Assembly (NCBI RefSeq): GCF_013122565.1 | Contig: NZ_CP053258.1 | Length of the DNA: 64,000 nt | Strand: one strand, 5' to 3' | Source: Escherichia coli | Lineage (GTDB): Bacteria; Pseudomonadota; Gammaproteobacteria; Enterobacterales; Enterobacteriaceae | Part shown: positions 1 through 64,000 of the stretch, piece by piece | Position numbering within the stretch: position 1 is the stretch's first letter | Layout of the letters: each line of letters starts with the position of its first letter | Made by a program: the position numbers and the translations under genes | Notes under the pieces: generated by a model | Database searches by the model: none | What the model was told of the DNA's origin: nothing | Seen by the model: the letters and a program-made list of their open reading frames with translations, nothing else

Positions 1-23
1 ACATAAAAAATGGCTAAACTCTT

Positions 24-39
24 GTGTAAACGATTCCAC
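24..39 (+). promoter_or_regulatory. gal operator OE (GalR/GalS binding site)
   Basis: Sequence gtgtaaacgattccac upstream of galE matches the remembered external gal operator; a partner site lies inside galE. Confidence 0.6.
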
Positions 40-40
40 T

Positions 41-117
41 AATTTATTCCATGTCACACTTTTCGCATCTTTGTTATGCTATGGTTATTTCATACCATAA
101 GCCTAATGGAGCGAATT
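41..117 (+). promoter_or_regulatory. gal P1/P2 promoter region with CRP half-site and overlapping -10 hexamers
   Basis: TCACA half-site at 54-58; tatgctatggttat at 75-88 holds two overlapping -10-like hexamers (tatgct, tatggt); GGAG Shine-Dalgarno at 108-111 before the ATG at 118. Confidence 0.55.
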
Positions 118-1134
118 ATGAGAGTTCTGGTTACCGGTGGTAGCGGTTACATTGGAAGTCATACCTGTGTGCAATTACTGCAAAACGGTCATGATGTCAT
201 CATTCTTGATAACCTCTGTAACAGTAAGCGCAGCGTACTGCCTGTTATCGAGCGTTTAGGCGGCAAACATCCAACGTTTGTTGAAGGCGATATTCGTAAC
301 GAAGCGTTGATGACCGAGATCCTGCACGATCACGCTATCGACACCGTGATCCACTTCGCCGGGCTGAAAGCCGTTGGCGAATCGGTACAAAAACCGCTGG
401 AATATTACGACAACAATGTCAACGGTACTCTGCGCCTGATTAGCGCCATGCGCGCCGCTAACGTCAAAAACTTTATTTTTAGCTCCTCCGCCACCGTCTA
501 TGGCGATCAGCCCAAAATTCCATACGTTGAAAGCTTCCCGACCGGCACACCGCAAAGCCCTTACGGCAAAAGCAAGCTGATGGTGGAACAGATCCTCACC
601 GATCTGCAAAAAGCCCAGCCGGACTGGAGCATTGCCCTGCTGCGCTACTTCAACCCGGTTGGCGCACATCCGTCGGGCGATATGGGCGAAGATCCGCAAG
701 GCATTCCGAATAACCTGATGCCATACATCGCCCAGGTTGCTGTAGGCCGTCGCGACTCGCTGGCGATTTTTGGTAACGATTATCCGACCGAAGATGGTAC
801 TGGCGTACGCGATTACATCCACGTAATGGATCTGGCGGACGGTCACGTCGTGGCGATGGAAAAACTGGCGAACAAGCCAGGCGTACACATCTACAACCTC
901 GGTGCTGGCGTAGGCAGCAGCGTGCTGGACGTGGTTAATGCCTTCAGCAAAGCCTGCGGCAAACCGGTTAACTATCATTTTGCACCGCGTCGCGAGGGCG
1001 ACCTTCCGGCCTACTGGGCGGACGCCAGCAAAGCCGACCGTGAACTGAACTGGCGCGTAACGCGCACACTCGATGAAATGGCGCAGGACACCTGGCACTG
1101 GCAGTCACGCCATCCACAGGGATATCCCGATTAA
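118..1134 (+). CDS. galE: UDP-glucose 4-epimerase
   Basis: ORF 76..1134 trimmed to the ATG at 118 with an RBS; begins MRVLVTGGSGYIGSH (Rossmann GxxGxxG) and reads as GalE over its full length. Confidence 0.95.
   Translation: MRVLVTGGSGYIGSHTCVQLLQNGHDVIILDNLCNSKRSVLPVIERLGGKHPTFVEGDIRNEALMTEILHDHAIDTVIHFAGLKAVGESVQKPLEYYDNNVNGTLRLISAMRAANVKNFIFSSSATVYGDQPKIPYVESFPTGTPQSPYGKSKLMVEQILTDLQKAQPDWSIALLRYFNPVGAHPSGDMGEDPQGIPNNLMPYIAQVAVGRRDSLAIFGNDYPTEDGTGVRDYIHVMDLADGHVVAMEKLANKPGVHIYNLGAGVGSSVLDVVNAFSKACGKPVNYHFAPRREGDLPAYWADASKADRELNWRVTRTLDEMAQDTWHWQSRHPQGYPD
137..152 (+). promoter_or_regulatory. gal operator OI (internal GalR site inside galE)
   Basis: gtggtagcggttacat inside the galE 5' end, paired with OE about 113 bp upstream; matches the remembered internal operator. 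Confidence 0.55.
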
Positions 1135-1143
1135 GGAACGACC

Positions 1144-2190
1144 ATGACGCAATTTAATCCCGTTGATCATCCACATCGCCGCTACAACCCGCTCACCGGG
1201 CAATGGATTCTGGTTTCACCGCACCGCGCTAAGCGCCCCTGGCAGGGGGCGCAGGAAACGCCAGCCAAACAGGTGTTACCTGCGCACGATCCAGATTGCT
1301 TCCTCTGCGCAGGTAATGTGCGGGTGACAGGCGATAAAAACCCCGATTACACCGGGACTTACGTTTTCACTAATGACTTTGCGGCCTTGATGTCTGACAC
1401 GCCAGATGCGCCAGAAAGCAACGATCCGCTGATGCGTTGCCAGAGCGCGCGCGGTACCAGCCGGGTGATCTGCTTTTCACCGGATCACAGTAAAACGTTG
1501 CCAGAGCTCAGTGTTGCGGCATTGACGGAAATCGTCAAAACCTGGCAGGAGCAAACCGCAGAACTGGGGAAAACGTACCCATGGGTGCAGGTCTTTGAAA
1601 ACAAAGGCGCGGCGATGGGCTGCTCTAACCCGCATCCGCACGGACAGGTTTGGGCAAATAGCTTCCTGCCTAACGAAGCTGAGCGCGAAGACCGCCTGCA
1701 AAAAGAATATTTTGCCGGGCAGAAATCACCAATGCTGGTGGATTATGTTCAGCGCGAGCTGGCAGACGGTAGCCGTACCGTTGTCGAAACCGAACACTGG
1801 TTAGCCGTCGTGCCTTACTGGGCTGCCTGGCCGTTCGAAACGCTACTGCTGCCCAAAGCCCACGTTTTACGGATCACCGATTTGACCGATGCCCAGCGCA
1901 GCGATCTGGCGCTGGCGTTGAAAAAGCTGACCAGTCGTTATGACAACCTCTTCCAGTGCTCCTTCCCCTACTCTATGGGCTGGCACGGCGCGCCATTTAA
2001 TGGCGAAGAGAATCAACACTGGCAGCTGCACGCGCACTTTTATCCGCCTCTGTTGCGCTCCGCCACCGTACGTAAATTTATGGTTGGTTATGAAATGCTG
2101 GCAGAGACCCAGCGAGACCTGACCGCAGAACAGGCAGCAGAGCGTTTGCGCGCAGTCAGCGATATCCATTTTCGCGAATCCGGAGTGTAA
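1144..2190 (+). CDS. galT: galactose-1-phosphate uridylyltransferase
   Basis: 348 aa ORF starting [33 protein letters not shown]; 9 bp after galE. Confidence 0.95.
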
Positions 2191-2193
2191 GAA

Positions 2194-3342
2194 ATGAGTC
2201 TGAAAGAAAAAACGCAATCTCTGTTTGCCAACGCATTTGGCTACCCTGCCACTCACACCATTCAGGCGCCTGGCCGCGTGAATTTGATTGGTGAACACAC
2301 CGACTACAACGACGGTTTCGTTCTGCCCTGCGCGATTGATTATCAAACCGTGATCAGTTGTGCGCCACGCGATGACCGTAAAGTTCGCGTAATGGCAGCC
2401 GATTATGAAAATCAGCTCGACGAGTTTTCCCTCGATGCGCCCATTGTCGCGCATGAAAACTATCAATGGGCGAACTACGTTCGTGGCGTGGTGAAACATC
2501 TGCAACTGCGTAACAACAGCTTCGGCGGTGTGGACATGGTGATCAGCGGCAATGTGCCGCAGGGTGCCGGGTTAAGTTCTTCCGCTTCACTGGAAGTCGC
2601 GGTCGGAACCGTATTGCAGCAGCTTTATCATCTACCGCTGGACGGCGCACAAATCGCGCTTAACGGTCAGGAAGCAGAAAACCAGTTTGTTGGCTGTAAC
2701 TGCGGGATCATGGATCAACTGATTTCCGCGCTCGGCAAGAAAGATCATGCCTTGCTGATTGACTGCCGCTCACTGGGTACCAAAGCAGTTTCCATGCCGA
2801 AAGGTGTGGCTGTGGTCATCATCAACAGTAACTTCAAACGTACCCTGGTTGGCAGCGAATACAACACCCGTCGTGAACAGTGCGAAACCGGTGCGCGTTT
2901 CTTCCAGCAGCCAGCCCTGCGCGATGTCACCATTGAAGAGTTCAACGCTGTTGCGCATGAACTGGACCCGATCGTGGCGAAACGCGTGCGTCATATCCTG
3001 ACTGAAAACGCCCGCACCGTTGAAGCTGCCAGCGCGCTGGAGCAAGGCGATCTGAAACGTATGGGCGAGTTGATGGCGGAGTCTCATGCCTCTATGCGCG
3101 ATGATTTCGAAATCACCGTGCCGCAAATTGACACTCTGGTAGAAATCGTCAAAGCTGTGATTGGCGACAAAGGTGGCGTACGCATGACCGGCGGCGGATT
3201 TGGCGGCTGTATCGTCGCGTTGATCCCGGAAGAGCTGGTGCCTGCCGTACAGCAAGCTGTCGCTGAACAATATGAAGCAAAAACAGGTATTAAAGAGACT
3301 TTTTACGTTTGTAAACCATCACAAGGAGCAGGACAGTGCTGA
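2194..3342 (+). CDS. galK: galactokinase
   Basis: 382 aa ORF starting [21 protein letters not shown] with a GHMP-kinase glycine-rich motif; 3 bp after galT. Confidence 0.95.
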
Positions 3343-4376
3343 ACGAAACTCCCGCACTGGCACCCGATGGTCAGCCGTACCGACTGTTAACTTTGCGTAA
3401 CAACGCAGGGATGGTAGTCACGCTGATGGACTGGGGTGCGACTTTACTTTCAGCCCGTATTCCGCTTTCCGATGGCAGCGTCCGCGAGGCGCTGCTCGGC
3501 TGTGCCAGCCCGGAATGCTATCAGGATCAGGCCGCGTTTCTGGGGGCCTCTATTGGTCGTTATGCCAACCGTATCGCCAATAGCCGTTATACCTTTGACG
3601 GTGAAACCGTGACGCTTTCGCCAAGTCAGGGCGTTAACCAGCTGCACGGCGGCCCGGAAGGGTTCGACAAACGTCGCTGGCAGATTGTGAACCAGAACGA
3701 TCGTCAGGTGCTGTTTGCCCTGAGTTCAGATGATGGCGATCAGGGCTTCCCGGGTAATCTCGGCGCGACGGTGCAATATCGTCTGACCGACGATAACCGT
3801 ATCTCCATTACTTATCGCGCCACAGTTGATAAACCTTGCCCGGTGAATATGACTAATCACGTCTATTTCAATCTTGACGGCGAGCAGTCTGACGTGCGCA
3901 ATCACAAGTTGCAGATTCTGGCGGACGAATATCTTCCGGTTGATGAAGGCGGCATTCCGCACGACGGCCTGAAATCTGTCGCCGGAACGTCTTTTGATTT
4001 CCGCAGCGCCAAAATCATCGCCAGTGAGTTTCTTGCCGATGACGATCAGCGCAAAGTGAAAGGTTACGATCACGCGTTCTTGTTACAGGCCAAAGGCGAT
4101 GGCAAGAAAGTGGCGGCGCATGTCTGGTCAGCAGATGAAAAATTGCAGCTGAAGGTCTACACCACCGCTCCGGCTCTGCAATTCTACTCCGGCAACTTCC
4201 TTGGCGGCACACCGTCGCGGGGAACCGAACCTTACGCCGACTGGCAAGGGCTGGCTCTGGAAAGCGAGTTTCTGCCGGACAGCCCGAACCACCCTGAATG
4301 GCCGCAACCGGACTGCTTCCTGCGTCCTGGCGAAGAGTATTCCAGCCTGACGGAATATCAGTTTATTGCTGAGTAA
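3336..4376 (+). CDS. galM: aldose 1-epimerase (galactose mutarotase)
   Basis: 346 aa ORF overlapping the galK end by 7 nt; last gene of the gal operon. Confidence 0.93.
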
Positions 4377-4532
4377 TGTTAAGCCCTCGTCATGAGGGCT
4401 TTATCTTCACATTGTTCAAATCACCAGCAAACACCGACATATTTGCAACTCAATATTCACAACAACCTTACACTGCGACACTATTTTCGCTATGGTTATG
4501 CGTAAGCATTGCTGTTGCTTCGTCACGGCAAT

Positions 4533-4553
4533 ATAATGAGAATTATTATCATT
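4533..4553 (+). promoter_or_regulatory. Fur-box-like site in the gpmA promoter
   Basis: ataatgagaattattatcatt resembles the Fur consensus gataatgataatcattatc, about 25 bp upstream of the gpmA start; gpmA is remembered as Fur-regulated. Confidence 0.4.
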
Positions 4554-4578
4554 AAAAAATGATTTGAGGAGTAAGTAT

Positions 4579-5331
4579 ATGGCTGTAACTAAGCTGGTTC
4601 TGGTTCGTCATGGCGAAAGTCAGTGGAACAAAGAAAACCGTTTCACCGGTTGGTACGACGTGGATCTGTCTGAGAAAGGCGTAAGCGAAGCAAAAGCAGC
4701 AGGTAAGCTGCTGAAAGAGGAAGGTTACAGCTTTGACTTTGCTTACACTTCTGTGCTGAAACGCGCTATCCATACCCTGTGGAATGTGCTGGACGAACTG
4801 GATCAGGCATGGCTGCCCGTTGAGAAATCCTGGAAACTGAACGAACGTCACTACGGTGCGTTGCAGGGTCTGAACAAAGCGGAAACTGCTGAAAAGTATG
4901 GCGACGAGCAGGTGAAACAGTGGCGTCGTGGTTTTGCAGTGACTCCGCCGGAACTGACTAAAGATGATGAGCGTTATCCGGGTCACGATCCGCGTTACGC
5001 GAAACTGAGCGAGAAAGAACTGCCGCTGACGGAAAGCCTGGCGCTGACCATTGACCGCGTGATCCCTTACTGGAATGAAACCATTCTGCCGCGTATGAAG
5101 AGCGGTGAGCGCGTGATCATCGCTGCACACGGTAACTCTTTACGTGCGCTGGTGAAATATCTTGATAACATGAGTGAAGAAGAGATTCTTGAGCTGAATA
5201 TCCCGACAGGCGTGCCGCTGGTGTATGAGTTCGACGAGAATTTCAAACCGCTGAAACGTTATTATCTGGGTAATGCTGACGAGATCGCAGCGAAAGCAGC
5301 GGCGGTTGCTAACCAGGGTAAAGCGAAGTAA
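4579..5331 (+). CDS. gpmA: 2,3-bisphosphoglycerate-dependent phosphoglycerate mutase
   Basis: ORF 4564..5331 (TTG) trimmed to the ATG at 4579 after GAGGA; begins [17 protein letters not shown] (RHGE histidine-phosphatase motif). Confidence 0.93.
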
Positions 5332-5355
5332 ACGTCATTCGTTTAAAAATAAGAA

Positions 5356-5387
5356 AGCCGACTGCAACAAGTGAGTCGGCTTTTTTG
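5356..5387. terminator. bidirectional rho-independent terminator between convergent gpmA and aroG
   Basis: Stem agccgact / agtcggct around a 10-nt loop, followed by tttttt on the + strand and an A-rich run before it. Confidence 0.7.
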
Positions 5388-5408
5388 TTGCTAACAATGG
5401 AGCACATT

Positions 5409-5486
5409 GCCTGATGCGACGCTGGCGCGTCTTATCAGGCCTATGGTGATTCATCGGATACGCCACTCTGGCGGTGCATCCGACAA
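5409..5486. repeat. REP/BIME-like palindromic element
   Basis: gcctgatgcgacgctggcgcgtcttatcaggcc is the typical REP palindrome (gcctgatg...atcaggc), followed by a second GC-rich palindromic unit. Confidence 0.6.
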
Positions 5487-5493
5487 TTAAACC

Positions 5494-6546
5494 TTACCCG
5501 CGACGCGCTTTTACTGCATTCGCCAGTTGACGTAACAGAGCATCGGTATCATCCCAGCCAATGCAGGCATCGGTGATGCTCTTACCGTAGGCCAGCGGCT
5601 CCCCGCTCTCGAGGCTCTGATTGCCTTCCACCAGATGGCTTTCCACCATCACGCCAATAATGGCCTTTTCGCCACCGGCAATCTGCTGGCAAACGTCAGC
5701 ACAAACATCCATCTGCTTTTTGAATTGTTTTGACGAGTTAGCATGGCTGAAATCGATCATCACCTGTGCTGGCAGTCCTGCTTTGTTCAGCCCTTCTTTC
5801 ACTTCAGCAACGTGCTTCGCGCTGTAGTTAGGCTCTTTACCGCCGCGCAGAATGATATGGCAATCGCCGTTACCACTGGTATTCACAATCGCCGAATGCC
5901 CCCATTTCGTTACGGACAGGAAGCAGTGCGGCGCACCGGCGGCATTAATGGCATCGATAGCCACTTTAATCGTACCGTCGGTGCCATTTTTGAAGCCGAC
6001 CGGACAAGAAAGCCCTGATGCCAGTTCGCGGTGCACCTGCGATTCGGTGGTACGTGCGCCAATTGCGCCCCAGCTCATCAGGTCAGCGAGATATTGTGGG
6101 GTGATCATATCGAGAAACTCACCCGCCGCTGGCAGACCGCTGTCGTTAATATCAAGCAGCAATTTACGGGCAATACGCAGACCGTCGTTGATCTGGAAGC
6201 TGTTATCCATATGCGGATCGTTAATCAGCCCTTTCCAGCCCACCGTGGTACGCGGCTTTTCAAAATAGACGCGCATTACGATTTCCAGCTCATCTTTCAG
6301 CTCTTCACGCAGCGCCAGCAAGCGAGTGGCATACTCTTTTGCCGCGACAGGATCATGAATTGAGCATGGGCCAATCACAACCAACAGGCGATCATCATTA
6401 CCTTTCAGGATCTTATGGATCGCTTTTCGGGCATAGGCAACCGTATTCGCGGCATTTTCAGTAGCGGGGAATTTTTCCAGCAATGCGACAGGAGGAAGTA
6501 ACTCTTTGATTTCTTTGATGCGTAAATCGTCGTTCTGATAATTCAT
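5494..6546 (-). CDS. aroG: 3-deoxy-7-phosphoheptulonate (DAHP) synthase, Phe-sensitive
   Basis: 350 aa minus-strand ORF starting MNYQNDDLRIKEIKELLPP, typical AroG/AroF/AroH N-terminus. Confidence 0.93.
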   Translation of the reverse strand: MNYQNDDLRIKEIKELLPPVALLEKFPATENAANTVAYARKAIHKILKGNDDRLLVVIGPCSIHDPVAAKEYATRLLALREELKDELEIVMRVYFEKPRTTVGWKGLINDPHMDNSFQINDGLRIARKLLLDINDSGLPAAGEFLDMITPQYLADLMSWGAIGARTTESQVHRELASGLSCPVGFKNGTDGTIKVAIDAINAAGAPHCFLSVTKWGHSAIVNTSGNGDCHIILRGGKEPNYSAKHVAEVKEGLNKAGLPAQVMIDFSHANSSKQFKKQMDVCADVCQQIAGGEKAIIGVMVESHLVEGNQSLESGEPLAYGKSITDACIGWDDTDALLRQLANAVKARRG

Positions 6547-6616
6547 GTCTGTTCCAGTGTTGCCATACTTATCTTAGTGAATGCAATACTTCCAATCTAT
6601 ATCTTCCGTCAGAATG

Positions 6617-6634
6617 TGTAAACGGGGTTTTACA
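6617..6634 (-). promoter_or_regulatory. TyrR box in the aroG promoter
   Basis: Perfect dyad tgtaaa-cggggt-tttaca (TGTAAA-N6-TTTACA consensus) about 70 bp upstream of the aroG start. Confidence 0.7.
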
Positions 6635-6861
6635 CTATGAACGGATTAATCCTGGAATTAGCAAGAAAAACGCCAGATTGTCGCGAAAAACGAGATCTCT
6701 CCTACAATTTCTAACTGTAACTCCTTTGTTTGTTAATTATTTCAAGATTCTCTGCTGCGTTTCATAACCTGGCTGAAATCTTAAACCAATGCCTTATATT
6801 CACCTGCAAATGCACTGTTGGAAGAGGTTATCCGACATAACGACCATAACAGGAGCATCCT

Positions 6862-7242
6862 ATGAAAATGACAAAACTGGCCACACTATTTCTGACTGCC
6901 ACTCTAAGCCTTGCCAGCGGTGCCGCACTGGCTGCCGATAGCGGAGCGCAAACTAATAACGGCCAGGCAAACGCCGCAGCTGATGCGGGCCAGGTAGCCC
7001 CTGACGCCCGTGAAAATGTCGCGCCAAATAACGTCGACAATAACGGGGTAAATACCGGTTCTGGCGGCACAATGCTGCATTCGGATGGTTCTTCAATGAA
7101 CAATGACGGCATGACCAAAGATGAAGAGCACAAGAACACCATGTGTAAAGATGGTCGCTGTCCGGATATCAATAAAAAGGTACAAACCGGTGATGGCATC
7201 AATAATGATGTCGATACCAAAACCGACGGTACCACGCAGTAA
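6862..7242 (+). CDS. ybgS: secreted low-complexity protein YbgS
   Basis: 126 aa ORF with an N-terminal signal peptide ([24 protein letters not shown]) and an Asn/Gly/Asp-rich mature part. Confidence 0.8.
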
Positions 7243-7263
7243 CCCTGCAAAATAGCCAATAAT

Positions 7264-7294
7264 GGGAGAGCGGAGTCTCTCCCTTTTAATTTTT
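7264..7294 (+). terminator. rho-independent terminator after ybgS
   Basis: Stem gggagag / ctctccc with a short loop, followed by ttttaattttt. Confidence 0.65.
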
Positions 7295-7355
7295 CCCTTC
7301 TAAAAGCAGTATGATGTCATAAAGTTAAGTGAGAATAACTAAGGGATGACTCGTC

Positions 7356-8297
7356 ATGGCGCACTCACACTCACACACTTCCCCACACCTGCCAGAAGAT
7401 AATAATGCTCGTCGCTTGTTGTATGCTTTCGGCGTGACTGCCGGGTTTATGCTGGTAGAAGTCGTTGGTGGTTTTCTTTCTGGTTCTCTGGCATTGCTGG
7501 CCGATGCGGGTCATATGTTGACCGATACTGCTGCCCTGCTTTTTGCCCTACTCGCCGTGCAATTTTCACGTCGTCCTCCCACCATTCGCCACACTTTCGG
7601 TTGGCTAAGATTGACCACGCTCGCGGCGTTTGTGAATGCCATAGCCCTGGTGGTGATTACTATTTTGATTGTCTGGGAGGCGATAGAACGCTTCCGCACA
7701 CCGCGTCCGGTCGAGGGCGGCATGATGATGGCAATTGCCGTGGCTGGGTTGCTGGCAAATATACTTTCTTTCTGGTTACTTCATCACGGCAGCGAAGAGA
7801 AAAACCTCAACGTACGAGCAGCGGCACTGCATGTGCTCGGGGACCTGCTGGGTTCGGTTGGGGCTATTATTGCCGCGTTGATTATTATCTGGACCGGCTG
7901 GACACCTGCTGACCCTATTCTCTCGATACTGGTGTCGCTTCTGGTTCTGCGTAGCGCGTGGCGACTGTTGAAAGATAGCGTGAATGAATTACTTGAAGGT
8001 GCACCGGTATCGCTGGATATCGCTGAACTGAAGCGTCGTATGTGCCGGGAAATCCCGGAAGTCCGCAATGTGCACCATGTACATGTATGGATGGTAGGCG
8101 AGAAGCCGGTGATGACGCTGCATGTGCAGGTGATCCCGCCACACGATCACGATGCCTTGTTGGATCAGATCCAACACTACCTGATGGATCACTATCAGAT
8201 TGAGCACGCCACCATTCAGATGGAATATCAACCTTGTCATGGGCCAGACTGCCACCTGAATGAAGGGGTGTCTGGCCATTCACATCATCACCATTAA
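7356..8297 (+). CDS. zitB: cation diffusion facilitator zinc exporter
   Basis: 313 aa ORF with His-rich N- and C-termini ([11 protein letters not shown] ... GHSHHHH) and CDF transmembrane core. Confidence 0.9.
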
Positions 8298-9013
8298 TGG
8301 GACAGCGCGCGTGAGCCTCTTTCGCGTGCGCTGTTGATCCACATCCGACTGCCGTTGAGCGCAATAAAGGTCAGGATGATGTACTCCAGAGACATGGCGT
8401 AAACGCCCTGAAGTGCAAAAATAACGACGCTAATCACGTTAATAATCACCCACAACAGCCAGTTTTCCACATACTTACGCGTCATCAGAATCATTGCCAC
8501 GATAGATAACACCATCATGCATGAATCCCAGAACGGAAAAGCGTCCGGTTGCAGTTCAGGCATCACAACCTGTAATCCTAATGCTTGCATGATCATGACT
8601 GCCACGCGGGTCAAAAATGCAAACACCGGATTGATAAATACCGTCATCAGACCAATCGAAACAACGCAAACCGCCAACCAGCTGAGCGCCTTCGGCAATG
8701 GCAACCAGCGAATTTTCAACTCCGCCTCGTTCTGACTGGTTTGTCGCGACCACGCATACCAACCGTAAATATTCGCGGCAAAGAAAAACACCTGTAATAG
8801 CAGGCTGGCATACAGCTGAATCTGAAAGAAAATAATGCCAAACAAAGTGACGTTGATCAGGCCAAAGAAGTAGTTGCTGATCTTCTCCAGACTGGCAAGG
8901 CCAATACACAGCAACCCGGCGATCGTGCCTACCGCTTCGATCCATGAGAGATCATAACCGCCTGCCCCTATTGGTATATGTACCAGGATATTCTGCACAC
9001 TAAAAAAATCCAT
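8294..9013 (-). CDS. pnuC: nicotinamide riboside transporter
   Basis: 239 aa polytopic membrane ORF directly downstream of nadA; its stop overlaps the zitB stop (shared TTAA). Confidence 0.9.
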
Positions 9014-9050
9014 CTTTCCCCCAAAGCGTAACGTTACGCCTTATTATTCG

Positions 9051-10094
9051 TTATCCACGTAGTGTAGCCGCAAAATCCAGCATACGATTGAGCGGCACCA
9101 GCGCCCTCTCTCGCAGCCTCTCATCAACATGAACCTCGTGATTACTTCCTTCCTGTTCTAATGCCTCTGCGATAGCCTGAAGGCCATTCATGGCCATCCA
9201 CGGACAATGCGCGCAGCTGCGGCAGGTTGCACCCTCACCTGCGGTTGGTGCTTCCAGTAACTCTTTATCTGGCACCGCCTGCTGCATTTTGTAGAAAATA
9301 CCCCGATCGGTTGCCACAATAAGCCGCTGATGAGGCAATGCTTTTGCAGCAGCGATCAGTTGACTGGTGGAACCGACCGCATCCGCCATATCGACAATAG
9401 CTTGTGGTGATTCTGGATGCACCAGTATGGCAGCATCCGGGTATTCTTCTTGCAAGCGGGTTAACGCCTGAGTCTTAAATTCATCATGCACAATGCAGGC
9501 ACCCTGCCAGCATAAAATATCTGCGCCCGTCTGTTTTTGCACGTAACGCCCCAGATGTTTGTCGGGTGCCCAGATGATTTTTTCACCCAAACTATCCAGA
9601 TGATCAATAAGTTCGACGGCAATGCTTGAAGTTACCACCCAATCTGCCCGCGCTTTTACCGCAGCAGAAGTGTTGGCGTAGACGACGACAGTACGATCGG
9701 GATGGGCATCGCAAAATGCGTTAAATTCTTCAACAGGGCAGCCGAGATCCAGTGAACACTCAGCCTGAAGTGTCGGCATCAGAATTGTTTTTTCCGGACT
9801 GAGAATTTTGGCGGTTTCTCCCATAAATCTCACCCCAGCGACTAACAACGTAGAAGCGGGATGCTTTGCACCGAAGCGCGCCATTTCCAGAGAATCAGAA
9901 ATACAGCCACCGGTTTCTTCTGCCAGTTGTTGAATTTCGGGATCGGTATAGTAATGGGCAACCATCACCGCATTACGTTCTTTTAGCAGACGTTTTATCT
10001 TCTCGCGGTAATACGCTTTTTCATCAATGCTTAACGGCGTCGGCTTCGGGGGGAAAGGATAAATCGCCGTGTCTGGATCAAACATCACGCTCAT
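9051..10094 (-). CDS. nadA: quinolinate synthase A
   Basis: 347 aa ORF starting [22 protein letters not shown] with conserved Cys residues for the Fe-S cluster. Confidence 0.93.
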
Positions 10095-10166
10095 CTTACC
10101 ATCTCGTTTTACAGGCTTAACGTTAAAACCGACATAAGCGTGATATTCGCTGTTATCGGTGTAATT

Positions 10167-10184
10167 TGTTTTATATGCTAAACA
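10167..10184 (-). promoter_or_regulatory. NadR-operator-like dyad in the nadA promoter
   Basis: tgttttatatgctaaaca is a TGTTT ... AAACA inverted repeat about 75 bp upstream of the nadA start. Confidence 0.45.
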
Positions 10185-10340
10185 AGATAGTCGAATGGTG
10201 GGGAAAAGTCACTCGAATTACGCCTAATGTGCAGGATGCGTCATTTTACGCCTAATTCTACCGACATAGAGTTGCTTGCACAGTAAGCTCTGACTATGTC
10301 ATCAGGTTTACAAAGTTAAATTGAGGGATGCCTGAATAGC

Positions 10341-10367
10341 AAAAAAGCGCCTTTAGGGCGCTTTTTT
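10341..10367 (-). terminator. rho-independent terminator at the 3' end of the lysT tRNA operon
   Basis: aaaaaagcgcc-tttag-ggcgctttttt: GC stem flanked by A- and T-runs, just 3' of the last tRNA on the minus strand. Confidence 0.75.
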
Positions 10368-10371
10368 ACAT

Positions 10372-10447
10372 TGGTGGGTCGTGCAGGATTCGAACCTGCG
10401 ACCAATTGATTAAAAGTCAACTGCTCTACCAACTGAGCTAACGACCC
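10372..10447 (-). tRNA. lysQ: tRNA-Lys (UUU)
   Basis: 76-nt exact copy of the tRNA-Lys sequence on the minus strand, CCA encoded, anticodon loop CUUUUAA. Confidence 0.9.
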
Positions 10448-10480
10448 CTTGCGGGATTATGCTGCTTTAATCATTCAGGA

Positions 10481-10556
10481 TGGTGGGTCGTGCAGGATTC
10501 GAACCTGCGACCAATTGATTAAAAGTCAACTGCTCTACCAACTGAGCTAACGACCC
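10481..10556 (-). tRNA. lysZ: tRNA-Lys (UUU)
   Basis: Identical 76-nt tRNA-Lys copy. Confidence 0.9.
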
Positions 10557-10604
10557 ATACGGGTGTTACCTGAAAGATTTCTACTCGGAACCAATCTTTA
10601 AAAT

Positions 10605-10702
10605 TGGTGGGTCGTGCAGGATGACTCGCTTCGCTCGCCCTACGGGCCGTTGCTGGCGCAACGTTATCCTTCACGCTTAACATCTGAGTTTGATGTTAAA
10701 AC
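10605..10702 (-). repeat. spacer repeat carrying a truncated tRNA-Lys 3' end (copy A)
   Basis: Starts with the 3'-terminal ~17 nt of tRNA-Lys (rc tggtgggtcgtgcagga) then diverges into a GC-rich ~80 bp unit; near-identical to the copy at 10909-11006. Confidence 0.6.
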
Positions 10703-10778
10703 TGGTGGGTCGTGCAGGATTCGAACCTGCGACCAATTGATTAAAAGTCAACTGCTCTACCAACTGAGCTAACGACCC
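10703..10778 (-). tRNA. lysY: tRNA-Lys (UUU)
   Basis: Identical 76-nt tRNA-Lys copy. Confidence 0.9.
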
Positions 10779-10781
10779 GAG

Positions 10782-10857
10782 TGGTGGGTGATGACGGGAT
10801 CGAACCGCCGACCCCCTCCTTGTAAGGGAGGTGCTCTCCCAGCTGAGCTAATCACCC
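10782..10857 (-). tRNA. valZ: tRNA-Val (UAC)
   Basis: 76-nt tRNA on the minus strand (rc gggtgattagctcagctgggagagcacctcccttacaagg...), anticodon UAC, CCA encoded. Confidence 0.9.
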
Positions 10858-10908
10858 GATACTGCGCTGGATACTACAAACTACTTCCACCGAACCCACC
10901 GTAATTAG

Positions 10909-11006
10909 TGGTGGGTCGTGCAGGATGACTCGCTTCGCTCGCCCTACGGGCCGTTGCTGACGCAACGTTATCCTACACGCTTAACATCTGTCTTCGATGT
11001 TAAAAT
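10909..11006 (-). repeat. spacer repeat carrying a truncated tRNA-Lys 3' end (copy B)
   Basis: Same structure as copy A with 3-4 substitutions. Confidence 0.6.
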
Positions 11007-11082
11007 TGGTGGGTCGTGCAGGATTCGAACCTGCGACCAATTGATTAAAAGTCAACTGCTCTACCAACTGAGCTAACGACCC
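11007..11082 (-). tRNA. lysW: tRNA-Lys (UUU)
   Basis: Identical 76-nt tRNA-Lys copy. Confidence 0.9.
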
Positions 11083-11084
11083 GG

Positions 11085-11160
11085 TGGTGGGTGATGACGG
11101 GATCGAACCGCCGACCCCCTCCTTGTAAGGGAGGTGCTCTCCCAGCTGAGCTAATCACCC
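11085..11160 (-). tRNA. valT: tRNA-Val (UAC)
   Basis: Identical 76-nt tRNA-Val copy. Confidence 0.9.
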
Positions 11161-11195
11161 GATACTACGCTGGATACTACAACTAACTATGTTAG

Positions 11196-11268
11196 TGGTG
11201 GGTCGTGCAGGATGACTCGACTTCGTCTCGCCCTTCGGGCCGTTGCTGACGCAACGTTATCCTTCACG
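11196..11268 (-). repeat. spacer repeat carrying a truncated tRNA-Lys 3' end (copy C, more diverged)
   Basis: Same tRNA-Lys 3' fragment followed by a related but more diverged GC-rich segment. Confidence 0.5.
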
Positions 11269-11295
11269 TTTTACTACCGCTTCCACCTTAGCGCT

Positions 11296-11371
11296 TGGTG
11301 GGTCGTGCAGGATTCGAACCTGCGACCAATTGATTAAAAGTCAACTGCTCTACCAACTGAGCTAACGACCC
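11296..11371 (-). tRNA. lysT: tRNA-Lys (UUU)
   Basis: Identical 76-nt tRNA-Lys copy; first gene of the operon on the minus strand. Confidence 0.9.
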
Positions 11372-11535
11372 ACTTTTTCGTTGCTTTCGGTTTGTTTGAT
11401 ATCCCGTGGCAACGGCGGCATATATTACTGATTTCAGACTTGAGCGCAACAAAAATTTCGATGTAGATCACTCAACTGCTTATGATTCGCACGACACGAC
11501 CAGAAATAATGCGACTTCTGGTCGTGTGTTATGCA

Positions 11536-12327
11536 TTACATCGCGTTCAGACGTTTTTGCGCCTGTTTAGCGCCATCAGTACCAGGGTATTTACTGATAA
11601 CCTGCTGGTATACGGCTTTCGCTTTTGCGGTGTCACCTTTGTCCTGCATGATGACGCCGACTTTAAACATCGCATCTGCAGCCTTTGGTGACTTCGGATA
11701 GTTTTTCACTACCGAAGCAAAATAGTACGCCGCATCATCTTTTTTACCCTTGTTGTAGTTTAACTGACCCAGCCAATAATTGGCGTTTGGCAGGTAAGTT
11801 GAATCAGGGTAATTTTTGATGAAATTCTGAAATGCCACCATTGCGTCATCCTGGCGGGATTTATCCTGCACCAGCGCAATAGCTGCATTGTAATCCGTGT
11901 TTGCATCGCCGCTTTTCACCGGCGCGCCAGCATTCGCAGTACCAGCATCAGCTGTCGGCGTCGTTGATGCCGCCGCACCGCTTTGATCACCGCTGGTTGA
12001 TTGCGCCGCTGCACCACCGCTGCTGAGGCTGTCGATCTGCAACAGGATCTGCTTTTGCCGCTCCACGACCTGATTCAGTTGATACTGATTTTCCTGAATC
12101 TGACCACGCAGGGAATCAATATCGGATTGATTATCAGAGAGTTGTTGCTGGAGTTGGGTTAAAAGCTGGCTGTGAGCATTAGAAATACGCTCAAGTTGAG
12201 TGACGCGGTCTTCGACCGAGCCTGAGCCGACACTACTGATTGGTGCCTGAGCAAAAGCGGCCCAGGGGGCCGCTATACCAACCAGTAACGACAGACTCAA
12301 TAGTTGATGTCTGAAGTTACTGCTCAT
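11536..12327 (-). CDS. cpoB: cell division coordinator CpoB (YbgF), periplasmic TPR protein
   Basis: 263 aa ORF with a signal peptide, Gln-rich coiled-coil N-domain and C-terminal TPR-like repeats; last gene of the tol-pal cluster. Confidence 0.9.
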   Translation of the reverse strand: MSSNFRHQLLSLSLLVGIAAPWAAFAQAPISSVGSGSVEDRVTQLERISNAHSQLLTQLQQQLSDNQSDIDSLRGQIQENQYQLNQVVERQKQILLQIDSLSSGGAAAQSTSGDQSGAAASTTPTADAGTANAGAPVKSGDANTDYNAAIALVQDKSRQDDAMVAFQNFIKNYPDSTYLPNANYWLGQLNYNKGKKDDAAYYFASVVKNYPKSPKAADAMFKVGVIMQDKGDTAKAKAVYQQVISKYPGTDGAKQAQKRLNAM

Positions 12328-12336
12328 GCAATTCTC

Positions 12337-12882
<546 letters not shown>

Positions 12883-12892
12883 TTAATTATTA

Positions 12893-14185
12893 TCACAGAT
12901 ACGGCGACCAGGCAGGGAATTTGACCTGTCCATCAGTTGCCGGAAGACGCGCTTTGAAACGCCCATCTGTAGAAACCAAATTCAGCACGGATCCCATCCC
13001 CTGAGAAGAGCTGTAGATTACCATAGTGCCGTTAGGTGCCAGACTTGGCGTTTCATCCAGGAACGTGGACGACAGAACTTGTACGCCTCCCGTTGCCAGA
13101 TCTTGTTTGGCAATGTGCTGCTGCCCACCGTTGGAGCTGACCATTACCATAAATTTACCGTCGCTGCTGACATCCGCATCCTGGTTCTGCGAACCTTCCC
13201 AGGTAATACGTTGTGGCGCACCGCCGTTGATATTCACTTTATAAACCTGTGGACGACCGGCCTGGTCAGAAGTAAATGCCAGGTTCTGGCTGTCCGGGAA
13301 CCAGGTCGGTTCGGTATTGTTACTGCGACCATCAGTCACCTGGCGGATCTGACCAGAAGCCAAATCCATTACGTACAGGTTCAGACTACCGGTTTTCGAC
13401 AAGGCGAATGCCAGTTTGCTGCCGTCTGGCGAGAATGCAGGTGCACCGTTGTGACGCGGGAATGAAGCCACCTGACGTACAGCGCCATTTGCCAGCGTTT
13501 GGATGACCAGCGCGGAACGACCACTTTCGAAGGTCACATAAGCCAGTTTAGAACCGTCTGGTGACCATGCCGGAGACATCAGCGGCTGCGGTGAACGGTG
13601 AACGACAAACTGGTTGTAACCGTCATAGTCAGATACGCGCAGTTCATACGGGAACTGACCGCCGTTGGTCTGAACAACGTAGGCAATACGGGTACGGAAC
13701 GCACCTTTAATGCCGGTCAGTTTTTCAAACACTTCATCACTGGCGGTATGACCAGCATAACGCAGCCACTGCTTGTTCACTTTGTACGAGTTCTGAGCAA
13801 GTACAGTACCCGGTGCGCCGCCAGTGTCAACAAGTTGATAAGCAACATTGTAAGAACCATCCGGATTCGGAGTGACCTGACCGACAACCACAGCGTCAAT
13901 GCCCAGCGCAGACCATGCAGCTGGTTGTACTTCCTGCGCACTACCCGGCTGCTGTGGCAGACGAGCGCGATCTAACGGATTAAATTTACCGCTGTTACGC
14001 AAGTCAGCAGCAACGATGCCGCCAATATCTTCAGGTGCCGCACCTGGCCCCGCCCACTGGAAAGGAACAACACCAATAGGACGACCGGAATCTACACCGC
14101 TATCGATCACAATGCGGACTTCAGCATGCAGAACTGATGCCCACAGTATGAGAAAACCAAATGCTACTCGTAATGCCTGCTTCAT
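12893..14185 (-). CDS. tolB: Tol-Pal system periplasmic beta-propeller protein
   Basis: 430 aa starting [21 protein letters not shown] (signal peptide); second Met chosen on RBS spacing. Confidence 0.93.
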
Positions 14186-14317
14186 CATATCTCCCTTATC
14201 TGGACCGATGGCCCACGATAATTTAGCAGAATGTTAACAAACTAAAATACACAAAACTACCAGAACCCCGTGGCAACCGGTGCCTGATGTTGACCGTCGG
14301 AACAGTCAGCATCGCGA

Positions 14318-15598
14318 TTACGGTTTGAAGTCCAATGGCGCGTTTTTGAACACTTCATATACTGCCTGGCTTGGTGGTTTCGGGATCTTCGCAAGTTTAG
14401 CCGCTGCCAACGCAGCCTGACAAAGTGCGGGATCGCCACCTTCAGGTTTGATATCCAGTAACATACCATCGGGTGCCAGTTTTATGCGCAGCGTACAGGT
14501 TTTGCCTGCATAGGACGATGCGTCATAGAACTTACTTTCGATAGCAGATTTAATCTGCCCGGCATAGTTATTGATATCGGCCCCTGATGCGCCATTGTTT
14601 TTAGTATTACCACTCCCGGCAGGCGAAGCATTGTTCCCTTTCGCTCCTCCCCCCGTTTTCGGTGCATTCTTACCAGAGCTTAGCTCACCGAAAATATCAT
14701 CTGCCTCTGCGGCAGCTTTTGCTGCAGCGGCTTTTTCAGCTGCTGCTTTTTCAGCTGCTGCTTTTGCAGCTGCCGCTTTTTTGTCTGCGGCGGCTTTTTC
14801 TGCCGCTGCTTTCTTATCAGCTGCTGCCTTTTCAGCAGCCGCTTTTTCTGCTGCTTTTTTGTCGGCTGCAGCTTTCTCTGCTGCCGCTTTCTTATCAGCT
14901 GCTGCCTTTTCAGCAGCCGCTTTCTTCTCAGCTTCTGCCTTGGCTTTTTCAGCAGCTTCAGTTGCTGCTTTCTTTCTTGCTTCAGCTGCAGCCGCTTCTG
15001 CCGCTTCCGCTTTCTTCTTCAGTGCCGCAGCGGCTGCCTCGGCTTTTTTCTGCGCTTCGGCTGCGGCTTTGGCGGCTTCTGCTTCTGCTTTTTTCTTCGC
15101 GTCTGCAGCCGCTTTCTTCGCTGCTTCTTCCGCAGCTTTAGCATCCGCTTCGGCCTTCGCTTTAGCATCTGCCGCCGCTTTCGCTGCCGCCTCTTCCGCT
15201 TGCTTCTGCTTTAACTCGGCCTGTTTTGCGGCTTCTTCAGCCTGCTTTTTCTGTTCCTGAGCAGCTAACCGCTCTTTCTCAAGTTGCTTCAGGCGTTCCT
15301 GTTCAGCCGCTTGTTTCTCACGCAGTTCTTCAGCAGCCTGCTGTTCCTTCATCTTGCGCTGCTCATCAGAACGCTTCGCGCTTGATTCCTGGCTTTGCAT
15401 GCGTTTGTACTGCTCAACTACCGCACCTGAATCAACCATGACAGCGTCGATGGACGAACCACCGCCGCCTCCGGCTGAAGCTTCTATATTCTCATCGAAC
15501 GAACTCCAGATCAGCGCCGCAAATAAGATGACATGCAGCACTGCTGAAATAATTATCGCCCGCTTGAGCTTGTCGTTTTGTTCGGTTGCCTTTGACAC
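14318..15598 (-). CDS. tolA: Tol-Pal system protein TolA
   Basis: 426 aa: N-terminal TM helix, long Ala/Lys/Glu-rich helical domain II, C-terminal domain III. Confidence 0.93.
   Translation of the reverse strand: MSKATEQNDKLKRAIIISAVLHVILFAALIWSSFDENIEASAGGGGGSSIDAVMVDSGAVVEQYKRMQSQESSAKRSDEQRKMKEQQAAEELREKQAAEQERLKQLEKERLAAQEQKKQAEEAAKQAELKQKQAEEAAAKAAADAKAKAEADAKAAEEAAKKAAADAKKKAEAEAAKAAAEAQKKAEAAAAALKKKAEAAEAAAAEARKKAATEAAEKAKAEAEKKAAAEKAAADKKAAAEKAAADKKAAEKAAAEKAAADKKAAAEKAAADKKAAAAKAAAEKAAAEKAAAAKAAAEADDIFGELSSGKNAPKTGGGAKGNNASPAGSGNTKNNGASGADINNYAGQIKSAIESKFYDASSYAGKTCTLRIKLAPDGMLLDIKPEGGDPALCQAALAAAKLAKIPKPPSQAVYEVFKNAPLDFKP
14700..15230. repeat. imperfect tandem repeats inside tolA (domain II coding region)
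   Basis: Near-identical ~40 bp blocks (gccgc(tg)ctttcttatcagctgctgccttttcagcagccgcttt) recur at 14802-14846 and 14883-14923 among many shorter gctgc/cttt units. Confidence 0.7.
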
Positions 15599-15662
15599 TC
15601 TCGGTTTCCAAAAACTGTTCGCCTGTTACCCGCTATCTTTCAAGCAAGGGAAACGCAGATGT

Positions 15663-16091
15663 TTAGATAGGCTGCGTCATTAAACCAACCGATTTCACAC
15701 CCGCACTATGTAACAAGTTCAGTGCTTTAATTATTTCATCGTAAGGCACATCTTTTGCGCCACCGATCAGAAAGACCGTTTTCGGGTTGGCCTTGAAACG
15801 GCTGGACACTTCCGCCACCACCTGCTCTGGTGGTAAACGCTCCAGGCGATCTTTCTCAACCACCACGGTGTACTGACCAATACCAGACACTTCAACAATC
15901 ACTGGCGGATTATCGTTACTGCTCACCGCCTGTGATTCAGTAGCGTCTGGCAGATCGACCTCCACGCTCTGGGTGATGATGGGCGCTGTCGCCATAAAGA
16001 TCAGCAACAGCACCAGCAGTACGTCCAGCAACGGTACAATGTTGATTTCGGACTTGAGATCGCGACGACCTCGTCCACGCGCTCTGGCCAT
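15663..16091 (-). CDS. tolR: Tol-Pal system protein TolR
   Basis: 142 aa ExbD/TolR-family ORF with a single TM helix. Confidence 0.93.
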   Translation of the reverse strand: MARARGRGRRDLKSEINIVPLLDVLLVLLLIFMATAPIITQSVEVDLPDATESQAVSSNDNPPVIVEVSGIGQYTVVVEKDRLERLPPEQVVAEVSSRFKANPKTVFLIGGAKDVPYDEIIKALNLLHSAGVKSVGLMTQPI

Positions 16092-16094
16092 GGC

Positions 16095-17188
<1,094 letters not shown>

Positions 17189-17337
17189 TTTACATCCCGG
17201 TAATGCAACAAAAGTTAGAGCTTTTAAACGCTGCTACTATACGCGCGCGATTGAGGTTTGGGAATGAGGGCAAGTTAAGGGAGCGTAAAAATTTATGGGC
17301 CTGAAGCGGCCCATAATTTTTTAAAGAGAATTCTGAT

Positions 17338-17631
17338 TTAAAAGAAGAAGAAAATCAGCCCGACAATGAGAACAATATCGGCAAGCAATGGGCAAAAAAT
17401 CCCTTGCCAGAGAACCTTCTGCGGACGAAAGCCCACGCCGTGAATCACACCAGCACAGACGGCCCACATCAGCAATAAACCATGCCAGATTTCCAGCTCA
17501 CTGGTCTTCGCGGCAAAACGAGATGGGTCCCAAAACATACATCCTGCTAACAGAAGCGCCATCACGAAGGAAAGCGCCCGCAGGGGGCGCTTGTCCATTA
17601 CCGCATACAAGGTCGCGATAATCTTACTCAT
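17338..17631 (-). CDS. ybgE: small inner-membrane protein YbgE (cyd operon)
   Basis: 97 aa hydrophobic ORF downstream of cydX; its start codon overlaps the cydX stop by 1 nt. Confidence 0.8.
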   Translation of the reverse strand: MSKIIATLYAVMDKRPLRALSFVMALLLAGCMFWDPSRFAAKTSELEIWHGLLLMWAVCAGVIHGVGFRPQKVLWQGIFCPLLADIVLIVGLIFFFF

Positions 17632-17744
17632 CAGATGTCTTCTTGACCGGCTTTGCCTGATTCGACGTGCTCAAGCGCCAGCGCGGTGATTACCCCAAAC
17701 GAACAGGCAAGAAGCGTTCCCAGAATCCATGCGAAATACCACAT
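17631..17744 (-). CDS. cydX: cytochrome bd-I accessory small subunit CydX (YbgT), 37 aa
   Basis: Absent from the ORF track (too short). Minus-strand ATG at 17744 after an aggagc RBS, 14 nt downstream of the cydB stop; translates to MWYFAWILGTLLACSFGVITALALEHVESGKAGQEDI. Confidence 0.85.
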   Translation of the reverse strand: MWYFAWILGTLLACSFGVITALALEHVESGKAGQEDI

Positions 17745-17758
17745 TTTTAGCTCCTTAC

Positions 17759-18898
17759 TTAGTACAGAGAGTGGGTGTTACGTTCAATATCTTCTTTGGT
17801 GATACGACCGAACATTTTCCAGTAACACCAGGCGGTGTAGAGCAGAATGATCGGTACCAGAACCACCGCAACCCAGGTCATGACGTTAAGCGTCAGCTGG
17901 CTGGAAGTTGCATCCCACATTGTCAGACTTGCGTTCATCATGGTGCTGGACGGCATCACAAACGGGAACATTGCGATACCGGCAGTCAGGATGATGCAGG
18001 CCAGCGTCAGGGAGGAGAACACAAACGCCCACGCGGCTTTATCCATACGTGCAGTCAGGATGGTCAGCAGCGGCAGAACTACACCCAGTGCCGGAATAGC
18101 CCACAGAATTGGCGTGTTGTTGAAGTTAACCAGCCATGCGCCAGCTTCACGAACCACTACTTTATTCTGCGGGTTAGAGGCTGCGTAATGGTCCATTGTC
18201 GATTTCACGACATAACCATCGATACCGTACATCACCCATACGCCAGCCAGTGCGAAGCAGACCAGTGTCACCAGTGCCGCCACCTGAGCCGTTGCACGGG
18301 TACGCAGGTGCAGTTCGCCCACGGTACGCATTTGCAGATAGGTTGCGCCCTGAGTAATGATCATCCCTACGCTCACCACGCCTGCCAGCAGGCCGAACGG
18401 ATTAAGCAACTGAAAGAAGTTACCGGTGTAGTACAGACGCAGATATTCATCAACGTTGAACGGTACGCCCTGCAACAGGTTACCGAACGCTACACCAATT
18501 ACCAGCGGCGGAACGAAGCTACCAATGAAGATGCCCCAGTCCCACATGTTACGCCAGCGGGTTTCTTCAATCTTGGAGCGGTAGTCAAAACCGACCGGAC
18601 GGAAGAACAAAGACGCCAGCACGAGGATCATCGCCACATAGAAGCCGGAGAACGCAGCGGCATAGACCATCGGCCAGGCAGCAAAGAGTGCGCCGCCCGC
18701 GGTGATCAGCCAAACCTGGTTACCGTCCCAGTGTGGAGCAATGGAGTTAATCATAATTCGACGCTCGGTGTCGTTACGACCGAGAAAACGGGTGAGCATG
18801 CCCACCCCCATGTCGAAACCGTCAGTGACTGCAAAACCAATCAGCAGAACGCCAACCAGCAGCCACCAGATAAAACGCAATACTTCATAATCGATCAT
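17759..18898 (-). CDS. cydB: cytochrome bd-I ubiquinol oxidase subunit II
   Basis: 379 aa polytopic membrane ORF directly downstream of cydA. Confidence 0.95.
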   Translation of the reverse strand: MIDYEVLRFIWWLLVGVLLIGFAVTDGFDMGVGMLTRFLGRNDTERRIMINSIAPHWDGNQVWLITAGGALFAAWPMVYAAAFSGFYVAMILVLASLFFRPVGFDYRSKIEETRWRNMWDWGIFIGSFVPPLVIGVAFGNLLQGVPFNVDEYLRLYYTGNFFQLLNPFGLLAGVVSVGMIITQGATYLQMRTVGELHLRTRATAQVAALVTLVCFALAGVWVMYGIDGYVVKSTMDHYAASNPQNKVVVREAGAWLVNFNNTPILWAIPALGVVLPLLTILTARMDKAAWAFVFSSLTLACIILTAGIAMFPFVMPSSTMMNASLTMWDATSSQLTLNVMTWVAVVLVPIILLYTAWCYWKMFGRITKEDIERNTHSLY

Positions 18899-18913
18899 TT
18901 GACGACTCCTGTC

Positions 18914-20482
18914 TTAGCGTGCCGGCTGAGTAGTCGTGGAAGACTGCTCAAAGTGATAGCGACCGGTTTTCAGGCTGCTTGGGCCGAGGCGTGCAAACTT
19001 GAACATTAAGAACAATTCTGCCACCAGGAACAGGGTATACAGGCCGCAAATCAGCACCATTGAGAAGATGAGATCGCCTGCGGTCAGTGACGAGTTCGCC
19101 ACAGCTGTCGGCAGCACTTCACCGATAGCCCACGGTTGGCGGCCATATTCAGCCACGAACCAGCCCGCTTCTACAGCAATCCACGGCAGCGGAATACCGT
19201 ACAGCGCGGCGCGCAGCAGCCATTTTTTCTCGCCAATGCGGTTGCGGATGACACTCCAGAAAGAGAGCGCGATGATTGCCAGCAGCAGGAAGCCACACGC
19301 CACCATGATACGGAACGCGAAGTACAGCGGCGCTACACGCGGAATGGAGTCTTTGGTTGCCTGTTGAATCTGAGCTTCAGTCGCATCAGCCACGTTTGGC
19401 GTATAGCGTTTCAGCAGCAGACCGTAACCGAGGTCTTTCTTCATGCTATTGAACTGGTCACGAACCGCCTGGTCGGTAGAACCAGAACGCAGTTGTTCGA
19501 GCAGAGAGTAAGCCTTCATCCCGTTACGAATGCGTTCTTCATGCTGCACCATCAGTTCTTTCAGGCCGATAACTGGAGTATCCACGGAACGCGTTGCAAT
19601 GATGCCCAGCGCGTAAGGGATCTGGATCGCAAATTTGTTCGTCTCCTCTTCCTGATCAGGAATGCCGAACAGAGTAAAGGCAGCAGGCGCAGGTTGCGTT
19701 TCCCACTCGGCTTCAATAGCAGCCAGTTTGGTTTTCTGCACGTCGCCCATTTCGTAACCAGATTCATCACCCAGAACAATAACAGACAGAACGGCAGCCA
19801 TACCGAAGCTGGCAGCGATAGCAAAGGAGCGTTTAGCGAAGGCGAAGTCACGACCTTTCAGCATATACCATGCGCTGATACCGAGGATGAACATCGCGCC
19901 AGTCACATAACCAGACGCTACAGTGTGAACGAATTTCACCTGAGCAACCGGGTTAAGCACCAGCTCGGAGAAGCTCACCATCTCCATACGCATAGTTTCA
20001 AAGTTGAAATCGGACGCGATTGGGTTTTGCATCCAGCCGTTCGCAACCAGAATCCACAGTGCGGACAGGTTTGAACCGAGCGCCACCAGCCAGGTGACAC
20101 ACATATGCTGAACTTTACCCAGACGATCCCAACCGAAGAAGAACAGACCTACAAAGGTGGATTCGAGGAAGAAGGCCATCAGACCTTCGATTGCCAGCGG
20201 CGCACCGAAGATATCCCCTACATAGTGGGAATAGTAAGACCAGTTAGTCCCGAACTGGAACTCCATAGTCAGACCGGTAGCCACACCCAGAGCGAAGTTG
20301 ATACCAAACAACTTGCCCCAGAACTTGGTCATATCTTTATAAATCTGTTTGCCGGAAAGGACGTAGACCGTTTCCATAATGGCCAGCAGGAACGCCATAC
20401 CGAGCGTCAGTGGCACAAAAAGGAAGTGGTACATCGCGGTCAAGGCAAACTGTAAGCGCGACAGTTCGACTATATCTAACAT
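18914..20482 (-). CDS. cydA: cytochrome bd-I ubiquinol oxidase subunit I
   Basis: ORF 18914..20485 trimmed to the second Met ([28 protein letters not shown]) after an aggag RBS; 522 aa. Confidence 0.95.
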
Positions 20483-21287
20483 CATGACTCCTTGCTCATC
20501 GCATGAAGACTCCGAGAGTGAACCCCGTTAGAAAGGGTCACACGCATGCCCCAATACAAAATTATTTGCTCGCCTCTATCGTTGCCATTTCATCAAAAGA
20601 GGAAAAGACAATGATAAAAAAGTTGCAAATATGTTAATGAATAAACCAAATTGATCCCGTAATTATATTACGCCGCAAAATCCTTACAATAAACAGGTTT
20701 TTATTGAGCAAATTTGCATTTTTCGACAGTGATCAATTTATAGCGAAATTGTCACGATCTCACCAATTTGATCTACGACAATTTATCGTGTTTTGCAGAT
20801 TTTTTTCAAGAATTAAAAATTGATTTATATCAAAACTAACCAAATATGTTAATTATGTATAAACCATAGATCATTAGTGATTTTATTGTTAATTTATTGT
20901 GAAATATTTATGCAACACAATTATTACAATGAAAAGGTATAGATAAAAAACCAGTGTTGTATTTAACAGAACCGCCTTATCCACTTTTTATAATACCAAT
21001 TGATTAGAGTAGCCAATTTGTTGCTATTTTACATAACATATTTTTATCAAAGTTAATTGATTGTTGCCTTTATGAGCACCGACCGTAAGCCCGTTATGTT
21101 ATTGTTTCATTGGTAATAATCACTTAAATGTATCGATGGAACAGGTATGACTTAGCGGGAGTGATTGTTTCTGAGTGAACAGGGGCCACTTTTGCCTGAT
21201 AAATGAAAAATGAGCGATTTTTGCAAGTTAGTTTTTCTATAGCCGTGTACGCTCAGCGCCTCGCTTGATTACAATGAGGTTGCTGCT
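20483..21287. promoter_or_regulatory. long AT-rich cydA upstream regulatory region, shared with the divergent 314-aa ORF
   Basis: About 800 bp non-coding, strongly AT-rich with several TTGAT/ATCAA-like half-sites; the cydAB promoter region is remembered as long and multi-promoter. Individual sites not resolved. Confidence 0.5.
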
Positions 21288-22232
21288 ATGAGTCCTGATA
21301 ATATCGGTTCGGCTGTCAATCGCTTCTCAGGTTGGCCATCTAATGATCCTCTAAAAACAGATAAAGAATCAACGACATCACCCGTGACAGTGCAGGTAAT
21401 AAAGATGATTGCCGCCATCCTTGACCCACATCGGATAGTCGTTGGAATCGATACACTTTATACAACGCAGCGCGAAACATTTACCTCAGAGAGTCAACAG
21501 CTCATTGAATCAGCATTGCAAACACTTCATGTGATGAATTTAAATAACCTGGAAACAAATCGCGATGAAGAAGGTCACTATCTGGCTTTTGAATATAACG
21601 TTGACACCTCTGACAGAATAACCGTTTCTGCTTACAATGAAAAAAATCCTGGCTGCTATGGCCAATGTCTTTTAATACAGGATGACGAAACAGACTTATT
21701 CAACCTGATAAAAATTAAAATTTTTGAAGCCAGGCATAATTATGTCGCTCAATTGATGAGCGATCCAGAATTTATGTTCAAATTCAGTTATAGCGCTCAA
21801 CAAAATAGATTAGAACCTCATCTTCTGGTTCCCGCTTATTTCCCTCTAAAAACAAACGAACCGGTTACGCAAGAGGATGTACTGTTACTTTATCGTTTCT
21901 TTAAAATGAATGATGATTTTAACAAATTAACATCAGATGAATACATGAGTATCCTGACACCTCTGATGAAGTGTGAGCGTAGCGTCCACGACAACAACAG
22001 GTATGTGACGGGCAAAGATACCCTTCTTCTGGACTATCCTCCTTCTGGTAACCAGATACATTTCCATGTTTTCCCTGACGAATCAGCAACACTAGTCCTT
22101 TATTTTTCAAACAATGACCTTGAATATTTCGTCTTTGAAAGAGATATTCCGAGCCAGTATCGCTTTTTCAAAATGTTTACCAATCTGGCACTGGTTATAG
22201 ATCAGTTAACCGAAGCCCATAAAATACTTTAA
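21288..22232 (+). CDS. hypothetical protein, 314 aa, AT-rich codon usage, no recognisable motif
   Basis: ATG at 21288 with a GAGG RBS 8 nt upstream; Ser/Thr/Pro-rich N-terminus; no family recognised by eye. Confidence 0.55.
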   Translation: MSPDNIGSAVNRFSGWPSNDPLKTDKESTTSPVTVQVIKMIAAILDPHRIVVGIDTLYTTQRETFTSESQQLIESALQTLHVMNLNNLETNRDEEGHYLAFEYNVDTSDRITVSAYNEKNPGCYGQCLLIQDDETDLFNLIKIKIFEARHNYVAQLMSDPEFMFKFSYSAQQNRLEPHLLVPAYFPLKTNEPVTQEDVLLLYRFFKMNDDFNKLTSDEYMSILTPLMKCERSVHDNNRYVTGKDTLLLDYPPSGNQIHFHVFPDESATLVLYFSNNDLEYFVFERDIPSQYRFFKMFTNLALVIDQLTEAHKIL

Positions 22233-22312
22233 TTTTCTATATATCCCTATGGCAAATATTGCTAAACAATGCCTGGGGATTAATTTTTATTACTCACGGA
22301 AAGATTTAAATA

Positions 22313-22735
22313 ATGATATCATCTCAGATCTCTTTCAGTACTCTTCCTGTCAATGCAACATACGCTTCAGAGACAACAGTTGACACACAAAAATTCTCTG
22401 ACATCCTCTACTCAGCGGGGTGTTCCCTAAAGGATATGGCTTATCTGAGCAGATGTCTGGCATCAATACACCCGACTATCGCCAAAAACATTTATGAAAC
22501 AGAAAATCTCAGCGATCAAAAATTACTGCATATTGATTGCCGTAGTACAAATGACATCAAGATAAATATCTTTTTTGGTCAGCAACGAGAAGGATTAATT
22601 GAAATTAGTTCTGACACAGTTATTTTTTCGATACTGTCTTCATTGATTGACTCCGCCATTTCTAAATTTCAACATCAAAACCCGGTTAACGGTTCAGTTA
22701 ATCCTGAACTATTGTATGAGGATTATACTGATTAA
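22313..22735 (+). CDS. hypothetical small acidic protein, 140 aa
   Basis: Co-directional ORF 80 bp after the 314-aa ORF, same AT-rich composition; weak RBS, so the start is uncertain. Confidence 0.45.
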   Translation: MISSQISFSTLPVNATYASETTVDTQKFSDILYSAGCSLKDMAYLSRCLASIHPTIAKNIYETENLSDQKLLHIDCRSTNDIKINIFFGQQREGLIEISSDTVIFSILSSLIDSAISKFQHQNPVNGSVNPELLYEDYTD

Positions 22736-23281
22736 ATCCACCCTGTCGCGAAAAATGGCCTGCGTTATTGCCAGACGTAATAAAACCTTTGATTAACGTT
22801 ACTCATACTGATAGCACCTTCATGTACCTCTCTTTTTTACGCAAATCAAAAGAGCTAACGAAGGTCATAATTCGCATGAATCATTAACCATTTGTTATTT
22901 TCAACATTACTTTTACATTAAGCAGAAATGAATGGTAGTGAAATTCGACTTAAATTTTATGAAATGCATTTACTTATGGCTAAACCCATATCACTAAAAT
23001 GCAAATTAGAAGTAGATCACAAATATCTCAATACACCAAATCAAGTTAATTTTAAAAATTTAACATTCATGACATTAGTTGACATAACACACTGAATTAA
23101 CATGGAAATTTAAAAACACACTTTAAACAATCATTTCCCGAAAGACATTTTGAAAATAGATCAATTGCAACATTACGGTCAGATAAAGACACTCCTGTGA
23201 TATTAAACCTGTGCCGTTATGAACGGCCATAAATACGACGTGTGTAACTTATTTTACTCTCTGTCTTACAAAGGATTACCC

Positions 23282-23731
23282 ATGAAGAAAGCAACACTTG
23301 TGATTGGCGTTATTGGCGCGGACTGCCATGCAGTAGGCAATAAAGTTCTGGACCGCGTTTTTAGCAACCACGACTTCAGAGTCATTAATCTGGGCGTAAT
23401 GGTCAGCCAGGACGAATATATTGATGCTGCCATTGAAACTGGCGCTGACGCGATTGTCGTCTCCTCTATCTATGGGCATGGCGATATCGACTGTCTGGGC
23501 ATGCGCGAACGCTGCATCGAGCGTGGACTGGGGGACATCCTGCTCTATGTGGGCGGTAACCTGGTGGTAGGAAAACATGACTTCGCTGACGTGGAAAACA
23601 AGTTCAAAGAGATGGGATTTGATCGCGTCTTTGCCCCAAGTCATGACTTAGAAGAGGTTTGTCAGCTGATGGCCCACGATATCAACCAACGTCATGACGT
23701 TGATACTCGCATTCTTGAAGAGGCAATCTGA
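23282..23731 (+). CDS. mamA: glutamate mutase sigma (S) subunit, B12-binding (methylaspartate mutase small subunit)
   Basis: ORF 23219..23731 trimmed to the ATG at 23282 after AAGGA; [24 protein letters not shown] carries the DxHxxG cobalamin-binding motif and aligns with clostridial GlmS/MutS. Confidence 0.85.
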
Positions 23732-25119
23732 TGCAAATCGTCTCTGTCGATATTGGATCGACGTGGACCAAAGCAGCCCTCTTCACCCGGGAGGGGGACG
23801 CGTTAACGTTGGTTAACCACGTACTGACCCCAACCACCACCCATCATCTGGCGAAGGGGTTTTTCTCCAGCCTGAACCAGGTGTTAAACGTAGATAATGC
23901 CCTCCCCCTGTTAAACAGCGGTGAGGTTGCATTGAAGTATTCCTCCTCTGCCAAAGGTGGGCTGGCGGTTGCCGCAATGGGATTGGTGCCTTCTATCACC
24001 CTGGAAACCGCGAAAGTAACCGCTCACTCTGCGGGTGCTAAAATTGCGCAATATTACGCCTACAAGCTGAACCGCCGTGATATCCAGGCACTGGAAGAAA
24101 CGCAGCCCGATATTCTCTTGTTCACCGGCGGCACCGACGGCGGAGAAGAAAGCTACGGACTGAATAACGCCCGTGTGCTGGCAGAATCCAAACTCGACTG
24201 CGCCATTATTTATGCCGGAAACCGGGATATTCAGGACGAGGTGCAGGAGATCCTCGGACATAAAGACCTGACCATCGTCGACAACGTTCTGCCCGATCTT
24301 GACCATCCGAACCCTTTAGCCGCACGCCAGGCTATCTGCGACATATTCCTTAAACGCATCGTTAAAGGGAAAGGGCTGGATGTCATTGTTGATAAAACAG
24401 GCGAAGAACCAATGCCGACACCATGGACGGTCTTTGAACTGGTTAAGGCAATCAGTAACGTCGATCACAGCTGGAAAGAGTTCATGCTGATCGACATGGG
24501 CGGCGCAACCACCGATGTCTATTCCGCCTGTGCCAACACGCTCTCGCCCGACACCGTTTTACACGGCGTACCGGAACCCTTCGTAAAACGGACGGTGGAA
24601 GGCGATCTGGGAATGCGCGTCTCGGCAATGGTGGTTGGTGAAAGTGCGAAAGAGTTAGTCAATGTAAATTTTGCTCAGCAACCCGCACAGCTGGACGCTT
24701 TTTATCATTACCTCCGTCATTTAGTCGCTCATCCCGACTACTTACCCGCGAATGCAGAAGAAAAATATTTCGATACCGTCCTGGCCGGACTGTGTGTGGG
24801 TTATGCCACCGAAAGACATGCGGGCACCAAAAAAGAGGTCTGCACCTGCGTCGGCAATGTCGATTTACAAATGGGACGTGACCTGACAACCGTGCGTAAA
24901 GTCGTCGGATCCGGCGGATGGCTCTCGCGTGCCAGTCAGTTCGATATGCATCACTGGTTGAAATACCGCGAGTTAAACGACGACGGTAAACGCATTCTCT
25001 TACCGACCGAATTTGAATATTACCGCGATTCCCGGGGGCTATTACCACTGCTGGCAAACGTCGCCAGAGTCGATCCGCTGGCCGCCGCGCGCACCAGTAT
25101 TCAATGCTTAACCCTATAA
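23731..25119 (+). CDS. glmL: glutamate mutase L protein (GlmL/MutL, putative chaperone/reactivase)
   Basis: 462 aa, starts [18 protein letters not shown] (actin-like ATPase N-terminus); start overlaps the S-subunit stop (tgATG); sits between S and E as in clostridial operons. Confidence 0.8.
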   Translation: MQIVSVDIGSTWTKAALFTREGDALTLVNHVLTPTTTHHLAKGFFSSLNQVLNVDNALPLLNSGEVALKYSSSAKGGLAVAAMGLVPSITLETAKVTAHSAGAKIAQYYAYKLNRRDIQALEETQPDILLFTGGTDGGEESYGLNNARVLAESKLDCAIIYAGNRDIQDEVQEILGHKDLTIVDNVLPDLDHPNPLAARQAICDIFLKRIVKGKGLDVIVDKTGEEPMPTPWTVFELVKAISNVDHSWKEFMLIDMGGATTDVYSACANTLSPDTVLHGVPEPFVKRTVEGDLGMRVSAMVVGESAKELVNVNFAQQPAQLDAFYHYLRHLVAHPDYLPANAEEKYFDTVLAGLCVGYATERHAGTKKEVCTCVGNVDLQMGRDLTTVRKVVGSGGWLSRASQFDMHHWLKYRELNDDGKRILLPTEFEYYRDSRGLLPLLANVARVDPLAAARTSIQCLTL

Positions 25120-25137
25120 CAATTAAGGCTGCAATCA

Positions 25138-26583
25138 ATGGAACTTCGAAATAAGAAATTAACCCATGACGAATTCATGACCGAGCGGCAACAGGTACTG
25201 AAAACCTGGGAAACCGGCAAGGATGTTGAAAATTTTGAAGATGGCGTTAAATACCAACAAACCATTCCTGAGCATAAACGCTTCTCTCTCGCCCTGCTGA
25301 AAGCAGACAAGGAAGGTAAAACCCTTAGCCAACCGCGCGCAGGTGTGGCGCTGATGGACGAACACATCGAACTACTGAAAACACTACAAGAAGAGTGCGA
25401 TCTGCTGCCAAGCACCATCGATGCATATACCCGTCTGAATCGGTACGAAGAAGCGGCTGTAGGGATTAAAAAATCCATCGAAGCCGGAACCTCTAAACTG
25501 AACGGTTTACCGGTAGTTAACCACGGAGTCGCAGCTTGCCGTCGCCTCACCGAAACCCTGCAAAAACCGCTACAGATCCGCCACGGCACGCCAGATGCGC
25601 GTCTGCTGGCTGAAATCTCGATGGCCAGTGGCTTTACCAGTTACGAAGGCGGCGGCATTTCCTACAACATTCCGTATGCCAAACGCGTAACGCTGGAAAA
25701 ATCGATCCGCGACTGGCAGTACTGCGACCGTTTAATGGGGATGTATGAAGAACACGGGATCCGCATCAACCGCGAACCATTTGGCCCACTAACGGGTACG
25801 CTGATCCCGCCGTTTATCTCGCACTCTATCGCCATAATCGAAGGCTTGCTGGCGCTGGAACAGGGTGTGAAATCTATCACCGTTGGTTATGGCCAGGTCG
25901 GCAGCCTGACGCAGGATGTTGCGGCGATCCAGTCTCTGCGTGAACTTGCACATGAATACTTTCAGAGCTATGGCTATACCGACTATGAATTAAGTACCGT
26001 GTTTCACCAGTGGATGGGCGGCTTTCCGGAAGACGAATCGAAAGCGTTCGCTATTATCTCCTGGGGCGCAGCCGTCGCGGGGATGTCTGGTGCCACCAAA
26101 GTCATCACCAAAAGTCCGCACGAAGCCTGGGGTATCCCAACTGCCGCTGCCAACATTCAGGGGCTGAAAGCCTCCCGCCAGATGCTCAACATGGTCAATG
26201 AGCAGAAATTCCCGCCATGCCCTGCGGTTGAACTGGAAATTGAACTGATTAAGAGCGAGGTTCGCGCGGTACTGAATAAAGTGTTCGAACTGGGTAATGG
26301 TGATATTGCGCGCGGTACGGTGCTGGCATTTGAAGCGGGCGTACTGGATGTGCCGTTTGCGCCAGCCGCCTGCAACGCGGGCAAAATTCTTCCGGTCCGT
26401 GACAACACCGGCGCGATACGCGTACTGGAAGCCGGAGCCGTTCCATTGCCAAAAGATATTCTCGACCTCCACCACGATTACGTTGCGGAACGCGCACGCT
26501 GTGAAGGACGCCAACCGACATTCCAGATGGTTGTAGATGACATCAATGCTGTATCCCACAGTAAATTAATAGGAAGACCATAA
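25138..26583 (+). CDS. mamB: glutamate mutase epsilon (E) catalytic subunit (methylaspartate mutase large subunit)
   Basis: 481 aa, starts MELRNKKLTHDEFMTERQQVLKTW; conserved blocks PRAGVALMDEHIELL, HGTPDARLLAEI, FHQWMGGFPEDESKAF match clostridial GlmE. Confidence 0.88.
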   Translation: MELRNKKLTHDEFMTERQQVLKTWETGKDVENFEDGVKYQQTIPEHKRFSLALLKADKEGKTLSQPRAGVALMDEHIELLKTLQEECDLLPSTIDAYTRLNRYEEAAVGIKKSIEAGTSKLNGLPVVNHGVAACRRLTETLQKPLQIRHGTPDARLLAEISMASGFTSYEGGGISYNIPYAKRVTLEKSIRDWQYCDRLMGMYEEHGIRINREPFGPLTGTLIPPFISHSIAIIEGLLALEQGVKSITVGYGQVGSLTQDVAAIQSLRELAHEYFQSYGYTDYELSTVFHQWMGGFPEDESKAFAIISWGAAVAGMSGATKVITKSPHEAWGIPTAAANIQGLKASRQMLNMVNEQKFPPCPAVELEIELIKSEVRAVLNKVFELGNGDIARGTVLAFEAGVLDVPFAPAACNAGKILPVRDNTGAIRVLEAGAVPLPKDILDLHHDYVAERARCEGRQPTFQMVVDDINAVSHSKLIGRP

Positions 26584-27824
26584 TGAAAATAAAACAGGCC
26601 CTGTTCACCGCTGGCTATTCCTCATTCTATTTCGATGACCAGCAGGCGATAAAAAACGGAGCGGGTCACGACGGCTTTTTTTATACCGGGGAGCCAGTAA
26701 CACAGGGGTTTAACGCCGTACGTCAGGCCGGGGAGTGCGTATCGGTACAGTTGATTCTGGAAAACGGCGCGGTCGCTGTAGGTGACTGTGCTGCCGTACA
26801 GTATTCCGGGGCAGGTGGTCGCGATCCACTGTTCCTCGCAGAGCACTTTATTCCGTTCCTCAACGACCATATTAAGCCATTACTGGTAGGCCGCGATGTG
26901 GATACTTTCCTGCCGAATGCCCGTTTCTTCGACAAATTGCGTATTGACGGCAACTTGCTGCATACCGCCGTGCGCTACGGATTATCACAGGCGCTGCTTG
27001 ATGCTACCGCGCTGGCAACCGGCCGTCTGAAAACTGAAGTGGTCTGTGATGAATGGCAGTTGCCACGCGTGGCGGAATCCATTCCATTATTTGGTCAGAG
27101 CGGCGACGATCGATATATCGCCGTCGATAAGATGATCCTTAAGGGCATCGACGTGCTGCCCCATGCGCTGATTAATAACGTCGAAGAGAAGCTGGGCTTT
27201 AAAGGTGAAAAACTGAGCGAATATGTCCGCTGGTTGTCGGATCGCATTCTAAGCAAGCGCACCAGCGCGCGCTACCACCCTACCCTGCACATCGATGTAT
27301 ACGGCACTATCGGTCTGATCTTCGATATGGATCCGCTCCGCTGTGCGCAATACATCGCCAGCCTGGAAAAAGAAGCGCAAGGCCTGCCGCTCTACATCGA
27401 AGGGCCGGTCGATGCCGGTAACAAGCCCGATCAAATTCGCCTGCTGACCGCGATTACCAAAGAGCTGACGCGCCTCGGTTCCGGCGTGAAAATTGTGGCC
27501 GATGAATGGTGTAACACCTACCAGGATATTGTTGATTTCACTGATGCTGCCAGTTGTCACATGGTGCAAATCAAAACCCCGGATCTGGGCAGTATTCACA
27601 ACATCGTCGATGCGGTTCTTTACTGCAACAGCCACAGCATGGAAGCGTACCAGGGCGGCACCTGCAATGAAACTGATGTCAGTGCCCGCACCTGTGTCCA
27701 CGTCGCCCTTGCCGCTCGCCCTATGCGTATGCTGGTAAAACCAGGGATGGGCTTTGACGAAGGCCTCGATATCGTCTTCAACGAAATGAATCGTACTATC
27801 GCGCTGTTGCAGGCTAAGGATTAA
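26583..27824 (+). CDS. 3-methylaspartate ammonia-lyase (beta-methylaspartase)
   Basis: 413 aa, start overlaps the E-subunit stop (taATG); blocks CAAVQYSGAGGRDPLF, FGQSGDDRY, HMVQIKTPDLG, CNET match clostridial methylaspartase (enolase superfamily). Confidence 0.88.
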   Translation: MKIKQALFTAGYSSFYFDDQQAIKNGAGHDGFFYTGEPVTQGFNAVRQAGECVSVQLILENGAVAVGDCAAVQYSGAGGRDPLFLAEHFIPFLNDHIKPLLVGRDVDTFLPNARFFDKLRIDGNLLHTAVRYGLSQALLDATALATGRLKTEVVCDEWQLPRVAESIPLFGQSGDDRYIAVDKMILKGIDVLPHALINNVEEKLGFKGEKLSEYVRWLSDRILSKRTSARYHPTLHIDVYGTIGLIFDMDPLRCAQYIASLEKEAQGLPLYIEGPVDAGNKPDQIRLLTAITKELTRLGSGVKIVADEWCNTYQDIVDFTDAASCHMVQIKTPDLGSIHNIVDAVLYCNSHSMEAYQGGTCNETDVSARTCVHVALAARPMRMLVKPGMGFDEGLDIVFNEMNRTIALLQAKD

Positions 27825-27827
27825 CAA

Positions 27828-29198
27828 ATGGCTCGTTCTTTTAAAGTCTTATCGCCAACGGCAATCCTCGGGTATGGATTCCCGGAAGAGAGCTTCCGCA
27901 AAGCGATGGCAGAATCGCCCGATCTGATCGCCGTTGATGCCGGCTCTTCCGATCCAGGCCCCCACTACCTCGGGGCAGGCAAACCGTTTACCGATCGCGC
28001 AGGGGTCAAGCGCGATCTGCGCTATATGATCACCGCAGGCGTGCAAAATAATATACCGGTGGTGATCGGAACGGCTGGCGGTTCTGGTGCCGCACCACAC
28101 CTGGAGTGGTGCCGAGAAATAATTCATGAGATTGCCCGGGAAGAGCACCTCTCGTTCTCGATGGCGTTGATCCCGGCAGACGTTGACAAAGCCATCGTCC
28201 ACCAGGCGCTGGATAACGGCAAAATCACGGCGCTGGATTTTGTCCCGCCGTTAACCCACGACGCGATTGACGAAAGTACGTATATCGTTGCGCAAATGGG
28301 CATCGAACCCTTCCAGCGGGCTCTGAAAGAAGGCGCGCAAGTGGTGCTGGGCGGGCGCGCTTACGACCCGGCCTGCTTTGCTGCGCTCCCGATCATGCAA
28401 GGCTTTGATGAAGGTCTGGCGCTGCATTGTGGGAAAATCCTTGAGTGCGCAGCAATCGCCGCAACGCCCGGCTCAGGCTCTGACTGTGCGATGGGCATCA
28501 TTGATGACAACGGCTTTACGCTGAAGACATTTAATCCGAAGCGTAAATTTACCGAAACGTCAGCAGCTGCACACACACTGTATGAAAAATCCGATCCCTA
28601 CTTCCTGCCAGGACCTGGCGGCGTGTTGAACCTGAAAGGCTGCACATTTAAAGCAGTCAATGACGGCGAAGTCTACGTCAGCGGTTCTAAGCATGAAGAA
28701 ACGCCGTATGCCCTGAAACTGGAAGGTGCACGACGGGTGGGCTTCCGCTGTCTGACCATCGCCGGAACGCGCGACCCGATCATGATCGCCGGGATCGATA
28801 AAATCATCGATGAAGTCAAAATCAGCGTTTCGCGTAACCTGTCGCTTGACGATGACAGCATTCGCATCAATTTCCACCTGTACGGCAAAAACGGGGTGAT
28901 GGGCGACCATGAACCGATGCAAACTACCGGGCATGAGCTGGGGATTGTCCTTGATGTAGTTGCACCGACCCAGGAAATTGCCAACAGCGTTTGCTCGCTG
29001 GTGCGCTCTACCATGCTGCACTACGGCTATGAAAACCGCATCGCTACCGCAGGCAACCTGGCGTTCCCGTTCTCCCCTTCTGATATCCAGGGCGGGCCGG
29101 TATACGAATTTTCCATATATCACCTGATTGAAGCCAACGACGCTCTGCGTTTTGATTTCCATATTGAACAGGTGACGCCAGAAGGAGTTCAGGTATGA
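27828..29198 (+). CDS. uncharacterised protein, 456 aa (tentatively AtuA-like/DUF1446-type; family not verified)
   Basis: ATG at 27828 with AAGGA 7 nt upstream, 3 bp after the methylaspartase stop; Gly-rich, no cofactor motif recognised by eye. Confidence 0.6.
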   Translation: MARSFKVLSPTAILGYGFPEESFRKAMAESPDLIAVDAGSSDPGPHYLGAGKPFTDRAGVKRDLRYMITAGVQNNIPVVIGTAGGSGAAPHLEWCREIIHEIAREEHLSFSMALIPADVDKAIVHQALDNGKITALDFVPPLTHDAIDESTYIVAQMGIEPFQRALKEGAQVVLGGRAYDPACFAALPIMQGFDEGLALHCGKILECAAIAATPGSGSDCAMGIIDDNGFTLKTFNPKRKFTETSAAAHTLYEKSDPYFLPGPGGVLNLKGCTFKAVNDGEVYVSGSKHEETPYALKLEGARRVGFRCLTIAGTRDPIMIAGIDKIIDEVKISVSRNLSLDDDSIRINFHLYGKNGVMGDHEPMQTTGHELGIVLDVVAPTQEIANSVCSLVRSTMLHYGYENRIATAGNLAFPFSPSDIQGGPVYEFSIYHLIEANDALRFDFHIEQVTPEGVQV

Positions 29199-29512
29199 AA
29201 CAGTCAATTGTCTCACTGGCGCAAGTCATTCGTTCGAAAAATGCCGGTCCTTACGAACTGGTTTTAGATATTTTATTTAAAACGAAAGAAAACTATGAGC
29301 GAGTTAAATCATCAGGGCAATTAACCCCAGAACTGATTGCGCGCTTATATCATGTTGAACCTGACTTTATTCATCGTATTGTCTGGTTTGATCCTTCTAA
29401 CGCAGTAAAAATCGTCATGCCACGAGATATTATCTCCGGGAATGTAGGTGACAATGATGTCTATGGTGCACAGCAACATGCACCTTTATTAAATATGAGT
29501 TTCGATTTGTAA
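29195..29512 (+). CDS. uncharacterised small protein, 105 aa, translationally coupled to the preceding ORF
   Basis: ATG at 29195 overlaps the upstream stop (ATGA); no recognisable motif. Confidence 0.55.
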   Translation: MKQSIVSLAQVIRSKNAGPYELVLDILFKTKENYERVKSSGQLTPELIARLYHVEPDFIHRIVWFDPSNAVKIVMPRDIISGNVGDNDVYGAQQHAPLLNMSFDL

Positions 29513-29672
29513 AAATCCGAACACTTTTAGCCAACTGACATCCCATCACTTATTGCAGTTCAACACTTCAGCTATTTGTAAGGTTGTAATAGCAGGTAGA
29601 TGCCTGAGTCTCTATTCAGGCATCTACTTCTCCTGATTCTGATTTATCGCCGTGCACCTGATGGAGGAAAAA

Positions 29673-30953
29673 ATGAAGAAAATAAGTTTAACCACGATGA
29701 TTCTTTTGGCGCTGGTACTTGGAATGATTATCGGCGTAGTGCTCAATAACACTGCTTCACCGGAAACCGCAAAACTCTATGCGCAAGAAATATCGATATT
29801 CACGACGATTTTCTTACGACTGATAAAAATGATTATCGCTCCGTTAGTGGTCTCTACCCTGGTGGTAGGTATAGCTAAAATGGGCGATGCCAAAGCCCTT
29901 GGTCGTATTTTTTCTAAAACACTTTTTTTATTTATTTGCGCCTCATTGCTGTCAATTGCCTTAGGCTTGATAACAGTAAATTTCTTCATGCCAGGCACAG
30001 GAATTAATTTTGTTGCACACGGAGCCGAAACCACCGGAGTGGTCGCGTCAGAACCCTTTACGCTAAAAGTATTTATTTCGCATGCTTTCCCCACCAGCAT
30101 TGTCGATGCCATGGCGCACAATGAAATTTTGCAAATCGTGGTGTTCTCAATTTTCCTCGGCTGTAGCCTGACGGCGATTGGCGAGAAAGGCAGCGCCATC
30201 GTTCACGCCTTAGATTCGCTGGCACATGCCATGTTAAAGCTCACTGGCTACGTCATGCTCTTCGCTCCCCTGACCGTATTCGCCGCTATTTCAGCATTGA
30301 TTGCTGAACGAGGACTGGCAGTTATGGTGAGCGCCGGGATCTTTATGGGTGAATTTTATTTCACCATGTTGTTACTTTGGGTACTGCTTATCGGTCTGGC
30401 CATCGTTTATGTCGGCCCCTGCATCAGACGCCTGACCCGCGCCCTTTCGGAACCCGCCCTGCTGGCATTTACCACATCCAGTTCTGAAGCGGCTTTTCCG
30501 GGAACGCTTGAAAAACTGGAGCAATTTGGCGTTTCCCCCAAAATTGCCAGCTTTGTCTTACCCATTGGCTACTCATTTAATCTCGTTGGATCAATGGCCT
30601 ACTGCTCCTTCGCCACAGTTTTCATCGCCCAGGCCTGCAATATCCATTTATCCATCGGTGAGCAAATCACCATGCTGTTGATCCTGATGTTGACCTCGAA
30701 AGGAATGGCTGGCGTACCACGCGCCTCAATGGTGGTTATCGCCGCCACGCTCAACCAGTTCAATATTCCGGAAGCAGGGCTGATCTTGCTGATGGGCGTT
30801 GATCCGTTCCTTGATATGGGGCGTTCCGCGACAAACGTCATGAGCAACGCAATGGGCGCTGCGATGGTGAGTCGGTGGGAAGGCGAACATTTCGGCGAGG
30901 GCTGTCGGGGTAAAGCATTAAAACCCAATGAATCGAACGTTGCTCTGCCCTGA
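29673..30953 (+). CDS. dicarboxylate/amino acid:cation symporter (GltP/DctA family), candidate glutamate or C5-dicarboxylate transporter
   Basis: ORF 29652..30953 trimmed to the ATG at 29673 after GGAGGA; polytopic, with the family serine-rich motif (TTSSSEAAFPGTLEKLE) as in GltP. Confidence 0.8.
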   Translation: MKKISLTTMILLALVLGMIIGVVLNNTASPETAKLYAQEISIFTTIFLRLIKMIIAPLVVSTLVVGIAKMGDAKALGRIFSKTLFLFICASLLSIALGLITVNFFMPGTGINFVAHGAETTGVVASEPFTLKVFISHAFPTSIVDAMAHNEILQIVVFSIFLGCSLTAIGEKGSAIVHALDSLAHAMLKLTGYVMLFAPLTVFAAISALIAERGLAVMVSAGIFMGEFYFTMLLLWVLLIGLAIVYVGPCIRRLTRALSEPALLAFTTSSSEAAFPGTLEKLEQFGVSPKIASFVLPIGYSFNLVGSMAYCSFATVFIAQACNIHLSIGEQITMLLILMLTSKGMAGVPRASMVVIAATLNQFNIPEAGLILLMGVDPFLDMGRSATNVMSNAMGAAMVSRWEGEHFGEGCRGKALKPNESNVALP

Positions 30954-31060
30954 GGGGGATCTTAAGCAATCAGAAGCCAATGACTACGCATTTTTATAAG
31001 CCGGATCATGAAGTTAGACGGCAATTAAGTAACACTAACGTTTAAGGTGAAAAGTGAAAT

Positions 31061-32713
31061 ATGTCCAAACCATTTATCTGGCAAGAACCGTTTCTACAAA
31101 ATAAAGACGGTACAGAATATACATTAATTAGCGATCAACATATTACAGTAACGGAATTAGACGGCGAAGAAGTGATAAAAATCGCTCCTGAAGCATTAAC
31201 GCTGCTTGCCCGGCAGGCATTTTATGAAGCCTCTTTTTTCTTACGTTCCGCTCATTTGCAACAGGTCGCCAGCATTCTTAACGATCCGCAGGCCAGTAGT
31301 AATGATAAATACGTTGCGTTGCAGTTATTACGTAATGCTGAAGTCTCAGCAAAAGGGGTATTACCCAACTGTCAGGATACCGGCACCGCAACTATTGTTG
31401 CCAGGAAAGGGCAACAGATATGGACCGGAGGTAACGACGCTGAAGCCTTAAGCAAAGGCATTTACACCACTTTCCAGGAAAATAATCTGCGCTTTTCACA
31501 AAATGCGCCGCTGGATATGTATACCGAAGTCAATACGCAAACCAATCTCCCGGCGCAGATTGATATCAGCGCCGTCGCTGGTGATGAGTACCATTTTCTC
31601 TGTGTTAATAAAGGGGGCGGCTCCGCCAATAAAGCCACGCTTTATCAGGAAACCAAATCCTTATTGCAACCAGAAAAACTGACCGCATTTTTAATCGAAA
31701 AAATGAAATCGCTGGGCACCGCTGCCTGCCCGCCTTACCACATCGCCTTTGTCGTCGGAGGGCTTTCAGCCGATCAAACCTTAAAAGTTGCCAAGCTGGC
31801 TTCTACGAAATATTACGACAATTTGCCCACCAGCGGAAACGAGCAGGGACAAGCATTCCGTGATATTGAGCTGGAAAAAGTGATGCTCGAGGCCAGTCAG
31901 CAATTTGGTATTGGTGCGCAATTTGGGGGTAAATATTTCGCTCATGATATTCGCGTCATTCGTCTGCCGCGTCACGGTGGCTCCTGCCCGATAGCTATGG
32001 CGCTCTCCTGTTCAGCCGATCGCAATATCAAAGCAAAAATTAACAAGCACGGTATCTGGCTGGAAAAACTCGAACACAATCCGGGGCAATATATTCCAGC
32101 CTCACTATGGGAAGAAAATCACGCGCAACATGTACAACTGGATCTAAACCGTCCGTTGCGTGACGTGATGCAGGATCTCGCCAGATTACCGGTAGGTACC
32201 CGCGTGTCGTTAAGTGGTCCCATCGTAGTGGCGCGCGATATCGCCCACGCCAAAATAAAAGCGCGGCTGGATAGCGGCGAATCGATGCCGGAGTACCTGA
32301 AGCATCATATTGTCTATTACGCTGGCCCGGCGAAAACACCGGAGAACATGGCCTGCGGTTCACTAGGTCCAACCACGGGCGGTCGAATGGACGGTTATGT
32401 CGATACCTTCCAGGCTGCTGGCGGCAGTCTGGTGATGTTATCGAAAGGTAACCGCAGCCAGCAGGTCACCGATGCCTGTCACAAACATGGTGGCTTCAAT
32501 CTGGGAAGTATTGGCGGTGCAGCTGCGTTACTGGCGCAAGAATATGTCAAAAGTCTGCGTTGCCTGGAATACCCGGAGCTGGGTATGGAAGCGGTGTGGA
32601 TGATGGAAGTGGAAAATCTGCCCGCATTCATCCTGGTAGATGATAAAGGCAATAATTTCTTTAGTCAGTTTGAGCAGCAACACCGCTGCGCCAGTTGCCC
32701 TGCGGGACATTAA
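31061..32713 (+). CDS. class I (Fe-S) fumarate hydratase family protein, FumA/FumB paralogue; candidate mesaconase
   Basis: 550 aa, full-length similarity to FumA as remembered (blocks [55 protein letters not shown]); context suggests mesaconate hydration. Confidence 0.85.
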
Positions 32714-32722
32714 GGAAAATGA

Positions 32723-33325
32723 ATGGAAGCGCGAATTTCAACTGAACGGCATGTGCAGCGCCAGCAGAAATTGAAGGAACAGGTCGATACGCGCGTCGCG
32801 GCGGCGATAGAGAAAAAAGGGATCTTGATTGTTTTCACCGGCAATGGCAAAGGGAAATCCACTGCCGCGTTTGGTACGGTGACGCGCGCGGTGGGTCATG
32901 GCAAAACGGTGGGGGTTGCGCAGTACATCAAGGGGCAATGGGACAACGGCGAATACAACCTTCTCCAGCCGCTCGGGGTTGAGTTTCATATTATGGGAAC
33001 CGGTTTTACCTGGGAGACACAGAACCGGCAAGCGGATATCGACGCGGCGAAAGAGGTCTGGTCGGAAAGCAAACGGATGCTGGCTGACAAGCGTTACGAC
33101 TTAGTGGTGCTTGATGAGCTGACCTATATGCTGGCTTACCATTATCTGGATACCGAAGAAGTGATCGCTTCTCTGCAAAACCGCCCGGCACAACAAAGTG
33201 TCATTGTCACCGGACGCGGTTGCCACAGTCAGATATTAAAAATGGCGGATACGGTCAGCGAAATCCGCCCCGTCAAACATGCTTTTGATAACGGCATTCA
33301 GGCCCAGCCGGGTATCGACTGGTAA
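32723..33325 (+). CDS. cob(I)alamin adenosyltransferase, BtuR/CobA-family paralogue
   Basis: 200 aa with P-loop GNGKGKSTAAFG and full-length similarity to BtuR as remembered; AAGGA RBS; last gene of the operon. Confidence 0.85.
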   Translation: MEARISTERHVQRQQKLKEQVDTRVAAAIEKKGILIVFTGNGKGKSTAAFGTVTRAVGHGKTVGVAQYIKGQWDNGEYNLLQPLGVEFHIMGTGFTWETQNRQADIDAAKEVWSESKRMLADKRYDLVVLDELTYMLAYHYLDTEEVIASLQNRPAQQSVIVTGRGCHSQILKMADTVSEIRPVKHAFDNGIQAQPGIDW

Positions 33326-33328
33326 TAA

Positions 33329-33356
33329 CTGCGCCTGGCATCCCGCCAGGCGCAGG
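33329..33356. terminator. bidirectional terminator between the B12-operon end and the convergent LysR gene
   Basis: Perfect 11-bp inverted repeat ctgcgcctggc / gccaggcgcag around a 5-nt loop, followed by gtttt. Confidence 0.7.
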
Positions 33357-33358
33357 TT

Positions 33359-34264
33359 TTACATCTCCTGCGGTACGACCGATTTCGCCAGCAACCATTC
33401 ACGAAATTGCTGCAAGTGCGGCGAGTCAGACTTCTCTTCCTGCCACGTCATAATAAAACGATTACCGGTACGAATAGGCACATCACAGGGAATCACCATA
33501 TCGCCACTATCCAAATCATGTTGAATAGCGAACCGTGGTAACAGCGCCACGCCGAGATTAGAGCGCACGGCGGCAATCAACATTGAAAGCAAATCGAAAC
33601 GTGGCCCGTTGTTGACCAGCGGACTGCTAACGCCAGATAAAGCAAACCACTCTTCCCAGCCAGTAATACGGGTGCTTTGATGCAGAAGTGGTAACTCAGT
33701 AAGCAGTTCTGCCACTGACAGTTTTTGATCGGACATTGCAAGCAAACTGCCGCTGCATACCGGCAAAATCTCCTCTTCAAAGAGATATTCTACTTCCGCC
33801 CAGGGCGCGCAAAAATTTTCGCGCATAATGACAGCATCGTACTCCCGATTAAGAAAATCGCCGTTATTAGCTAAAGAATGAATATTAACAATAATATCGG
33901 GATGTAACTTTGTGAATTCATGTAAATTTGGGATTAACCAGTGGGTACTAAAAGTAGGATTAACGGCAAGTTCAATAACCTGAACCGTAGGCTGCCAGGT
34001 CATAATGGTATTGGTATCGCGTTCCAGCTTATTTAATGTTTCTTTTACTATCCCCAGGTAATACTTCCCTGCATCATTAAGAAAAATACGTTTTTTAGAG
34101 TGTGAAAATAACGGAGTACGTAAAAATTCCTCCAGCGCACTTACTTGTCTGAATACTGCACTTTGGGTTAACGCTAACTCCTCTGCCGCTCTGGTATAAC
34201 TTTCATGACGTGCGACGACCTCAAAAGTCACCAGCAGTTCCGTTTTAGGTATTTTTCCTCGCAT
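33359..34264 (-). CDS. LysR-family transcriptional regulator
   Basis: ORF 33359..34294 trimmed to the Met after a ggaagg RBS (MRGKIPKTELLVTFEVVARHESYTRAAEELALTQSAVFRQVSALEE is a typical LysR HTH); about 301 aa. Confidence 0.85.
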   Translation of the reverse strand: MRGKIPKTELLVTFEVVARHESYTRAAEELALTQSAVFRQVSALEEFLRTPLFSHSKKRIFLNDAGKYYLGIVKETLNKLERDTNTIMTWQPTVQVIELAVNPTFSTHWLIPNLHEFTKLHPDIIVNIHSLANNGDFLNREYDAVIMRENFCAPWAEVEYLFEEEILPVCSGSLLAMSDQKLSVAELLTELPLLHQSTRITGWEEWFALSGVSSPLVNNGPRFDLLSMLIAAVRSNLGVALLPRFAIQHDLDSGDMVIPCDVPIRTGNRFIMTWQEEKSDSPHLQQFREWLLAKSVVPQEM

Positions 34265-34854
34265 AATGCCTTCCGTGAAAAAATAACAATTCAAAAAATT
34301 ATTTTATAAAAAACAGTAGCGCTAATGAATATCATAATTCAAATAAACAAACCAGTCAGCTATATGTCTAACCAGGAAAATAAAGTGACAATAATCCTAA
34401 AACAGGAATTTCACCTCAGTTATCCGCATGCAATGCTTTAAAGCCATTATTGCAAGAATATTATTCATATACATGAATATACTCTAAATAAGTCGAGTTG
34501 GAGGAAGGGAACAAATAATGAATTTCCAGAAGCTTACATAAGTAAGTGACCTGGGTGAGCGAACATCGATGCAGCACATGCAACTTGAATTATGACAAGT
34601 ATACAATGATAAATTTAGATACCCTATGTTATATATTATCTATGTCCGGTTAAATTGAATGAGTCATGGCCTTCAAAGACATCGCAAAAGATAATTTCTC
34701 TTTAACAATAAGCCAGATTTACCACTTGTAAAAATTGCTATCGCCACATACACTACGCGCGTTTTCTTTCCCTTTTGCTGGCTGCTGACCGGAAAGACAA
34801 AATTACCCTCGCAATACAGGGGGTTGTTTAACGTCTATATTTCAGGACAGCGTT

Positions 34855-36252
34855 ATGCATCATCTTTCAAGGCTTGATAAAGCCTTTCTGCGCAAAGGGA
34901 TCCAACTTTCCCGCGCCAACAATATTGTTTCATTATCTCGTCCATCAGGTGTCAGTGCCCGCGTACTGCTGCCAGACGAACTGCCGCTGGAAGAAAAAGC
35001 AGTAACACAACTGCTTGATTTTGCAGAAGTGAAGCTACCAGACCACCCAGGTTATGTACGCCAGACGTGTGCGACGCCAGATTTTCATCCCGGCAATGGC
35101 GTCCCCGTTGGCGCGGTGGTAGCCTCAACGCCGGATTTAGTCATTCCCGCCGCCATCGGCACCGATATTTCTTGTGGCATGCGGCTGCTGACGACCGGAA
35201 TAACACTTGAGCAAGCCGAAGCGCATAAAGACGTCATCACTCAGCGGTTAACGCAAGTGTTACTGCAAAATGAGCGCGATGTTCCGTTATCTGCACGAGC
35301 GTTCACCGCGCTTTTTGATGGCGGGCCGGCAGATTGCATGTCGGCCTTGCCATCAGCAGGTCTCTGGACACGCACGAATATCCCCCGAATGGTACAAGAG
35401 ATTGACCGCTGCATTGGGCTGAACGAGCATAAAAGTCATTCGCGTTATGCCCCACCCGCCCTGCTGGCAACGGACCGCGCATTACTCCGCGACCCTTGTC
35501 TGGGTACGCCGGGTTCAGGTAATCATTTTATTGAACTTCAGGTAGTTGATAGCGTGATCGATCGCCATGTAGCCTGGCAACAAGGGCTGAAAACAGGCGA
35601 TATCGTGGTGATGATCCATAGTGGATCGCGAGATGTCGGCTTTTACGTCGGACGACGCTGGACGGACCGTGCCCGCGCAGACTGGCCCGCTGGGCATAAA
35701 CATCCACAAAGCGGGTTATATGGTCTGGCTGGTGGACTGGCGGAGGAATATCTACAAGCGATGGGAATGGCGGCGCGTTACGCATGGTTAAATCGCGTGA
35801 CCATTACGGAAATGGTGCGCGTATGTTTTGCCGATTTATTCCATCAGGATGAATCACATCTGGTGGTGGATGTGCCGCATAACATCATCCTTCGCGAGCA
35901 TGAGATGAATATTCATCGCAAAGGCGCAACACCGGCACGTGCGGGCGATCTGGCGTTAATCCCCGGTTCAATGGGCGATTATTCGTGGCTTGCGGTAGGT
36001 TGCGGCAACCCGGAGTGGTTGTGGTCATGCAGTCACGGAGCAGGACGCAGCCAGCGTCGGCAGGCCATGCGCGCACACGCGACTGAAGAGTCAACGCTGC
36101 CGTGGCAATGCGTAACACTGCGTGAAGAACGGCGTATTGAGGAAGCGCCAGCTGCTTATAAAGATATTGGTCCGGTTATCGAAGCCCAACAAGAAGCTGG
36201 ATTAATTCAGCCAGCGGTCAGATTTCGACCGTGGTTAACGTTTAAGGCATAA
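34855..36252 (+). CDS. RtcB-family RNA ligase paralogue (465 aa, N-terminally extended)
   Basis: Motifs typical of RtcB: PDFHPGNG, GTDISCGM (cf. GVDIGCGM), and HGAGR near the C-terminus; divergent from the LysR gene across 590 bp. Confidence 0.75.
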   Translation: MHHLSRLDKAFLRKGIQLSRANNIVSLSRPSGVSARVLLPDELPLEEKAVTQLLDFAEVKLPDHPGYVRQTCATPDFHPGNGVPVGAVVASTPDLVIPAAIGTDISCGMRLLTTGITLEQAEAHKDVITQRLTQVLLQNERDVPLSARAFTALFDGGPADCMSALPSAGLWTRTNIPRMVQEIDRCIGLNEHKSHSRYAPPALLATDRALLRDPCLGTPGSGNHFIELQVVDSVIDRHVAWQQGLKTGDIVVMIHSGSRDVGFYVGRRWTDRARADWPAGHKHPQSGLYGLAGGLAEEYLQAMGMAARYAWLNRVTITEMVRVCFADLFHQDESHLVVDVPHNIILREHEMNIHRKGATPARAGDLALIPGSMGDYSWLAVGCGNPEWLWSCSHGAGRSQRRQAMRAHATEESTLPWQCVTLREERRIEEAPAAYKDIGPVIEAQQEAGLIQPAVRFRPWLTFKA

Positions 36253-36274
36253 AAAAGGCCATCATACGATGGCC
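36251..36274 (-). terminator. rho-independent terminator of the sdh-suc transcript / SdhX
   Basis: Hairpin ggccatc-gtat-gatggcc followed on the minus strand by a U-run (plus-strand aaaaaa at 36251-36256); begins immediately after the RtcB-like stop codon. Confidence 0.75.
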
Positions 36275-36349
36275 AACCATGTCGAAACCGACAGCCCTTC
36301 GCCATTCCTGTAGAGGGAAGCGGCGAGGGCTATTTCTTATTACAGATAT
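36251..36349 (-). ncRNA. sdhX: putative SdhX (RybD) sRNA from the sucD 3' UTR
   Basis: About 100 nt between the sucD stop (36350) and the terminator; contains ...caggaauggcgaagggcugucgguuucgacaugguuggccaucguaugauggccuuuu, which matches my recollection of the SdhX 3' region. Confidence 0.5.
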
Positions 36350-37219
36350 TTATTTCAGAACAGTTTTCAGTGCTTCACCGATATCCGCCAGGCTGCGAAC
36401 GGTTTTCACGCCTGCGGCTTCCAGAGCCGCGAATTTCTCATCCGCAGTCCCTTTCCCACCGGCAATGATGGCACCTGCGTGGCCCATACGTTTGCCTTTC
36501 GGCGCAGTCACACCAGCGATGTAACCTACAACTGGCTTGGTAACGTGCTCTTTGATGTACGCTGCTGCTTCTTCTTCAGCGCTACCGCCGATCTCACCGA
36601 TCATCACGATCGCTTCGGTCTGCGGATCTTTTTCGAACATTTCGAGGATGTCGATAAAGTTAGAGCCAGGGATCGGGTCACCGCCGATACCAACACAGGT
36701 CGACTGACCGAAACCGTAATCCGTGGTCTGTTTAACCGCTTCATAGGTCAGTGTACCGGAACGGGAAACGATACCCACTTTACCCGGTTTGTGAATGTGA
36801 CCAGGCTGGATACCGATTTTGCATTCACCTGGGGTGATAACGCCCGGGCAGTTCGGGCCGATCATACGAACGCCGGCTTCATCCAGTTTCACTTTCACAG
36901 TCAGCATATCCAGCGTCGGGATGCCTTCAGTGATGGTGATAATCAGTTTGATGCCTGCGTCGATGGCTTCCAGAATGGAGTCTTTGCAGAACGGTGCTGG
37001 TACGTAGATAACAGAAGCGGTAGCGCCAGTGGCAGCAACGGCTTCACGCACGGTGTTGAACACCGGCAGGCCGAGGTGGGTGGTGCCGCCTTTACCTGGG
37101 GTTACGCCGCCAACCATTTTAGTGCCGTATGCAATAGCCTGTTCTGAGTGGAAAGTCCCCTGGCTACCGGTAAAACCCTGGCAGATAACCTTGGTGTTTT
37201 TATCAATTAAAATGGACAT
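36350..37219 (-). CDS. sucD: succinyl-CoA synthetase alpha subunit
   Basis: 289 aa, [45 protein letters not shown]. Confidence 0.95.
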
Positions 37220-38385
37220 TATTTCCCCTCCACTGCGGCAACAACCTGCTGAGCTGCATCCGTCAGACCTTTTGCTGCAATAATATTCAGGCCGCTGTCA
37301 GCCAGTTTCTTCGCGCCGAGTTCGGCGTTGTTACCTTCCAGACGTACCACGACCGGTACGTTAACACCCACTTCCGCTACCGCGCCGATGATACCGTCAG
37401 CGATCAGGTCGCAACGAACGATACCGCCGAAGATGTTAACCAGAACGGCTTTCACTTTGTCGTCAGAGAGGATGATTTTGAACGCTTCGGTTACACGTTC
37501 TTTGGTTGCGCCGCCGCCAACGTCCAGGAAGTTAGCCGGTTCGCCGCCGTGCAGTTTAACGATGTCCATCGTACCCATCGCCAGACCTGCGCCGTTAACC
37601 ATACAACCGATGTTACCGTCCAGCGCAACGTAGTTCAGTTCCCACTGTGCAGCTTGTGCTTCACGTGGATCTTCCTGCGACTGGTCACGCATTTCGCGCA
37701 GATCAGGCTGGCGGAACAGTGCGTTGCCATCAGCGCCCAGTTTGCCGTCGAGGCAAATCAGATCGCCCTGTTTGGTAATGACCAGCGGGTTGATTTCGAT
37801 CAGCGCCAGGTCACGCTCCAGGAAAATGGTCGCCAGGCCCATGAAGATTTTGGTGAACTGCTGAACCAGTTTACCTTCCAGACCAAGTTTGAACGCCAGC
37901 TCGCGTCCCTGATACGGCATCGGGCCAGTCAGCGGATCAAGCGCAACTTTATGGATCAGGTGCGGAGTTTCTTCCGCCACTTTTTCGATTTCCACGCCGC
38001 CTTCGGTGGAGGCCATAAAGACCACGCGACGTGAACTACGGTCTACAACGGCACCGAGATACAGCTCTTTAGCGATATCGGTCGCCGCTTCAACCAGAAT
38101 CTGGTTAACCGGTTGGCCATTGGCATCTGTTTGATACGTTACCAGACGCTTGCCCAGCCAGTTTTCTGCAAAAGCACGGATGTCTTCTTTGCTGTTTACA
38201 ACTTTCACACCGCCCGCTTTACCGCGGCCACCAGCGTGAACCTGACATTTCACTACCCACGGACCGGCACCGATTTTTGAAGCGGCTTCTTCTGCTTCGC
38301 GCGGAGTAGTACAGGCATAACCCACCGGTGCTGGTAAGCCATAGCGGGCAAAAAGTTGTTTTGCCTGATATTCATGTAAGTTCAT
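37219..38385 (-). CDS. sucC: succinyl-CoA synthetase beta subunit
   Basis: 388 aa, [20 protein letters not shown]; its stop overlaps the sucD start. Confidence 0.95.
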
Positions 38386-38467
38386 GTGTTCTGTCCATCC
38401 TTCAGTAATCGTTATCTTTTAAACCGTAGACCGAATATTTCGTATCGCTTCCGGGTATTGTCGGTCA

Positions 38468-38640
38468 CCCGTAGGCCTGATAAGACGCGTCAGCGTCGCA
38501 TCAGGCATCGCTTGTCGGATGCGGCGCGAGCGCCTTATCCGACCTACATCGGTGCTTCCCGTAGGCCTGATAAGACGCGTTAAGCGTCGCATCAGGCTTC
38601 AATGGCCGGAGAAGGCGATAATGCCTTATCCGGTCTACAG
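38468..38640. repeat. REP/BIME cluster in the sucB-sucC spacer
   Basis: Two tandem ~85 bp units each beginning cccgtaggcctgataagacgcg...gcgtcgcatcaggc, typical REP palindromes. Confidence 0.75.
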
Positions 38641-38660
38641 TGCAGGTGAAGCTTAAACTA

Positions 38661-39878
38661 CTACACGTCCAGCAGCAGACGCGTCGGATCTTCCAGCAAC
38701 TCTTTGATCGTTACCAGGAAGCCCACGGATTCGCGACCATCGATCAGACGGTGATCGTAGGACAGCGCCAGGTACATCATCGGCAGGATCTCAACCTGAC
38801 CATTCACCGCCATCGGACGATCTTTGATAGCGTGCATACCCAGAATTGCGCTCTGCGGCGGGTTGATGATCGGCGTAGACATCAGGGAACCGAACACACC
38901 ACCGTTGGTGATAGTGAAGTTACCACCGGTCAGATCTTCAACGGTCAGCTTGCCGTCACGGCCTTTGACTGCCAGCTCTTTGATTTTCTTCTCGATGTCT
39001 GCCATGCCGAGGGTATCGACATCACGCAGTACCGGCGTCACCAGGCCGCGCGGCGTAGAAACCGCCATGCTGACGTCGAAATAGTTGTGGTAAACCACAT
39101 CATCGCCGTCGATAGAAGCATTCACTTCCGGGTAACGTTTCAGGGCTTCAACCACCGCTTTCACGTAGAAGGACATAAAGCCCAGACGGATGCCGTGACG
39201 TTTTTCAAACGCTTCACCGTACTGCTTACGCAGATCCATAATCGGCTTCATGTTGACTTCGTTGAACGTGGTCAGCATGGCGGTGGAGTTTTTCGCTTCC
39301 AGCAGACGCTCTGCCACACGCTTACGCAGGCGAGTCATCGGGACACGTTTTTCGCTACGTGCAGCCAGAGCCGGTTGCGCCGCCGGAGCAGCCGCTGCCG
39401 GAGCAGACTCTTTCGCCGGGGCTTTCGCCAGATGTTTTTCCACATCTTCACGAGTCAGACGACCACCCACACCGGTGCCTTTAATGGCGCTGGCGTCGAG
39501 ATTGTGTTCAGCCAGCAGGCGACGGATCGCCGGGCTTAACGCATCGTTGTTTTGCTCTTCCAGAGACGCCTGCTGGCGTTGCGCCGGAGTGGACGCTTTC
39601 TCTTCAGATTTGGCGCTGGTTTCTTTACCGGCGCTGTTGCCTTCACGCAGGCGACCAAGGATCTGACGAGACGTTACCGTTGTACCTTCATCTTCCAGAA
39701 CCGCATCCAGAATGCCGTCTGCTGATGCCGGTACTTCCAGTACCACTTTGTCAGTTTCGATTTCTACCAGCACTTCATCACGTACGACTGCGTCGCCGGG
39801 TTTTTTATGCCAGGTTGCGACGGTGGCATCGGCTACGGATTCAGGCAGGTCAGGGACCAGAATATCTACGCTACTCAT
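38661..39878 (-). CDS. sucB: dihydrolipoyllysine-residue succinyltransferase (2-oxoglutarate dehydrogenase E2)
   Basis: 405 aa with N-terminal lipoyl domain ([13 protein letters not shown]), Ala/Pro linker and catalytic domain with DHRLIDG. Confidence 0.95.
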
Positions 39879-39892
39879 TGTGTATCCTTTAT

Positions 39893-42694
39893 TTATTCGA
39901 CGTTCAGCGCGTCATTAACCAGATCTTGTTGCTGTTTCTGGTGAACGGACATATACCCTACCGCCGGAGAGGCGGAGGCCGGGCGGCCTGCATAACGCAG
40001 AGAAGCCCCAAACGGAATCACTTCACGGAAATGATGCTGGCTGCAGTACCATGCGCCCTGGTTGAGCGGCTCTTCCTGGCACCAGACAAAATCCTTGACG
40101 TGAGCAAACTGCTGCAACACTTCCTGCATCGCTTTATGCGGGAACGGGTAGAGTTGCTCGATACGCACAATGGCGACATCGTGTTGATTGTTCTTACGAC
40201 GCTGTTCCAGCAGGTCGTAATAAACCTTACCAGAACACATCACTACGCGCTTCACGCCCTTCGGATCAAGCTCGTCGATTTCACCGATGGCTGGCAGGAA
40301 GGTGCCGTTCGCCAGTTCTTCGAGGCTGGAAACCGCCAGCGGATGACGCAGCAGGGATTTCGGCGACATCACGACCAGCGGACGACGCATCCCGCGCAGC
40401 GCCTGACGACGCAGCATGTGGTAAACCTGTGCCGGGGTAGACGGTACGCACACCTGCATGTTTTGCTCAGCGCAAAGTTGCAGATAACGTTCCAGACGCG
40501 CGGAGGAGTGCTCCGGCCCCTGCCCTTCGTAACCGTGTGGCAGCAACATCACCAGGCCACACATCCGGCCCCATTTCTGTTCGCCAGAGGAGATGAACTG
40601 GTCGATAACCACCTGAGCACCGTTAGCGAAGTCACCGAACTGCGCTTCCCAGATGGTCAGAGTGCGTGGTTCTGCGGTGGCATAACCGTATTCAAACGCC
40701 AGCACGGCTTCTTCAGACAGTACGGAGTCCCAGACACGGAACGCGCCCTGGCCGTTATGGATGTGTTGCAGCGGCGTGTAAGTGGAACCGTTAGACTGGT
40801 TGTGGATCACCGCGTGGCGGTGGAAGAAGGTACCGCGACCGGAGTCTTCACCCGACAGGCGAACCGGAATGCCTTCGTCAACCAGCGTGGCGTAAGCGAG
40901 GTTTTCCGCGCCGCCCCAGTCGAACAGTTTCTCACCGGCTGCCATCGCCTGGCGATCGCCATAAATCTTGGCAACGCGAGACTGCATTTCAACTGCTTCC
41001 GGCACCGTGCTGATGCGTTTAGCCAGTTCCTGCAGGCGCTTCATCTCAACTTTGTTCGGGTACTCTTCGTCCCATTCGTGGTTGAGGTACGGCGACCAGG
41101 TGAAGGAGTGCATGTTCATCGGACGCCACTCTGCTACCACGCAATCGCCAGCATCCAGCGCATCGCGGTACAGGTTAACCATCTCGGTGGCATCTTCCAG
41201 CGTCGCGACTTTTTCCTGCTCCAGCTTGTCTGCGTAGATTTTGCGCGGCGTTGGATGTTTTTTGATTTTCTGATACATCAGCGGCTGGGTTGCGCTCGGC
41301 TCGTCGGCTTCGTTGTGGCCGTGACGGCGGTAGCACACCAGGTCGATGAAGACATCACGTTTAAAGGTGTTACGGAAATCGAGCGCCAGACGGGTCACAA
41401 AGGCAACGGCTTCCGGATCATCCGCGTTAACGTGGAAAATCGGTGCCTGAACCATCTTACCGATATCAGTACAGTACGGCGTCGAACGTGCATCCAGCGG
41501 ATTAGAGGTGGTGAAGCCAACCTGGTTGTTGATAACGATACGTACCGTACCGCCAACTTCATAACCACGCGCTTTCGACATGTTCAGGGTTTCCTGAACC
41601 ACGCCCTGCCCGGTCACTGCGGCGTCACCGTGGATGGTGATTGGCAGCACTTTGTTGCTGCTCGGCTCATCGAGTCTGTCCAGACGGGCACGAACAGAAC
41701 CGATAACGACCGGGCTGACAATCTCAAGGTGAGACGGGTTAAACGCCAGCGCCAGGTGCACCAGGCCGCCATCGGTCTGGAAGTCAGACGAGAAGCCCAT
41801 GTGGTATTTCACGTCGCCTGTGCCGAGGTGTTCTTTATGTTTACCGGCAAACTCGTCGAACAAGTCTTGCGGTTTTTTACCCAGCACGTTCACCAGCACG
41901 TTCAGACGACCACGGTGCGCCATCCCGAGAACCACTTCGCGGGTGCCGCTGTTGCCCGCGTGGCGGATCATCTCTTTAAGCATCGGGATTAACGCGTCAC
42001 CGCCTTCCAGCGAGAAGCGTTTTGCGCCAGGGAATTTTGCGCCGAGGTAACGTTCAAGGCCTTCAGCGGCGGTCAGTTCGCTTAAGAAGCGTTTTTTCTC
42101 TTCGCTATTGAAAGTCGCGCGACCAGACTCGATACGCTGTTGGATCCAGCGTTTTTCTTCGGTGCTGGTAATGTGCATATACTCGGCGCCAATCGGGCCG
42201 CAGTAGGTTTGCTTCAGGGCTTCCAGCAGTTCACCGAGTTTCATGGTTTCTTTGCCGCTGGCAAATGAACCGACGTTGAAGGTCTCCTGGAAGTCTGCTT
42301 CGGTCAGATCGTGGAAAGACGGATCCAGATCGGCCACTTTATCTTGCTGCCACAGTCCCAGCGGATCGAGATTCGCATGCTGGTGACCACGGAAGCGGTA
42401 TGCGTTAATGAGCTGCAGGACTTTAACCTGCTTCACATTGGTGTCAGGGTCGGAGATCGTTGAAGAGTAACGTGAAGCGTCTTTCGCCAGGCGGCGGAAA
42501 TATTCACGCGTTTGAGAGTGGAATTGATCCGGTTTGACTCCCGTACCAGGTAACTGCTGGAACGTCGAACGCCAGTTAGCGTCAACCGAGTCAGGATCGG
42601 TTAAGAAGTCTTCATAGAGCTGTTCTATCCAGCTCTGGTTTGCGCCAGAGAGGTAAGAAGAGTCCAACCAGGCTTTCAAAGCGCTGTTCTGCAT
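39893..42694 (-). CDS. sucA: 2-oxoglutarate dehydrogenase E1 component
   Basis: 933 aa [34 protein letters not shown]. Confidence 0.95.
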
Positions 42695-42872
42695 CGTGAT
42701 CCCTTAAGCATCTTTTTTATGCTTACTTCGCCGTGGATACTACCACGCACAGTGATGTGCGTGCCGGGGTTCACTTGCGAGCTCTTGTCTACGTAGTGGC
42801 TCGCGAAGGAACCTTTAAAAACTGTCTTAGTGTCAGGGGCAGTTTTTAAAGATTTCCTGCATTTCTTTGTTA

Positions 42873-42993
42873 CGCCTGATGCGCTGCGCTTATCAGGCCT
42901 ACGGGTAATGACGTGTAGGCCGGATAAGGCGTTCACGCCGCATCCGGCACTGGTTGCCTGATAAGACGCTTGAGCGTCTTATCAGGCCTACGG
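42873..42993. repeat. REP/BIME cluster in the sdhB-sucA spacer
   Basis: gcctgatgcgctgcgcttatcaggcctacg ... gcctgataagacgcttgagcgtcttatcaggcctacg palindromic units. Confidence 0.75.
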
Positions 42994-42994
42994 T

Positions 42995-43711
42995 TTACGC
43001 ATTACGTTGCAACAACATCGACTTGATATGACCGATGGCGCGCGTCGGGTTCAGCCCCTTCGGACATACACTGACGCAGTTCATGATGCTGTGACAGCGG
43101 AATACACTGAATGCATCGCTCAAACCGTCGAGGCGGCTGTCAGTCTCGGTATCACGGCTATCGATCAGGAAACGATATGCCGCTAACAAGCCTGCCGGGC
43201 CGATAAACTTATCGGGATTCCACCAGAAAGACGGACAAGAGGTTGAACAACATGCGCAGAGAATACATTCATACAGCCCGTCGAGTTTTTCGCGCTGCTC
43301 TGGCATCTGTAAATGCTCGCGAGCTGGCGGATTTTGTTCATTATTCAACAGGTAAGGCTTAATTTTCTCATATTGCGCATAGAATTGTCCCATGTCTACC
43401 ACCAAATCGCGGATCACCGGTAAACCTGGCAGAGGGCGAATCACAATCTTCTTGCCCGGCTGGTTGAGTGCCGAAATTGGGGTAATACAGGCCAGACCAT
43501 TCTTGCCGTTCATGTTCAGACCGTCGGAACCGCACACACCTTCACGACAGGAGCGACGGAACGACAGGCTGGGATCTTTCTCTTTCAGCTGGATAAGCGC
43601 ATCCAGCAGCATCATGTCACGACCTTCTTCCGCTTCCAGGGTGTAATCCTGCATACGCGGAGCATCATCAACATCCGGGTTATAGCGATAAATTGAAAAC
43701 TCGAGTCTCAT
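42995..43711 (-). CDS. sdhB: succinate dehydrogenase iron-sulfur subunit
   Basis: 238 aa with Cys clusters (CREGVCGSDG, CILCACCSTSCP, CHSIMNCVSVCP). Confidence 0.95.
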   Translation of the reverse strand: MRLEFSIYRYNPDVDDAPRMQDYTLEAEEGRDMMLLDALIQLKEKDPSLSFRRSCREGVCGSDGLNMNGKNGLACITPISALNQPGKKIVIRPLPGLPVIRDLVVDMGQFYAQYEKIKPYLLNNEQNPPAREHLQMPEQREKLDGLYECILCACCSTSCPSFWWNPDKFIGPAGLLAAYRFLIDSRDTETDSRLDGLSDAFSVFRCHSIMNCVSVCPKGLNPTRAIGHIKSMLLQRNA

Positions 43712-43726
43712 TTTCCTGTCTCCGCA

Positions 43727-45493
43727 TTAGTAAGTACGAATCTTCGGCGGGAATGCCGGACGCAGTTTCGGTTCCATGTTGACGCTTCGGCGCGTCATGG
43801 ATTCCGACTCTGGCAGATACAGGGAGTGGCACAGCCAGTTTTCATCATCACGATCCGGGAAGTCGAAGCGGCTATGCGCGCCACGGCTTTCGGTACGGAA
43901 GTTGGCAGAAACAGCCGTTGCATACGCCGTTTCCATCAGGTTATCCAGTTCCAGGCACTCAACGCGCTGGGTGTTGAACTCGCTGGAAGTGTCATCCAGA
44001 CGGGCATTTTTCAGACGCTCGCGGATAACTTTCAACTGCTCAAGCCCTTTCGCCATCGCATCACCTTCACGGAAGACCGAGAAGTTATGCTGCATACATT
44101 CTTGCAGCGCTTTACGAATCGCCACCGGATCTTCACCGTTACGATTATTGTTCCAGCGGTTCAGACGATCCAGAGATGCTTCAACATCAGACTCGCTGGC
44201 ATCGCGCAATGCGCCCTGCTCGGCGATAGACTCTTGCAGATGCAGACCCGCTGCGCGACCAAAGACCACCAGGTCCAGCAGCGAGTTGCCGCCCAGACGG
44301 TTAGCACCGTGTACCGATACGCAGGCAATTTCACCTACCGCGAACAGCCCCGGAACAACCACATCTTCGCCTTTCTCATTCACAGTCAGCGCCTGACCGG
44401 TAACTTTGGTCGGAATACCGCCCATCATGTAGTGACAGGTTGGGATAACCGGAATCGGCTCTTTCACCGGATCAACGTGAGCAAAGGTACGGGAAAGCTC
44501 CAGGATACCCGGCAGACGGGATTCGAGAACTTCTTTACCCAGGTGATCGAGTTTCAGTTTCGCGTGTGGCCCCCACGGACCATCACAGCCGCGACCTTCA
44601 CGGATTTCAATCATGATGGAACGCGCCACCACATCACGGCCCGCCAGGTCTTTGGCGTTCGGCGCATAACGCTCCATAAAGCGTTCGCCATGTTTGTTCA
44701 GCAGATAACCGCCTTCACCACGGCAACCTTCGGTGACCAGTACGCCCGCACCGGCAATGCCGGTCGGGTGGAATTGCCACATTTCCATATCCTGCACCGG
44801 TACGCCTGCGCGGATAGCCATGCCGACACCGTCACCGGTGTTAATGTGGGCGTTAGTGGTGGACTGATAAATACGCCCTGCCCCGCCAGTCGCCAGCACG
44901 GTAGCGCGGGCTTTGAAATAAACCACTTCACCGGTTTCGATGCACAGTGCGGTACAACCCACCACCGCGCCATCCTGGTTTTTCACCAGATCCAGCGCAT
45001 ACCACTCGGAGAAAATGGTGGTGTGGTTTTTCAGGTTCTGCTGATAAAGCGTGTGCAACAGTGCGTGACCGGTACGGTCAGCCGCTGCCGCAGTGCGTGC
45101 CGCCTGCTCGCCGCCGAAGTTTTTCGACTGACCGCCAAACGGACGTTGATAGATACGACCATCATCGAGACGCGAGAACGGCAGGCCCATGTGTTCCAGT
45201 TCCAGAATCGCTTCCGGCCCGGTTTTACACATATATTCAATCGCGTCCTGGTCACCGATATAGTCCGACCCTTTCACGGTGTCGTACATATGCCATTCCC
45301 AGTTATCTTCATGGGTATTACCCAGCGCAACGGTAATGCCGCCTTGCGCAGAAACGGTATGGGAACGGGTCGGGAAGACTTTAGAGAGCAGCGCACAGGT
45401 CTGGCCGCTCTGGGAAATTTGCAGCGCCGCGCGCATACCTGCGCCGCCGGCACCAATCACAACTGCATCAAATTCTCTGACTGGCAATTTCAT
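43727..45493 (-). CDS. sdhA: succinate dehydrogenase flavoprotein subunit
   Basis: ORF 43727..45505 trimmed to [24 protein letters not shown] (FAD-binding GxGxxG); start overlaps the sdhD stop by 1 nt. Confidence 0.95.
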
Positions 45494-45840
45494 CACACAC
45501 CCCACACCACAACGAATCCATAAATCACGTAAACCACCAGTGCAACGACAATCACCAGTTGCAGCATCAGGCGCAAAGCCAGCGGTTTAACGTAGTCGGT
45601 CAACACCTGCCACATGCCGATCCAGGCATGGATCAAGATAGAAAACAGCGCCAGCAGGGTGAACACTTTGGTGAACGCAGAGGCGAAGAAACCGATCCAG
45701 ACTTCATATGTCAGTTCGCCACTGGTGGCGAAAAAACCGACCATATAAATGATGTAGAGCGTCAGGACGATAGCGGTAGCGCGAACGAGGATGAAATCAT
45801 GTACGCCATTGCGTCCTAATGCGGAGGCGTTGCTTACCAT
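45493..45840 (-). CDS. sdhD: succinate dehydrogenase membrane anchor subunit
   Basis: 115 aa hydrophobic ORF between sdhC and sdhA. Confidence 0.92.
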
Positions 45841-46223
45841 ACGAGGACTCCTGCGAGAAGTGAAAGCACGACAGTAATAACAAAGGAGATTTTGGCGGAG
45901 CGTTTACCCGCTTCGAATGTTTCTTCCAGATAGCCAAAATCCATCATCATGTGGCGAATACCTACGACGACGTGATACGCCAGAGCGGTAAGGATGCCCC
46001 ACATGATAAATTTGACGAAGAAGCTGCCCATAATCGCGGAAGCTTGCTCGAAACCTTCAGGGGAAGAGAGGCTGGTACCCAGAAGCCACAGCAGGATGCC
46101 CACAGCAACAAAGGTGATCACACCGGAAACGCGATGGAGAATGGACGCTATCGCCGTGATGGGGAACCGGATGGTCTGTAGGTCCAGATTAACAGGTCTT
46201 TGTTTTTTCACATTTCTTATCAT
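45834..46223 (-). CDS. sdhC: succinate dehydrogenase cytochrome b556 subunit
   Basis: ORF 45834..46238 trimmed to [34 protein letters not shown] (129 aa). Confidence 0.92.
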
Positions 46224-46931
46224 GAATAACGCCCACATGCTGTTCTTATTATTCCCTGGGGACTACGGGCACAGAGGTTAACTTTCTGTTACCTGGAGAC
46301 GTCGGGATTTCCTTCCTCCGGTCTGCTTGCGGGTCAGACAGCGTCCTTTCTATAACTGCGCGTCATGCAAAACACTGCTTCCAGATGCGAAAACGACACG
46401 TTACAACGCTGGGTGGCTCGGGATTGCAGGGTGTTCCGGAGACCTGGCGGCAGTATAGGCCGTTCACAAAATCATTACAATTAACCTACATATAGTTTGT
46501 CGGGTTTTATCCTGAACAGTGATCCAGGTCACGATAACAACATTTATTTAATTTTTAATCATCTAATTTGACAATCATTCAACAAAGTTGTTACAAACAT
46601 TACCAGGAAAAGCATATAATGCGTAAAAGTTATGAAGTCGGTATTTCACCTAAGATTAACTTATGTAACAGTGTGGAAGTATTGACCAATTCATTCGGGA
46701 CAGTTATTAGTGGTAGACAAGTTTAATAATTCGGATTGCTAAGTACTTGATTCGCCATTTATTCGTCATCAATGGATCCTTTACCTGCAAGCGCCCAGAG
46801 CTCTGTACCCAGGTTTTCCCCTCTTTCACAGAGCGGCGAGCCAAATAACAAACGGGTAAAGCCAGGTTGATGTGCGAAGGCAAATTTAAGTTCCGGCAGT
46901 CTTACGCAATAAGGCGCTAAGGAGACCTTAA
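46224..46931. promoter_or_regulatory. divergent sdhC / gltA promoter region
   Basis: About 700 bp non-coding between divergent sdhCDAB-sucABCD and gltA, AT-rich in its centre; individual sites not resolved. Confidence 0.5.
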
Positions 46932-48215
46932 ATGGCTGATACAAAAGCAAAACTCACCCTCAACGGGGACACAGCTGTTGAACTGGATGTGCTGAAAGGC
47001 ACGCTGGGTCAAGATGTTATTGATATCCGTACTCTCGGTTCAAAAGGTGTGTTCACCTTTGACCCAGGCTTCACTTCAACCGCATCCTGCGAATCTAAAA
47101 TTACTTTTATTGATGGTGATGAAGGTATTTTGCTGCACCGCGGTTTCCCGATCGATCAGCTGGCGACCGATTCTAACTACCTGGAAGTTTGTTACATCCT
47201 GCTGAATGGTGAAAAACCGACTCAGGAACAGTATGACGAATTTAAAACTACGGTGACCCGTCATACCATGATCCACGAGCAGATTACCCGTCTGTTCCAC
47301 GCTTTCCGTCGCGACTCACATCCAATGGCAGTCATGTGTGGTATTACCGGCGCGCTGGCGGCGTTCTATCACGACTCGCTGGATGTTAACAATCCTCGTC
47401 ATCGTGAAATTGCCGCGTTCCGCCTGCTGTCGAAAATGCCGACCATGGCAGCGATGTGTTACAAGTATTCCATTGGTCAGCCATTTGTTTATCCGCGCAA
47501 CGATCTCTCCTACGCCGGTAACTTCCTGAATATGATGTTCTCCACGCCGTGCGAACCGTATGAAGTTAATCCGATTCTGGAACGTGCTATGGACCGTATT
47601 CTGATCCTGCACGCTGACCATGAACAGAACGCCTCTACCTCCACCGTGCGTACTGCTGGCTCTTCGGGTGCGAACCCGTTTGCCTGTATCGCAGCAGGTA
47701 TTGCTTCACTGTGGGGACCTGCGCACGGTGGTGCTAACGAAGCGGCGCTGAAAATGCTGGAAGAAATCAGCTCCGTTAAACACATTCCGGAATTTGTTCG
47801 TCGTGCGAAAGACAAAAATGATTCTTTCCGCCTGATGGGCTTCGGTCACCGCGTGTACAAAAATTACGACCCGCGCGCCACCGTAATGCGTGAAACCTGC
47901 CATGAAGTGCTGAAAGAGCTGGGCACCAAAGATGACCTGCTGGAAGTGGCTATGGAGCTGGAAAACATCGCGCTGAACGACCCGTACTTTATCGAGAAGA
48001 AACTGTACCCGAACGTCGATTTCTACTCTGGTATCATCCTGAAAGCGATGGGTATTCCTTCTTCCATGTTCACCGTCATCTTCGCCATGGCCCGTACCGT
48101 TGGCTGGATCGCTCACTGGAGCGAAATGCACAGTGACGGCATGAAGATCGCCCGTCCGCGCCAGTTGTATACAGGATATGAAAAACGCGACTTTAAAAGC
48201 GATATCAAGCGTTAA
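46932..48215 (+). CDS. gltA: citrate synthase
   Basis: 427 aa, [36 protein letters not shown]; GGAGA RBS. Confidence 0.95.
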
Positions 48216-48243
48216 TGGTTGATTGCTAAGTTGTAAATATTTT

Positions 48244-48275
48244 AACCCGCTGTTCATATGGCGGGTTAATTTTTA
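48244..48275 (+). terminator. rho-independent terminator after gltA
   Basis: aacccgc-tgttcatatg-gcgggtt stem-loop followed by aatttttat. Confidence 0.7.
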
Positions 48276-48606
48276 TATGCCTAAATACAAATATTTGTAA
48301 AAATAAAATCCACTATCGGATATCCATATATTTTTAATAAAAATATATCGGTATGAATTATAAACAGTTCAGTGAACTTTAATCACCTATATTCCTGTCA
48401 GTCACATGAATAAATCACCAAACATAGCGCACCCCTATAATTTCCAATGGTTTATTCATTAAACAATTAATTCACGACATCAATTAATTACTTTTACATT
48501 TAATAAAATTAATAATATTTTTAAGAAAAACTAAAAACATTCGACAATCAAATAAGATATTCTTGCACCGATATACCTTTTTTCTTTTCTGTTAAAGGAC
48601 TCTGTT

Positions 48607-49173
48607 ATGTTTAAAGGACAAAAAACATTGGCCGCACTGGCCGTATCTCTGCTGTTCACTGCACCTGTTTATGCAGCTGATGAAGGATCCGGTGAAATTC
48701 ACTTTAAAGGTGAGGTTATTGAAGCGCCTTGTGAAATACATCAGGATGATATTGATAAAGAAGTTGAACTCGGTCAGGTGACCACCAGCCACATTAATCA
48801 AACTCATCACAGCGATGCCGTTGCTGTCGACCTGCGCTTGGTGAATTGCGATTTGGAAAACTCCAACAACGGTTCCGGTGACAAGATTTCTAAAGTTGCA
48901 GTCACCTTTGATAGCTCAGCGAAAACCACCGGCGCAGATCCGATTCTCAACAACACCAGCACGGGTGAAGCCACCGGCGTCGGCGTGCGTTTATTGAATA
49001 AAAATCAAACCAATATCGTTTTAGGCACCGCTGCTCCAGACATCGACCTGGCTCCGACCTCCAGCGAGCAAACGCTGAATTTCTTTGCCTGGATGGAACA
49101 AATTGATCAGGCAACACCAGTAACGCCAGGTGCAGTTACGGCGAATGCAACCTACGTGCTGGATTATAAATAA
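48607..49173 (+). CDS. ybgD: fimbrial major subunit-like protein
   Basis: 188 aa with signal peptide and paired Cys typical of chaperone-usher pilins; first gene of a four-gene fimbrial operon after an AT-rich leader. Confidence 0.85.
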   Translation: MFKGQKTLAALAVSLLFTAPVYAADEGSGEIHFKGEVIEAPCEIHQDDIDKEVELGQVTTSHINQTHHSDAVAVDLRLVNCDLENSNNGSGDKISKVAVTFDSSAKTTGADPILNNTSTGEATGVGVRLLNKNQTNIVLGTAAPDIDLAPTSSEQTLNFFAWMEQIDQATPVTPGAVTANATYVLDYK

Positions 49174-49223
49174 GTATTACTTTGGCGGCGCTATCGCCGC
49201 CTTTCTTCAAATATTTATCAGGT

Positions 49224-51683
49224 ATGGACACCGTGAATATTTATCGACTCTCTTTTGTATCCTGCCTGGTCATGGCGATGCCTTCCGCATTAGCGGTCGA
49301 ATTCAACCTGAATGTCCTCGATAAATCGATGCGCGATCGTATTGATATATCATTATTAAAGGAAAAAGGTGTCATTGCTCCAGGCGAATATTTTGTTAGC
49401 GTTGCGGTAAATAATAACCAAATCAGTAACGGGCAAAAGATTAACTGGCAAAAAAATGACGATAAAACCATTCCGTGCATCAATGATTTACTGGTCGATA
49501 AATTTGGCTTAAAACCTGAAGTCCGTCAGTCGTTACCATTGATAAATCAGTGCATCGATTTTAGCTCCCGACCTGAAATGCTCTTCAATTTTGATCAGGC
49601 CAGTCAGCAACTGAATATCACCATTCCGCAGGCCTGGCTGGCGTGGCACTCAGATAACTGGACCCCACCCTCCACATGGAAAGAAGGTGTCGCCGGTGTC
49701 CTGATGGATTACAACTTGTTTGCTAGCAGCTACCGCCCACAGAATGGCAGCAGCAGCACTAATCTTAACGCCTACGGAACAGCAGGAATCAACACGGGGG
49801 CATGGCGCTTACGCAGTGATTACCAGTTGAATCAGACGGATAGCGATGATGACCATGAACAGTCAGGCGAAATATCACGTACCTATCTTTTTCGCCCGTT
49901 ACCGCAATTAGGTTCAAAATTAACCCTCGGCGAAACGGATTTTAGTTCCAATATTTTCGACGGTTTTTCTTATACCGGTGCGGCACTGGCGAGTGACGAT
50001 CGAATGTTGCCATGGGAACTACGCGGCTACGCTCCACAAATTAGCGGTATTGCACAGACCAATGCCACGGTGACGATCAGTCAATCAGGCCGCGTCATTT
50101 ACCAGAAAAAAGTCACACCAGGTCCGTTTATCATTGATGACCTTAATCAGTCCGTCCAGGGAACGCTGGATGTCAAAGTAACGGAAGAAGATGGTCGGGT
50201 GAACAATTTCCAGGTTTCGGCAGCATCGACGCCCTTCCTGACTCGCCAGGGACAGGTTCGCTATAAACTGGCCGCGGGTCAGCCACGGCCTTCCATGTCA
50301 CATCAAACTGAAAATGAAACCTTTTTTAGCAATGAAGTTTCCTGGGGGATGCTCTCCAACACCTCGCTGTACGGCGGCCTGCTGATTTCGGGTGATGACT
50401 ACCATTCTGCCGCAATGGGTATCGGGCAAAATATGCTGTGGCTTGGCGCGCTGTCGTTTGATGTCACCTGGGCCAGTAGCCATTTTGATACTCAGCAGGA
50501 CGAGCGGGGCTTAAGCTACCGATTTAACTACAGCAAACAAGTGGATACCACCAACAGCACGATTTCACTTGCCGCTTATCGTTTCTCCGATCGTCATTTT
50601 CACAGCTACGCCAACTATCTGGATCACAAATACAACGACAGCGATGCGCAGGACGAAAAACAGACAATCAGCTTATCCGTAGGCCAACCGATTACCCCAC
50701 TAAACCTCAATCTTTACGCCAACCTGTTGCATCAAACCTGGTGGAATGCAGACGCCTCCACGACCGCCAACATCACGGCAGGTTTTAATGTTGATATTGG
50801 TGACTGGAGAGATATCTCGATTTCGACGTCATTCAATACAACCCATTACGAAGATAAAGATCGCGATAACCAGATTTACCTGTCGATTTCGCTCCCCTTC
50901 GGTAACGGTGGCCGGGTTGGCTATGACATGCAAAACAGTAGCCACAGCACCACACACCGCATGTCGTGGAACGATACGCTGGATGAACGTAATAGCTGGG
51001 GCATGTCTGCCGGACTGCAATCCGACCGTCCGGACAGTGGAGCCCAGGTGAGCGGTAACTATCAGCACCTGAGTTCAGCGGGTGAGTGGGATATTTCTGG
51101 TACCTATGCCGCCAATGATTACAGTTCTGTAAGCAGCAGCTGGAGCGGTTCTTTCACCGCAACCCAATATGGTGCAGCGTTTCATCGCCGCAGCTCCACC
51201 AATGAACCACGCCTGATGGTCAGCACCGATGGCGTGGCAGATATTCCGGTTCAGGGCAATCTCGACTACACCAACCATTTTGGCATTGCGGTGGTGCCGT
51301 TGATTTCCAGTTACCAGCCTTCCACCGTGGCGGTGAACATGAATGACTTACCCGACGGCGTAACAGTTGCAGAAAACGTTATCAAAGAAACGTGGATTGA
51401 AGGCGCAATAGGTTACAAATCACTGGCTTCCCGTTCCGGTAAAGACGTTAACGTCATCATTCGCAACGCCAGCGGTCAGTTCCCTCCCCTCGGTGCGGAT
51501 ATCCGCCAGGATGACAGCGGCATTAGCGTGGGGATGGTTGGCGAGGAAGGACACGCCTGGTTAAGCGGAGTCGCTGAAAATCAAAAGTTTACCGTGGTCT
51601 GGGGTGATAGTCAGCGTTGCTCGATCCATCTTCCTGAACATATGGAAGACACCGCAAATCGCCTGATTTTACCTTGTCATTAA
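49224..51683 (+). CDS. ybgQ: fimbrial outer-membrane usher
   Basis: ORF 49182..51683; start placed at the ATG at 49224 giving a signal peptide (MDTVNIYRLSFVSCLVMAMPSALA); about 819 aa. Start is uncertain. Confidence 0.85.
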   Translation: MDTVNIYRLSFVSCLVMAMPSALAVEFNLNVLDKSMRDRIDISLLKEKGVIAPGEYFVSVAVNNNQISNGQKINWQKNDDKTIPCINDLLVDKFGLKPEVRQSLPLINQCIDFSSRPEMLFNFDQASQQLNITIPQAWLAWHSDNWTPPSTWKEGVAGVLMDYNLFASSYRPQNGSSSTNLNAYGTAGINTGAWRLRSDYQLNQTDSDDDHEQSGEISRTYLFRPLPQLGSKLTLGETDFSSNIFDGFSYTGAALASDDRMLPWELRGYAPQISGIAQTNATVTISQSGRVIYQKKVTPGPFIIDDLNQSVQGTLDVKVTEEDGRVNNFQVSAASTPFLTRQGQVRYKLAAGQPRPSMSHQTENETFFSNEVSWGMLSNTSLYGGLLISGDDYHSAAMGIGQNMLWLGALSFDVTWASSHFDTQQDERGLSYRFNYSKQVDTTNSTISLAAYRFSDRHFHSYANYLDHKYNDSDAQDEKQTISLSVGQPITPLNLNLYANLLHQTWWNADASTTANITAGFNVDIGDWRDISISTSFNTTHYEDKDRDNQIYLSISLPFGNGGRVGYDMQNSSHSTTHRMSWNDTLDERNSWGMSAGLQSDRPDSGAQVSGNYQHLSSAGEWDISGTYAANDYSSVSSSWSGSFTATQYGAAFHRRSSTNEPRLMVSTDGVADIPVQGNLDYTNHFGIAVVPLISSYQPSTVAVNMNDLPDGVTVAENVIKETWIEGAIGYKSLASRSGKDVNVIIRNASGQFPPLGADIRQDDSGISVGMVGEEGHAWLSGVAENQKFTVVWGDSQRCSIHLPEHMEDTANRLILPCH

Positions 51684-51697
51684 TTAAGGAAATGAAA

Positions 51698-52429
51698 ATG
51701 ACATTTATGAAAGGACTTCCCCTTTTGTTGTTGGTAGCCAGTCTGTGCAGCCACGCAGCACTACAACCCGATCGTACTCGTATTGTGTTTAACGCTAATG
51801 ATAAAGCTACCAGTCTGCGAGTAGATAATCGTAGCGATAAACTCCCCTACCTCGCTTATTCCTGGCTCGAAAATGAAAAAGGGGAGAAAAGCGACGATCT
51901 TCTGGTCGCCCTGCCACCGATACAACGTCTGGAACCGAAAGCAACAACGCAGGTGCGGATAGTCAAGCAAGCCTCGACCGCGAAATTACCGGGCGATCGC
52001 GAAACGCTATTTTTCTACAATATACGTGAAATTCCTCCCGCCCCGGAAAAAAACAGCGACCATGCCGTTCTGCAGGTCGCCATCCAGAGCCGTATCAAGG
52101 TGTTCTGGCGACCGTCTGCGTTACGCAAGAAAGCAGGGGAAAAGGTCGAACTGCAGTTACAGGTCAGCCAGAATGGCAACCAACTTAGCTTAAAAAACCC
52201 GACCGGCTATTATCTGACAATCGCCTACCTGGGACGAAATGAGCAAGGCGTTCTCCCCGGCTTCAAAACCGTGATAGTTGCACCTTTTAGTACGGTCAGC
52301 ACTAATACCGGAAGCTATAGCGGCAGCCAGTTTTATCTCGGTTATATGGATGATTACGGCGCGTTACGCATGACGACGCTCAATTGTAGCGGACAATGCC
52401 GTTTACAAGCCGTGGAGGCGAAGAAATGA
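51698..52429 (+). CDS. ybgP: fimbrial periplasmic chaperone
   Basis: ORF 51674..52429 (TTG) trimmed to [20 protein letters not shown]; PapD-like chaperone of 243 aa. Confidence 0.85.
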
Positions 52430-53487
52430 GTGCTGGTAAGGGATTATTGCTCATCTTTTTTCTTCTTTTTCTACCCTTGAAGTCTGCGCTGGCGCTGAAC
52501 TGCTATTTTGGTACTTCCGGCGGGGCGGTAGAAAAATCGGAAGCTATTCAACCATTTGCTGTACCAGGCAATGCCAAACCAGGCGATAAAATCTGGGAGT
52601 CTGACGATATTAAAATTCCCGTTTATTGTGACAACAATACCAACGGCAACTTTGAAAGCGAGCATGTCTACGCCTGGGTAAACCCGTATCCGGGGGTGCA
52701 GGATCCTTATTATCAACTCGGCGTGACATACAATGGTGTCGATTACGATGCCAGCCTGGGGAAAAGCCGTATCGACACTAACCAGTGTATCGACAGTAAA
52801 AACATTGATATTTATACCCCTGAGCAGATCATCGCGATGGGATGGCAGAACAAAATTTGCTCGGGCGATCCCGCTAATATTCATATGTCGCGTACCTTTC
52901 TCGCTCGCATGCGGTTATACGTCAAAATTCGCGAAATGCCACCGCATGATTATCAAAGCACGCTTAGCGATTACATCGTGGTGCAATTTGATGGCGAAGG
53001 CAGTGTTAATGAGGACCCTACCGCTCAAAACCTGAAATATCATATTACCGGTCTGGAAAACATTCGCGTGCTGGACTGCAGCGTCAATTTTGCCATTACG
53101 CCTGCCAACCAGGTGATTGATTTTGGTAAATTTAACTTGCTGGATATTCGGCGACATAACATGACTAAAACGTTCAGTATTAAAACGACCAAGAGCCAAA
53201 ACGATCAATGTACCGACGGATTTAAAGTCAGTTCCTCCTTTTATACCGAAGAAACATTGATTGAAGAAGATAAAGCATTGTTGATTGGTAATGGTCTGAA
53301 GCTACGTTTACTGGATGAAAACGCCTCGCCTTATACATTCAATAAATATGCTGAATACGCCGATTTCACCAGTGACATGTTGATCTACGAAAAAACCTAT
53401 ACAGCTGAACTTTCGTCCATTCCAGGCACCCCCATCGAGGCTGGGCCCTTCGATACAGTGGTGCTTTTTAAGATTAACTATAACTGA
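52426..53487 (+). CDS. ybgO: fimbrial adhesin-like protein
   Basis: ORF 52396..53487 trimmed to [23 protein letters not shown]; start overlaps the ybgP stop (ATGA). Confidence 0.8.
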
Positions 53488-53638
53488 TTTACCATCATGC
53501 CCTTTGCAGCCGAAAAGGGCATCTCATTCAGAAAATTGCTGATTTTCCCCTTTTCCTTGATTGCTGTTATTTTTTCCTGGCCCGGCTTTCTTTATGCTGT
53601 ATCGATACACCAAAGAGAAAATAATGAGGGAGCAAAGG

Positions 53639-54685
53639 ATGCCAGTTTTGCAGTGGGGAATGTTATGTGTGTTATCACTTCTCCTTTCTATTGGTTTCCT
53701 CGCGGTACATCTCCCGGCGGCGCTATTACTTGGGCCGATGATCGCCGGGATCATCTTTAGTATGCGCGGAATTACTCTGCAACTTCCCCGCTCCGCTTTT
53801 CTCGCCGCCCAGGCCATTCTTGGCTGCATGATTGCGCAAAACCTCACTGGTTCGATCCTGACCACGCTGGCGGTGAACTGGCCGATTGTGTTAGCTATTT
53901 TACTGGTGACGCTGCTTTCCAGCGCCATTGTTGGGTGGCTACTGGTGCGCTATAGCTCATTACCTGGAAATACCGGTGCCTGGGGTTCTTCTCCTGGCGG
54001 CGCGGCGGCAATGGTCGCTATGGCGCAAGATTACGGCGCAGATATTCGCCTGGTGGCGTTTATGCAATATCTGCGAGTGCTGTTCGTCGCAGGGGCCGCT
54101 GTTCTGGTCACACGCATGATGCTGGGCGATAACGCTGAAGCGGTTAACCAGCAGATCGTCTGGTTTCCGCCAGTGAGCATTAATCTCCTGCTTACGATTT
54201 TGCTCGCGGTCGTTGCCGGTACAGTGGGATGCCTGCTGCGTCTTCCTTCCGGCACGATGCTCATCCCGATGCTGGCGGGCGCAGTGCTCCAGTCTGGTCA
54301 GCTCATCACCATCGAACTACCGGAATGGCTGCTGGCGATGGCGTATATGGCAATTGGCTGGCGAATTGGTCTGGGCTTCGATAAACAAATCTTATTGCGG
54401 GCATTGCGACCGCTGCCGCAAATCTTGATGTCGATTTTTGCTCTGCTGGCTATTTGTGCGGGTATGGCGTGGGGGCTGACCCGGTTTATGCACATTGATT
54501 TTATGACTGCCTACCTCGCCACCAGCCCCGGCGGGCTTGATACCGTGGCGGTCATCGCCGCAGGGAGCAATGCCGATATGGCGCTCATTATGGCGATGCA
54601 AACCCTGCGCCTGTTCAGTATTTTGCTGACAGGGCCTGCCATTGCGCGGTTTATTTCAACCTATGCGCCGAAACGTACGGCTTAG
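53639..54685 (+). CDS. abrB: AbrB-family membrane protein (putative transporter/regulator)
   Basis: ORF 53561..54685 trimmed to [23 protein letters not shown] after a GGGAG RBS; 348 aa polytopic protein. Confidence 0.85.
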
Positions 54686-55473
54686 TGCTGGCAGCCAGGA
54701 CACCAGTAAAACGGGCGCGATGACAACGTGGTTTTCTCAATGATGTCGCCACAGCGTTCGCACGGTTCGCCATCACGATGAAAAACCTTAAAGCGAAACA
54801 GCGCCCCATGATGCTTATTCTCATCCACCTGCCCCCGCGTAGCGTAAGAAAGTCGAGGAATATCCAGTAACGCGTGTGCGAGTGCATCCAGTTGCGCCGC
54901 CTTGAGATCTTTCGCTTTATGATTCCCAGTCAACCCAACCTGCCAGAGGATCTCCACCCGCAGATAATTGCCAAGCCCAGCGAGAAACGCCTGATCGAGC
55001 AGTAATCCAGCAAACTGACGGTTACGAAAGCGCGGCGACAATAACCGTTCTTTCACCACCTCCGGCGTCAGATTCGGATCCAGCACATCGGGACCAACGC
55101 GTTGTAAAAACGGATGCGTGGTCAGTTGTTCCGGGGTCAACATCTCAATATCCGAGGCGCTATAAAGCAGAATGGTTTTGTCGGCAGTTTGCAGCTTCAC
55201 CCGCAGCACGCGCGTGGTTTGCGGCTCTTCACCGGTATCAACCACCCGCCACACGCCGTACAGCTGGTTATGGCTGTAGAGCGTTAAGCCATCGGAAAAA
55301 TGGGTCAGCAACGCTTTTCCGCGTGTTTCCATATGAGTGACGTGTTGACCGATAAGTTGTGACTGATACGGTTGTAACTGCGGGAAGGCAAACCAGACAT
55401 CAGTTAGTGGTTTGCCTTTAATCGCCACCTCCAGGTTATCCGCTGCGCGGCGGATCTCCGGACCTTCAGGCAT
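54682..55473 (-). CDS. nei: endonuclease VIII (DNA glycosylase/AP lyase)
   Basis: 263 aa, [18 protein letters not shown] (Fpg/Nei N-terminal PEGPE) with a C-terminal zinc finger (CERCG...CPGCQ). Confidence 0.93.
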
Positions 55474-55507
55474 GGTGATATCCTTTTTTCGTTTTTATTC
55501 AGCGGGA

Positions 55508-56242
55508 TTATGCTGAGACAACAATCCCCTTTTTGGCAAATGCAGAGCGTAATCGGTGGGCAAACGCCAGCGCGTGCTCGCCGTCACCATGCAGGCAGAC
55601 CGTTTGTGCCGTTACTTTCGCCCATTCGCCAGTGATGCTTTTAACTCTGCCGTTTTGCACCATCTCCAGCGTCTGTGCAAGCGCCTGTTCTTCGTCTTCA
55701 ATCAGCGCGCCTGGCTGGCTTCGCGGCACCAGCGAGCCGTCAGCCTTGTAACCGCGATCGGCAAACACTTCCTCGCGCGTTGTCAGGCCATATTGCTTGC
55801 CTGCACGAATCAGCTCGCTTCCCGCCAGCCCGACGAGAATCAATGCCGGATCGCAAGCGTATACCGCTCTGGCGATGGCGTCTGCCAGTTGTGCCTCTTT
55901 CGCCGCCTGGTTGTATAACATGCCGTGCGGTTTAACATGGCGCATAACACCGCCTTGCGCACGGGCAATCGTTGCCAGCGCGCCAATTTGATACAGCGTC
56001 TGGGCGTAAACGGTTTCTGGCGGCAGCTGCATGACGCTGCGCCCAAAATTTTCCCTGTCGGGAAAACTCGGGTGAGCGCCAATCGCAACACCATTTTTTA
56101 TTGCTTCACGCACGCAAGCCTGCATGGTTTGCGCATCGCCTGCATGAAATCCACAGGCAATATTGGCAGAGGAAACCAGCGTTAATAGCTCTGCGTCGCT
56201 GGCATAGCCTTCGCCCAGATCGGCGTTCAGGTCAATTTTCAT
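55508..56242 (-). CDS. pxpA: 5-oxoprolinase subunit A (LamB/YcsF family)
   Basis: 244 aa, [36 protein letters not shown]. Confidence 0.9.
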
Positions 56243-57164
56243 TGTGCAGCCGCCACGCTAATTGTTCGAAATAACGTTGCTGATCTTGCCGTGCTTTCAG
56301 TGCTTCTTCCAGTGAACACTGGACAAAATGAATCGGCTGACCGAGCGGAATTTGCGCCAGATGGTACATATCAGCCTCGATGATACAGGCAATACGCGGA
56401 TAACCACCGGTGGTCTGTGCGTCGTTCATCAACACAATCGGCTGCCCGTTATGCGGCACCTGCACCACGCCCGGTAACAAACCGTGAGATAACAGTTCGC
56501 GATCGGTGGTGCGTTTTAAAATTTGCCCCTGTAAGCGATAGCCCATACGGTTGCTTTGCGGGCTAAGCTGCCAGGGCGAACGCCAGAATGCATCCTGCGA
56601 GGCGCGATCGAACTCATGATATTCCGGCCCCGGCAAGGCACGAATGCGGTTGCCCCACAGCAGCTGTTTAACGCCCTGCGCTTCCATAAAATCACGCTTC
56701 GCTTTGCCAATCGGGAGCCGGTCACCATCCTTCAGTAAACGGCCTTCCAGCCCGCCAATCCCCACGTTGAGATCGGTGCTGCATGACCCCATTACCGGCG
56801 GAACATCAATACCACCCGCGACCGCCAGATAACTGCGCATCCCGTGCTGCGGGCGTTTAAGCGTTAAACGCTGGCCTGCTTTCATCGGCAATCGCCAGCC
56901 GGTCCAGACGGCGTTATCATCCAGCCGCGCTTCGCAACCTGCACCCGTCAGGGCAAACCACCCATCAGTTTCGAACTCAACCGTTAACTGACCGAGCGTG
57001 ATTTCCAGCGCGGGGGCATTGTCGTCATTACCCACCAGCAGGTTAGCAATGCGCAGCGCAGGCATATCCAGTGCGCCACAGTGGCTGATACCCGACTGGC
57101 GAAAACCGTGACGACCGCCATCCTGCACAGTGGTATACATGCCCGCACGAATAATCTTCAGCAT
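56232..57164 (-). CDS. pxpC: 5-oxoprolinase subunit C
   Basis: 310 aa ORF overlapping the pxpA start and the pxpB stop; conserved three-gene operon. Confidence 0.88.
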
Positions 57165-57814
57165 ACTCCCTCCTTCTGCGGTACAAAGCGCACGCTGTCT
57201 CCCGGACGTAATAAGATGGGTTCGTCACGCGCCGGATCAAACAGGCTGAGTGAGGTGTGACCAATCAACTGCCAGCCACCCGGCGTCGCCAGCGGATAAA
57301 CGCCAGTCTGCGGCCCGCCGATCCCGACAGAACCTGCAGGAACGAGCAAGCGCGGTTCAGCGCGCCGTGGCGTGTGTAGTTGTTCCGGCAAACTCCCGAG
57401 ATACGGGAAGCCCGGTTGAAAACCTAAAAACCAGACCACGTATTCCACGGAGGAGTGCAATTCAACAACCTGTTTTTCGCTCAACCCACAATGCGCCGCG
57501 ACCACCGCCAAATCCGGTCCGCCTGCTCCACCGTAAACCACCGGAATTTCAATAAAGCGAGAATCCGGCTCCAGCGCCTCACTCTCCTCCCACCAGCGTT
57601 GCAAACGCTCTATGGCATCCAGCGCCAGCGACTCAGGATTACGCAAAATCACCGTGATATTGTTCATGCCGGGAATAGCTTCAACCACATTCGGCATATC
57701 CACCAGACGCTGTGCCAGTCGCCAGATCCGTTTCTGGCTAGCCAGCGTCACCGGCGGTTCCAGTTCCAGCACTACCGCCGTTTCACCTATCAGATAACAA
57801 CGCGCTCGTTGCAC
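57158..57814 (-). CDS. pxpB: 5-oxoprolinase subunit B
   Basis: 218 aa ORF downstream of ybgI. Confidence 0.88.
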
Positions 57815-57836
57815 TTTCGATCCCTCTGATTATTCG

Positions 57837-58580
57837 TTATGCAGGATTAGGAATATCAATAAAGGTCACATCAAGATCGGTATTTCCATTCAGCCACTCG
57901 CTCAACGCGCGAATACCACCGCGTTCAGTGGCATGGTGACCCGCAGCATAAAAATGCAATCCCTGCTCGCGGGCTGAATGAATGGTCTGTTCAGAAACTT
58001 CGCCAGTAATAAAAGCATCCACGCCAAAACGCGCGGCGCTATCGATAAAACTTTGCCCGCCGCCCGTGCACCAGGCAACACGCTGGACCACCTCAGGTCC
58101 GGTATCGCCACACCATAACGGCTTACGTCCCAGGCGCGCTTCAATCCAGGAAGCCAGCTCCAGTCCCGGCACAGGCATGGTCAGCTCGCCCCACGGCACC
58201 AATGGCTCAATTTCGCCCATGACCGTGATCCCCAGTAACGCCGCCAGCTGTGCGTTATTGCCCAGCTCAGGATGTGCGTCAAGCGGCAAATGCCAGCCAT
58301 ACAGGTTGATATCATTCGCCAGCAAGGTTTTTAAACGGTTACGCTTCATGCCGCGAATGACCGGAGATTCGCCTTTCCAGAAGTAGCCATGATGCACAAT
58401 GACCGCATCCGCACCCAGACGCACTGCCTCATCGAGCAAAGCCTGGCTGGCGGTGACACCGGTAACAATTTTTTGCACCGTCTCTTTGCCTTCCACCTGC
58501 AAACCATTCGGCGCGTAATCACTAATCGCCGCGCTGTTCAGTTTTTCGTTAATCAGTTGTTCCAGTTCGGTGTTTTTCAT
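57837..58580 (-). CDS. ybgI: Nif3-family dinuclear metal-centre protein
   Basis: 247 aa, MKNTELEQLINEKLNSAAISDYAPNGLQVEG. Confidence 0.9.
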   Translation of the reverse strand: MKNTELEQLINEKLNSAAISDYAPNGLQVEGKETVQKIVTGVTASQALLDEAVRLGADAVIVHHGYFWKGESPVIRGMKRNRLKTLLANDINLYGWHLPLDAHPELGNNAQLAALLGITVMGEIEPLVPWGELTMPVPGLELASWIEARLGRKPLWCGDTGPEVVQRVAWCTGGGQSFIDSAARFGVDAFITGEVSEQTIHSAREQGLHFYAAGHHATERGGIRALSEWLNGNTDLDVTFIDIPNPA

Positions 58581-58667
58581 CTTCGCGCCTTCCGTATTCT
58601 GATAGCTACACCGTTAACATAGCGTTACCTCGCCTGTTCGTCGATAGCCAATCTTTTGACATATTAA

Positions 58668-60332
<1,665 letters not shown>

Positions 60333-60347
60333 CAGGCCAGCACCGAT

Positions 60348-60380
60348 GCCTGATAAGACGCTCGCTGCGTTTTATCAGGC
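60348..60380. repeat. REP-like palindrome between convergent dtpD and phr
   Basis: gcctgataagacgctcgctgcgttttatcaggc; its right arm overlaps the phr stop codon. Confidence 0.5.
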
Positions 60381-61793
60381 TCCTTTCCTCGCTTCTTCAT
60401 ACGCTGCCAGCGTTCGCAGCCTTGCCTCTTTGTGATCAACTATCGGTTGCGGATAATCCAGCATCACACCTGCTTTCTGCGCCCACTTCCACGGCTCATG
60501 CACCGCTTTCCCTGGTACATCGCGCAGCTCCGGTAACCATCGGCGGATAAACTCACCTTCGCGATCAAATTTCTCGCCCTGGGTTGTCGGGTTAAAAATA
60601 CGAAAATACGGCGCAGCATCGGTTCCGGTGGAGGCCGCCCATTGCCAGCCACCGTTATTGGCTGCCAAATCACCATCAATCAGCTGCGACATGAAATATC
60701 GCTCGCCTTCGCGCCAGTCGATCAATAAATCTTTCACCAGAAAACTGGCTGTAATCATCCGTAGCCGGTTATGCATCCAGCCAGTGTTGTTAAGCTGACG
60801 CATGGCGGCATCGACAATCGGGTATCCGGTTTTACCTTCCTGCCAGGCCTGTAAATGGGCGGGATTGCTTTGCCATTGCACGCGGTCGGTCCAGGCAATA
60901 AACGGTCGATGTTTACACAACGAGGGGTAATACGTCATTAGATGACGGTAGAACTCGCGCCAGATCAGCTCATTAAGCCAGACACTACCGGCCCCACCGT
61001 CCAGCGCCTGAGGCTGTTCCGCCAACAGGCGATGCAAACACTGGCGAGGCGATAACCCGCCCGTTGCCAGACTGGCGGACAAACGACTGGTGCCTTCCAC
61101 TGCCGGAAAATCTCGTTGTTGCTCATACTCTCCGGCACCGTTCTGGCAAAACTGGCGTAATTGCGCAATCACCGCTTTTTCTTCCACCGGGAAATGCGCA
61201 GTATCGAAAGACTGACGAGGATAATTCAGCGTAATGGATGGCGCGGGCTCTATCGATCCGCTACTACGAACTTTTGGTGCAGTGACGCACTCCGGCATCC
61301 CTTCCCGCAGCCGTTTCAGCCAGGCATTCTTAAAAGGCGTAAAGACTTTGTACATCTCGTGATTGCCGGTCATCACCGCCCCCGGCGGCAGGATCACGCT
61401 GTCATCAAATCCTTCACACACCACGTTACGCAGCGCCCTCTCAGCCTGCACATCCCGCGCCCGCTCATTCACCTCATACTGATAGTTATAAAACAGATGG
61501 GTAATGCGATTTTCCACGCACACCTGTTTAACTGTTTCGACACTGGCAGCAAAGTCATCCACTTCACGGAACAATAAAGGAATGCCTTTTTCCGCCAGCG
61601 CTATTCGTAGCCCATTCAGTTGCGCATTGATAAATTCAGCCTGACGCGGCGACATATTATGCACTGCCCACTGGCGCGGTGTAGCGATATACAACGCCAG
61701 CACGCGTGCAGACGAATTGCGGCAGGCGGCAGCCAGCGCGAGATTATCATGCAGACGTAAATCCTGGCGAAACCAGACCAGATGGGTAGTCAT
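60375..61793 (-). CDS. phr: deoxyribodipyrimidine photolyase
   Basis: 472 aa, MTTHLVWFRQDLRLHDNLAL (photolyase N-terminus) with a C-terminal FAD-binding domain. Confidence 0.93.
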   Translation of the reverse strand: MTTHLVWFRQDLRLHDNLALAAACRNSSARVLALYIATPRQWAVHNMSPRQAEFINAQLNGLRIALAEKGIPLLFREVDDFAASVETVKQVCVENRITHLFYNYQYEVNERARDVQAERALRNVVCEGFDDSVILPPGAVMTGNHEMYKVFTPFKNAWLKRLREGMPECVTAPKVRSSGSIEPAPSITLNYPRQSFDTAHFPVEEKAVIAQLRQFCQNGAGEYEQQRDFPAVEGTSRLSASLATGGLSPRQCLHRLLAEQPQALDGGAGSVWLNELIWREFYRHLMTYYPSLCKHRPFIAWTDRVQWQSNPAHLQAWQEGKTGYPIVDAAMRQLNNTGWMHNRLRMITASFLVKDLLIDWREGERYFMSQLIDGDLAANNGGWQWAASTGTDAAPYFRIFNPTTQGEKFDREGEFIRRWLPELRDVPGKAVHEPWKWAQKAGVMLDYPQPIVDHKEARLRTLAAYEEARKGA

Positions 61794-62299
61794 AAAGCTC
61801 CTGCATGGCGCAAGTTAATCACACGCGGCCAAAGTTCGAAATAACGCTGCCCTGAAAGCCAGGCGTCAGGATAAAGCGCCATATAGTGTTTGATACGCAT
61901 CAGCGGCGCAAGAAGCGGTTGCTCGCCACGGCGATAACTGTCGATAAGCGCAGCCAGCTGCTGGCGTTCTGTGGAATCAATATGTGGGCGAAAATAACCC
62001 TGAACGTGCATCAAAACGTTGGTGTGATCGCGCGTGTTGGCGGGGTGAGAAAGTAAAACGATTACACGTTGGCGGTACTGGTTGTAATAGTCATCCAGAT
62101 TTTGCCACCGATGAATATCAGCCACAAACGGGCCAAGTTTGCGGTATTCCGGCTGGTAATGCGCCAGAAAGACGAGTTTATAGCGGCTGTGATAATCGTT
62201 GAACGCCCCACGCGTTAGCCCATGTTCTTTCAGTCGATGTAACTCATGAAGGGCGAAGATACGGATTAGGGTGCTTTCATCAAATCGTTGCTGATTCAT
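61790..62299 (-). CDS. ybgA: DUF1722-family protein YbgA (co-transcribed with phr)
   Basis: ORF 61790..62368 trimmed to MNQQRFDESTLIRIFALHELHRLKEHGL after an aggag RBS; 169 aa; stop overlaps the phr start. Confidence 0.85.
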   Translation of the reverse strand: MNQQRFDESTLIRIFALHELHRLKEHGLTRGAFNDYHSRYKLVFLAHYQPEYRKLGPFVADIHRWQNLDDYYNQYRQRVIVLLSHPANTRDHTNVLMHVQGYFRPHIDSTERQQLAALIDSYRRGEQPLLAPLMRIKHYMALYPDAWLSGQRYFELWPRVINLRHAGAL

Positions 62300-62343
62300 T
62301 ACTGCTCCTGAACGGTTTACAGGAGTAAGTGTAGACGGCGAAA

Positions 62344-62372
62344 AGAAAAAAACCGCCAGCGTTTCCACTAGC
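62344..62372 (-). terminator. putative rho-independent terminator after ybfA
   Basis: Minus-strand aaaccgc-(loop)-gcggttt followed by uuuuuuucuuu; the loop is long, so confidence is moderate. Confidence 0.45.
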
Positions 62373-62400
62373 GGTTTTCAATGTATTCAAAACTCAGCAA

Positions 62401-62607
62401 TCAGTAAAAATCACCGGTTGCCTTTTCGGCCTGATCCATCCAAACCGGTTTATCGCTGGTTTTCGACCAGACGCGATGCAGGTAGCTGTAAAAGCGGGCG
62501 CGGTCTTTCCAGAAAAGCATGAAAGGCAGCGCCAGAACGCCCGCTGCAACCGCATAAGTACGGCGTAAAAAGATAAGCCATGCAGGATATTCTCTGTAGA
62601 GTTCCAT
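62401..62607 (-). CDS. ybfA: small membrane protein YbfA (DUF2517)
   Basis: 68 aa, [49 protein letters not shown]; divergent from kdpF. Confidence 0.8.
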
Positions 62608-62919
62608 ACTTTTCTCCCCCTTTTGTATCTACCCGGTGAATAGCACCGGAAAAATGAATTTGTTTATCTGATGAAAATAGTACCGCCTTTTGTGTAATTT
62701 TACTACTCATCCGACCACTTATTTTTGCTTATTGATGGTTTATTTACATTCATCCTGTAATTAAGTTACACAAAAGTTAAATTAATACTAAACGTTAGTT
62801 AAATCATGGCTTTTGCCATTTTTATACTTTTTTTACACCCCGTCCGCAGATTTTTGCGAAATCTTTGCAGCCAGAATTCTACCCTTCCGGTATCACTTTT
62901 AGGCCACTGGAGGTGCACT

Positions 62920-63009
62920 GTGAGTGCAGGCGTGATAACCGGCGTATTGCTGGTGTTTTTATTACTGGGTTATCTGGTTTATGCCCTGATCAATGCGGAG
63001 GCGTTCTGA
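62920..63009 (+). CDS. kdpF: K+-transporting ATPase small subunit KdpF (29 aa)
   Basis: GTG at 62920 after a GGAGG RBS; translates to (M)[28 protein letters not shown]; the 67-aa track ORF 62806..63009 is an unsupported extension of this frame. Confidence 0.8.
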
Positions 63010-64000
63010 TGGCTGCGCAAGGGTTCTTACTGATCGCCACGTTTTTACTGGTGTTAATGGTGCTGGCGCGCCCTTTAGGCAGCGGGCTGGCGCGGCTGAT
63101 TAATGACATACCTCTTCCCGGTACAGCGGGCGTTGAACGTATACTCTTTCGTTTACCTGGCGTCTCTGACAGTGAGATGAACTGGAAGCAGTATCTCTGT
63201 GCCATTCTCGGCCTGAACATGCTGGGGCTGGCGGTGCTGTTTTTCATGCTGCTCGGTCAGCACTATCTACCGCTTAATCCACAGCAGTTGCTGGGGCTGT
63301 CGTGGGATCTGGCGCTGAATACCGCCGTCAGCTTTGTCACGAATACCAACTGGCAATCTTATAGCGGTGAAACCACGTTGAGCTATTTCAGCCAGATGGC
63401 GGGCTTAACGGTGCAAAACTTTCTTTCTGCCGCCAGCGGGATTGCGGTGATTTTTGCCTTCATCCGTGCATTTACCCGCCAGAGCATGAGCACACTCGGG
63501 AATGCCTGGGTCGATCTGCTACGCATCACGTTATGGGTGCTAGTCCCTGTGGCGTTGTTGATCGCACTGTTTTTTATTCAACAAGGTGCACTGCAAAACT
63601 TTCAGCCTTATCAGGCGGTGAATACCGTTGAAGGAGCGCAACAGCTGTTACCAATGGGTCCGGTGGCTTCTCAGGAAGCGATCAAGATGCTCGGCACTAA
63701 CGGCGGTGGTTTCTTTAATGCCAACTCGTCGCATCCGTTTGAAAACCCAACCGCACTGACCAACTTCGTGCAGATGCTGGCGATCTTCTTGATCCCAACA
63801 GCGCTGTGCTTTGCCTTTGGTGAAGTGACGGGCGATCGCCGTCAGGGGCGCATGTTGCTGTGGGCGATGTCGGTGATTTTTGTCATCTGCGTAGGCGTGG
63901 TGATGTGGGCAGAAGTTCAGGGTAATCCTCATCTGCTGGCGCTGGGTGCGGACAGCAGCATCAATATGGAAGGTAAAGAGAGCCGTTTCGGCGTGCTGGT
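63009..64000 (+). CDS. kdpA: K+-transporting ATPase subunit A, 5' partial (runs past the window end)
   Basis: ATG at 63009 overlaps the kdpF stop (ATGA); begins [35 protein letters not shown]; open frame to the window edge, so absent from the ORF track. Confidence 0.9.

Follow-up and report, generated by a model that had tools for sequence, protein, structure and literature searches.

Bacterial RtcB ligases repair tRNA and rRNA that have been cut by toxins. The canonical rtcBA operon is transcribed from a sigma-54 promoter that is activated by RtcR, and in the Salmonella rsr-yrlBA-rtcBA operon structured non-coding Y-like RNAs adjoin rtcB. To our knowledge, control of bacterial RtcB is either transcriptional, through RtcR and sigma-54, or takes the form of an operon partnership with PrfH. 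A second RtcB paralogue in some E. coli strains belongs to the RtcB2-PrfH ribosome rescue and repair module (PMC13166195). The locus described here resembles rtcBA and rsr-yrlBA-rtcBA in that a putative control element stands in front of an RtcB RNA ligase, and it resembles RtcB2 in that the ligase is an additional RtcB paralogue found in some E. coli; unlike RtcB2-PrfH, it has no adjacent prfH and has what appears to be a leader of its own.

The RtcB-family gene lies at 34855..36252 on the plus strand of the window, the whole 64,000-nucleotide stretch of E. coli DNA that we analysed, and encodes 465 amino acids with a Pfam RtcB match (E 1.5e-95). The protein scores under the cutoffs of both the NCBIfam model PRK09588 (201.6 versus 407) and TIGR03073 (PrfH-associated RtcB; 164.7 versus 271.8), and no rtcA, rtcR, rsr or prfH adjoins the gene at this locus. 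The absence of rtcA and rtcR and the PRK09588 score set it outside the canonical rtcBA/RtcR group; it is a stand-alone third type, neither the RtcB of rtcBA operons nor the PrfH-linked RtcB2. Relatives of the protein make up at least 1240 protein clusters at E ≤ 1e-50, and the genes that neighbour the homologues differ from species to species. About 5% of E. coli carry this type, as do P. aeruginosa, Burkholderia, Ralstonia and bee-gut symbionts. In contrast to rtcBA/RtcR, the promoter looks sigma-70-type, and no RtcR, rtcA, rsr or sigma-54 element is seen; the search for a -24/-12 element before the gene, which was by eye only, found none. The divergent neighbour (33359..34264, minus strand) encodes a LysR-family (GcvA-like) regulator of 301 amino acids with Pfam HTH_1 and LysR_substrate domains, which scores below the cutoff for the NCBIfam GcvA subfamily. 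This gene sits at the right end of a glutamate-fermentation (methylaspartate) island, and in some strains it is a pseudogene or truncated.

The two genes start at 34264 (minus strand) and 34855 (plus strand) and are separated by 590 bp (34265-34854), which agrees with the gap given in the preliminary description; the same two starts are found in the RefSeq annotation of near-identical E. coli loci. The spacer had been called very AT-rich, and indeed its GC content is 34.6%, compared to 50.7% for the window, with the lowest value (0.29) at 34300-34499; the string that had been quoted as an example, tatacaatgataaatttagataccctatgttatatattatc, is located at 34600-34640. The spacer had also been called unusually long, and this holds only in part: by a crude ORF-based gene call it ranks fourth in length among the 37 intergenic gaps of the window, for which the median is 97 bp, but two other divergent gaps are longer (802 bp and 693 bp). 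Promoter-like hexamer pairs occur in it at chance level (4, versus 3.2 ± 1.8 in shuffles).

The spacer is a three-part mosaic and not a single regulatory unit. Homology to other loci breaks at 34282/34283 and at 34746/34747, with lineage-specific, ERIC-bearing filler between the two breaks, which bears out an earlier suggestion that the spacer might be a remnant of an island junction. The LysR-linked end (34265..34282) is common to genomes that have the LysR gene but lack both the spacer and the rtcB-like gene, such as O157:H7, in which homology stops at 34282; an Escherichia sp. locus (80% identical) is alignable as far as about 34315. Within the AT-rich filler (34283..34746; 464 bp, 31.7% GC), only the ERIC copy has a clear origin. 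Of 5426 complete E. coli genomes, just 144 contain the filler at ≥80% coverage, and outside those 144 genomes only its ERIC portion finds matches. Similarly, a plasmid search with the filler segment returned just ERIC matches and mis-typed chromosomes. What occupies this position in the O157, hut-type, Citrobacter and Escherichia sp. loci bears no relation to the filler, and the sequences between the breakpoints are mutually unrelated among the loci compared; all of the alternative sequences at the seam are AT-rich too (29.5-35% GC). At the other end, the hut-type E. coli, Citrobacter sp. and Escherichia sp. loci become homologous from 34747 onward, and all genomic contexts seen for the rtcB-like gene include 34747-34854.

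These parts are distributed differently among genomes. The rtcB module is found in 295 genomes and this particular spacer in 144; the LysR end occurs without rtcB in about 836 genomes and rtcB without the LysR gene in about 150. The genome-contig scan gave only 8 loci, and further diversity was taken from protein look-ups; a metagenome scan with a 30-mer from the leader gave four loci, all of the known hut type, and added no diversity. Variable columns make up 1.9% of 34747-34854; the remainder of the spacer has 5.6-8.7% and the rtcB coding sequence 9.9%. The predicted promoter together with 34747-34854 is the only constrained portion of the spacer.

We consider it likely that the spacer as a whole is an inter-module seam that combines a LysR-linked end, ERIC-bearing filler and the promoter and leader of the rtcB-like gene, with translational control the most likely function of the leader. 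The seam would join modules that are inherited independently of each other, in the variable sucD-cydA part of the E. coli chromosome: the LysR-proximal 18 bp would be part of the glutamate-fermentation island, the ERIC/IRU repeat would have been inserted into, or carried with, the middle 464 bp, and the last ~130 bp, with a sigma-70-type promoter and a ~93-nt leader that are co-inherited with the rtcB-like gene, would be the functional unit of that gene. Like AT-rich island junctions, which are typically H-NS-bound, the seam of differently distributed modules shows a fall in GC content to 29-36%; unlike them, it appears to include, on the rtcB side, a functional unit that is conserved.

Inside the filler, 34478..34604 on the plus strand holds a diverged copy of the ERIC/IRU repeat (enterobacterial repetitive intergenic consensus), a MITE-like imperfect palindrome of 127 bp. 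The repeat went unnoticed in the preliminary description. Its length was set by alignment with three other copies, those at ybhJ/ybhI and yafP/pepD in K-12 and one from Salmonella, and the alignment runs from end to end. The terminal inverted arms (34478-34500 and 34581-34603) are 74% complementary, the termini read TATACTC...AAGTATA, with TA at the ends, and the predicted RNA fold pairs both ends (z = -2.9). The segment AAGCTTACATAAGTAAGTGAC (34530-34550) has one mismatch in 21 nt to the core of the ERIC1R/ERIC2 primer sequences, where 0 such matches are expected by chance. The copy is ~84% identical to other, unannotated intergenic copies in E. coli. Related copies are found in 5425 of 5426 E. 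coli genomes, at a median of 6 places per genome and with no annotated feature beneath, and matches occur also in Salmonella, Klebsiella and Citrobacter records. The ERIC family is defined by a length of ~127 bp, an imperfect palindrome and dispersed intergenic copies (PMC2229807, PMC3184786); by its length, palindrome with TA ends, core and dispersed copies, 34478-34604 can be firmly assigned to this family. The repeat lies upstream of both predicted promoters and is thus probably a passive passenger. In Yersinia, co-transcribed ERICs are reported to affect mRNA stability (De Gregorio 2005, as related in a paper that cites it), but the present copy appears to lie between two divergent promoters, outside any transcription unit, and therefore such effects are probably inapplicable here. 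We also considered ERIC-mediated recombination on account of the deletion endpoint in the A25 strain (34468, 10 bp off the ERIC) and rejected it, because the junction has no second ERIC and no obvious homology.

A sigma-70 promoter for the rtcB-like gene is predicted at 34726..34754 (plus strand), with a -35 hexamer TTGTAA (34726-34731), a 17-nt spacer and a -10 hexamer TACACT (34749-34754), and transcription is predicted to start near 34761-34763. The two hexamers match 8 of 12 consensus positions, which is below the threshold of the consensus scan. The sequence cTTGTWW is kept at a 17-nt spacing from TAMACT across three otherwise unrelated upstream contexts, and all of the distant homologues have a -10-like hexamer whose end is 5-10 nt from the start of the leader; TTGACA is often found at a spacing of 16-18 nt from it.

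Transcription from this putative start would yield an mRNA with a structured 5′ leader of about 93 nt (34762..34854, plus strand). By inspection, the same leader architecture is found in 19 of 19 homologue loci from ~12 lineages of Beta- and Gammaproteobacteria, in which protein identity is 57-95%. The shared plan is a 5′ hairpin with an invariant loop sequence GCUGCUG, a second helix around a variable hairpin, and a segment before the AUG that is complementary to the loop; a predicted leader of this plan precedes the RtcB-like gene in bacteria as far apart as E. coli, Pseudomonas and Burkholderia. The preliminary description overlooked the rtcB-proximal ~130 bp, which appear to be the only conserved structured part of the spacer and to contain a cis-acting leader, not a trans-acting sRNA. 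In the window leader, hairpin P1 (34765..34797) consists of the pyrimidine strand Y1 (UCUUUCC, 34765-71), the loop L1 (34772-90), in which the invariant GCUGCUG lies at 34781-87, and the purine-rich strand R (GGAAAGA, 34791-97). The P2/P3 domain (34798..34843), which was taken from single-sequence folds, has a helix AAAU/GUUU plus (A)GAC/GUCU that encloses hairpin P3 (CCCUC at 34806-10 and GGGGG at 34819-23), and at its end the strand Y2 (UUC, 34841-43) is an alternative partner of R in place of Y1. The ribosome-binding region (34844..34857) comprises the Shine-Dalgarno sequence AGGA (34844-47), CAGCG (34848-52), which is complementary to L1, and the AUG (34855-57).

In a comparison of 5 E. 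coli strains, 34747-34854 has 2 variable columns out of 108 and the coding sequence 139 out of 1398. Substitutions among 10 loci fall mostly off the stems, with 4 in the P3 loop, 3′ tail or promoter/5′ flank; a 2-nt change in one locus (L017) includes one stem position, 34823, at which a U-G wobble is kept. The full-length leaders fold consistently, since in 17 of 17 the minimum free energy (MFE) structure is a long hairpin in which Y1 is free and the ribosome-binding site is paired. The P1 hairpin is in the MFE structure of 6 of 17 truncated leaders and is predicted in constrained folds of all leaders but L034, for which a 5-bp stem was spotted by eye and then entered in the curated alignment. 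The duplex between L1 and the pre-AUG segment (-10.6 kcal/mol in the window leader) is stronger than with shuffled partners in 19 of 19 leaders (mean z = -2.3), and the MFE structures of 17 of 17 contain it. Taken alone, the fold energy of the window leader is unexceptional (z = -1.4), and the predicted accessibility of the ribosome-binding site is just modestly under that of shuffled leaders (mean z = -0.8).

The helices P1, P2 and P3 covary. No consensus structure emerged when all 15 leaders were aligned with MAFFT and analysed with RNAalifold, and therefore both a hand-curated alignment (A3), padded with N instead of gaps, and an uncurated alignment of 7 sequences (A4) were made. In A3, 93.5% of cells are paired, compared to 60.9% in shuffles, and 21 of 24 pairs have changed on both sides, although these counts are inflated because A3 was fitted by hand to the structure. 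The covariation score of A3 is 0.639, versus 0.196 when shuffled (0 of 500 shuffles reach it) and 0.06-0.17 in slid controls. The uncurated MAFFT alignment A4, analysed with RNAalifold, recovered P1 and P3. A third alignment derived from a covariance model (A5), which was fitted to the model itself and includes one spurious row, scored 0.46 versus 0.21, again with 0 of 500 shuffles reaching it. Two-sided changes are found in 7 of 8 P1 pairs on A3 and in 5 of 6 on the model-derived alignment. The stems of P3 swap sequence between lineages and stay complementary, from CCCUC/GGGGG and CUUCUC/GAGGAG to CUCUGGAU/AUCCAGGG and GACCGCCGG/CCGGAGGUC. In alignment-free comparisons, cognate strands pair better than non-cognate strands both for P1 (p = 2.7e-4) and for the extended P2 in which R pairs with Y2 (p = 7.7e-6, or 2.9e-4 with one representative per lineage). 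For the pairing of L1 with the pre-AUG segment, three tests of covariation were not significant (p = 0.07-0.28).

The covariance model R1, built from 7 sequences, scores 75.8 bits on the window leader (E 3e-17). It finds held-out leaders at the right position and on the right strand (L012, 2e-6; L036, 2e-5; L038, 1e-4; L034, 7e-4; L010, 1e-3; L009 and L008, both 4e-3; L011, 0.01). At E ≤ 1, its sense-strand matches end at the AUG in 19 of 22 rtcB-homologue loci; those for L007 and L035 lie upstream, stopping 67 and 42 nt before the AUG, and homologue L037 was missed. One further match in the window (48656-48748) is weak, lies inside a fimbrial-subunit coding sequence and was set aside as spurious. 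The 19 leaders are not independent of one another because they represent only about 12 lineages. Even with the curation bias and the relatedness of the sequences, the element has the general properties of a cis-acting leader, namely a position between the predicted promoter and the start codon on the sense strand, and compensatory changes.

A search of Rfam 15 gave nothing relevant at E ≤ 10 in 34200-34920 and no match at the leaders of seven other species. Permissive matches in the region to snR44, CLRN1-AS1 and Chloroflexi-1 were dismissed as noise, and a window-wide scan at gathering thresholds found only tRNAs, RtT, naRNA4 and the cpoB thermometer, all of them elsewhere. The RNA at this locus differs from the Salmonella Y-like RNAs in being a putative cis leader and in having no match in Rfam, which includes a YrlA family. 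We found no rtcB-associated RNA motif in the literature, of which our coverage was incomplete, and absence there and in Rfam is not proof of novelty.

The architecture suggests how the leader may work. The purine-rich strand R (GGAAGG-like) has two possible partners. With the 5′-terminal pyrimidine strand Y1 it would form P1 and display the invariant GCUGCUG loop, while with the downstream pyrimidine strand Y2 it would form one long hairpin, in which the loop sequence would pair with the Shine-Dalgarno/pre-AUG segment. Competition of Y1 and Y2 for R would then be the switch, by which the leader would bury or expose the ribosome-binding site and control translation initiation of the RNA ligase. 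We infer from the folds that control is translational, by burial of the ribosome-binding site with switching of R. The leader shares with known leaders that sequester the ribosome-binding site (riboswitch platforms, RNA thermometers and ribosomal-protein leaders) a promoter-proximal structure of ~93 nt with covarying helices, a strand with two possible partners, and a most stable predicted fold that pairs the Shine-Dalgarno/AUG region. Unlike them, it has no Rfam 15 family, its loop pairing with the ribosome-binding site is without covariation support, and it goes with one stand-alone gene family instead of a metabolic regulon. No ligand for the leader can be inferred from a gene that stands alone and has variable neighbours.

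Other explanations of the conserved rtcB-proximal element accept its structure, or deny it. If the element is real but does not act on translation, it might be a transcription attenuator, a 5′ stabiliser hairpin or a platform for a protein (for example, in autoregulation by RtcB), which we regard as possible but rather doubtful. In an attenuator, the P2/P3 hairpin with a U-run would be an intrinsic terminator, and roughly half of the species do have a U-run after P2/P3 (Burkholderia GUACCUUUUUCAUUUU, Chitinivorax GUCUUUUU, Saezia GUGUUUUUCU). However, Pseudomonas leaders have no U-run after the hairpin, the U-rich strand serves as a partner of R and covaries with it, and the formation of P1 is compatible with the core P2/P3 hairpin, so that there is no obvious antiterminator. 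A stabiliser would fit with the placement of P1 at the predicted extreme 5′ end, as in known stabiliser hairpins, and the invariance of GCUGCUG is unexplained by its variable pairing partner; against any non-translational action, the long hairpin that includes the Shine-Dalgarno sequence and AUG is the MFE structure in all 17 leaders. The remaining explanation is that 34747-34854 is conserved as DNA only, as promoter, operator or UP-like elements, and that the helices are artefacts of alignment. The hand curation of A3, the structureless MAFFT alignment of 15 sequences and the weak fold z of the window leader are what this would predict, but the stems change completely between lineages and yet remain complementary, and the agreement of the single-sequence MFE folds on the architecture (17 of 17) and the significance of the cognate tests do not depend on any alignment. 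Moreover, the uncurated A4 yields P1 and P3, and the structure-aware model detects held-out members. We thus find conservation as DNA only very improbable.

The same question of function arises for the spacer as a whole. The preliminary description mentioned multiple regulator-binding sites, and the spacer could be an extended divergent control region in which the LysR regulator acts on several T-N11-A boxes, autoregulates and activates or represses the rtcB-like gene, and in which the length reflects many protein-binding sites, including sites for nucleoid proteins such as H-NS on AT-rich DNA. The divergent arrangement (LysR on the minus strand, rtcB on the plus strand) is the classic one for LysR-type regulators, and the DNA is AT-rich. 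The sites typical of such regulators are dyad-symmetric T-N11-A boxes near -65 and -35 of the target promoter. A perfect 5+5 dyad, TTTAC-N5-GTAAA (34718-34732), overlaps the predicted rtcB -35 hexamer, and a TAA-N7-TTA box lies ~64 bp upstream of the predicted start. Yet by our own estimate, chance alone would produce about one dyad this good in 590 bp of such composition. The two candidate boxes (34692-34704 and 34718-34732) are not conserved in other rtcB contexts and are expected by chance in AT-rich DNA; across the window, a generic T-N11-A search gave 270 matches versus 224 expected. Tests of dyads and k-mer sharing found no motif common to the spacer and the region upstream of the island's glmS operon. 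In addition, the middle of the spacer varies at the pace of neutral sequence, and the LysR gene, itself defective in some strains, is inherited separately from the rtcB module. We therefore consider such a control region unlikely. Still less probable, and in our judgement to be discounted for practical purposes, is a free-standing sRNA or small-protein gene in the lineage-specific middle, both of which had been raised as possibilities in the preliminary description. There are ORFs of 25-40 amino acids on both strands and promoter-like hexamers, and a 7-codon ORF (34518-34541) follows a strong Shine-Dalgarno sequence, GGAGGAAGGG. However, four small ORFs have no Pfam or NCBIfam match, and scoring of Shine-Dalgarno energies finds no usable site for ORFs of ≥20 amino acids; the 7-codon ORF, the only one with a good start, is within the ERIC and belongs to its consensus, and its strong Shine-Dalgarno sequence needs a G at 34501 that is seen only in this strain. 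As for an sRNA, the spacer has no Rfam match, a tRNA/tmRNA scan of 33000-37000 was empty, and the sole terminator-like site is weak and of a number near chance. The segment has no homologue outside the 144 E. coli genomes and its variability is not reduced.

On the reading that we favour, a seam with an ERIC-bearing filler and a leader that probably acts on translation, little in most of the spacer is out of the ordinary: it is a seam within an already known variable region, together with a textbook ERIC repeat. It is the rtcB end that matters, where a widespread stand-alone third type of RtcB appears to have its own conserved structured leader. Such a leader is a candidate new RNA family for Rfam. 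It might also be a genuine sensor for the RNA-repair ligase and a new class of riboregulator, in which GCUGCUG is recognised by a factor other than its own mRNA, an idea that is speculative and that we think is probably wrong. If it were right, the factor that recognises GCUGCUG might be a small molecule, a conserved cellular RNA, a ribonuclease toxin or RtcB itself. Cleavage in the loop, for instance, would leave 2′,3′-cyclic-phosphate and 5′-OH ends, which RtcB joins; the cut would free the ribosome-binding site and turn RtcB synthesis on, and RtcB would turn it off again by resealing its own leader. There would then be a third RtcB system under separate regulation in P. aeruginosa, in Burkholderia and in a minority of E. 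coli. Should the leader control translation, it would provide an experimental handle on when cells use this uncharacterised ligase, and its invariant loop may hint at the substrate or the trigger of the ligase.

The 590-bp spacer at 34265-34854 is, we judge, likely a composite of an island seam, an ERIC repeat and a conserved leader linked to rtcB. It lies on an E. coli-like chromosome between a minus-strand LysR-family gene (33359-34264) and a plus-strand RtcB-family gene (34855-36252). To its left is a glutamate-fermentation (methylaspartate mutase) island, the right end of which comprises a class I fumarase gene, cobO and the LysR-family gene; sucD and sucC, on the minus strand, lie to the right of the RtcB-family gene. 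The preliminary description had called the spacer very AT-rich, and indeed its GC content is 34.6% versus 50.7% for the whole window (the AT-rich string quoted there is located at 34600-34640). The length claimed to be unusual is so only in part: the spacer ranks 4th of 37 gaps (median 97 bp) by a crude ORF-based gene call, but two divergent gaps exceed 590 bp. The longest 'gap' of that call arises because a minus-strand cluster of seven tRNAs (five Lys-UUU, two Val-UAC; 10372-11371), with three RtT repeats, sits there. Two gaps on the left side of the island resemble the spacer in composition, 20486-21287 (802 bp, 33.5% GC, divergent) and 22736-23218 (483 bp, 31.7% GC). Other parts of the window (12298-12436; 38474-38635; 42918-42988) contain known Rfam elements, namely the cpoB/ybgF thermometer (142 bits) and naRNA4/REP-type repeats, the latter in the sucB-sucC and one other intergenic region.

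With the spacer as query, matches were found in 1131 of 5426 complete E. coli genomes, with most of the query covered in only 144. O157:H7-type genomes have the LysR gene in common with the window, but homology stops at 34282, and beyond it come ∼450 bp of AT-rich, unrelated sequence and two pieces of a decayed rtcB; since these short remnants are kept, such genomes lost rtcB through a deletion. Homology begins at 34747 in hut-type genomes, which have hutU in place of the island, and the same left edge of the rtcB module (the gene plus 34747-34854, carried by 295 genomes in total) is seen again in a Citrobacter sp. MAG, an Escherichia sp. contig and four metagenome contigs. The sequences that occupy the position of 34283-34746 in those contexts are mutually unrelated, all with 29.5-35% GC, and a deletion in strain A25 spans glmE to 34468. 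Recurring breakpoints at 34282 and 34747 with unrelated DNA between them thus bear out the earlier idea of an island-junction remnant. On this sequence comparison, the LysR gene and rtcB are neighbours through juxtaposition, not a co-inherited pair.

Several features of the surrounding region may be recorded here. In O157:H7 TR01 (comparison locus L002, 6084-6731), the rtcB remnants correspond to window 35979-36035 and 36209-36349 and lie between the LysR gene and sucD; the O157:H7-type LysR gene is annotated as a pseudogene with an internal stop. The convergent rtcB-sucD gap (36253-36349) has a GC-rich hairpin, aaaaaaggccatcatacgatggcc, directly past the rtcB stop and is conserved even where rtcB is lost; in K-12 the sucD 3'-UTR sRNA SdhX is located here, and Rfam gave no match in this gap. 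The sucD-cydA interval, viewed from window 20000-36300 and comparison loci L001, L003, L004 and L016-L020, is a hotspot for interchangeable cargo: different combinations of the methylaspartate island, the hut operon, mngAB and rtcB occur there, and some strains have mngB rather than sucD after rtcB.

A sensitive search with the middle part of the spacer, 34283-34746, returned matches in 5425 of the 5426 genomes (∼84% identity), confined to query positions 187-321 and found at a median of 6 places per genome, none annotated. Alignment with the K-12 ybhJ/ybhI and yafP/pepD copies and one Salmonella copy set the bounds at 34478-34604 (127 bp, ends TATACTC...AAGTATA). The terminal inverted arms are present, the RNA folds as an imperfect palindrome (z = -2.9), and the centre matches the contiguous ERIC1R/ERIC2 primer sequences. 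Members of the ERIC/IRU family are 127 bp long, have inverted repeats at their ends with TA termini, and contain a small reading frame (PMC2229807, PMC3184786). The segment is an ERIC/IRU element, a plain member of the known family with every defining feature. The rest of 34283-34746 had no match elsewhere in the 5426 genomes or in plasmids, and 5.6-6.3% of its columns vary among carrier strains.

Searches for the other contents proposed for the spacer came out negative or at chance level. Against a small ORF, there are no ORF family matches and no ORFs of at least 20 aa with a usable Shine-Dalgarno; the sole well-placed Shine-Dalgarno/ATG (34518-34541, 7 codons) is part of the ERIC consensus, and its strength hinges on a strain-specific G at 34501. 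An sRNA is likewise disfavoured, as the spacer contains no Rfam family, no tRNA and one weak terminator-like site. T-N11-A LysR boxes occur at about chance frequency, and promoter-like hexamer pairs show no enrichment. The best dyad, TTTAC-N5-GTAAA at 34718-34732, lies across the predicted rtcB -35 element; none of the other rtcB contexts compared has it, and by our estimate about one of this quality is expected by chance per 590 bp of spacer composition. The T-N11-A and dyad searches established no link between the LysR regulator and the spacer. As a spacer the feature is largely ordinary, and an island seam and an ERIC repeat account for it.

The proposed comparison with homologous loci did uncover a conserved segment, 34747-34854, in which 2 of 108 columns vary among five E. 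coli loci, versus 139 of 1398 in the rtcB coding sequence and 26 of 906 in the LysR gene. Across ten loci, including a 93%-identical Escherichia sp., substitutions fall mostly outside stems, in the small-hairpin loop, the tail behind the hairpin and the promoter/5' flank; the sole exception, in strain A34 (L017), alters 2 nt, one of them the last position of the hairpin 3' strand, and retains the wobble pair. As cTTGTWW is kept exactly 17 nt ahead of TACACT/TAAACT in three otherwise unrelated upstream contexts, we assign a candidate plus-strand sigma-70 promoter (-35 34726-31, -10 34749-54, start near 34762). The five-strain counts also mark the rtcB-like coding sequence as unusually polymorphic relative to the adjacent LysR gene; strain F6326-C1 has ATT, not ATG, at the annotated start codon, and in SCU-172 another insertion cuts the gene short.

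Distant RtcB-like homologues (57-68% protein identity) are stand-alone genes whose neighbours differ by species. We sampled Acidovorax, Massilia, Gilliamella, Saezia, Snodgrassella, Undibacterium, P. aeruginosa, Pseudomonas sp., Burkholderia, Ralstonia, Pseudogulbenkiania, Variovorax, Chitinivorax, Chitinimonas and uncultured lineages, and by inspection the upstream layout is the same in 19 of 19 loci. First comes a -10-like hexamer, in many cases accompanied by TTGACA at 16-18 nt. After 5-10 nt there follow the pyrimidine strand Y1 (CCUUCC-like), loop L1, in which GCUGCUG is invariant, and the purine strand R (GGAAGG-like), whose complementarity to Y1 gives hairpin P1. Helix P2 (GAC/GUAC...GUC/GUAC) then surrounds hairpin P3, which has a different sequence in each lineage, and behind it lie strand Y2, rich in U and C, and a pre-AUG segment that complements L1. 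For one homologue (L038, 1501-1524), the deposited call (473 aa) puts the start 21 nt upstream of the real AUG, which the layout places at 1522; the match of our covariance model R1 independently ends there. The only RNA-repair-related neighbour among the sampled loci is a PTS_2-RNA (KptA/Tpt1-type RNA 2'-phosphotransferase) gene directly after rtcB in Chitinivorax sp. B (L031, 2977-3549).

That this conserved structured leader is real seems to us very likely. In a hand-curated alignment of 15 leaders, N-padded for gaps and fitted by us to the structure so that its figures are an upper bound, 93.5% of cells are paired versus 60.9% in shuffles, both sides change in 21 of 24 pairs, and the covariation score is 0.639 versus 0.196 shuffled (reached by 0/500; slid-partner controls 0.06-0.17). 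RNAalifold recovered P1 and P3 from an uncurated MAFFT alignment of 7 leaders. R1, seeded with those 7 sequences, recovers seed-related enterobacterial copies and finds held-out leaders in the expected position and orientation, with E 2e-6 to 0.01 for eight species and E 0.15-0.2 for two Comamonadaceae leaders with long insertions; it missed one leader among the homologue loci searched. Pair counts on the R1-derived alignment gave 0.46 versus 0.21 (0/500; slid controls 0.07-0.23). In an alignment-free swap test, own strands pair better than lineage-swapped ones for P1 (p = 2.7e-4; 3.6e-4 with one representative per lineage) and for R+P2a with P2b+Y2 (p = 7.7e-6; 2.9e-4), and the control pairing gave no signal. 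Complementarity of L1 to the pre-AUG segment exceeds that of shuffled partners in 19/19 leaders (mean z = -2.3) and lies within the MFE fold of 17/17; its swap test was not significant (p = 0.07-0.28), and this is therefore conserved complementarity, with covariation not demonstrated. An R1 match at 48656-48748 (21 bits, E 0.007) is spurious, inside a 188-aa fimbrial-subunit-like ORF (48607-49173).

Strand R has two covarying partners, Y1 and Y2. All 17 full-length leaders are predicted to form one long hairpin, with L1 paired to the SD/pre-AUG segment, R to Y2, P3 at the apex and Y1 free; when the last 12 nt before the AUG are removed, P1 appears in the MFE of 6/17. The long hairpin would bury the ribosome-binding site, while Y1, at the extreme 5' end and synthesised first, would compete for R and loosen it. 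The simplest reading is that the leader may be a translational switch, and we give about even chances to its acting on translation through the ribosome-binding site. We infer this provisionally, because predicted ribosome-binding site accessibility is only slightly under that of shuffled leaders (mean z = -0.8, negative in 17/17) and the window leader by itself has an ordinary fold energy (z = -1.4). The leader might instead act by attenuation, 5'-end stabilisation or protein binding; a U-run stands behind P2/P3 in about half of the species, but it is missing from the Pseudomonas leaders. Because a variable partner does not explain the invariant GCUGCUG, an additional interactor is suggested.

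Since no rtcA or rtcR is adjacent and its score is below the equivalog cutoff, the gene does not belong to the rtcBA/RtcR system; nor, with no prfH adjacent and a score below the TIGR03073 cutoff, to the RtcB2-PrfH module. Rfam 15 has no family at the leaders of any species tested, and a literature search found no rtcB-associated RNA motif. In its proposed action the leader may be likened to RBS-sequestering cis-regulatory leaders, but it falls in no catalogued family; it is a candidate new cis-regulatory RNA family, tied to a widespread, uncharacterised type of RtcB.

Follow-up and report, generated by a model that had tools for sequence, protein, structure and literature searches.

SdhX (RybD) is an Hfq-dependent small RNA that originates from the 3' UTR of the sdhCDAB-sucABCD operon in K-12 and Salmonella (Miyakoshi et al., 2019, PMC6393394), and it has also been described by De Mets et al. 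(2019, as cited in PMC9438474). In both organisms RNase E releases it as Hfq-binding species of ca. 101 nt and 38 nt. Its targets are ackA and, in E. coli, also fdoG and katG, which it represses through a seed immediately upstream of the terminator (PMC6393394, PMC9438474). This seed pairs with ackA at its AUG-UCG start. The determinants specific to E. coli are G62, at the processing site, which serves fdoG pairing and provides the 5' end of the 38-nt form (SdhX2), and the segment around C34, which pairs with katG and for which a C34G mutant has been described (PMC6393394).

We have analysed a stretch of 64,000 nucleotides from an E. coli genome (contig NZ_CP053258.1; hereafter the window) in which the 3' end of sucD faces a convergent gene of the RtcB family of RNA ligases. 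Its features are collected in Table 1; the RefSeq annotation of the window genes is that of a near-identical strain, ETEC1738. Our main reading, to which we would give a probability of about 0.85, is that the minus strand at 36251-36349 is the canonical SdhX gene, that the convergent RtcB gene came to end in its A tract after the loss of mngB, mngA and mngR (mngBAR), and that the whole is K-12-like, with no special effect on the small RNA. SdhX at the 3' end of sucD beside a convergent gene is an already known and ordinary arrangement.

Table 1. Features around the 3' end of sucD (positions in the window).
Feature	Position	Strand	Basis or remark
SdhX (RybD) region, sucD 3' UTR	36251..36349	-	nt 1 = 36349, nt 99 = 36251
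sucD (succinate--CoA ligase alpha subunit)	36350..37219	-	ORF list; ETEC1738 annotation WP_000025458.1
SdhX seed UUCGACAUGGU, core CGACAU	36276..36286	-	Identical to the published seed (PMC6393394)
Processed form SdhX2, 38 nt, G62 to U99 (seed and terminator)	36251..36288	-	Coordinates derived from sequence
5' stem-loop of full-length SdhX, including the segment around C34 for katG pairing, specific to E. coli	36294..36330	-	Predicted fold
Rho-independent terminator of the sdh-suc operon and SdhX	36251..36274	-	7-bp stem and 4-nt loop 36274..36257, U6 36256..36251
Joint of variable and core DNA	36243..36250		Breakpoint between 36247 and 36248; junction sequences of 8 loci
15.4-kb segment absent from K-12, in place of mngR-mngA-mngB	20859..36247		ETEC1738 RefSeq annotation
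RtcB-family RNA ligase gene, 465 aa, convergent with sucD	34855..36252	+	Pfam PF01139; RefSeq "RtcB family protein"
Candidate plus-strand terminator	36294..36341	+	Antisense copy of the SdhX 5' hairpin (36294-36330), then UAUUUCUUAUU (36331-36341)

The SdhX gene and its conservation

In the window sucD is the last gene of sdhCDAB-sucABCD, preceded on the same strand by sucC, sucB (odhB), sucA and sdhBADC, and its TAA stop codon (36352..36350) is followed at the very next base by SdhX. An earlier note on this DNA had proposed that the sucD 3' UTR encodes SdhX and that these ca. 100 nt should be compared with the K-12 RNA. The direct comparison bears the proposal out: from the sucD stop to U6, 99 of 99 nt (100%) are identical to those of a K-12-like strain, and the seed UUCGACAUGGU is present without a single difference. 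It ends at 36276, directly 5' of the terminator stem, which begins at 36274, and the published residues are in place (nt 34 is C, at 36316; nt 62 is G, at 36288). In other words, locus, 99-nt sequence, seed, C34, G62, terminator and U6 are those of the known K-12 system and the RNA itself shows no difference. Given this identity the same function is expected, that is, processing, Hfq binding and target regulation as in K-12. SdhX would be made as the tail of the sdhCDAB-sucABCD mRNA, ended by the Rho-independent terminator. It is unaltered despite the non-K-12 DNA next to it, and acetate metabolism should be under the same SdhX control as in K-12.

The predicted fold of all 99 nt has an energy of -40.8 kcal/mol (z = -4.4), which none of 200 shuffles equals. 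An SdhX allele at least 99% identical is found in 4296 of 5426 complete E. coli genome records (ca. 79%), and among these 5,426 records a full-length match is missing from just one genome, with an IS1 insertion. The variation among E. coli classes is restricted to the 5' stem-loop and the terminator loop, and the seed was unchanged in all seven structural classes aligned (7/7). The assignment was made by direct sequence comparison and not by a covariance model: a scan of the whole window with Rfam 15 at the gathering score gave no match to an SdhX family, and the library apparently lacks an SdhX model. Within 36100-36500, at E <= 10, the only resemblance was to isrD (17.3 bits against a cutoff of 37); it was confined to the terminator and below the cutoff, and an isrD identity for 36251-36349 was dropped. 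An 81-aa open reading frame on the plus strand (36279-36524) was not retained as a gene, its ATG-TCG start being the complement of the SdhX seed and its remainder antisense to sucD.

A one-directional terminator facing a convergent gene

The stem-loop that closes SdhX reads GGCCAUC-GUAU-GAUGGCC on the minus strand (36274..36257) and is followed by UUUUUU; the stem has a stability of -11.5 kcal/mol, and the consensus terminator scan calls it as a minus-strand terminator. In K-12, Term-seq places a 3' end (19,842 and 34,704 reads) at 765148(+), the last U of U6, equivalent to window position 36251. Read on the plus strand, the hairpin has AACCATG (AACCATGTCG) downstream and no T tract, and the consensus scan called no plus-strand terminator between the RtcB stop codon and sucD. 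As the earlier note had it, the U tract lies on the minus strand only; its coordinates also hold (RtcB stop ending at 36252, minus-strand hairpin from 36251/36257). However, the stop codon does more than abut SdhX, since bases 36251-36252 complement the last two U of its tail. Bidirectional intrinsic terminators are a general class found between convergent E. coli genes, with which this terminator shares a single hairpin between genes and an A tract on one side. They need a U-rich tract on both strands, whereas here there is one on one side and the SdhX seed on the other, and the SdhX terminator is outside their definition.

The first base that differs from K-12 is at +7 after the stem (A here, G in K-12), and everything beyond differs too. 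An A at +7 is also found in some mngR-bearing strains. This difference may affect termination or the Hfq-binding tail.

A gene that converges on SdhX is not special to this strain. K-12 has a convergent gene in the same place, mngR, lying on the same strand as RtcB, whose TAA stop codon is followed by GCAC and then AAAAAAGGCC. In both cases the convergent gene ends a few nucleotides from the SdhX 3' end, against a one-directional terminator. The differences lie in the product (MngR, a GntR-type repressor, in K-12; an RtcB-family RNA ligase in the window) and in the exact spacing: the mngR stop is 4 nt from the same A/U tract, whereas the RtcB stop (TAA, 36250-36252) shares two bases with the A tract from which the U tail of SdhX is transcribed. 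As K-12 shares the convergent geometry, any argument from antisense read-through holds equally for this reference strain, where SdhX was characterised. Judged from its sequence, the RtcB/SdhX layout is functionally equal to mngR/SdhX, and no special effect on SdhX is expected.

Origin of the joint between cydA and sucD

The DNA between cydA and sucD is a variable region, and the SdhX terminator is its limit on the core side. Homology to the cydA-proximal spacer of K-12 ends at 20858, and the other edge falls within 36243-36249. The segment in the window carries two hypothetical genes, glmS, glmL and glmE, genes for methylaspartate ammonia-lyase, an AtuA-family protein, a DUF4387 protein, a dicarboxylate symporter and a class I fumarate hydratase, then cobO, a LysR regulator and RtcB. 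The methylaspartate (mesaconate) pathway serves glutamate fermentation, and its gene cluster is known from some E. coli, O157:H7 and 042 among them. It has the same genes (glmS, glmL, glmE, methylaspartate ammonia-lyase, class I fumarate hydratase, cobO and LysR) and the same cydA-sucD position as in the window. In 042 and most carriers of the cluster, however, RtcB survives only as remnants of 57 and 44 bp, whereas in the window it is intact. RtcB is not peculiar to the glm segment: the RtcB/SdhX joint was found in glm+RtcB, hut+RtcB and RtcB-remnant classes, so that the same joint stands beside the hut cassette in other strains. As estimated from evenly spaced samples of the 5,426 genomes, most strains have the mngR/SdhX layout (21 of 30 records), and roughly 2% of E. 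coli have an intact RtcB at the SdhX joint.

At the joint, RtcB-derived ...TTTAAGG meets CATAAAAAAGGCC, which in mngR-bearing strains is the sequence downstream of the mngR stop codon; the TAAG is common to both parents. A composite strain, 2012C-4502, has the complete run RtcB-mngB-mngA-mngR-sucD, and BLAST against it aligns the window up to 36247 and resumes from 36243, with the 5.6 kb between missing. The RtcB-mngB joint exists in 134 genomes. Both in 2012C-4502 and in Escherichia sp. MOD1-EC7003 RtcB ends AAG GGG TAA and mngB follows; the full mngB-mngA-mngR-sucD order was read in 2012C-4502 only, the contig of MOD1-EC7003 ending inside mngB. Besides, the mngR-bearing strain 4/1-1 carries the same CATAAAAAA as the window.

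The joint thus appears better read as a deletion of mngB-mngA-mngR than as the insertion of an island at the terminator, although the direction of the change is one that we infer. The three genes would have been deleted, in the lineage of the window, from a composite RtcB-mngBAR-sucD ancestor, and the final codons of RtcB would thereby have been joined to a few bases from just downstream of the mngR stop. The last codon and the stop codon of RtcB are indeed formed across the joint, an indication that after a deletion the terminator spacer and A tract of a neighbouring gene can supply the end of a protein. One extra G at the joint is not expected from a clean TAAG-mediated deletion. The earlier note had acquired DNA joined directly to the SdhX 3' end; what stands of this is that non-K-12 DNA starts at most 4 nt away, and the joining itself is better explained by the loss of mngBAR.

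The alternative is that glm/RtcB DNA was inserted, or recombined, directly at the SdhX terminator and that mngBAR was added later in the composite strains. SdhX has four different neighbours, all starting within 36243-36249 (the fourth, a TPR pseudogene, at 36249), which would fit a preferred recombination limit. The cassettes seen between cydA and sucD (mannosylglycerate, methylaspartate/glutamate, histidine utilisation or hut, and the TPR pseudogene) have joins at most 7 bp apart. The TAAG on both sides of mngBAR in 2012C-4502 can be read as an insertion duplication, and the RtcB alleles, 94-96% identical between classes, are more divergent than the core. Against this, mngR/SdhX is the layout of most of the records sampled and the annotation of mngBAR holds no mobile-element features. 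Moreover, window bases 36248-36250 (CAT) match the sequence downstream of mngR in the mngR-bearing allele, which is easiest explained if mngR once lay there. We therefore consider insertion at the terminator unlikely and keep to the deletion of mngBAR. In either case, alternative cassettes that end at the SdhX terminator illustrate how tightly a 3'UTR-derived small RNA constrains the DNA adjoining it.

The RtcB gene and transcription across the terminator

The convergent open reading frame is a near full-length match to Pfam PF01139 (E = 1.5e-95; residues 63-464, profile positions 7-425 of 426), and solved RtcB structures match it at E around 1e-42. All six motifs compared with Thermus TTHA1785 (2epg), namely PDFHPG, GTDISCG, GSGNHF, HSGSR, PHN and HGAGR, are identical or near-identical. 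We take them to be the metal-binding and nucleotidyl-histidine catalytic motifs, with residue roles assumed from the Pyrococcus enzyme. The protein is not a member of the named bacterial subfamilies considered, the canonical RtcB of rtcBA and the release-factor-linked RtcB (NCBIfam equivalogs, 201.6 vs. a cut-off of 407 and 164.7 vs. 271.8), and no rtcA, rtcR or prfH is annotated near the gene. A search of genome contigs with this protein gave 8 loci, with homologues 57-62% identical in Burkholderiales, Gilliamella and Snodgrassella; such a single-protein query reaches close relatives only.

Could transcription of RtcB, as the earlier note suggested, pass the one-directional terminator and run antisense through SdhX into sucD, lowering the output of either? 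RNA duplexes cut by RNase III, or polymerase collision, would then make SdhX regulation specific to this strain. The reading frame looks intact, with the RtcB motifs retained, and past the hairpin the plus strand has AACCATG in place of a T tract. The seed must occupy the far side of the stem, so the terminator cannot be symmetrical, and the RtcB stop lies inside it, so no terminator is possible ahead of the joint. However, the geometry is the same in K-12, where SdhX is abundant and active (20-35 thousand Term-seq reads) and where, at the equivalent position (7650xx-7652xx), Term-seq lists no minus-strand 3' end for the transcript of the convergent gene and no antisense signal is reported. 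Promoter-like sequences upstream of RtcB are weak: the sigma-70 consensus gave 4 sites vs. 3.7 expected, no more than in shuffles of this AT-rich region, and the sigma-54 consensus of the canonical rtcBA operon (TGGCAC-N5-TTGCW) has no match anywhere in the window. Any antisense transcript would also meet a plus-strand hairpin of -21.8 kcal/mol, with UAUUUCUUAUU behind it, that lies within antisense SdhX just ahead of the sucD stop codon. It is identical in K-12, and the simple terminator scanner does not call it, its stem being interrupted. This candidate terminator could stop antisense transcription of sucD, without avoiding the overlap with SdhX. Further on, the antisense RNA is untranslated and rich in C (C/G 1.25-1.56 over 36353-36600), a typical Rho substrate. 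On balance we regard strain-specific read-through from RtcB as very unlikely, and retain the K-12-like reading.

Transcription might also cross in the other direction, with part of the sdh-suc transcripts passing the SdhX terminator, running antisense to RtcB until stopped by Rho, and damping RtcB when the operon is highly expressed. In K-12 a Rho termination region is found at 765604(+), ca. 450 nt beyond the 3' end of SdhX, in RNA antisense to mngR (Rho score 2.86, p = 2.3e-5), which indicates that read-through of this terminator does occur there, and the terminator sequence in the window is identical. Nevertheless, it is minor in K-12 (coverage without BCM is 21 downstream vs. 158 upstream), no phenotype is known for mngR, and the Rho loading sites are not comparable with RtcB downstream instead of mngR. 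An effect of this kind on RtcB seems to us quite unlikely, and here too the K-12-like reading is preferred.

A search of the literature on SdhX antisense transcription or an interplay with mngR gave nothing direct, and the supplements of PMC6393394 do not mention mngR, farR or antisense. Finally, we have considered, as an extremely improbable case, that the RtcB mRNA ends at ca. 36331-36341, with a 3' UTR of ca. 85 nt perfectly complementary to SdhX. The two would then form a cis-antisense pair in which the RtcB mRNA may sponge SdhX, or RtcB may be silenced through RNase III or Rho, set off by SdhX and sdh-suc read-through. If true, RNA repair would be tied to central metabolism in ca. 2% of E. 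coli, and something similar could hold for mngR in K-12.

Identity of the RNA beyond sucD

The window, from an E. coli chromosome, is in inverted orientation with respect to the K-12 map and runs through a Lys/Val tRNA array, cpoB-pal-tolBARQ-ybgC, cydXBA, a 15.4-kb block and sucDCBA-sdhBADC (minus strand). The block, between cydXBA and sucD, is not in K-12. The product predicted from its RtcB ORF matches Pfam PF01139 (E = 1.5e-95), is full-length for the RtcB family and has the complete set of conserved motifs; we take it as a genuine family member, with scores short of the cut-offs set for named bacterial subfamilies.

The minus-strand sequence of the 99 nt past the sucD stop is AUAUCUGUAAUAAGAAAUA-[hairpin]-GUCGGUUUCGACAUGGUU-GGCCAUC GUAU GAUGGCC-UUUUUU, the terminal stem-loop and U6 being recognized as a terminator by a consensus scan. 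Shuffled sequences fold much less well than the complete RNA (-40.8 kcal/mol, z = -4.4). The earlier note had tentatively assigned this 3' UTR to the SdhX sRNA and proposed comparing the 100-nt region with K-12; in the alignment to a K-12-like genome no base differs between the sucD stop and the end of U6, seed included. The published seed UUCGACAUGGU, which stands 5' of the terminator stem-loop (PMC6393394), is in place. In the published numbering, which starts where the sucD CDS ends (PMC6393394), residue G62, at the processing site of SdhX2, takes part in fdoG pairing and C34 in katG pairing; here these residues are a G and a C, and counting from G62 through U99 gives precisely the 38 nt of the minimal SdhX2. 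The strong K-12 Term-seq 3' end at 765148(+) (Adams et al., 2021, PMC7815308, supplementary file 1), flanked by ...GGCCTTTTTT before and GTGCTTATCG after, corresponds to the last U, window 36251. No Rfam 15 family matches the region and RefSeq has no ncRNA feature at this position, so membership rests on direct comparison with the characterized K-12 sequence. All of the sequence-level defining features of SdhX were found when tested and, judged by its sequence, this segment is SdhX (RybD) itself, unchanged. RNase E processing, Hfq binding and ackA repression would be expected here from the identity with K-12 (PMC6393394, PMC9438474). What we have is a known sRNA, real, in the right place and under the right name, in a layout equivalent to that of the reference strain.

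A 104-nt query covering the RNA found full-length SdhX in 5,424 of 5,426 complete E. coli genomes (4,296 records at least 99% identical). Among seven structural locus classes only four columns of the 5' hairpin and one terminator-loop base vary, the seed and the SdhX2 5' end being invariant. In the mngR-bearing strain FDAARGOS_944 (L005 5191-6124) an IS1 within SdhX, whose 9-bp target duplication is the seed itself (TCGACATGG), parts the sucD 3' UTR from the terminator, a natural SdhX disruption.

Positions of the features in the window
Feature	Position	Strand	Remark
tRNA array	10375-11371	-	seven Lys/Val tRNA genes interspersed with three RtT-like repeats
cpoB/ybgF RNA thermometer motif	12298-12436	-	142 bits
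Segment deleted in 2012C-4502	25624-34467		8.8 kb
ERIC/IRU-like repeat	34540-34561 (about 34505-34600)	+	in 560-bp LysR-RtcB spacer
RtcB module	34747-36247		RtcB plus 108 bp upstream
RtcB ORF	34855-36252	+	465 aa; stop TAA 36250-36252
RtcB fragments kept in 042	35979-36035, 36209-36252		57 bp and 44 bp
SdhX	36251-36349	-	99 nt
Terminator stem-loop	36274..36257	-
U6	36256..36251	-
Seed	36286..36276	-
IS1 target in FDAARGOS_944	36277-36285
G62; C34	36288; 36316	-	G; C
Antisense copy of 5' hairpin	36294-36330	+	-21.8 kcal/mol
81-aa ORF	36279-36524	+	antisense to sucD
sucD	36350-37219	-
REP-type element, sucC/sucB	38474-38544	-	Rfam naRNA4, 74 bits; within sdh-suc operon
REP-type element, sucA/sdhB	42918-42988	+	Rfam naRNA4, 83.5 bits; within sdh-suc operon

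The joint between RtcB and SdhX

The RtcB stop and the minus-strand terminator hairpin (36274..36251 with its U6) lie where they had been described, the sequence statements being all correct, and the stop overlaps the U tail by two bases. That K-12-absent DNA is joined to the SdhX 3' end also stands as an adjacency, with the qualification that in K-12 the gene past the terminator, mngR, also converges on sucD, shares its strand with RtcB and has its stop codon 4 nt from the A tract (...GCGATAA GCAC AAAAAAGGCC). The window reads ...ACGTTTAAGGCATAAAAAAGGCC at the joint, and K-12 homology beyond U6 consists of A/G-U-G-C only and then ends.

RtcB does not adjoin SdhX in E. coli 2012C-4502 and Escherichia sp. 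MOD1-EC7003, where it ends AAG GGG TAA and is followed by mngB on the opposite strand. The run mngB-mngA-mngR-sucD is read whole in 2012C-4502, whose RtcB-mngB joint is common to 134 genomes; the MOD1-EC7003 contig stops within mngB. Against 2012C-4502 the window aligns to 36247 and resumes from 36243, the intervening 5.6 kb being absent, with TAAG at both break points, and the mngR-bearing allele of strain 4/1-1 has CATAAAAAA past the mngR stop, the same as the window. The simplest reading would be that mngB-mngA-mngR was deleted and RtcB ...TTTAAGG fused to CATAAAAAAGG; because of this fusion, the joint would have created the last sense codon of RtcB, GCA (Ala instead of Gly), and its stop TAA, the last two bases of which are the complement of the SdhX tail. 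We infer the direction, deletion rather than insertion, and clean microhomology leaves one extra G unaccounted for.

The RtcB-linked mngB allele (2012C-4502 and a cryptic-clade strain) is only 81-88% DNA-identical to K-12-type mngB (2012C-4502 locus L017 9232-9543 compared with locus L016 3-314), a divergence far above that of flanking core genes which suggests an old or introgressed mngBAR allele. The methylaspartate cluster of 2012C-4502 has an internal deletion from the glmE interior to the spacer upstream of RtcB (L017 7300-7303), leaving glmS, glmL and a truncated glmE.

Possible antisense read-through

The earlier note had also considered that RtcB transcription could run antisense into SdhX and sucD. 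The U-tract is, as it said, on the minus strand only: past the stem the plus strand reads AACCATG, the seed complement, and with that side so occupied the terminator cannot be symmetrical. On this sequence it is a one-directional and not a bidirectional terminator; since the joint contains the RtcB stop codon, no terminator is possible ahead of it. Yet K-12 mngR/SdhX has the same geometry, and there SdhX is characterized and abundant. The plus strand has a terminator-like candidate, formed by the 5' hairpin in antisense with UAUUUCUUAUU after it, shortly ahead of the sucD stop; it is identical in K-12, where Term-seq lists no 3' end at its position. For about 250 nt beyond this hairpin, the antisense RNA, which is untranslated, has an excess of C (C/G 1.25-1.56), and C-rich untranslated RNA is the kind of substrate that Rho usually terminates. 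In K-12, termination by Rho in a region at 765604(+), antisense to mngR, shows that a minor share of sdh-suc transcripts extends past the SdhX terminator, so the only experimental sign of read-through there runs the opposite way, from sdh-suc into mngR antisense. The K-12 geometry, the plus-strand hairpin, the C-rich antisense RNA and this opposite direction together reduce the significance of antisense read-through, and we find a cis-antisense relation between the RtcB (or mngR) 3' UTR and SdhX highly improbable.

The SdhX seed pairs with AUG-UCG of ackA (PMC6393394), and the ATG-TCG with which the 81-aa ORF begins is just the seed's complement; this ORF is very probably no gene. Upstream of RtcB the DNA is AT-rich, with no sigma-54 consensus and promoter-like matches at chance level; its ERIC/IRU-like repeat has 2 mismatches to the ERIC2 primer (0 matches expected by chance).

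Neighbors of SdhX

Proportions of 30 or 40 refer to evenly spaced samples of the hit list (5,426 genomes). SdhX is neighbored by mngR-mngA-mngB in 21 of 30, by a TPR-repeat pseudogene joining at 36249 in 2 of 30, and in several sampled genomes by a hut (histidine utilization) cassette and then the same RtcB with the same joint; one genome has IS1 in the seed. The methylaspartate cluster with intact RtcB joined to SdhX is rare (the window and the near-identical strain ETEC1738), RtcB decayed to 57-bp and 44-bp remnants, as in 042, being common among carriers. In 993 genomes the RtcB sequence joined to SdhX comprises its final 44 bp or more. Intact RtcB is so joined in roughly 7 of 40 sampled RtcB matches (of 690), which corresponds to about 120 genomes (about 2%), as estimated from query end points in the sample; the sampled rows suggest that more than half of the 690 are remnant-only. 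This is a variable locus, with the SdhX terminator as its boundary. Since these alternative neighbors include RtcB intact, decayed or hut-linked, it is not part of one particular island and is an interval resident kept, lost or re-joined by lineage. Of its description as an acquired-island gene the joint with SdhX survives, and membership of one island does not (hut, mngB and remnant contexts).

RtcB with its 108 bp upstream appears as a separate module (compared loci L007, L008, L009 and L017), adjoining the hut cassette, the methylaspartate cluster or mngB. Identity of its alleles to the window is no more than 94-96%, vs. about 98-99% for the core, and the closest non-Escherichia relatives found (Burkholderiales, Gilliamella, Snodgrassella) are 57-62% identical. 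In 042 (L003 8944-9044) the two fragments still abut SdhX; sampled matches suggest the same two-fragment RtcB in a few hundred other genomes, and the remnant is annotated as a "hypothetical protein" in some RefSeq records.

Follow-up and report, generated by a model that had tools for sequence, protein, structure and literature searches.

We found that both long spacers inside the sdhCDAB-sucABCD transcription unit of this Escherichia coli strain carry transcribed clusters of classical REP palindromes, arranged as two atypical BIMEs, which probably stabilise the upstream mRNA and partly attenuate read-through. Judged by sequence, the REP/BIME identity of both clusters is not in doubt, and we infer a stabiliser and attenuator effect in the strain of the window (the whole stretch of 64,000 nucleotides analysed here). 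Such clusters in the sdh-suc spacers are ordinary and have already been described in E. coli K-12, which our analysis confirms.

The genes sdhCDAB-sucABCD form one operon for succinate dehydrogenase and 2-oxoglutarate dehydrogenase, with an mRNA of roughly 10 kb. Open reading frames, megablast to E. coli genomes and the K-12 annotation place it on the minus strand of the window, in the order sucDCBA-sdhBADC, and define the genes that flank the two spacers:

37219-38385, minus strand: sucC
38386-38660, 275 bp: sucB-sucC spacer, with four REPs (Y-Z1-Y-Z1) within an older hairpin
38661-39878, minus strand: sucB
39893-42694, minus strand: sucA
42695-42994, 300 bp: sdhB-sucA spacer, with three REPs (Z1-Y-Z2) in alternating orientation
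42995-43711, minus strand: sdhB (stop codon 42995-42997)

A REP, or palindromic unit, is an imperfect palindrome of 30-40 nt with a y, z1 or z2 consensus (PMC3333891). Our flexible-loop pattern scan recovered nine canonical REPs in the window, compared with a mean of 0.1 and a maximum of two in 50 mononucleotide shuffles of the whole 64 kb, and seven of the nine fall in the two sdh-suc spacers. The cores of these seven measure 25-33 nt (31-40 nt with their tails), every element is intergenic, and the tetranucleotide GTAG, or CTAC on the complement, stands at the foot of each of the seven stems (42988-42991, 42915-42918 and 42899-42902 at sdhB-sucA; 38635-38638, 38561-38564, 38544-38547 and 38471-38474 at sucB-sucC). 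Queries containing the REPs match dispersed sites, at a median of at least 37 places per E. coli genome among the matches listed. Types were assigned from the G/T discriminator base and the length, following the definition in PMC3333891. The original prediction of tandem REP palindromes in both spacers, to be checked by alignment to the REP family, is thus upheld by seven canonical elements that, like the other REPs of the window, align to the classical consensus GCCTGATGCGACGC..GAGCGTCTTATCAGGCCTACGG. The range proposed for them, 38468-42993, spans exactly the tail of the first REP to the tail of the last, but leaves one arm of a hairpin that encloses the sucB-sucC array (38423-38437) just outside. 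Tandem REPs had also been expected between gpmA and aroG, where one canonical element was recovered but the second is decayed, so that no clear tandem array exists:

5332-5493: convergent gpmA/aroG spacer
5355-5390: intrinsic terminator of gpmA, upstream of both REPs
5409-5440: canonical Z1 REP, from pattern scan and alignment
about 5453-5485: degenerate Y-like REP, from alignment

In transcript sense, the REPs of the sdh-suc operon are oriented < > < at sdhB-sucA and < > < > at sucB-sucC, with linkers of 7-21 nt in both clusters and of 7 nt in the head-to-head pairs. Both clusters thus combine, as BIMEs do, two or more REPs in alternating orientation with short linkers, and the number of tandem units varies between strains at both spacers. 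BIME-1, a single z1 and y pair with a long L linker and often an IHF site, was rejected on the 7-nt linkers, the multiple copies and the lack of any match to the IHF consensus WATCAANNNNTTR inside either cluster, even with one mismatch. BIME-2, a tandem of z2 and y with a short S linker, was rejected as well: the single Y-Z2 pair, at sdhB-sucA, is joined with a Z1, and Y and Z1 units make up both the sucB-sucC array and the expanded alleles of sdhB-sucA. Because the clusters fit neither class, the best label for both on sequence criteria is "atypical BIME", a term that, in the summary of Bachellier et al. given in PMC3333891, covers y/z1/z2 chimeras with short linkers and tandem copies. They share with atypical BIMEs the alternation of REP and iREP, the short linkers, the mixture of z1, y and z2 and the strain-variable number of tandem units; there is no essential difference, the sucB-sucC array being additionally nested between the arms of an older hairpin.

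The sdhB-sucA cluster consists, in the direction of transcription, of the following elements:

42956-42991, minus strand: REP 1 (Z1, core 42956-42987) with GTAG tail, a perfect 15-bp palindrome
42915-42948, minus strand: REP 2 (Y, core 42919-42948) with CTAC tail, opposite to REP 1 across a head-to-head linker of 7 nt
42874-42902, minus strand: REP 3 (short Z2, core 42874-42898) with GTAG tail, from pattern scan and consensus alignment
42809-42855, minus strand: long AU-rich hairpin, not a REP, with a stem of about 17 bp downstream of the REPs, from inverted repeat and folds

The stem of REP 1 begins 7 nt after the sdhB stop codon, and its arms (42956-42970 and 42973-42987) are 100% complementary. 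Three differences separate it from its K-12 counterpart, each of which converts a stem mismatch into a pair, and the identical perfect palindrome occurs in none of the 2,916 E. coli genomes that carry REP 1. Binding and cleavage by TnpA-REP, the REP transposase, need a mismatch (bubble) in the stem, and in vitro the enzyme neither bound nor cut a y REP whose stem the equivalent GC-to-TT change had made perfect (PMC3333891). Such a bubble is present in six of the seven spacer REPs and absent from the Z1 REP at 42956-42987, which, being a perfect palindrome, is therefore predicted to be inert to TnpA-REP. REPs lying no more than 15 nt from a stop codon stall ribosomes according to Liang et al. 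2015, as reported in PMC12306157; since REP 1 starts 7 nt after the stop codon, it could also slow ribosomes that terminate at sdhB. The AU-rich hairpin is invariant across E. coli alleles in our alignment and also occurs in Salmonella, Klebsiella, Cedecea, Pluralibacter and others. In the light of the literature on RNase III (PMC5371410, PMC9731577), it is a likely candidate substrate of this enzyme in the sucA 5' UTR; the K-12 RNase III read-ratio peak, at 758515, falls in the Z2 REP, which puts it about 30 nt upstream from the hairpin.

At sucB-sucC, pattern scan and consensus alignment gave four REPs, which are enclosed by a long-range stem:

38605-38641, minus strand: REP 1 (degenerate Y, core 38605-38634) with GTAG tail, whose outer bases are the left arm of the enclosing stem
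38561-38597, minus strand: REP 2 (Z1, core 38565-38597) with CTAC tail
38514-38547, minus strand: REP 3 (Y, core 38514-38543) with GTAG tail
38471-38506, minus strand: REP 4 (Z1, core 38475-38506) with CTAC tail
38423-38437, minus strand: decayed half of a REP, TATTCGGTCTACGG, which serves as right arm of the enclosing hairpin and precedes UUUAAAA

Where this spacer is REP-less and 93 bp long, the two enclosing arms make a simple hairpin of 12-15 bp. Our analysis shows that the sucB-sucC array is nested in a pre-existing hairpin, whose base coincides with a mapped RNA 3' end.

Both spacers are predicted to fold into very stable RNA structures, of -118.8 and -116 kcal/mol, far more stable than those of shuffled sequences (z = -7.75 and -7.56). 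Published Term-seq data for K-12 grown in LB to OD 0.4 (PMC7815308 supplementary file 1) place a 3' end at 758531, which corresponds by alignment to window position 42869, 5 nt past the Z2 stem of sdhB-sucA, and another at 762981, or window position 38418, 6 nt past the stem that encloses the sucB-sucC cluster. The two ends are modest, with about 1,400-1,570 reads where the terminator of the operon has about 19,800. Only one of three growth conditions lists them (PMC7815308), and Term-seq registers termination and processing alike. Their position just past the sdhB-sucA REPs and the sucB-sucC enclosing hairpin fits the stabiliser and attenuator reading, and the suggestion that the palindromes act as mRNA stabilisers or processing sites thus agrees with the 3' ends published for the downstream edge of each cluster. 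For the sdh-suc operon, the literature describes an internal terminator that part of the transcription reads through (PMC4161252). Neither spacer gave a canonical intrinsic terminator in a simple consensus scan; after the enclosing sucB-sucC stem comes no more than UUUAAAA, short of the U-run that directly follows the GC-rich stem of such a terminator. No canonical promoter appeared in our scan of the spacers, a type of scan to which the internal suc promoter is invisible.

In K-12, both clusters have the same REP position, number, types and orientation as in the window. The sdhB-sucA spacers are 99% identical (300 bp in each strain) and differ by four substitutions, three of which perfect the REP 1 palindrome; the sucB-sucC spacers are 97% identical (275 bp in the window, 274 bp in K-12), and in them the two Z1 units have their loop and stem variants redistributed between each other. 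The expectation that the clusters would be ordinary is thus borne out by near identity with a known K-12 feature. Copy number had likewise been expected to vary between strains, which we quantified over 5,426 complete E. coli genomes. At sdhB-sucA, 1,636 genomes (30%) have no REP, 2,256 (42%) have three as in the window, and 1,378 (25%) have four or more, up to about ten, which gives an allele series of 0, 3, 4 and 6 to 10 REPs. The series at sucB-sucC is 0, 3-4 and 6 REPs: the spacer is REP-less in 3,400 genomes (63%) and window-like in about 979 (about 18%), and the remainder have mainly six. Strain 120899 is REP-less at both spacers, O157:H7 strain PV15-279 has three REPs at sdhB-sucA and none at sucB-sucC, and K-12 has REPs at both. 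All REP-less E. coli alleles and other genera examined (at least 120 loci in the genus scan, which left out S. enterica subsp. enterica and E. fergusonii) carry another stem-loop at both positions, and the REP-less sdhB-sucA hairpin is common to E. coli and Salmonella enterica subsp. arizonae. For S. enterica subsp. enterica, a length of 523 nt is reported for the sdhB-sucA spacer. Because the REP-less alleles have a different stem-loop at the same place, the selected feature looks like the hairpin rather than the REP.

The REP stabiliser between malE and malF and other REP barriers to 3' exonucleases are known systems for comparison. At malE-malF, as here, REP hairpins stand at the 3' end of the upstream cistron in a polycistronic mRNA, with 3' ends past the stem; different from malE-malF, a stabilising effect at sdhB and sucB is what we infer. 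We propose that the REP clusters, transcribed as part of the operon mRNA, would form highly stable stem-loops where the sdhB and sucB cistrons end. These stem-loops would most likely block 3'-to-5' exonucleases, by which the upstream sdhCDAB and sucAB segments would be protected, and would most likely also attenuate part of the read-through. Protection and attenuation together may produce the discrete internal 3' ends and help to set the relative output of the operon's three enzymes. The arrays themselves appear to grow, shrink and be exchanged for others, probably through unequal recombination and the action of the REP-associated transposase, which would give rise to the copy-number series among strains. 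REPs are known to protect against exonucleases (PMC6061677) and, between tandem genes, to serve as terminator and stabiliser at once; the preprint on the latter role stresses that the effects depend on context and that half-lives are not uniformly changed (bioRxiv 10.64898/2026.03.23.713779). REP325 in the yjdM-yjdN spacer, a dual terminator-stabiliser and the source of naRNA4, resembles the sdh-suc clusters as a multi-unit REP array between tandem operon genes and in its Rfam naRNA4 matches above threshold, but consists of six Y-Z2 units, whereas the sdh-suc spacers have three and four REPs, mainly Z1 and Y. Against a role as stabiliser or attenuator stand the modest K-12 3' ends, the negative result of the simple terminator scan, the context-dependence of REP effects and the observation that the REPs are dispensable at both sites, since they are missing from 30% of genomes at sdhB-sucA and from 63% at sucB-sucC.

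The REPs could instead be neutral or selfish REP/REPIN passengers, spread through permissive non-coding gaps by the REP-associated tyrosine transposase and recombination, without any selected function there, and the adjoining 3' ends could be incidental to any stable hairpin. The extreme polymorphism in presence and copy number would be expected of such elements, as would the independent assortment of alleles at the two sites in PV15-279, 120899 and K-12 and the zero to two REPs that other genera have at the same position. We nevertheless regard this explanation as rather unlikely: the published 3' ends coincide with the REPs, and because every allele and genus examined keeps some stem-loop at each of the two positions, the REPs seem to fill a functionally constrained slot, giving a structure otherwise provided by a unique hairpin.

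A role mainly at the DNA level, in which DNA gyrase, DNA polymerase I or IHF would bind or cleave the elements and these would act as topological insulators between heavily transcribed segments, appears very improbable. Functions of this kind are listed for REPs and BIMEs in general (PMC3333891), and the transcription unit around the clusters is indeed long and highly expressed, but an IHF consensus is absent in and between the REPs even with one mismatch, the linkers leave no room for the L motif of BIME-1, the arrays at which gyrase cleavage has been documented are BIME-2 (Y+Z2) while only one Y-Z2 pair is present here, and between a third and two thirds of strains have no REP at these sites. 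Rfam model RF02564 (naRNA4; gathering threshold 59.5) has two matches above threshold in the window, at 42918-42988 on the plus strand (83.5 bits), which takes in REP 2 of sdhB-sucA, and at 38474-38544 on the minus strand (74 bits), in sense with the operon, which takes in REP 3 of sucB-sucC. That the pairs encode naRNA4-like nucleoid-associated small RNAs, which act with HU in chromosome compaction, is nonetheless extremely unlikely, and we rejected naRNA4 as a functional label: the model derives from REP325 units, so that any Y-Z REP pair scores well and a match shows REP-pair identity rather than nucleoid function, the stronger match is antisense to the operon (51.1 bits, below threshold, on the sense strand), and REP325/naRNA4 itself is reported in a 2026 preprint to act locally as a 3' UTR element, without measurable nucleoid compaction (bioRxiv 10.64898/2026.03.23.713779).

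By themselves, the sdh-suc REP clusters matter little, as a known feature of K-12. Our survey adds the exact frequencies of REP-less and REP-bearing alleles for 5,426 genomes, the finding that sdhB and sucB are always followed closely by a stem-loop, REP or other, and the position of the sucB-sucC array inside a pre-existing hairpin. A doubtful but conceivable further reading is that the series of REP numbers might serve as a heritable rheostat, by which lineages would set their ratios of SDH, OGDH and succinyl-CoA synthetase with promoters and coding sequence untouched, and that the private perfect REP, which looks like a quasi-palindrome correction, might be both immune to the transposase and a stronger brake on SdhB translation or read-through. 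The three additions of our survey make the sdh-suc operon a handy natural system for asking whether the number of REPs tunes expression within an operon.

Two spacers inside the sdhCDAB-sucABCD operon, located on the minus strand of the window, hold seven of the nine REPs that a flexible REP pattern detected across the 64-kb window (mean in shuffled sequence: 0.1). We thus confirm, by pattern and by consensus alignment, the tandem REPs of the original prediction, and count three copies between sdhB and sucA and four between sucB and sucC; REP/BIME clusters in these spacers are an already known, ordinary feature.

Spacers and REPs, numbered in transcription direction
42695-42994, minus: sdhB-sucA spacer, 300 bp, 99% identical to the 300-bp K-12 spacer
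42956-42987, minus: sdhB-sucA REP 1, Z1
42919-42948, minus: sdhB-sucA REP 2, Y
42874-42898, minus: sdhB-sucA REP 3, Z2
38386-38660, minus: sucB-sucC spacer, 275 bp, 97% identical to the 274-bp K-12 spacer
38605-38634, minus: sucB-sucC REP 1, degenerate Y
38565-38597, minus: sucB-sucC REP 2, Z1
38514-38543, minus: sucB-sucC REP 3, Y
38475-38506, minus: sucB-sucC REP 4, Z1

REP orientation alternates in both clusters, and all seven units carry the GTAG/CTAC tail and fit the classical consensus on alignment. Because their linkers measure 7-21 nt and no IHF consensus was found in those of either cluster, both are "atypical" BIMEs by the definitions of PMC3333891, under which the BIME-1 and BIME-2 labels were rejected. 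The only two matches to Rfam naRNA4 in the window coincide with REP pairs of these spacers; that model was built from REP units, and the matches therefore merely restate REP identity. For the gpmA/aroG spacer, also predicted to carry tandem REPs, one canonical Z1 REP stands beside a normal terminator, and the second copy is only a decayed, Y-like REP. A lone Z1-like REP without recognisable GTAG/CTAC tail lies at 60348-60380.

The surrounding gene order, gal - gpmA/aroG - tol-pal - cyd - (island) - sucDCBA-sdhBADC - gltA, is that of an E. coli-type chromosome segment. Against a collection of 5,426 complete E. coli genomes, identity reaches no more than about 98.8% (1-20000; 38300-43100) or 96.9% (44000-64000). 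The window therefore represents a somewhat divergent lineage of E. coli, or else a near relative, outside this collection. Between cydA and sucD (20400-36350) lie the methylaspartate island (glutamate mutase / methylaspartate ammonia-lyase), a gene for class I fumarase, cobO, a regulator gene of LysR type and, at 34855-36252, an RtcB-family gene; the interval lacks mngR-mngA-mngB, present there in K-12 and the closest complete genomes. The 3'-UTR small RNA SdhX and its terminator (36249-36349, minus) are intact and K-12-identical; identity stops right past the T-run of this terminator, and the end of the RtcB-family gene stands there instead of mngR. Standard features matched at Rfam gathering thresholds are a seven-tRNA cluster with three RtT repeat elements (10375-11371; annotated as tRNA-Lys and tRNA-Val in L002, the E. 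coli locus that matches) and the CpoB/ybgF RNA thermometer (12298-12436).

The first sdhB-sucA REP (42956-42987) differs from K-12 by three substitutions, each of which restores Watson-Crick pairing where the K-12 stem has a mismatch, leaving a perfect palindrome with 15-nt arms. This REP occurs in 2,916 of the complete E. coli genomes, and no identical copy was found among them (best match 96.9%). Quasi-palindrome correction by template switching yields such mismatch-to-pair patterns, and the unit looks like its product. In vitro, a y REP without its mismatch was neither bound nor cleaved by the REP transposase (PMC3333891); on that result, the first sdhB-sucA REP is predicted to escape the transposase, to stay immobile and, as RNA, to fold into a stronger hairpin.

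Allele-specific queries of the 5,426 genomes bore out the expected variation in copy number, from 0 to ~10 REPs in sdhB-sucA and 0 to 6 in sucB-sucC. At sdhB-sucA, the Z1-Y-Z2 allele of the window, K-12 and O157 occurs in 2,256 genomes (41.6%), a REP-less 200-bp allele with the unrelated hairpin GCCGGGGAAATCCCCCGGC in 1,636 (30.2%), and (Z1-Y)n arrays of at least two 95-bp units, with up to four unit junctions (~10 REPs), in 1,378 (25.4%). At sucB-sucC, a REP-less 93-bp allele prevails (3,400 genomes, 62.7%), window/K-12-like long alleles account for ~979 (18%), and most of the rest are 365-bp alleles with 6 REPs. Every combination of states at the two spacers was seen.

Other structures accompany the REPs. 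A long-range inverted repeat (38627-38641 / 38423-38437) encloses the entire sucB-sucC array; since the same arms pair with each other in the REP-less 93-bp allele of other E. coli strains, giving a simple hairpin of 12-15 bp and then UUUAAAA, the array occupies the loop position of an older hairpin. Downstream of the sdhB-sucA REPs, an AU-rich hairpin of ~17 bp (42809-42855) is invariant across all E. coli alleles, with recognisable counterparts in Salmonella, Klebsiella, Cedecea, Pluralibacter and other genera; we infer that it is likely the "long stem-loop recognised by RNase III" of the sucA 5' UTR. A further small hairpin in this UTR (42777-42804, minus; CGCGAGCC...GCTCGC) has two alleles within E. 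coli, the alternative (AGCGGAC...GTCCGC) being present in Salmonella arizonae too; the stem survives via changes on both sides, and a second small indel difference lies ~40 nt downstream.

The proposed role of the REPs as mRNA stabilisers or processing sites is supported by K-12 Term-seq data (PMC7815308, supplementary file 1; LB, OD 0.4; coordinate register checked against thrL). One 3' end (758531; window equivalent 42869) lies 5 nt beyond the Z2 REP stem, and another (762981; 38418) 6 nt beyond the right arm of the hairpin that encloses the sucB-sucC array. Both are partial, given ~1,400-1,570 reads versus ~19,800 at the final operon terminator. Reports of an internal sdh-suc terminator with read-through (PMC4161252), of REPs as exonuclease barriers (PMC6061677) and of REP325 as a dual terminator-stabiliser (bioRxiv 10.64898/2026.03.23.713779) are consistent with this picture. 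According to the summary of Liang et al. 2015 in PMC12306157, REPs at most 15 nt from a stop codon reportedly stall terminating ribosomes; the first sdhB-sucA REP stem, 7 nt from the sdhB stop, falls inside this range, and the sucB REPs begin more than 20 nt past their stop.

Our outgroup scan covered species-representative genomes (at least 120 loci; S. enterica subsp. enterica and E. fergusonii lie outside this sample). The E. albertii sucB-sucC spacer (261 bp, 3 REPs) matches an E. coli allele of equal length and REP layout. Among the loci listed, several further enteric bacteria, for example Salmonella enterica subsp. arizonae and diarizonae, Citrobacter, Raoultella, Klebsiella oxytoca, Enterobacter and Pluralibacter, have REPs (0-2) or hairpins resembling them in precisely this place, the element being flanked in each case by conserved ...CACCTGCC(C/T)GTAG and CTAC(G/A)GGTTTAAAGATAACGATTAC; the site was therefore REP-occupied, or repeatedly targeted, since before the split of these genera. 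At sdhB-sucA, subsp. arizonae shares the GCCGGGG hairpin of the REP-less E. coli allele, so that the REP-less state is probably ancestral there. The 660-bp sdhB-sucA spacer of Superficieibacter electus (L016) holds one E. coli-type REP and then, in six tandem copies, a different palindromic repeat of ~80 bp (GTAGGCCCGGTAAGCGCAGCGCCACCGGGCA...); in this other genus, a second class of REP thus fills the slot. No REPs were found in Vibrio, Aeromonas, Pseudoalteromonas or other non-enteric loci covering these spacers, among those listed. A stem-loop lies shortly after sdhB and sucB in every allele and locus listed, which argues that selection keeps the hairpin, with REPs as one among interchangeable means of supplying it.

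Follow-up and report, generated by a model that had tools for sequence, protein, structure and literature searches.

An unoccupied Rhs position 5 site between ybfA and ybgA in Escherichia coli

Jackson et al. 2009 (PMC2935791) list the interval kdpA...phr as locus, or position, 5 of the rhs genes, assign it to clade I, and record the presence or absence of rhs at this locus among strains. The same study describes a group of pathogenic strains without the clade I expansion, reports a complete gene at position 5 in E. albertii, and infers from E. albertii that ancestral E. coli carried rhs at this position; loss of rhs genes and rhs relics are widespread in its survey. In K-12 MG1655 the locus is occupied, and the annotated order is ybfA - rhsC - ybfB - ybfO (pseudogene) - ybfC - ybfQ - ybfL (pseudogene) - ybfD - ybgA. 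We take ybfB and ybfC to be immunity genes linked to the Rhs tip; ybfQ, ybfL and ybfD are H-repeat/ISAs1 remnants.

Here we describe the corresponding locus in a 64-kb stretch of an E. coli genome (64,000 nt; hereafter the window), in which ybfA and ybgA are separated by 101 bp (62300-62400; sequence and tblastn with K-12 proteins). The first-pass annotation of this DNA had placed only about 100 bp with a terminator-like hairpin between the two genes, at exactly these positions, and had stated that an RhsC element separates them in K-12. That statement was right: by annotation and alignment 9,568 bp intervene in K-12, and the arrangement that the annotation had named as its own counter-case, ybfA immediately beside ybgA in K-12, does not occur there. 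Based on comparison of the spacer across three genera, we propose, with a probability of about 0.88, that these 101 bp represent the ancestral uninterrupted allele of the position 5 site (kdpA...phr).

Layout of the spacer and comparison with K-12

Most of the window is 98-99.5% identical to K-12, and three regions depart from this. At 20893-36246, where K-12 has mngR-mngA-mngB, there is a 15.35-kb methylaspartate-pathway block without a K-12 counterpart, which is also present in O157:H7 and others. It encodes methylaspartate mutase S and E, GlmL, methylaspartate ammonia-lyase, a DctA/GltP-like transporter, a class I fumarase, a LysR regulator and an RtcB-family protein. The region of the ybgD-ybgQ-ybgP-ybgO fimbrial operon (48000-56000) is only 80-94% identical to K-12. 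The phr-ybgA-kdpA region, which contains the site studied here, is 94-97% identical.

On the minus strand, read from the kdp side to the phr side, the order is ybfA, spacer, ybgA and phr (Table 1), and kdpF-kdpA form the conserved flank on the far side of the ybfA-ybgA locus. YbfA is 100% identical to K-12 YbfA over 68 aa (tblastn), and YbgA is 94.1% identical over residues 1-169 (window 62299..61793; tblastn); Pfam domains PF10725 and PF08349 are on record for the respective orthologues in assembly GCA_019497265.1 (L024). The ybgA ATG occupies 62299-62297, and a listed 192-aa ORF from a GTG at 62368 simply prolongs the ybgA frame upstream. The phr gene, the downstream member of the ybgA-phr pair, overlaps the ybgA stop by 4 nt and has 93.4% DNA identity to K-12. 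The spacer is wholly accounted for by a predicted intrinsic terminator of ybfA, a 9-nt linker and the ybgA leader.

Table 1. Positions of genes and spacer elements at the ybfA-ybgA locus of the window
Feature	Coordinates	Strand	Basis and details
phr, deoxyribodipyrimidine photolyase	60375..61793	-	ORF list; K-12 annotation; window-K-12 alignment
ybgA, stand-alone DUF1722 protein, 169 aa	61790..62299	-	tblastn with K-12 YbgA
ybgA leader	62300..62336	-	block GTCTACACTTA at 62336..62326; SD AGGAG at 62309..62305; small hairpin
Linker CTTTTCGCC (minus-strand reading), 9 nt	62337..62345	-	K-12 alignment and junction sequences; insertion point of RhsC in K-12
Predicted ybfA intrinsic terminator	62346..62379	-	terminator scan, fold and consensus structure
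ybfA, DUF2517 protein, 68 aa	62401..62607	-	tblastn
kdpF	62921..63009	+	sequence; K-12 and A30 annotation; kdpA then from 63010

The terminator scan identified a hairpin at 62379..62348 on the minus strand, with a 14-pair stem and a 4-nt loop, whose 3' arm runs into seven T (62352..62346) and which begins 21 nt past the ybfA stop on the same strand. A G+C-rich stem-loop followed by a U-run, 3' of a gene on its own strand, is the form of an intrinsic terminator, and we predict that the hairpin directly 3' of ybfA is the terminator of this gene. Folding 99 nt (62302-62400) gave -32.2 kcal/mol (z = -3.9), and none of 200 shuffled sequences was as stable. A consensus structure built from 11 sequences of three genera retains the stem and contains one compensatory pair (AU in seven sequences, GC in four).

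On the ybgA side, the conserved 11-mer GTCTACACTTA sits immediately upstream of a 6-bp hairpin (CUCCUG/CAGGAG; 62325-62320 paired with 62310-62305 in the minimum free energy fold) that includes the ybgA SD. The 11-mer is kept in Citrobacter and in both occupied and empty alleles of Escherichia, and it has one change in Trabulsiella (GTTTACACTTA). A regulatory role for the block and the SD hairpin is putative. An Rfam scan of 61500-63100 (E <= 1) returned a chance miRNA match only, leaving the spacer without a known RNA family, and a promoter scan found no sigma-70 consensus in the spacer. TACACT, inside the conserved block, was considered as a -10 element; the empty alleles gave no acceptable -35, and we claim no promoter.

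We aligned the window to K-12 725.5-791.9 kb. Window 64000..62347 corresponds to K-12 727741..729394, and window 62337..60397 to K-12 738963..740903; the K-12 segment between these blocks (729395-738962) has no counterpart, and the window has in its place the 9-nt linker, which is unrecognisable in K-12. The window junction reads ...GGCGGTTTTTTT-CTTTTCGCC-GTCTACACTTACTCC..., and the two ends of the K-12 element read ...GGCGGTTTTTTG|TATCAGGAAG... (left) and ...TCATTTCTCAAC|GTCTACACTTACTCC... (right). The K-12 element is bounded on one side by the T-run of the terminator and on the other by the conserved leader block, which lies 36 nt upstream of the ybgA ATG. In the window the flanks are contiguous and the breakpoints coincide with the ends of the K-12 element; the spacer contains no element remnant, scar or orphan genes.

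Neither K-12 RhsC nor YbfO had a tblastn match (E <= 1e-3) in the whole 64-kb window, YbfB, YbfC, YbfQ, YbfL and YbfD had no tblastn match within it, and the DNA of the 9.57-kb K-12 element had no blastn match to it. The features of an RhsC-type element, namely an rhs core ORF, small ORFs and H-repeat remnants, are missing from the window. The first-pass annotation had proposed looking for Rhs core fragments elsewhere in the genome; the search made here covers these 64 kb, within which none matched.

Among 5,426 complete E. coli genomes, a 1.2-kb junction-spanning query was found in one place in 1,310 and a 121-nt junction query was contiguous in 1,307; the ybfA-ybgA site is unoccupied in about 24% of them. 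Of the roughly 1,307 genomes with an empty site, about 1,170 have the Nissle 1917-type junction. That of the window is the rarer variant, present in about 130-140 complete genomes, and the spacer of GCA_019497265.1 is identical to it. These genomes bear on the possibility that a repeat-rich Rhs element was collapsed or skipped during assembly. Rhs cores are multi-copy, and draft contigs do end just upstream of ybgA, at 124 nt in E. albertii (L006) and at 398 nt in MOD1-EC7003 (L009). A collapse, however, would break the contig and not yield a seamless junction; the 121-nt query has a 100% match in the complete genome of strain 33F4, and the site is contiguous in over 1,300 complete genomes. 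We consider an assembly artefact extremely improbable.

Outgroups and the age of the empty site

One genome per GTDB species was scanned with YbgA peptide patterns that required exact words; 14 loci were returned, Salmonella, E. fergusonii and an E. coli representative not being among them, and the outgroup sample is to that extent incomplete. The genes kdpA-ybfA-ybgA-phr stand in direct succession in six Citrobacter species, in Trabulsiella odontotermitis and in the representatives of two divergent Escherichia species. These two Escherichia records carry an E. coli label yet are 8-9% from E. coli at dtpD. The outgroup spacers are colinear with that of the window, and each runs from the ybfA stop through a hairpin, a T-run, 8-10 nt, the 11-mer (in its altered form in Trabulsiella) and the SD to the ATG. 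The uninterrupted, sequence-colinear arrangement is thus present in these outgroup taxa. The 9-nt linker agrees with the Citrobacter linkers in position, length and CG-rich core alone; its short length and its divergence do not allow strong homology to be claimed.

Because the outgroup spacers are colinear and the terminator stem is kept across three genera, the uninterrupted arrangement predates Escherichia. The same gene order and spacer layout in the outgroups indicate that the empty site is probably ancestral and not a deletion scar. We therefore argue from these alignments that the empty allele is an older state than the Rhs allele, and that it either persisted or was re-acquired. The reading of the first-pass annotation, an unoccupied site, is supported both by the K-12 breakpoints and by the outgroup adjacency with its colinear spacer.

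Against the ancestral reading stands the inference of Jackson et al. 2009 (PMC2935791): if ancestral E. coli already had rhs at position 5, the lineage of the window may have lost the element secondarily or re-acquired the empty site. The present data agree with that study in that the insertion is old and common to several species.

Occupied alleles, flank diversity and the history of the site

Most E. coli, K-12 included, have a clade I Rhs element (RhsC) at position 5. We compared the RhsC-type alleles of K-12, strain 1943, O157:H7, DETEC-S565, Escherichia sp. E1V33, MOD1-EC7003, E. whittamii and the E. albertii type strain. The right junction, ...CACAAAnnTCATTnnCnAnC|GTCTACAC, is common to every RhsC-type occupied allele examined, and the left junction, TTTTTTG|TATCAGGAAG, is common to the four that reach ybfA (K-12, 1943, O157 and DETEC-S565). 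From the shared right junction we infer a single origin of the RhsC insertion, an old event with later diversification inside the element. The occupied allele is internally varied, with a 6.4-kb form in strain 1943, a form with other immunity genes in O157 and a SymE/PAAR-split-Rhs form in L020/L021. Foreign DNA would have entered once, between the terminator T-run and the GTCTACACTTA block, replacing a linker of about 9 nt; since then the occupied allele would have changed internally and passed from one Escherichia lineage to another through homologous recombination in the flanks. A target-site duplication was also considered. TATCA occurs near both ends of the K-12 element, but neither the O157 nor the E. 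albertii junctions conserve it, and the candidate was set aside.

The site has other occupants as well. In two loci (L020 and L021, 11556-17314) the segment adjoining ybgA encodes a SymE-toxin-family protein, a 126-aa ORF and a split Rhs, which consists of a PAAR/DUF6531 N-terminal ORF and an RHS-core ORF. Inserts unrelated to these are present in other strains: LSC52 (L027, 16600-18349) has a 1.75-kb insert with a CDI-immunity gene, two hypothetical ORFs and its own junctions, and has no Rhs core at the ybfA-ybgA site. DETEC-S586 has an IS1 there. Insertion between ybfA and ybgA is recurrent. A decayed element does not leave behind a clean spacer arranged as in the outgroups; LSC52, for comparison, carries 1.75 kb of orphan genes at the site.

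Rhs elements are known substrates of rearrangement. A resident element could accordingly have been removed by illegitimate or short-repeat recombination that restored a clean spacer by chance, and the widespread rhs loss and relics reported by Jackson et al. 2009 (PMC2935791) would fit such an event. We disfavour this explanation and regard it as very unlikely. The spacer is arranged as in Citrobacter and Trabulsiella and is of nearly equal length, and the same junction is present in unrelated genomes. The ends of the K-12 element share no direct repeat beyond the 5-nt TATCA, and LSC52, with the only insert lacking an Rhs core seen at the site, does not have a clean spacer.

Occupancy does not track the flanks. 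A30, which is empty, and O157:H7, which is occupied, differ by only 1.6% at ybgA, 1.5% at phr and 0.7% at dtpD, and whole-allele exchange by homologous recombination is therefore likely. The flanks themselves are unusually diverse: within E. coli, distances reach up to 8.6% at ybgA/phr, compared with 1-4% at dtpD. At dtpD, Escherichia sp. E1V33 lies 9.3% from E. coli, but at ybgA only 2.5-3.7% from the nearest E. coli alleles, a pattern that suggests inter-species exchange of the segment beside the Rhs site. In the window, phr-ybgA (60375-62299) has a best identity of 96.3% to any of the 5,426 complete E. coli genomes, and the larger segment 39001-64000 has a best DNA identity of 97.2% to any complete E. 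coli genome. An index of 153 billion genes contains no exact match to the YbgA or Phr protein, whereas the DtpD protein, encoded next door to phr-ybgA, is a very common allele in it.

It is possible that RhsC was once present in this lineage and that the whole locus was replaced by the empty allele of another strain, through homologous recombination in the flanking kdp/ybfA and ybgA/phr segments. In that case the allele would be ancestral in type, whereas in the history of the lineage the element would have been lost rather than never gained. We consider this less likely than not. The possibility draws on the independence of occupancy from flank relatedness (A30 and O157:H7), on the diversity of the flanks and their exchange across species, and on the rhs gene that Jackson et al. 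2009 (PMC2935791) infer at position 5 of ancestral E. coli. However, mismatch profiles against six loci revealed diffuse divergence of 2-5% with no clear edge, so that no window-specific recombination breakpoint was located around the site, and with one window and no genome phylogeny a secondary loss is inseparable from simple retention. The lineage of the window may have either retained or regained the ancestral allele that we favour.

A further proposal is that the empty and RhsC alleles form an old, Escherichia-wide polymorphism, shuffled by recombination and held by balancing or frequency-dependent selection on toxin and immunity, together with occupancy-dependent expression of the photolyase operon. 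We consider it rather doubtful. If true, it would account for the diversity of ybgA-phr beside the site, which within E. coli is 2-4 times that of dtpD, 2 kb away.

Expression of ybgA-phr, significance and comparison with known alleles

The spacer would end ybfA transcription at the hairpin and T-run, and it supplies the leader and ribosome-binding site of ybgA-phr. The ybgA-phr pair may be expressed from transcripts that read through the ybfA terminator or from a weak promoter that overlaps GTCTACACTTA; a literature search on the ybgA-phr promoter found nothing usable. Insertion of RhsC would sever ybgA-phr from ybfA read-through and replace the upstream promoter context, which in occupied strains is the right end of the Rhs element. 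One may speculate that expression of the photolyase operon differs between occupied and empty strains through the GTCTACACTTA block and the SD hairpin.

The ybgA 5' ends of Citrobacter (about 9930-10000 in L011-L016) encode a start of the form MxKRIPVGIRACL... We take this to resemble the start of a TudS domain. DUF1722 fused to TudS constitutes the tRNA s4U desulfidase RudS, which is often encoded with a photolyase in light-responsive operons (PMC11417400). There are hints here that ybgA, as a stand-alone DUF1722 gene, arose from a RudS-type fusion by internal deletion.

The empty site is an ordinary strain-to-strain presence/absence polymorphism that has been described previously and is already known. 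The strain belongs to the roughly one-quarter of E. coli genomes without RhsC at position 5, and at this locus it has neither the RhsC toxin nor the downstream ORFs of the K-12 element. The absence of the small rhsC-linked ORFs may matter for contact-dependent competition with RhsC-bearing strains. What the outgroup spacers add is modest: they point to the empty allele as ancestral and so qualify the published inference of rhs at position 5 in ancestral E. coli. A further addition is the description of a recurrent insertion point flanked by unusually diverse ybgA-phr alleles that appear to be exchanged between species.

Compared with described alleles, the site in the window is the same to the nucleotide as the insertion site of the K-12 RhsC element at position 5, with the ybfA terminator on one side and GTCTACACTTA with the ybgA leader on the other; the window lacks all 9,568 bp of the element and has the 9-nt linker in their place. 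In Nissle 1917 and HM670 (O2:H1), ybfA and ybgA are likewise adjacent, with the layout of the window and a spacer of almost equal length, but their junction is only 84% identical to the window junction query and differs in its linker, TTTTTTCGGC, and in a segment of the ybfA 3'-UTR. Citrobacter spp. and Trabulsiella odontotermitis share gene order and spacer architecture with the window, whereas their coding flanks have 64-85% DNA identity to it and in Citrobacter the start of the ybgA ORF lies about 25 codons further upstream. LSC52, DETEC-S586 and L020/L021 carry inserts between ybfA and ybgA whose cargo differs each time, those of LSC52 and L020 directly abutting the conserved leader block; the window, by contrast, is without any insert.

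Follow-up and report, generated by a model that had tools for sequence, protein, structure and literature searches.

Near the end of the window, the whole 64,000-nt stretch of Escherichia coli DNA analysed here, the mechanical ORF list holds a 67-aa plus-strand frame (62806..63009) that opens with ATG. Direct reading placed kdpF in the 3' portion of this frame, at 62920..63009 (+): 90 nt, comprising a GTG start (62920-62922), 29 sense codons and a TGA stop (63007-63009). A Shine-Dalgarno (SD) sequence GGAGG (62909..62913, +) precedes the GTG, separated from it by the 6-nt spacer TGCACT; this arrangement within the 67-aa frame, described in an earlier note on this DNA, was confirmed by direct reading and the ORF list. 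Downstream lies the 5' part of kdpA (63009..64000, +), whose ATG (63009-63011) opens 330 codons cut at the window end. On the other side, the 38-codon in-frame "extension" (62806..62919, +) is noncoding and holds an operator, a promoter and the 5' leader. The divergent neighbour is the DUF2517 gene ybfA (62401..62607, -), which is matched by PF10725 (E = 2.9e-34) and annotated by PGAP.

The 29-aa product scored above the cut-offs of all three curated KdpF family models. The NCBIfam equivalog NF011332 (76.7 bits, cutoff 56) spanned residues 1-29 of 29; TIGR02115 (34.0 bits, cutoff 26.85) and Pfam PF09604 (28.9 bits, cutoff 21.2) covered only residues 6-29. When the whole 67-aa translation was submitted, only residues 39/40-67 were matched, and the first 38 residues had no family-model match in the Pfam/NCBIfam scan. 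KdpF chains of exactly this sequence are present in 25 PDB entries (29/29 residues for 6hra_D, 27/27 for 5mrw_D). Through this identity to solved chains, it is predicted to be a hydrophobic peptide of the expected size (about 25-30 residues) with a single transmembrane helix, the fourth subunit of the K+-pumping P-type ATPase KdpFABC. The deposited PDB sequences, which follow annotation, and the comparative evidence given below would both place its N-terminus at the GTG.

Existing annotation agrees with these boundaries. PGAP put kdpF on exactly the equivalents of 62920-63009 in all seven E. coli loci fetched, so that the comparison with annotated kdpF and kdpA proposed in the earlier note returned the same coordinates throughout. 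Of 5426 complete E. coli genomes, 5423 have the kdp region, which is covered in full in 5422, and kdpF was named beneath the match in every row shown of that comparison. Knowledge and annotation of kdpF go back to the 1990s; the gene is present in RefSeq, and its product is visible in crystal and cryo-EM structures. The gene described here is already known and its RefSeq annotation is correct; the small protein is not new.

The junction between kdpF and kdpA reads TTC TGA TGG, that is, TGATG at 63007-63011, in which the A of the kdpF stop is also the A of the kdpA ATG. The earlier note was right that stop and start overlap but not about the motif: ATGA, a 4-nt overlap, is absent from this junction on direct reading, and only one base is shared. 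PGAP likewise set the kdpF end and the kdpA start on one base in the syntenic E. coli loci. kdpF abuts kdpA as the first cistron of the kdpFABC operon; kdpB comes after kdpA in the syntenic E. coli locus, and kdpB and kdpC fall past the window end here. The 330 translated kdpA residues matched the KdpA models of Pfam (PF03814, E = 2.9e-128) and TIGR (TIGR00680, E = 7e-172). As had been noticed before, kdpA is missing from the ORF list, because its frame is stopless to 64000 and the ORF tool omits frames that run off the window end.

The overlapping stop and start looked for in a coupled gene pair are present in this TGATG, which was invariant in a 12-sequence alignment. A 1-nt overlap was also found in 29 of the 29 junctions of the unbiased genome set described below, though it was demanded by the scan pattern used to collect them. 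Judged from the overlap, coupling of kdpF and kdpA is plausible; it cannot be assumed, because kdpA has a GGAGG of its own, its likely SD (62997..63001, +), lying in kdpF codons Ala26-Glu27-Ala28 and 7 nt before the kdpA ATG. Independent initiation of kdpA is equally possible. A stricter arrangement, in which kdpA is translated only through termination-reinitiation at TGATG, draws on the invariance of the 1-nt overlap across the 12 aligned sequences; it is possible but somewhat doubtful, since the kdpA GGAGG stands at the optimal 7-nt distance for initiating on its own. According to PMC3618439, which cites Gassel (1999), Kdp can work in vivo without KdpF, a point that also sits uneasily with strict coupling but by itself is not about coupling. 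The motif GCGGAG(G/A)C was kept in 10 lineages of the protein-ascertained set, whereas the 29-genome set is not independent for the kdpA SD, the junction pattern itself having demanded an internal GGAGG-type motif. The invariant Ala-Glu-Ala codons at the C-terminus might conceivably be held mainly as the kdpA SD, in which case kdpF would in part be a translational launch pad for kdpA.

The KdpE operator lies inside the "extension". Its half-sites, TTTATA (62821-62826, +) and TTTACA (62832-62837, +), are 5 bp apart and reproduce the experimentally defined S1 and S2 sites with their 5-bp gap (PMC3264566). This exact match at 62821-62837 to TTTATA-N5-TTTACA, the arrangement expected about 50-70 bp before the transcription start site (TSS), points to a KdpE-dependent promoter, and the operator is nearly invariant between genera in our alignment. 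Genomic SELEX gave a single KdpE target peak in the kdpF/ybfA spacer (PMC5934670), and the KdpE footprint of Sugiura (1992), as cited in PMC3264566, covers -72 to -50. An RNA polymerase cryo-EM preprint numbers the half-sites -67 to -62 and -56 to -51 (bioRxiv 10.1101/256826), and this numbering places +1 at 62888.

The putative core promoter (62851..62885, +) comprises the conserved TTTTTGCGAAATCTTTGC block and a -10 candidate, TACCCT (62880-62885). A conservation profile over ten lineages showed invariant bases at TTTTT (62851-62855), CTTTGC (62863-62868), A62881 and T62885; the assignment of -10 and -35 hexamers is nonetheless putative. The -10 candidate points to a +1 at about 62892, and we therefore give the approximate kdpFABC TSS as the range 62888..62892 (+), with a leader of 28-32 nt, a position carried over from the E. 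coli K-12 literature, in which one of the two sources used a promoter "derivative". A consensus promoter scan of 62560-63060 returned no sigma-70-like site on either strand; for a KdpE-dependent promoter this is uninformative, and it is expected, because activator-dependent promoters match the consensus weakly. No structured leader was indicated by folding of 62888-62960 (dG -22.2 kcal/mol, z = -0.66, 60 of 200 shuffles as good), and a scan of the whole window at Rfam gathering thresholds had nothing at the kdp locus.

Two terminator-like hairpins, at 62806-62819 (the upstream ATG) and 62938-62954 (inside kdpF), were considered and set aside as chance, having short stems and a structure unconserved between genera. 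In the first, the palindrome ATGGC-TTTT-GCCAT has a perfect 5-bp stem with a T-run after it; the hairpin takes in the upstream ATG and borders the KdpE operator, and its stem is unconserved beyond Escherichia and Citrobacter and so probably due to chance.

A conserved AT-rich block (62759-62803) lies 5' of the KdpE operator. Within it, GTTACA (62765)-N5-GTTAAA (62776) has the 6+5+6 layout of the KdpE site, and AGTTAAAT follows at 62797, with 11- and 22-bp phasing. Among the 26 junction-scan loci with the operator pattern, 20 carried the block 55-57 nt before half-site S1, Pantoea stewartii among them; it was absent from the loci of Erwinia, Mixta, Edwardsiella and, apart from P. stewartii, Pantoea. 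The literature searched held no function for the block, which could be the ybfA promoter/operator or a second response-regulator site. E. coli S51 carries an ISVsa5 (IS4-like) transposase gene about 147 nt before kdpF (279-1487 of the fetched locus; equivalent to window position ~62786), an insertion that parts the kdp promoter from ybfA and the AT-rich block and keeps the KdpE operator.

Translation of the whole 67-aa ORF, from ATG 62806 to 63006, would yield an N-terminally extended KdpF. Besides the window, most E. coli, E. albertii, several Citrobacter and a single Pluralibacter genome have this ATG frame open, and 67-aa versions have been deposited as GenBank proteins under names such as "ATPase" and "K+-transporting ATPase, F subunit". 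Against this, ATG 62806 is upstream of the KdpE operator and, on the literature-based +1, would precede the 5' end of the mRNA by at least 82 nt; there is no source of read-through transcripts, because the only upstream gene, ybfA, is divergent. The ATG is preceded by TTAGTTAAATC, in which there is no SD, and E. coli AR_0086 has ATT in its place. Of the frame's 67 residues, the family models recognise just the final 29. Moreover, the T-rich stretch 62803-62919 holds a single stop triplet in any frame, and 20% of its mononucleotide shuffles had an equally open frame without an in-frame stop. We regard the extended protein as extremely improbable, and the 67-aa ORF has arisen by chance, the stop-poor, T-rich promoter beneath it being open in the kdpF frame.

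Comparison with other genera led to the same view. The 67-aa query found proteins of 63-72 aa in Citrobacter, Enterobacter, Klebsiella, Salmonella, Cronobacter, Erwinia and other genera, a number of them bearing the name "ATPase" or "KdpF". In their alignment, the C-terminal 29 residues were conserved and the N-terminal parts fell into three classes (FILFLHP..RFLRNLC, LYFFYT..DFCEIFA and FFTPR..IFAKSL). These three classes are the three reading frames of one conserved promoter DNA, and the long calls therefore represent no conserved longer protein. In Klebsiella, the codon taken as the start of the long ORF is ATT, and the upstream "start" in Enterobacter is a GTG. When nine of these loci were aligned with the window, the operator, the TTTTTGCGAAATCTTTGC block, GGAGGTG, the start codon and the TTCTGATG junction were invariant or nearly so, and the kdpF SD GGAGG was invariant in the 12-sequence alignment. 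The length between the -10 region and the SD was variable, and the operator-to-start distance was 97, 98, 99 or 100 nt in this first set, so that the 67-aa frame shifts against the conserved operator from genus to genus.

Because this first set of nine loci had been ascertained through the 67-aa query, it is biased towards an open long frame and was replaced for the open-frame question. A single genome of each species was searched for the junction pattern GCGGAGRCNTTCTGATG, which is blind to the upstream frame. The scan returned 120 stretches, of which about three quarters, chance matches in unrelated phyla, were removed, leaving 29 Enterobacterales junctions. kdpF was exactly 29 codons long in all 29. 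Its start, at -90, was GTG in 27 and ATG in two (Edwardsiella hoshinae and Enterobacter cloacae), an interchange at codon 1 that reads as a start-for-start substitution. GGAGG stood 6 nt before the start in 26 of the 29 and 5 nt before it in two. Upstream of the start, the nearest in-frame stop came within 10 codons in 13 of the 29 genomes, some Enterobacter and Citrobacter species among them, and in 16 it was no more than 23 codons away; a 38-codon ATG-started extension was present in only six. Operator-to-start distances of 97, 98, 99, 100, 101 and 104 nt covered all three phases.

The substitution pattern separates the two parts of the 67-aa frame. Pairwise divergence at codon positions 1/2/3 was 0.21/0.06/0.37 for kdpF codons 2-24 in the unbiased set and 0.17/0.06/0.35 for codons 2-29 in the first set, and 0.35/0.33/0.31 for the 38-codon extension in the first set. 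Codon periodicity is thus found inside kdpF only, and kdpF combines a conserved start and ribosome-binding site with coding-type evolution. Initiation at the upstream ATG, the observation named in the earlier note as fatal to its reading, is opposed by the operator and promoter inside the extension, by the stops and by the lack of codon periodicity. A weaker variant, in which rare pre-operator transcripts in Escherichia and Citrobacter allow ATG 62806 to produce a 67-aa KdpF isoform with a second hydrophobic segment, deserves next to no credence. In Pantoea stewartii CCUG 26359, kdpF carries a 1-nt deletion (GGG to GG before TAT), with a frameshift after codon 16 and a premature stop, and is either a pseudogene or an assembly error.

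The start could also lie further inside, at the in-frame GTG of codon 5 (62932-62934), which would give a 25-aa peptide and accords with Pfam and TIGR models that span only residues 6-29. However, this codon was GTG in only 11 of the 29 genomes and GTA, CTG, CTT, TTA, TTG, ATT, GTT or CTA in the others; varying among Val, Leu and Ile codons, it behaves as a sense codon. Lying 18 nt upstream, the GGAGG is too distant to act as its SD, NF011332 matches residues 1-29 in full, and all 29 genomes have a start codon at codon 1, with GTG and ATG interchanged. The internal GTG 62932 was rejected on codon-5 variation and SD distance, and we give this shorter peptide practically no chance.

Taken together, it is very nearly certain that 62920-63009 is kdpF, the GTG-started, 29-codon first cistron of kdpFABC, and that the 67-aa frame is spurious. 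The earlier note's claim of a 29-codon kdpF embedded in a longer, spurious frame is backed by the family models, PDB identity, PGAP, promoter position and cross-species comparison. Gene identity, boundaries, start-codon conservation, the noncoding nature of the extension and the location of the operator by sequence match are established in this analysis.

These features suggest a course of events for the locus. It is established that KdpD phosphorylates KdpE under K+ limitation (PMC3264566, PMC5934670). KdpE would then bind the direct repeat at 62821-62837 and activate a sigma-70 promoter, from which RNA polymerase would start at about 62888-62892 and produce an unstructured leader of 28-32 nt. 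Ribosomes recruited to GGAGG 62909-62913 would initiate at GTG 62920, decoded as fMet, and the 29-aa peptide would insert into the membrane as a single helix and stabilise KdpABC, a stabilising role that PMC12648545 and PMC3618439 report with reference to Gassel (1999). Terminating at TGA 63007-63009, ribosomes would stand one base into the kdpA ATG, and kdpA would be translated by re-initiation or by fresh initiation at GGAGG 62997-63001, probably by both.

Several observations concern the surroundings of the locus. In the window, ybgA-phr directly follows ybfA (61790-62607) without an Rhs element between them. Of 5424 complete E. coli genomes, the ybgA-ybfA stretch is contiguous in only 1466, and most have rhsC or RHS/CDI-immunity genes there. 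Across the 24 kb of window positions 40000-64000, no complete E. coli genome was more than about 97.2% identical, and for phr-kdpF the best value was 96.4%. Judging by these identities, the source of the window seems to be a divergent Escherichia lineage and not one of the mainstream E. coli phylogroups. The mechanical ybgA ORF (61790-62368, -) is 192 aa from a GTG, and DUF1722 covers only residues 64-181; the true ybgA start may be further downstream, which would make this another over-extension by longest-ORF calling. Elsewhere, a tRNA cluster at 10372-12436 (-) comprises five Lys-UUU and two Val-UAC genes, seven in all, with three RtT repeats placed between them, and the window also contains the cpoB/ybgF RNA thermometer and two matches to naRNA4 (REP-derived), with listed coordinates 38474-38544 (-) and 42918-42988 (+). 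The tRNA cluster, RNA thermometer and naRNA4 matches are ordinary for this region of E. coli.

The understanding of the Kdp system is unchanged by these results, and what they offer is a lesson in annotation: longest-ORF logic sets the wrong bounds on a gene as small as kdpF, and the public 63-72-aa "KdpF" or "ATPase" entries are the kdpFABC promoter read in whichever frame is open.

The closest known counterpart is kdpF of E. coli K-12 (WP_001272653.1; PDB 6HRA/5MRW chain D), which has the same amino acids, GTG start, GGAGG with a 6-nt spacer, 90-nt length and TGATG junction. In the K-12 derivative DH5a, the kdpF nucleotides are identical to those of the window and the KdpE operator is the same. 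Over 321 aligned nt, the window departs from K-12 only at 62794 (G for A) and at promoter position 62843 (T for C), neither of which is in kdpF, and there is no functional difference. The direct succession of ybfA and ybgA-phr in the window, with no Rhs element, is a further point of difference. The wider KdpF family (PF09604, TIGR02115), which includes the 30-aa mycobacterial KdpF, likewise consists of a short, hydrophobic, single-helix first cistron before kdpA (PMC3618439) and shares the C-terminal half L-x-Y-L-x-Y-A-L ... E-x-F. The enterobacterial members have their own equivalog, NF011332, and both regulation and start codon vary by phylum within the family. Beyond the family, KdpF resembles AcrZ, MgtS and similar E. 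coli products, whose very short ORFs also stabilise or modulate a large membrane complex and are readily missed or mis-bounded by ORF-length calling (PMC12648545). Set against these, KdpF has been annotated since the 1990s and is present in solved structures.
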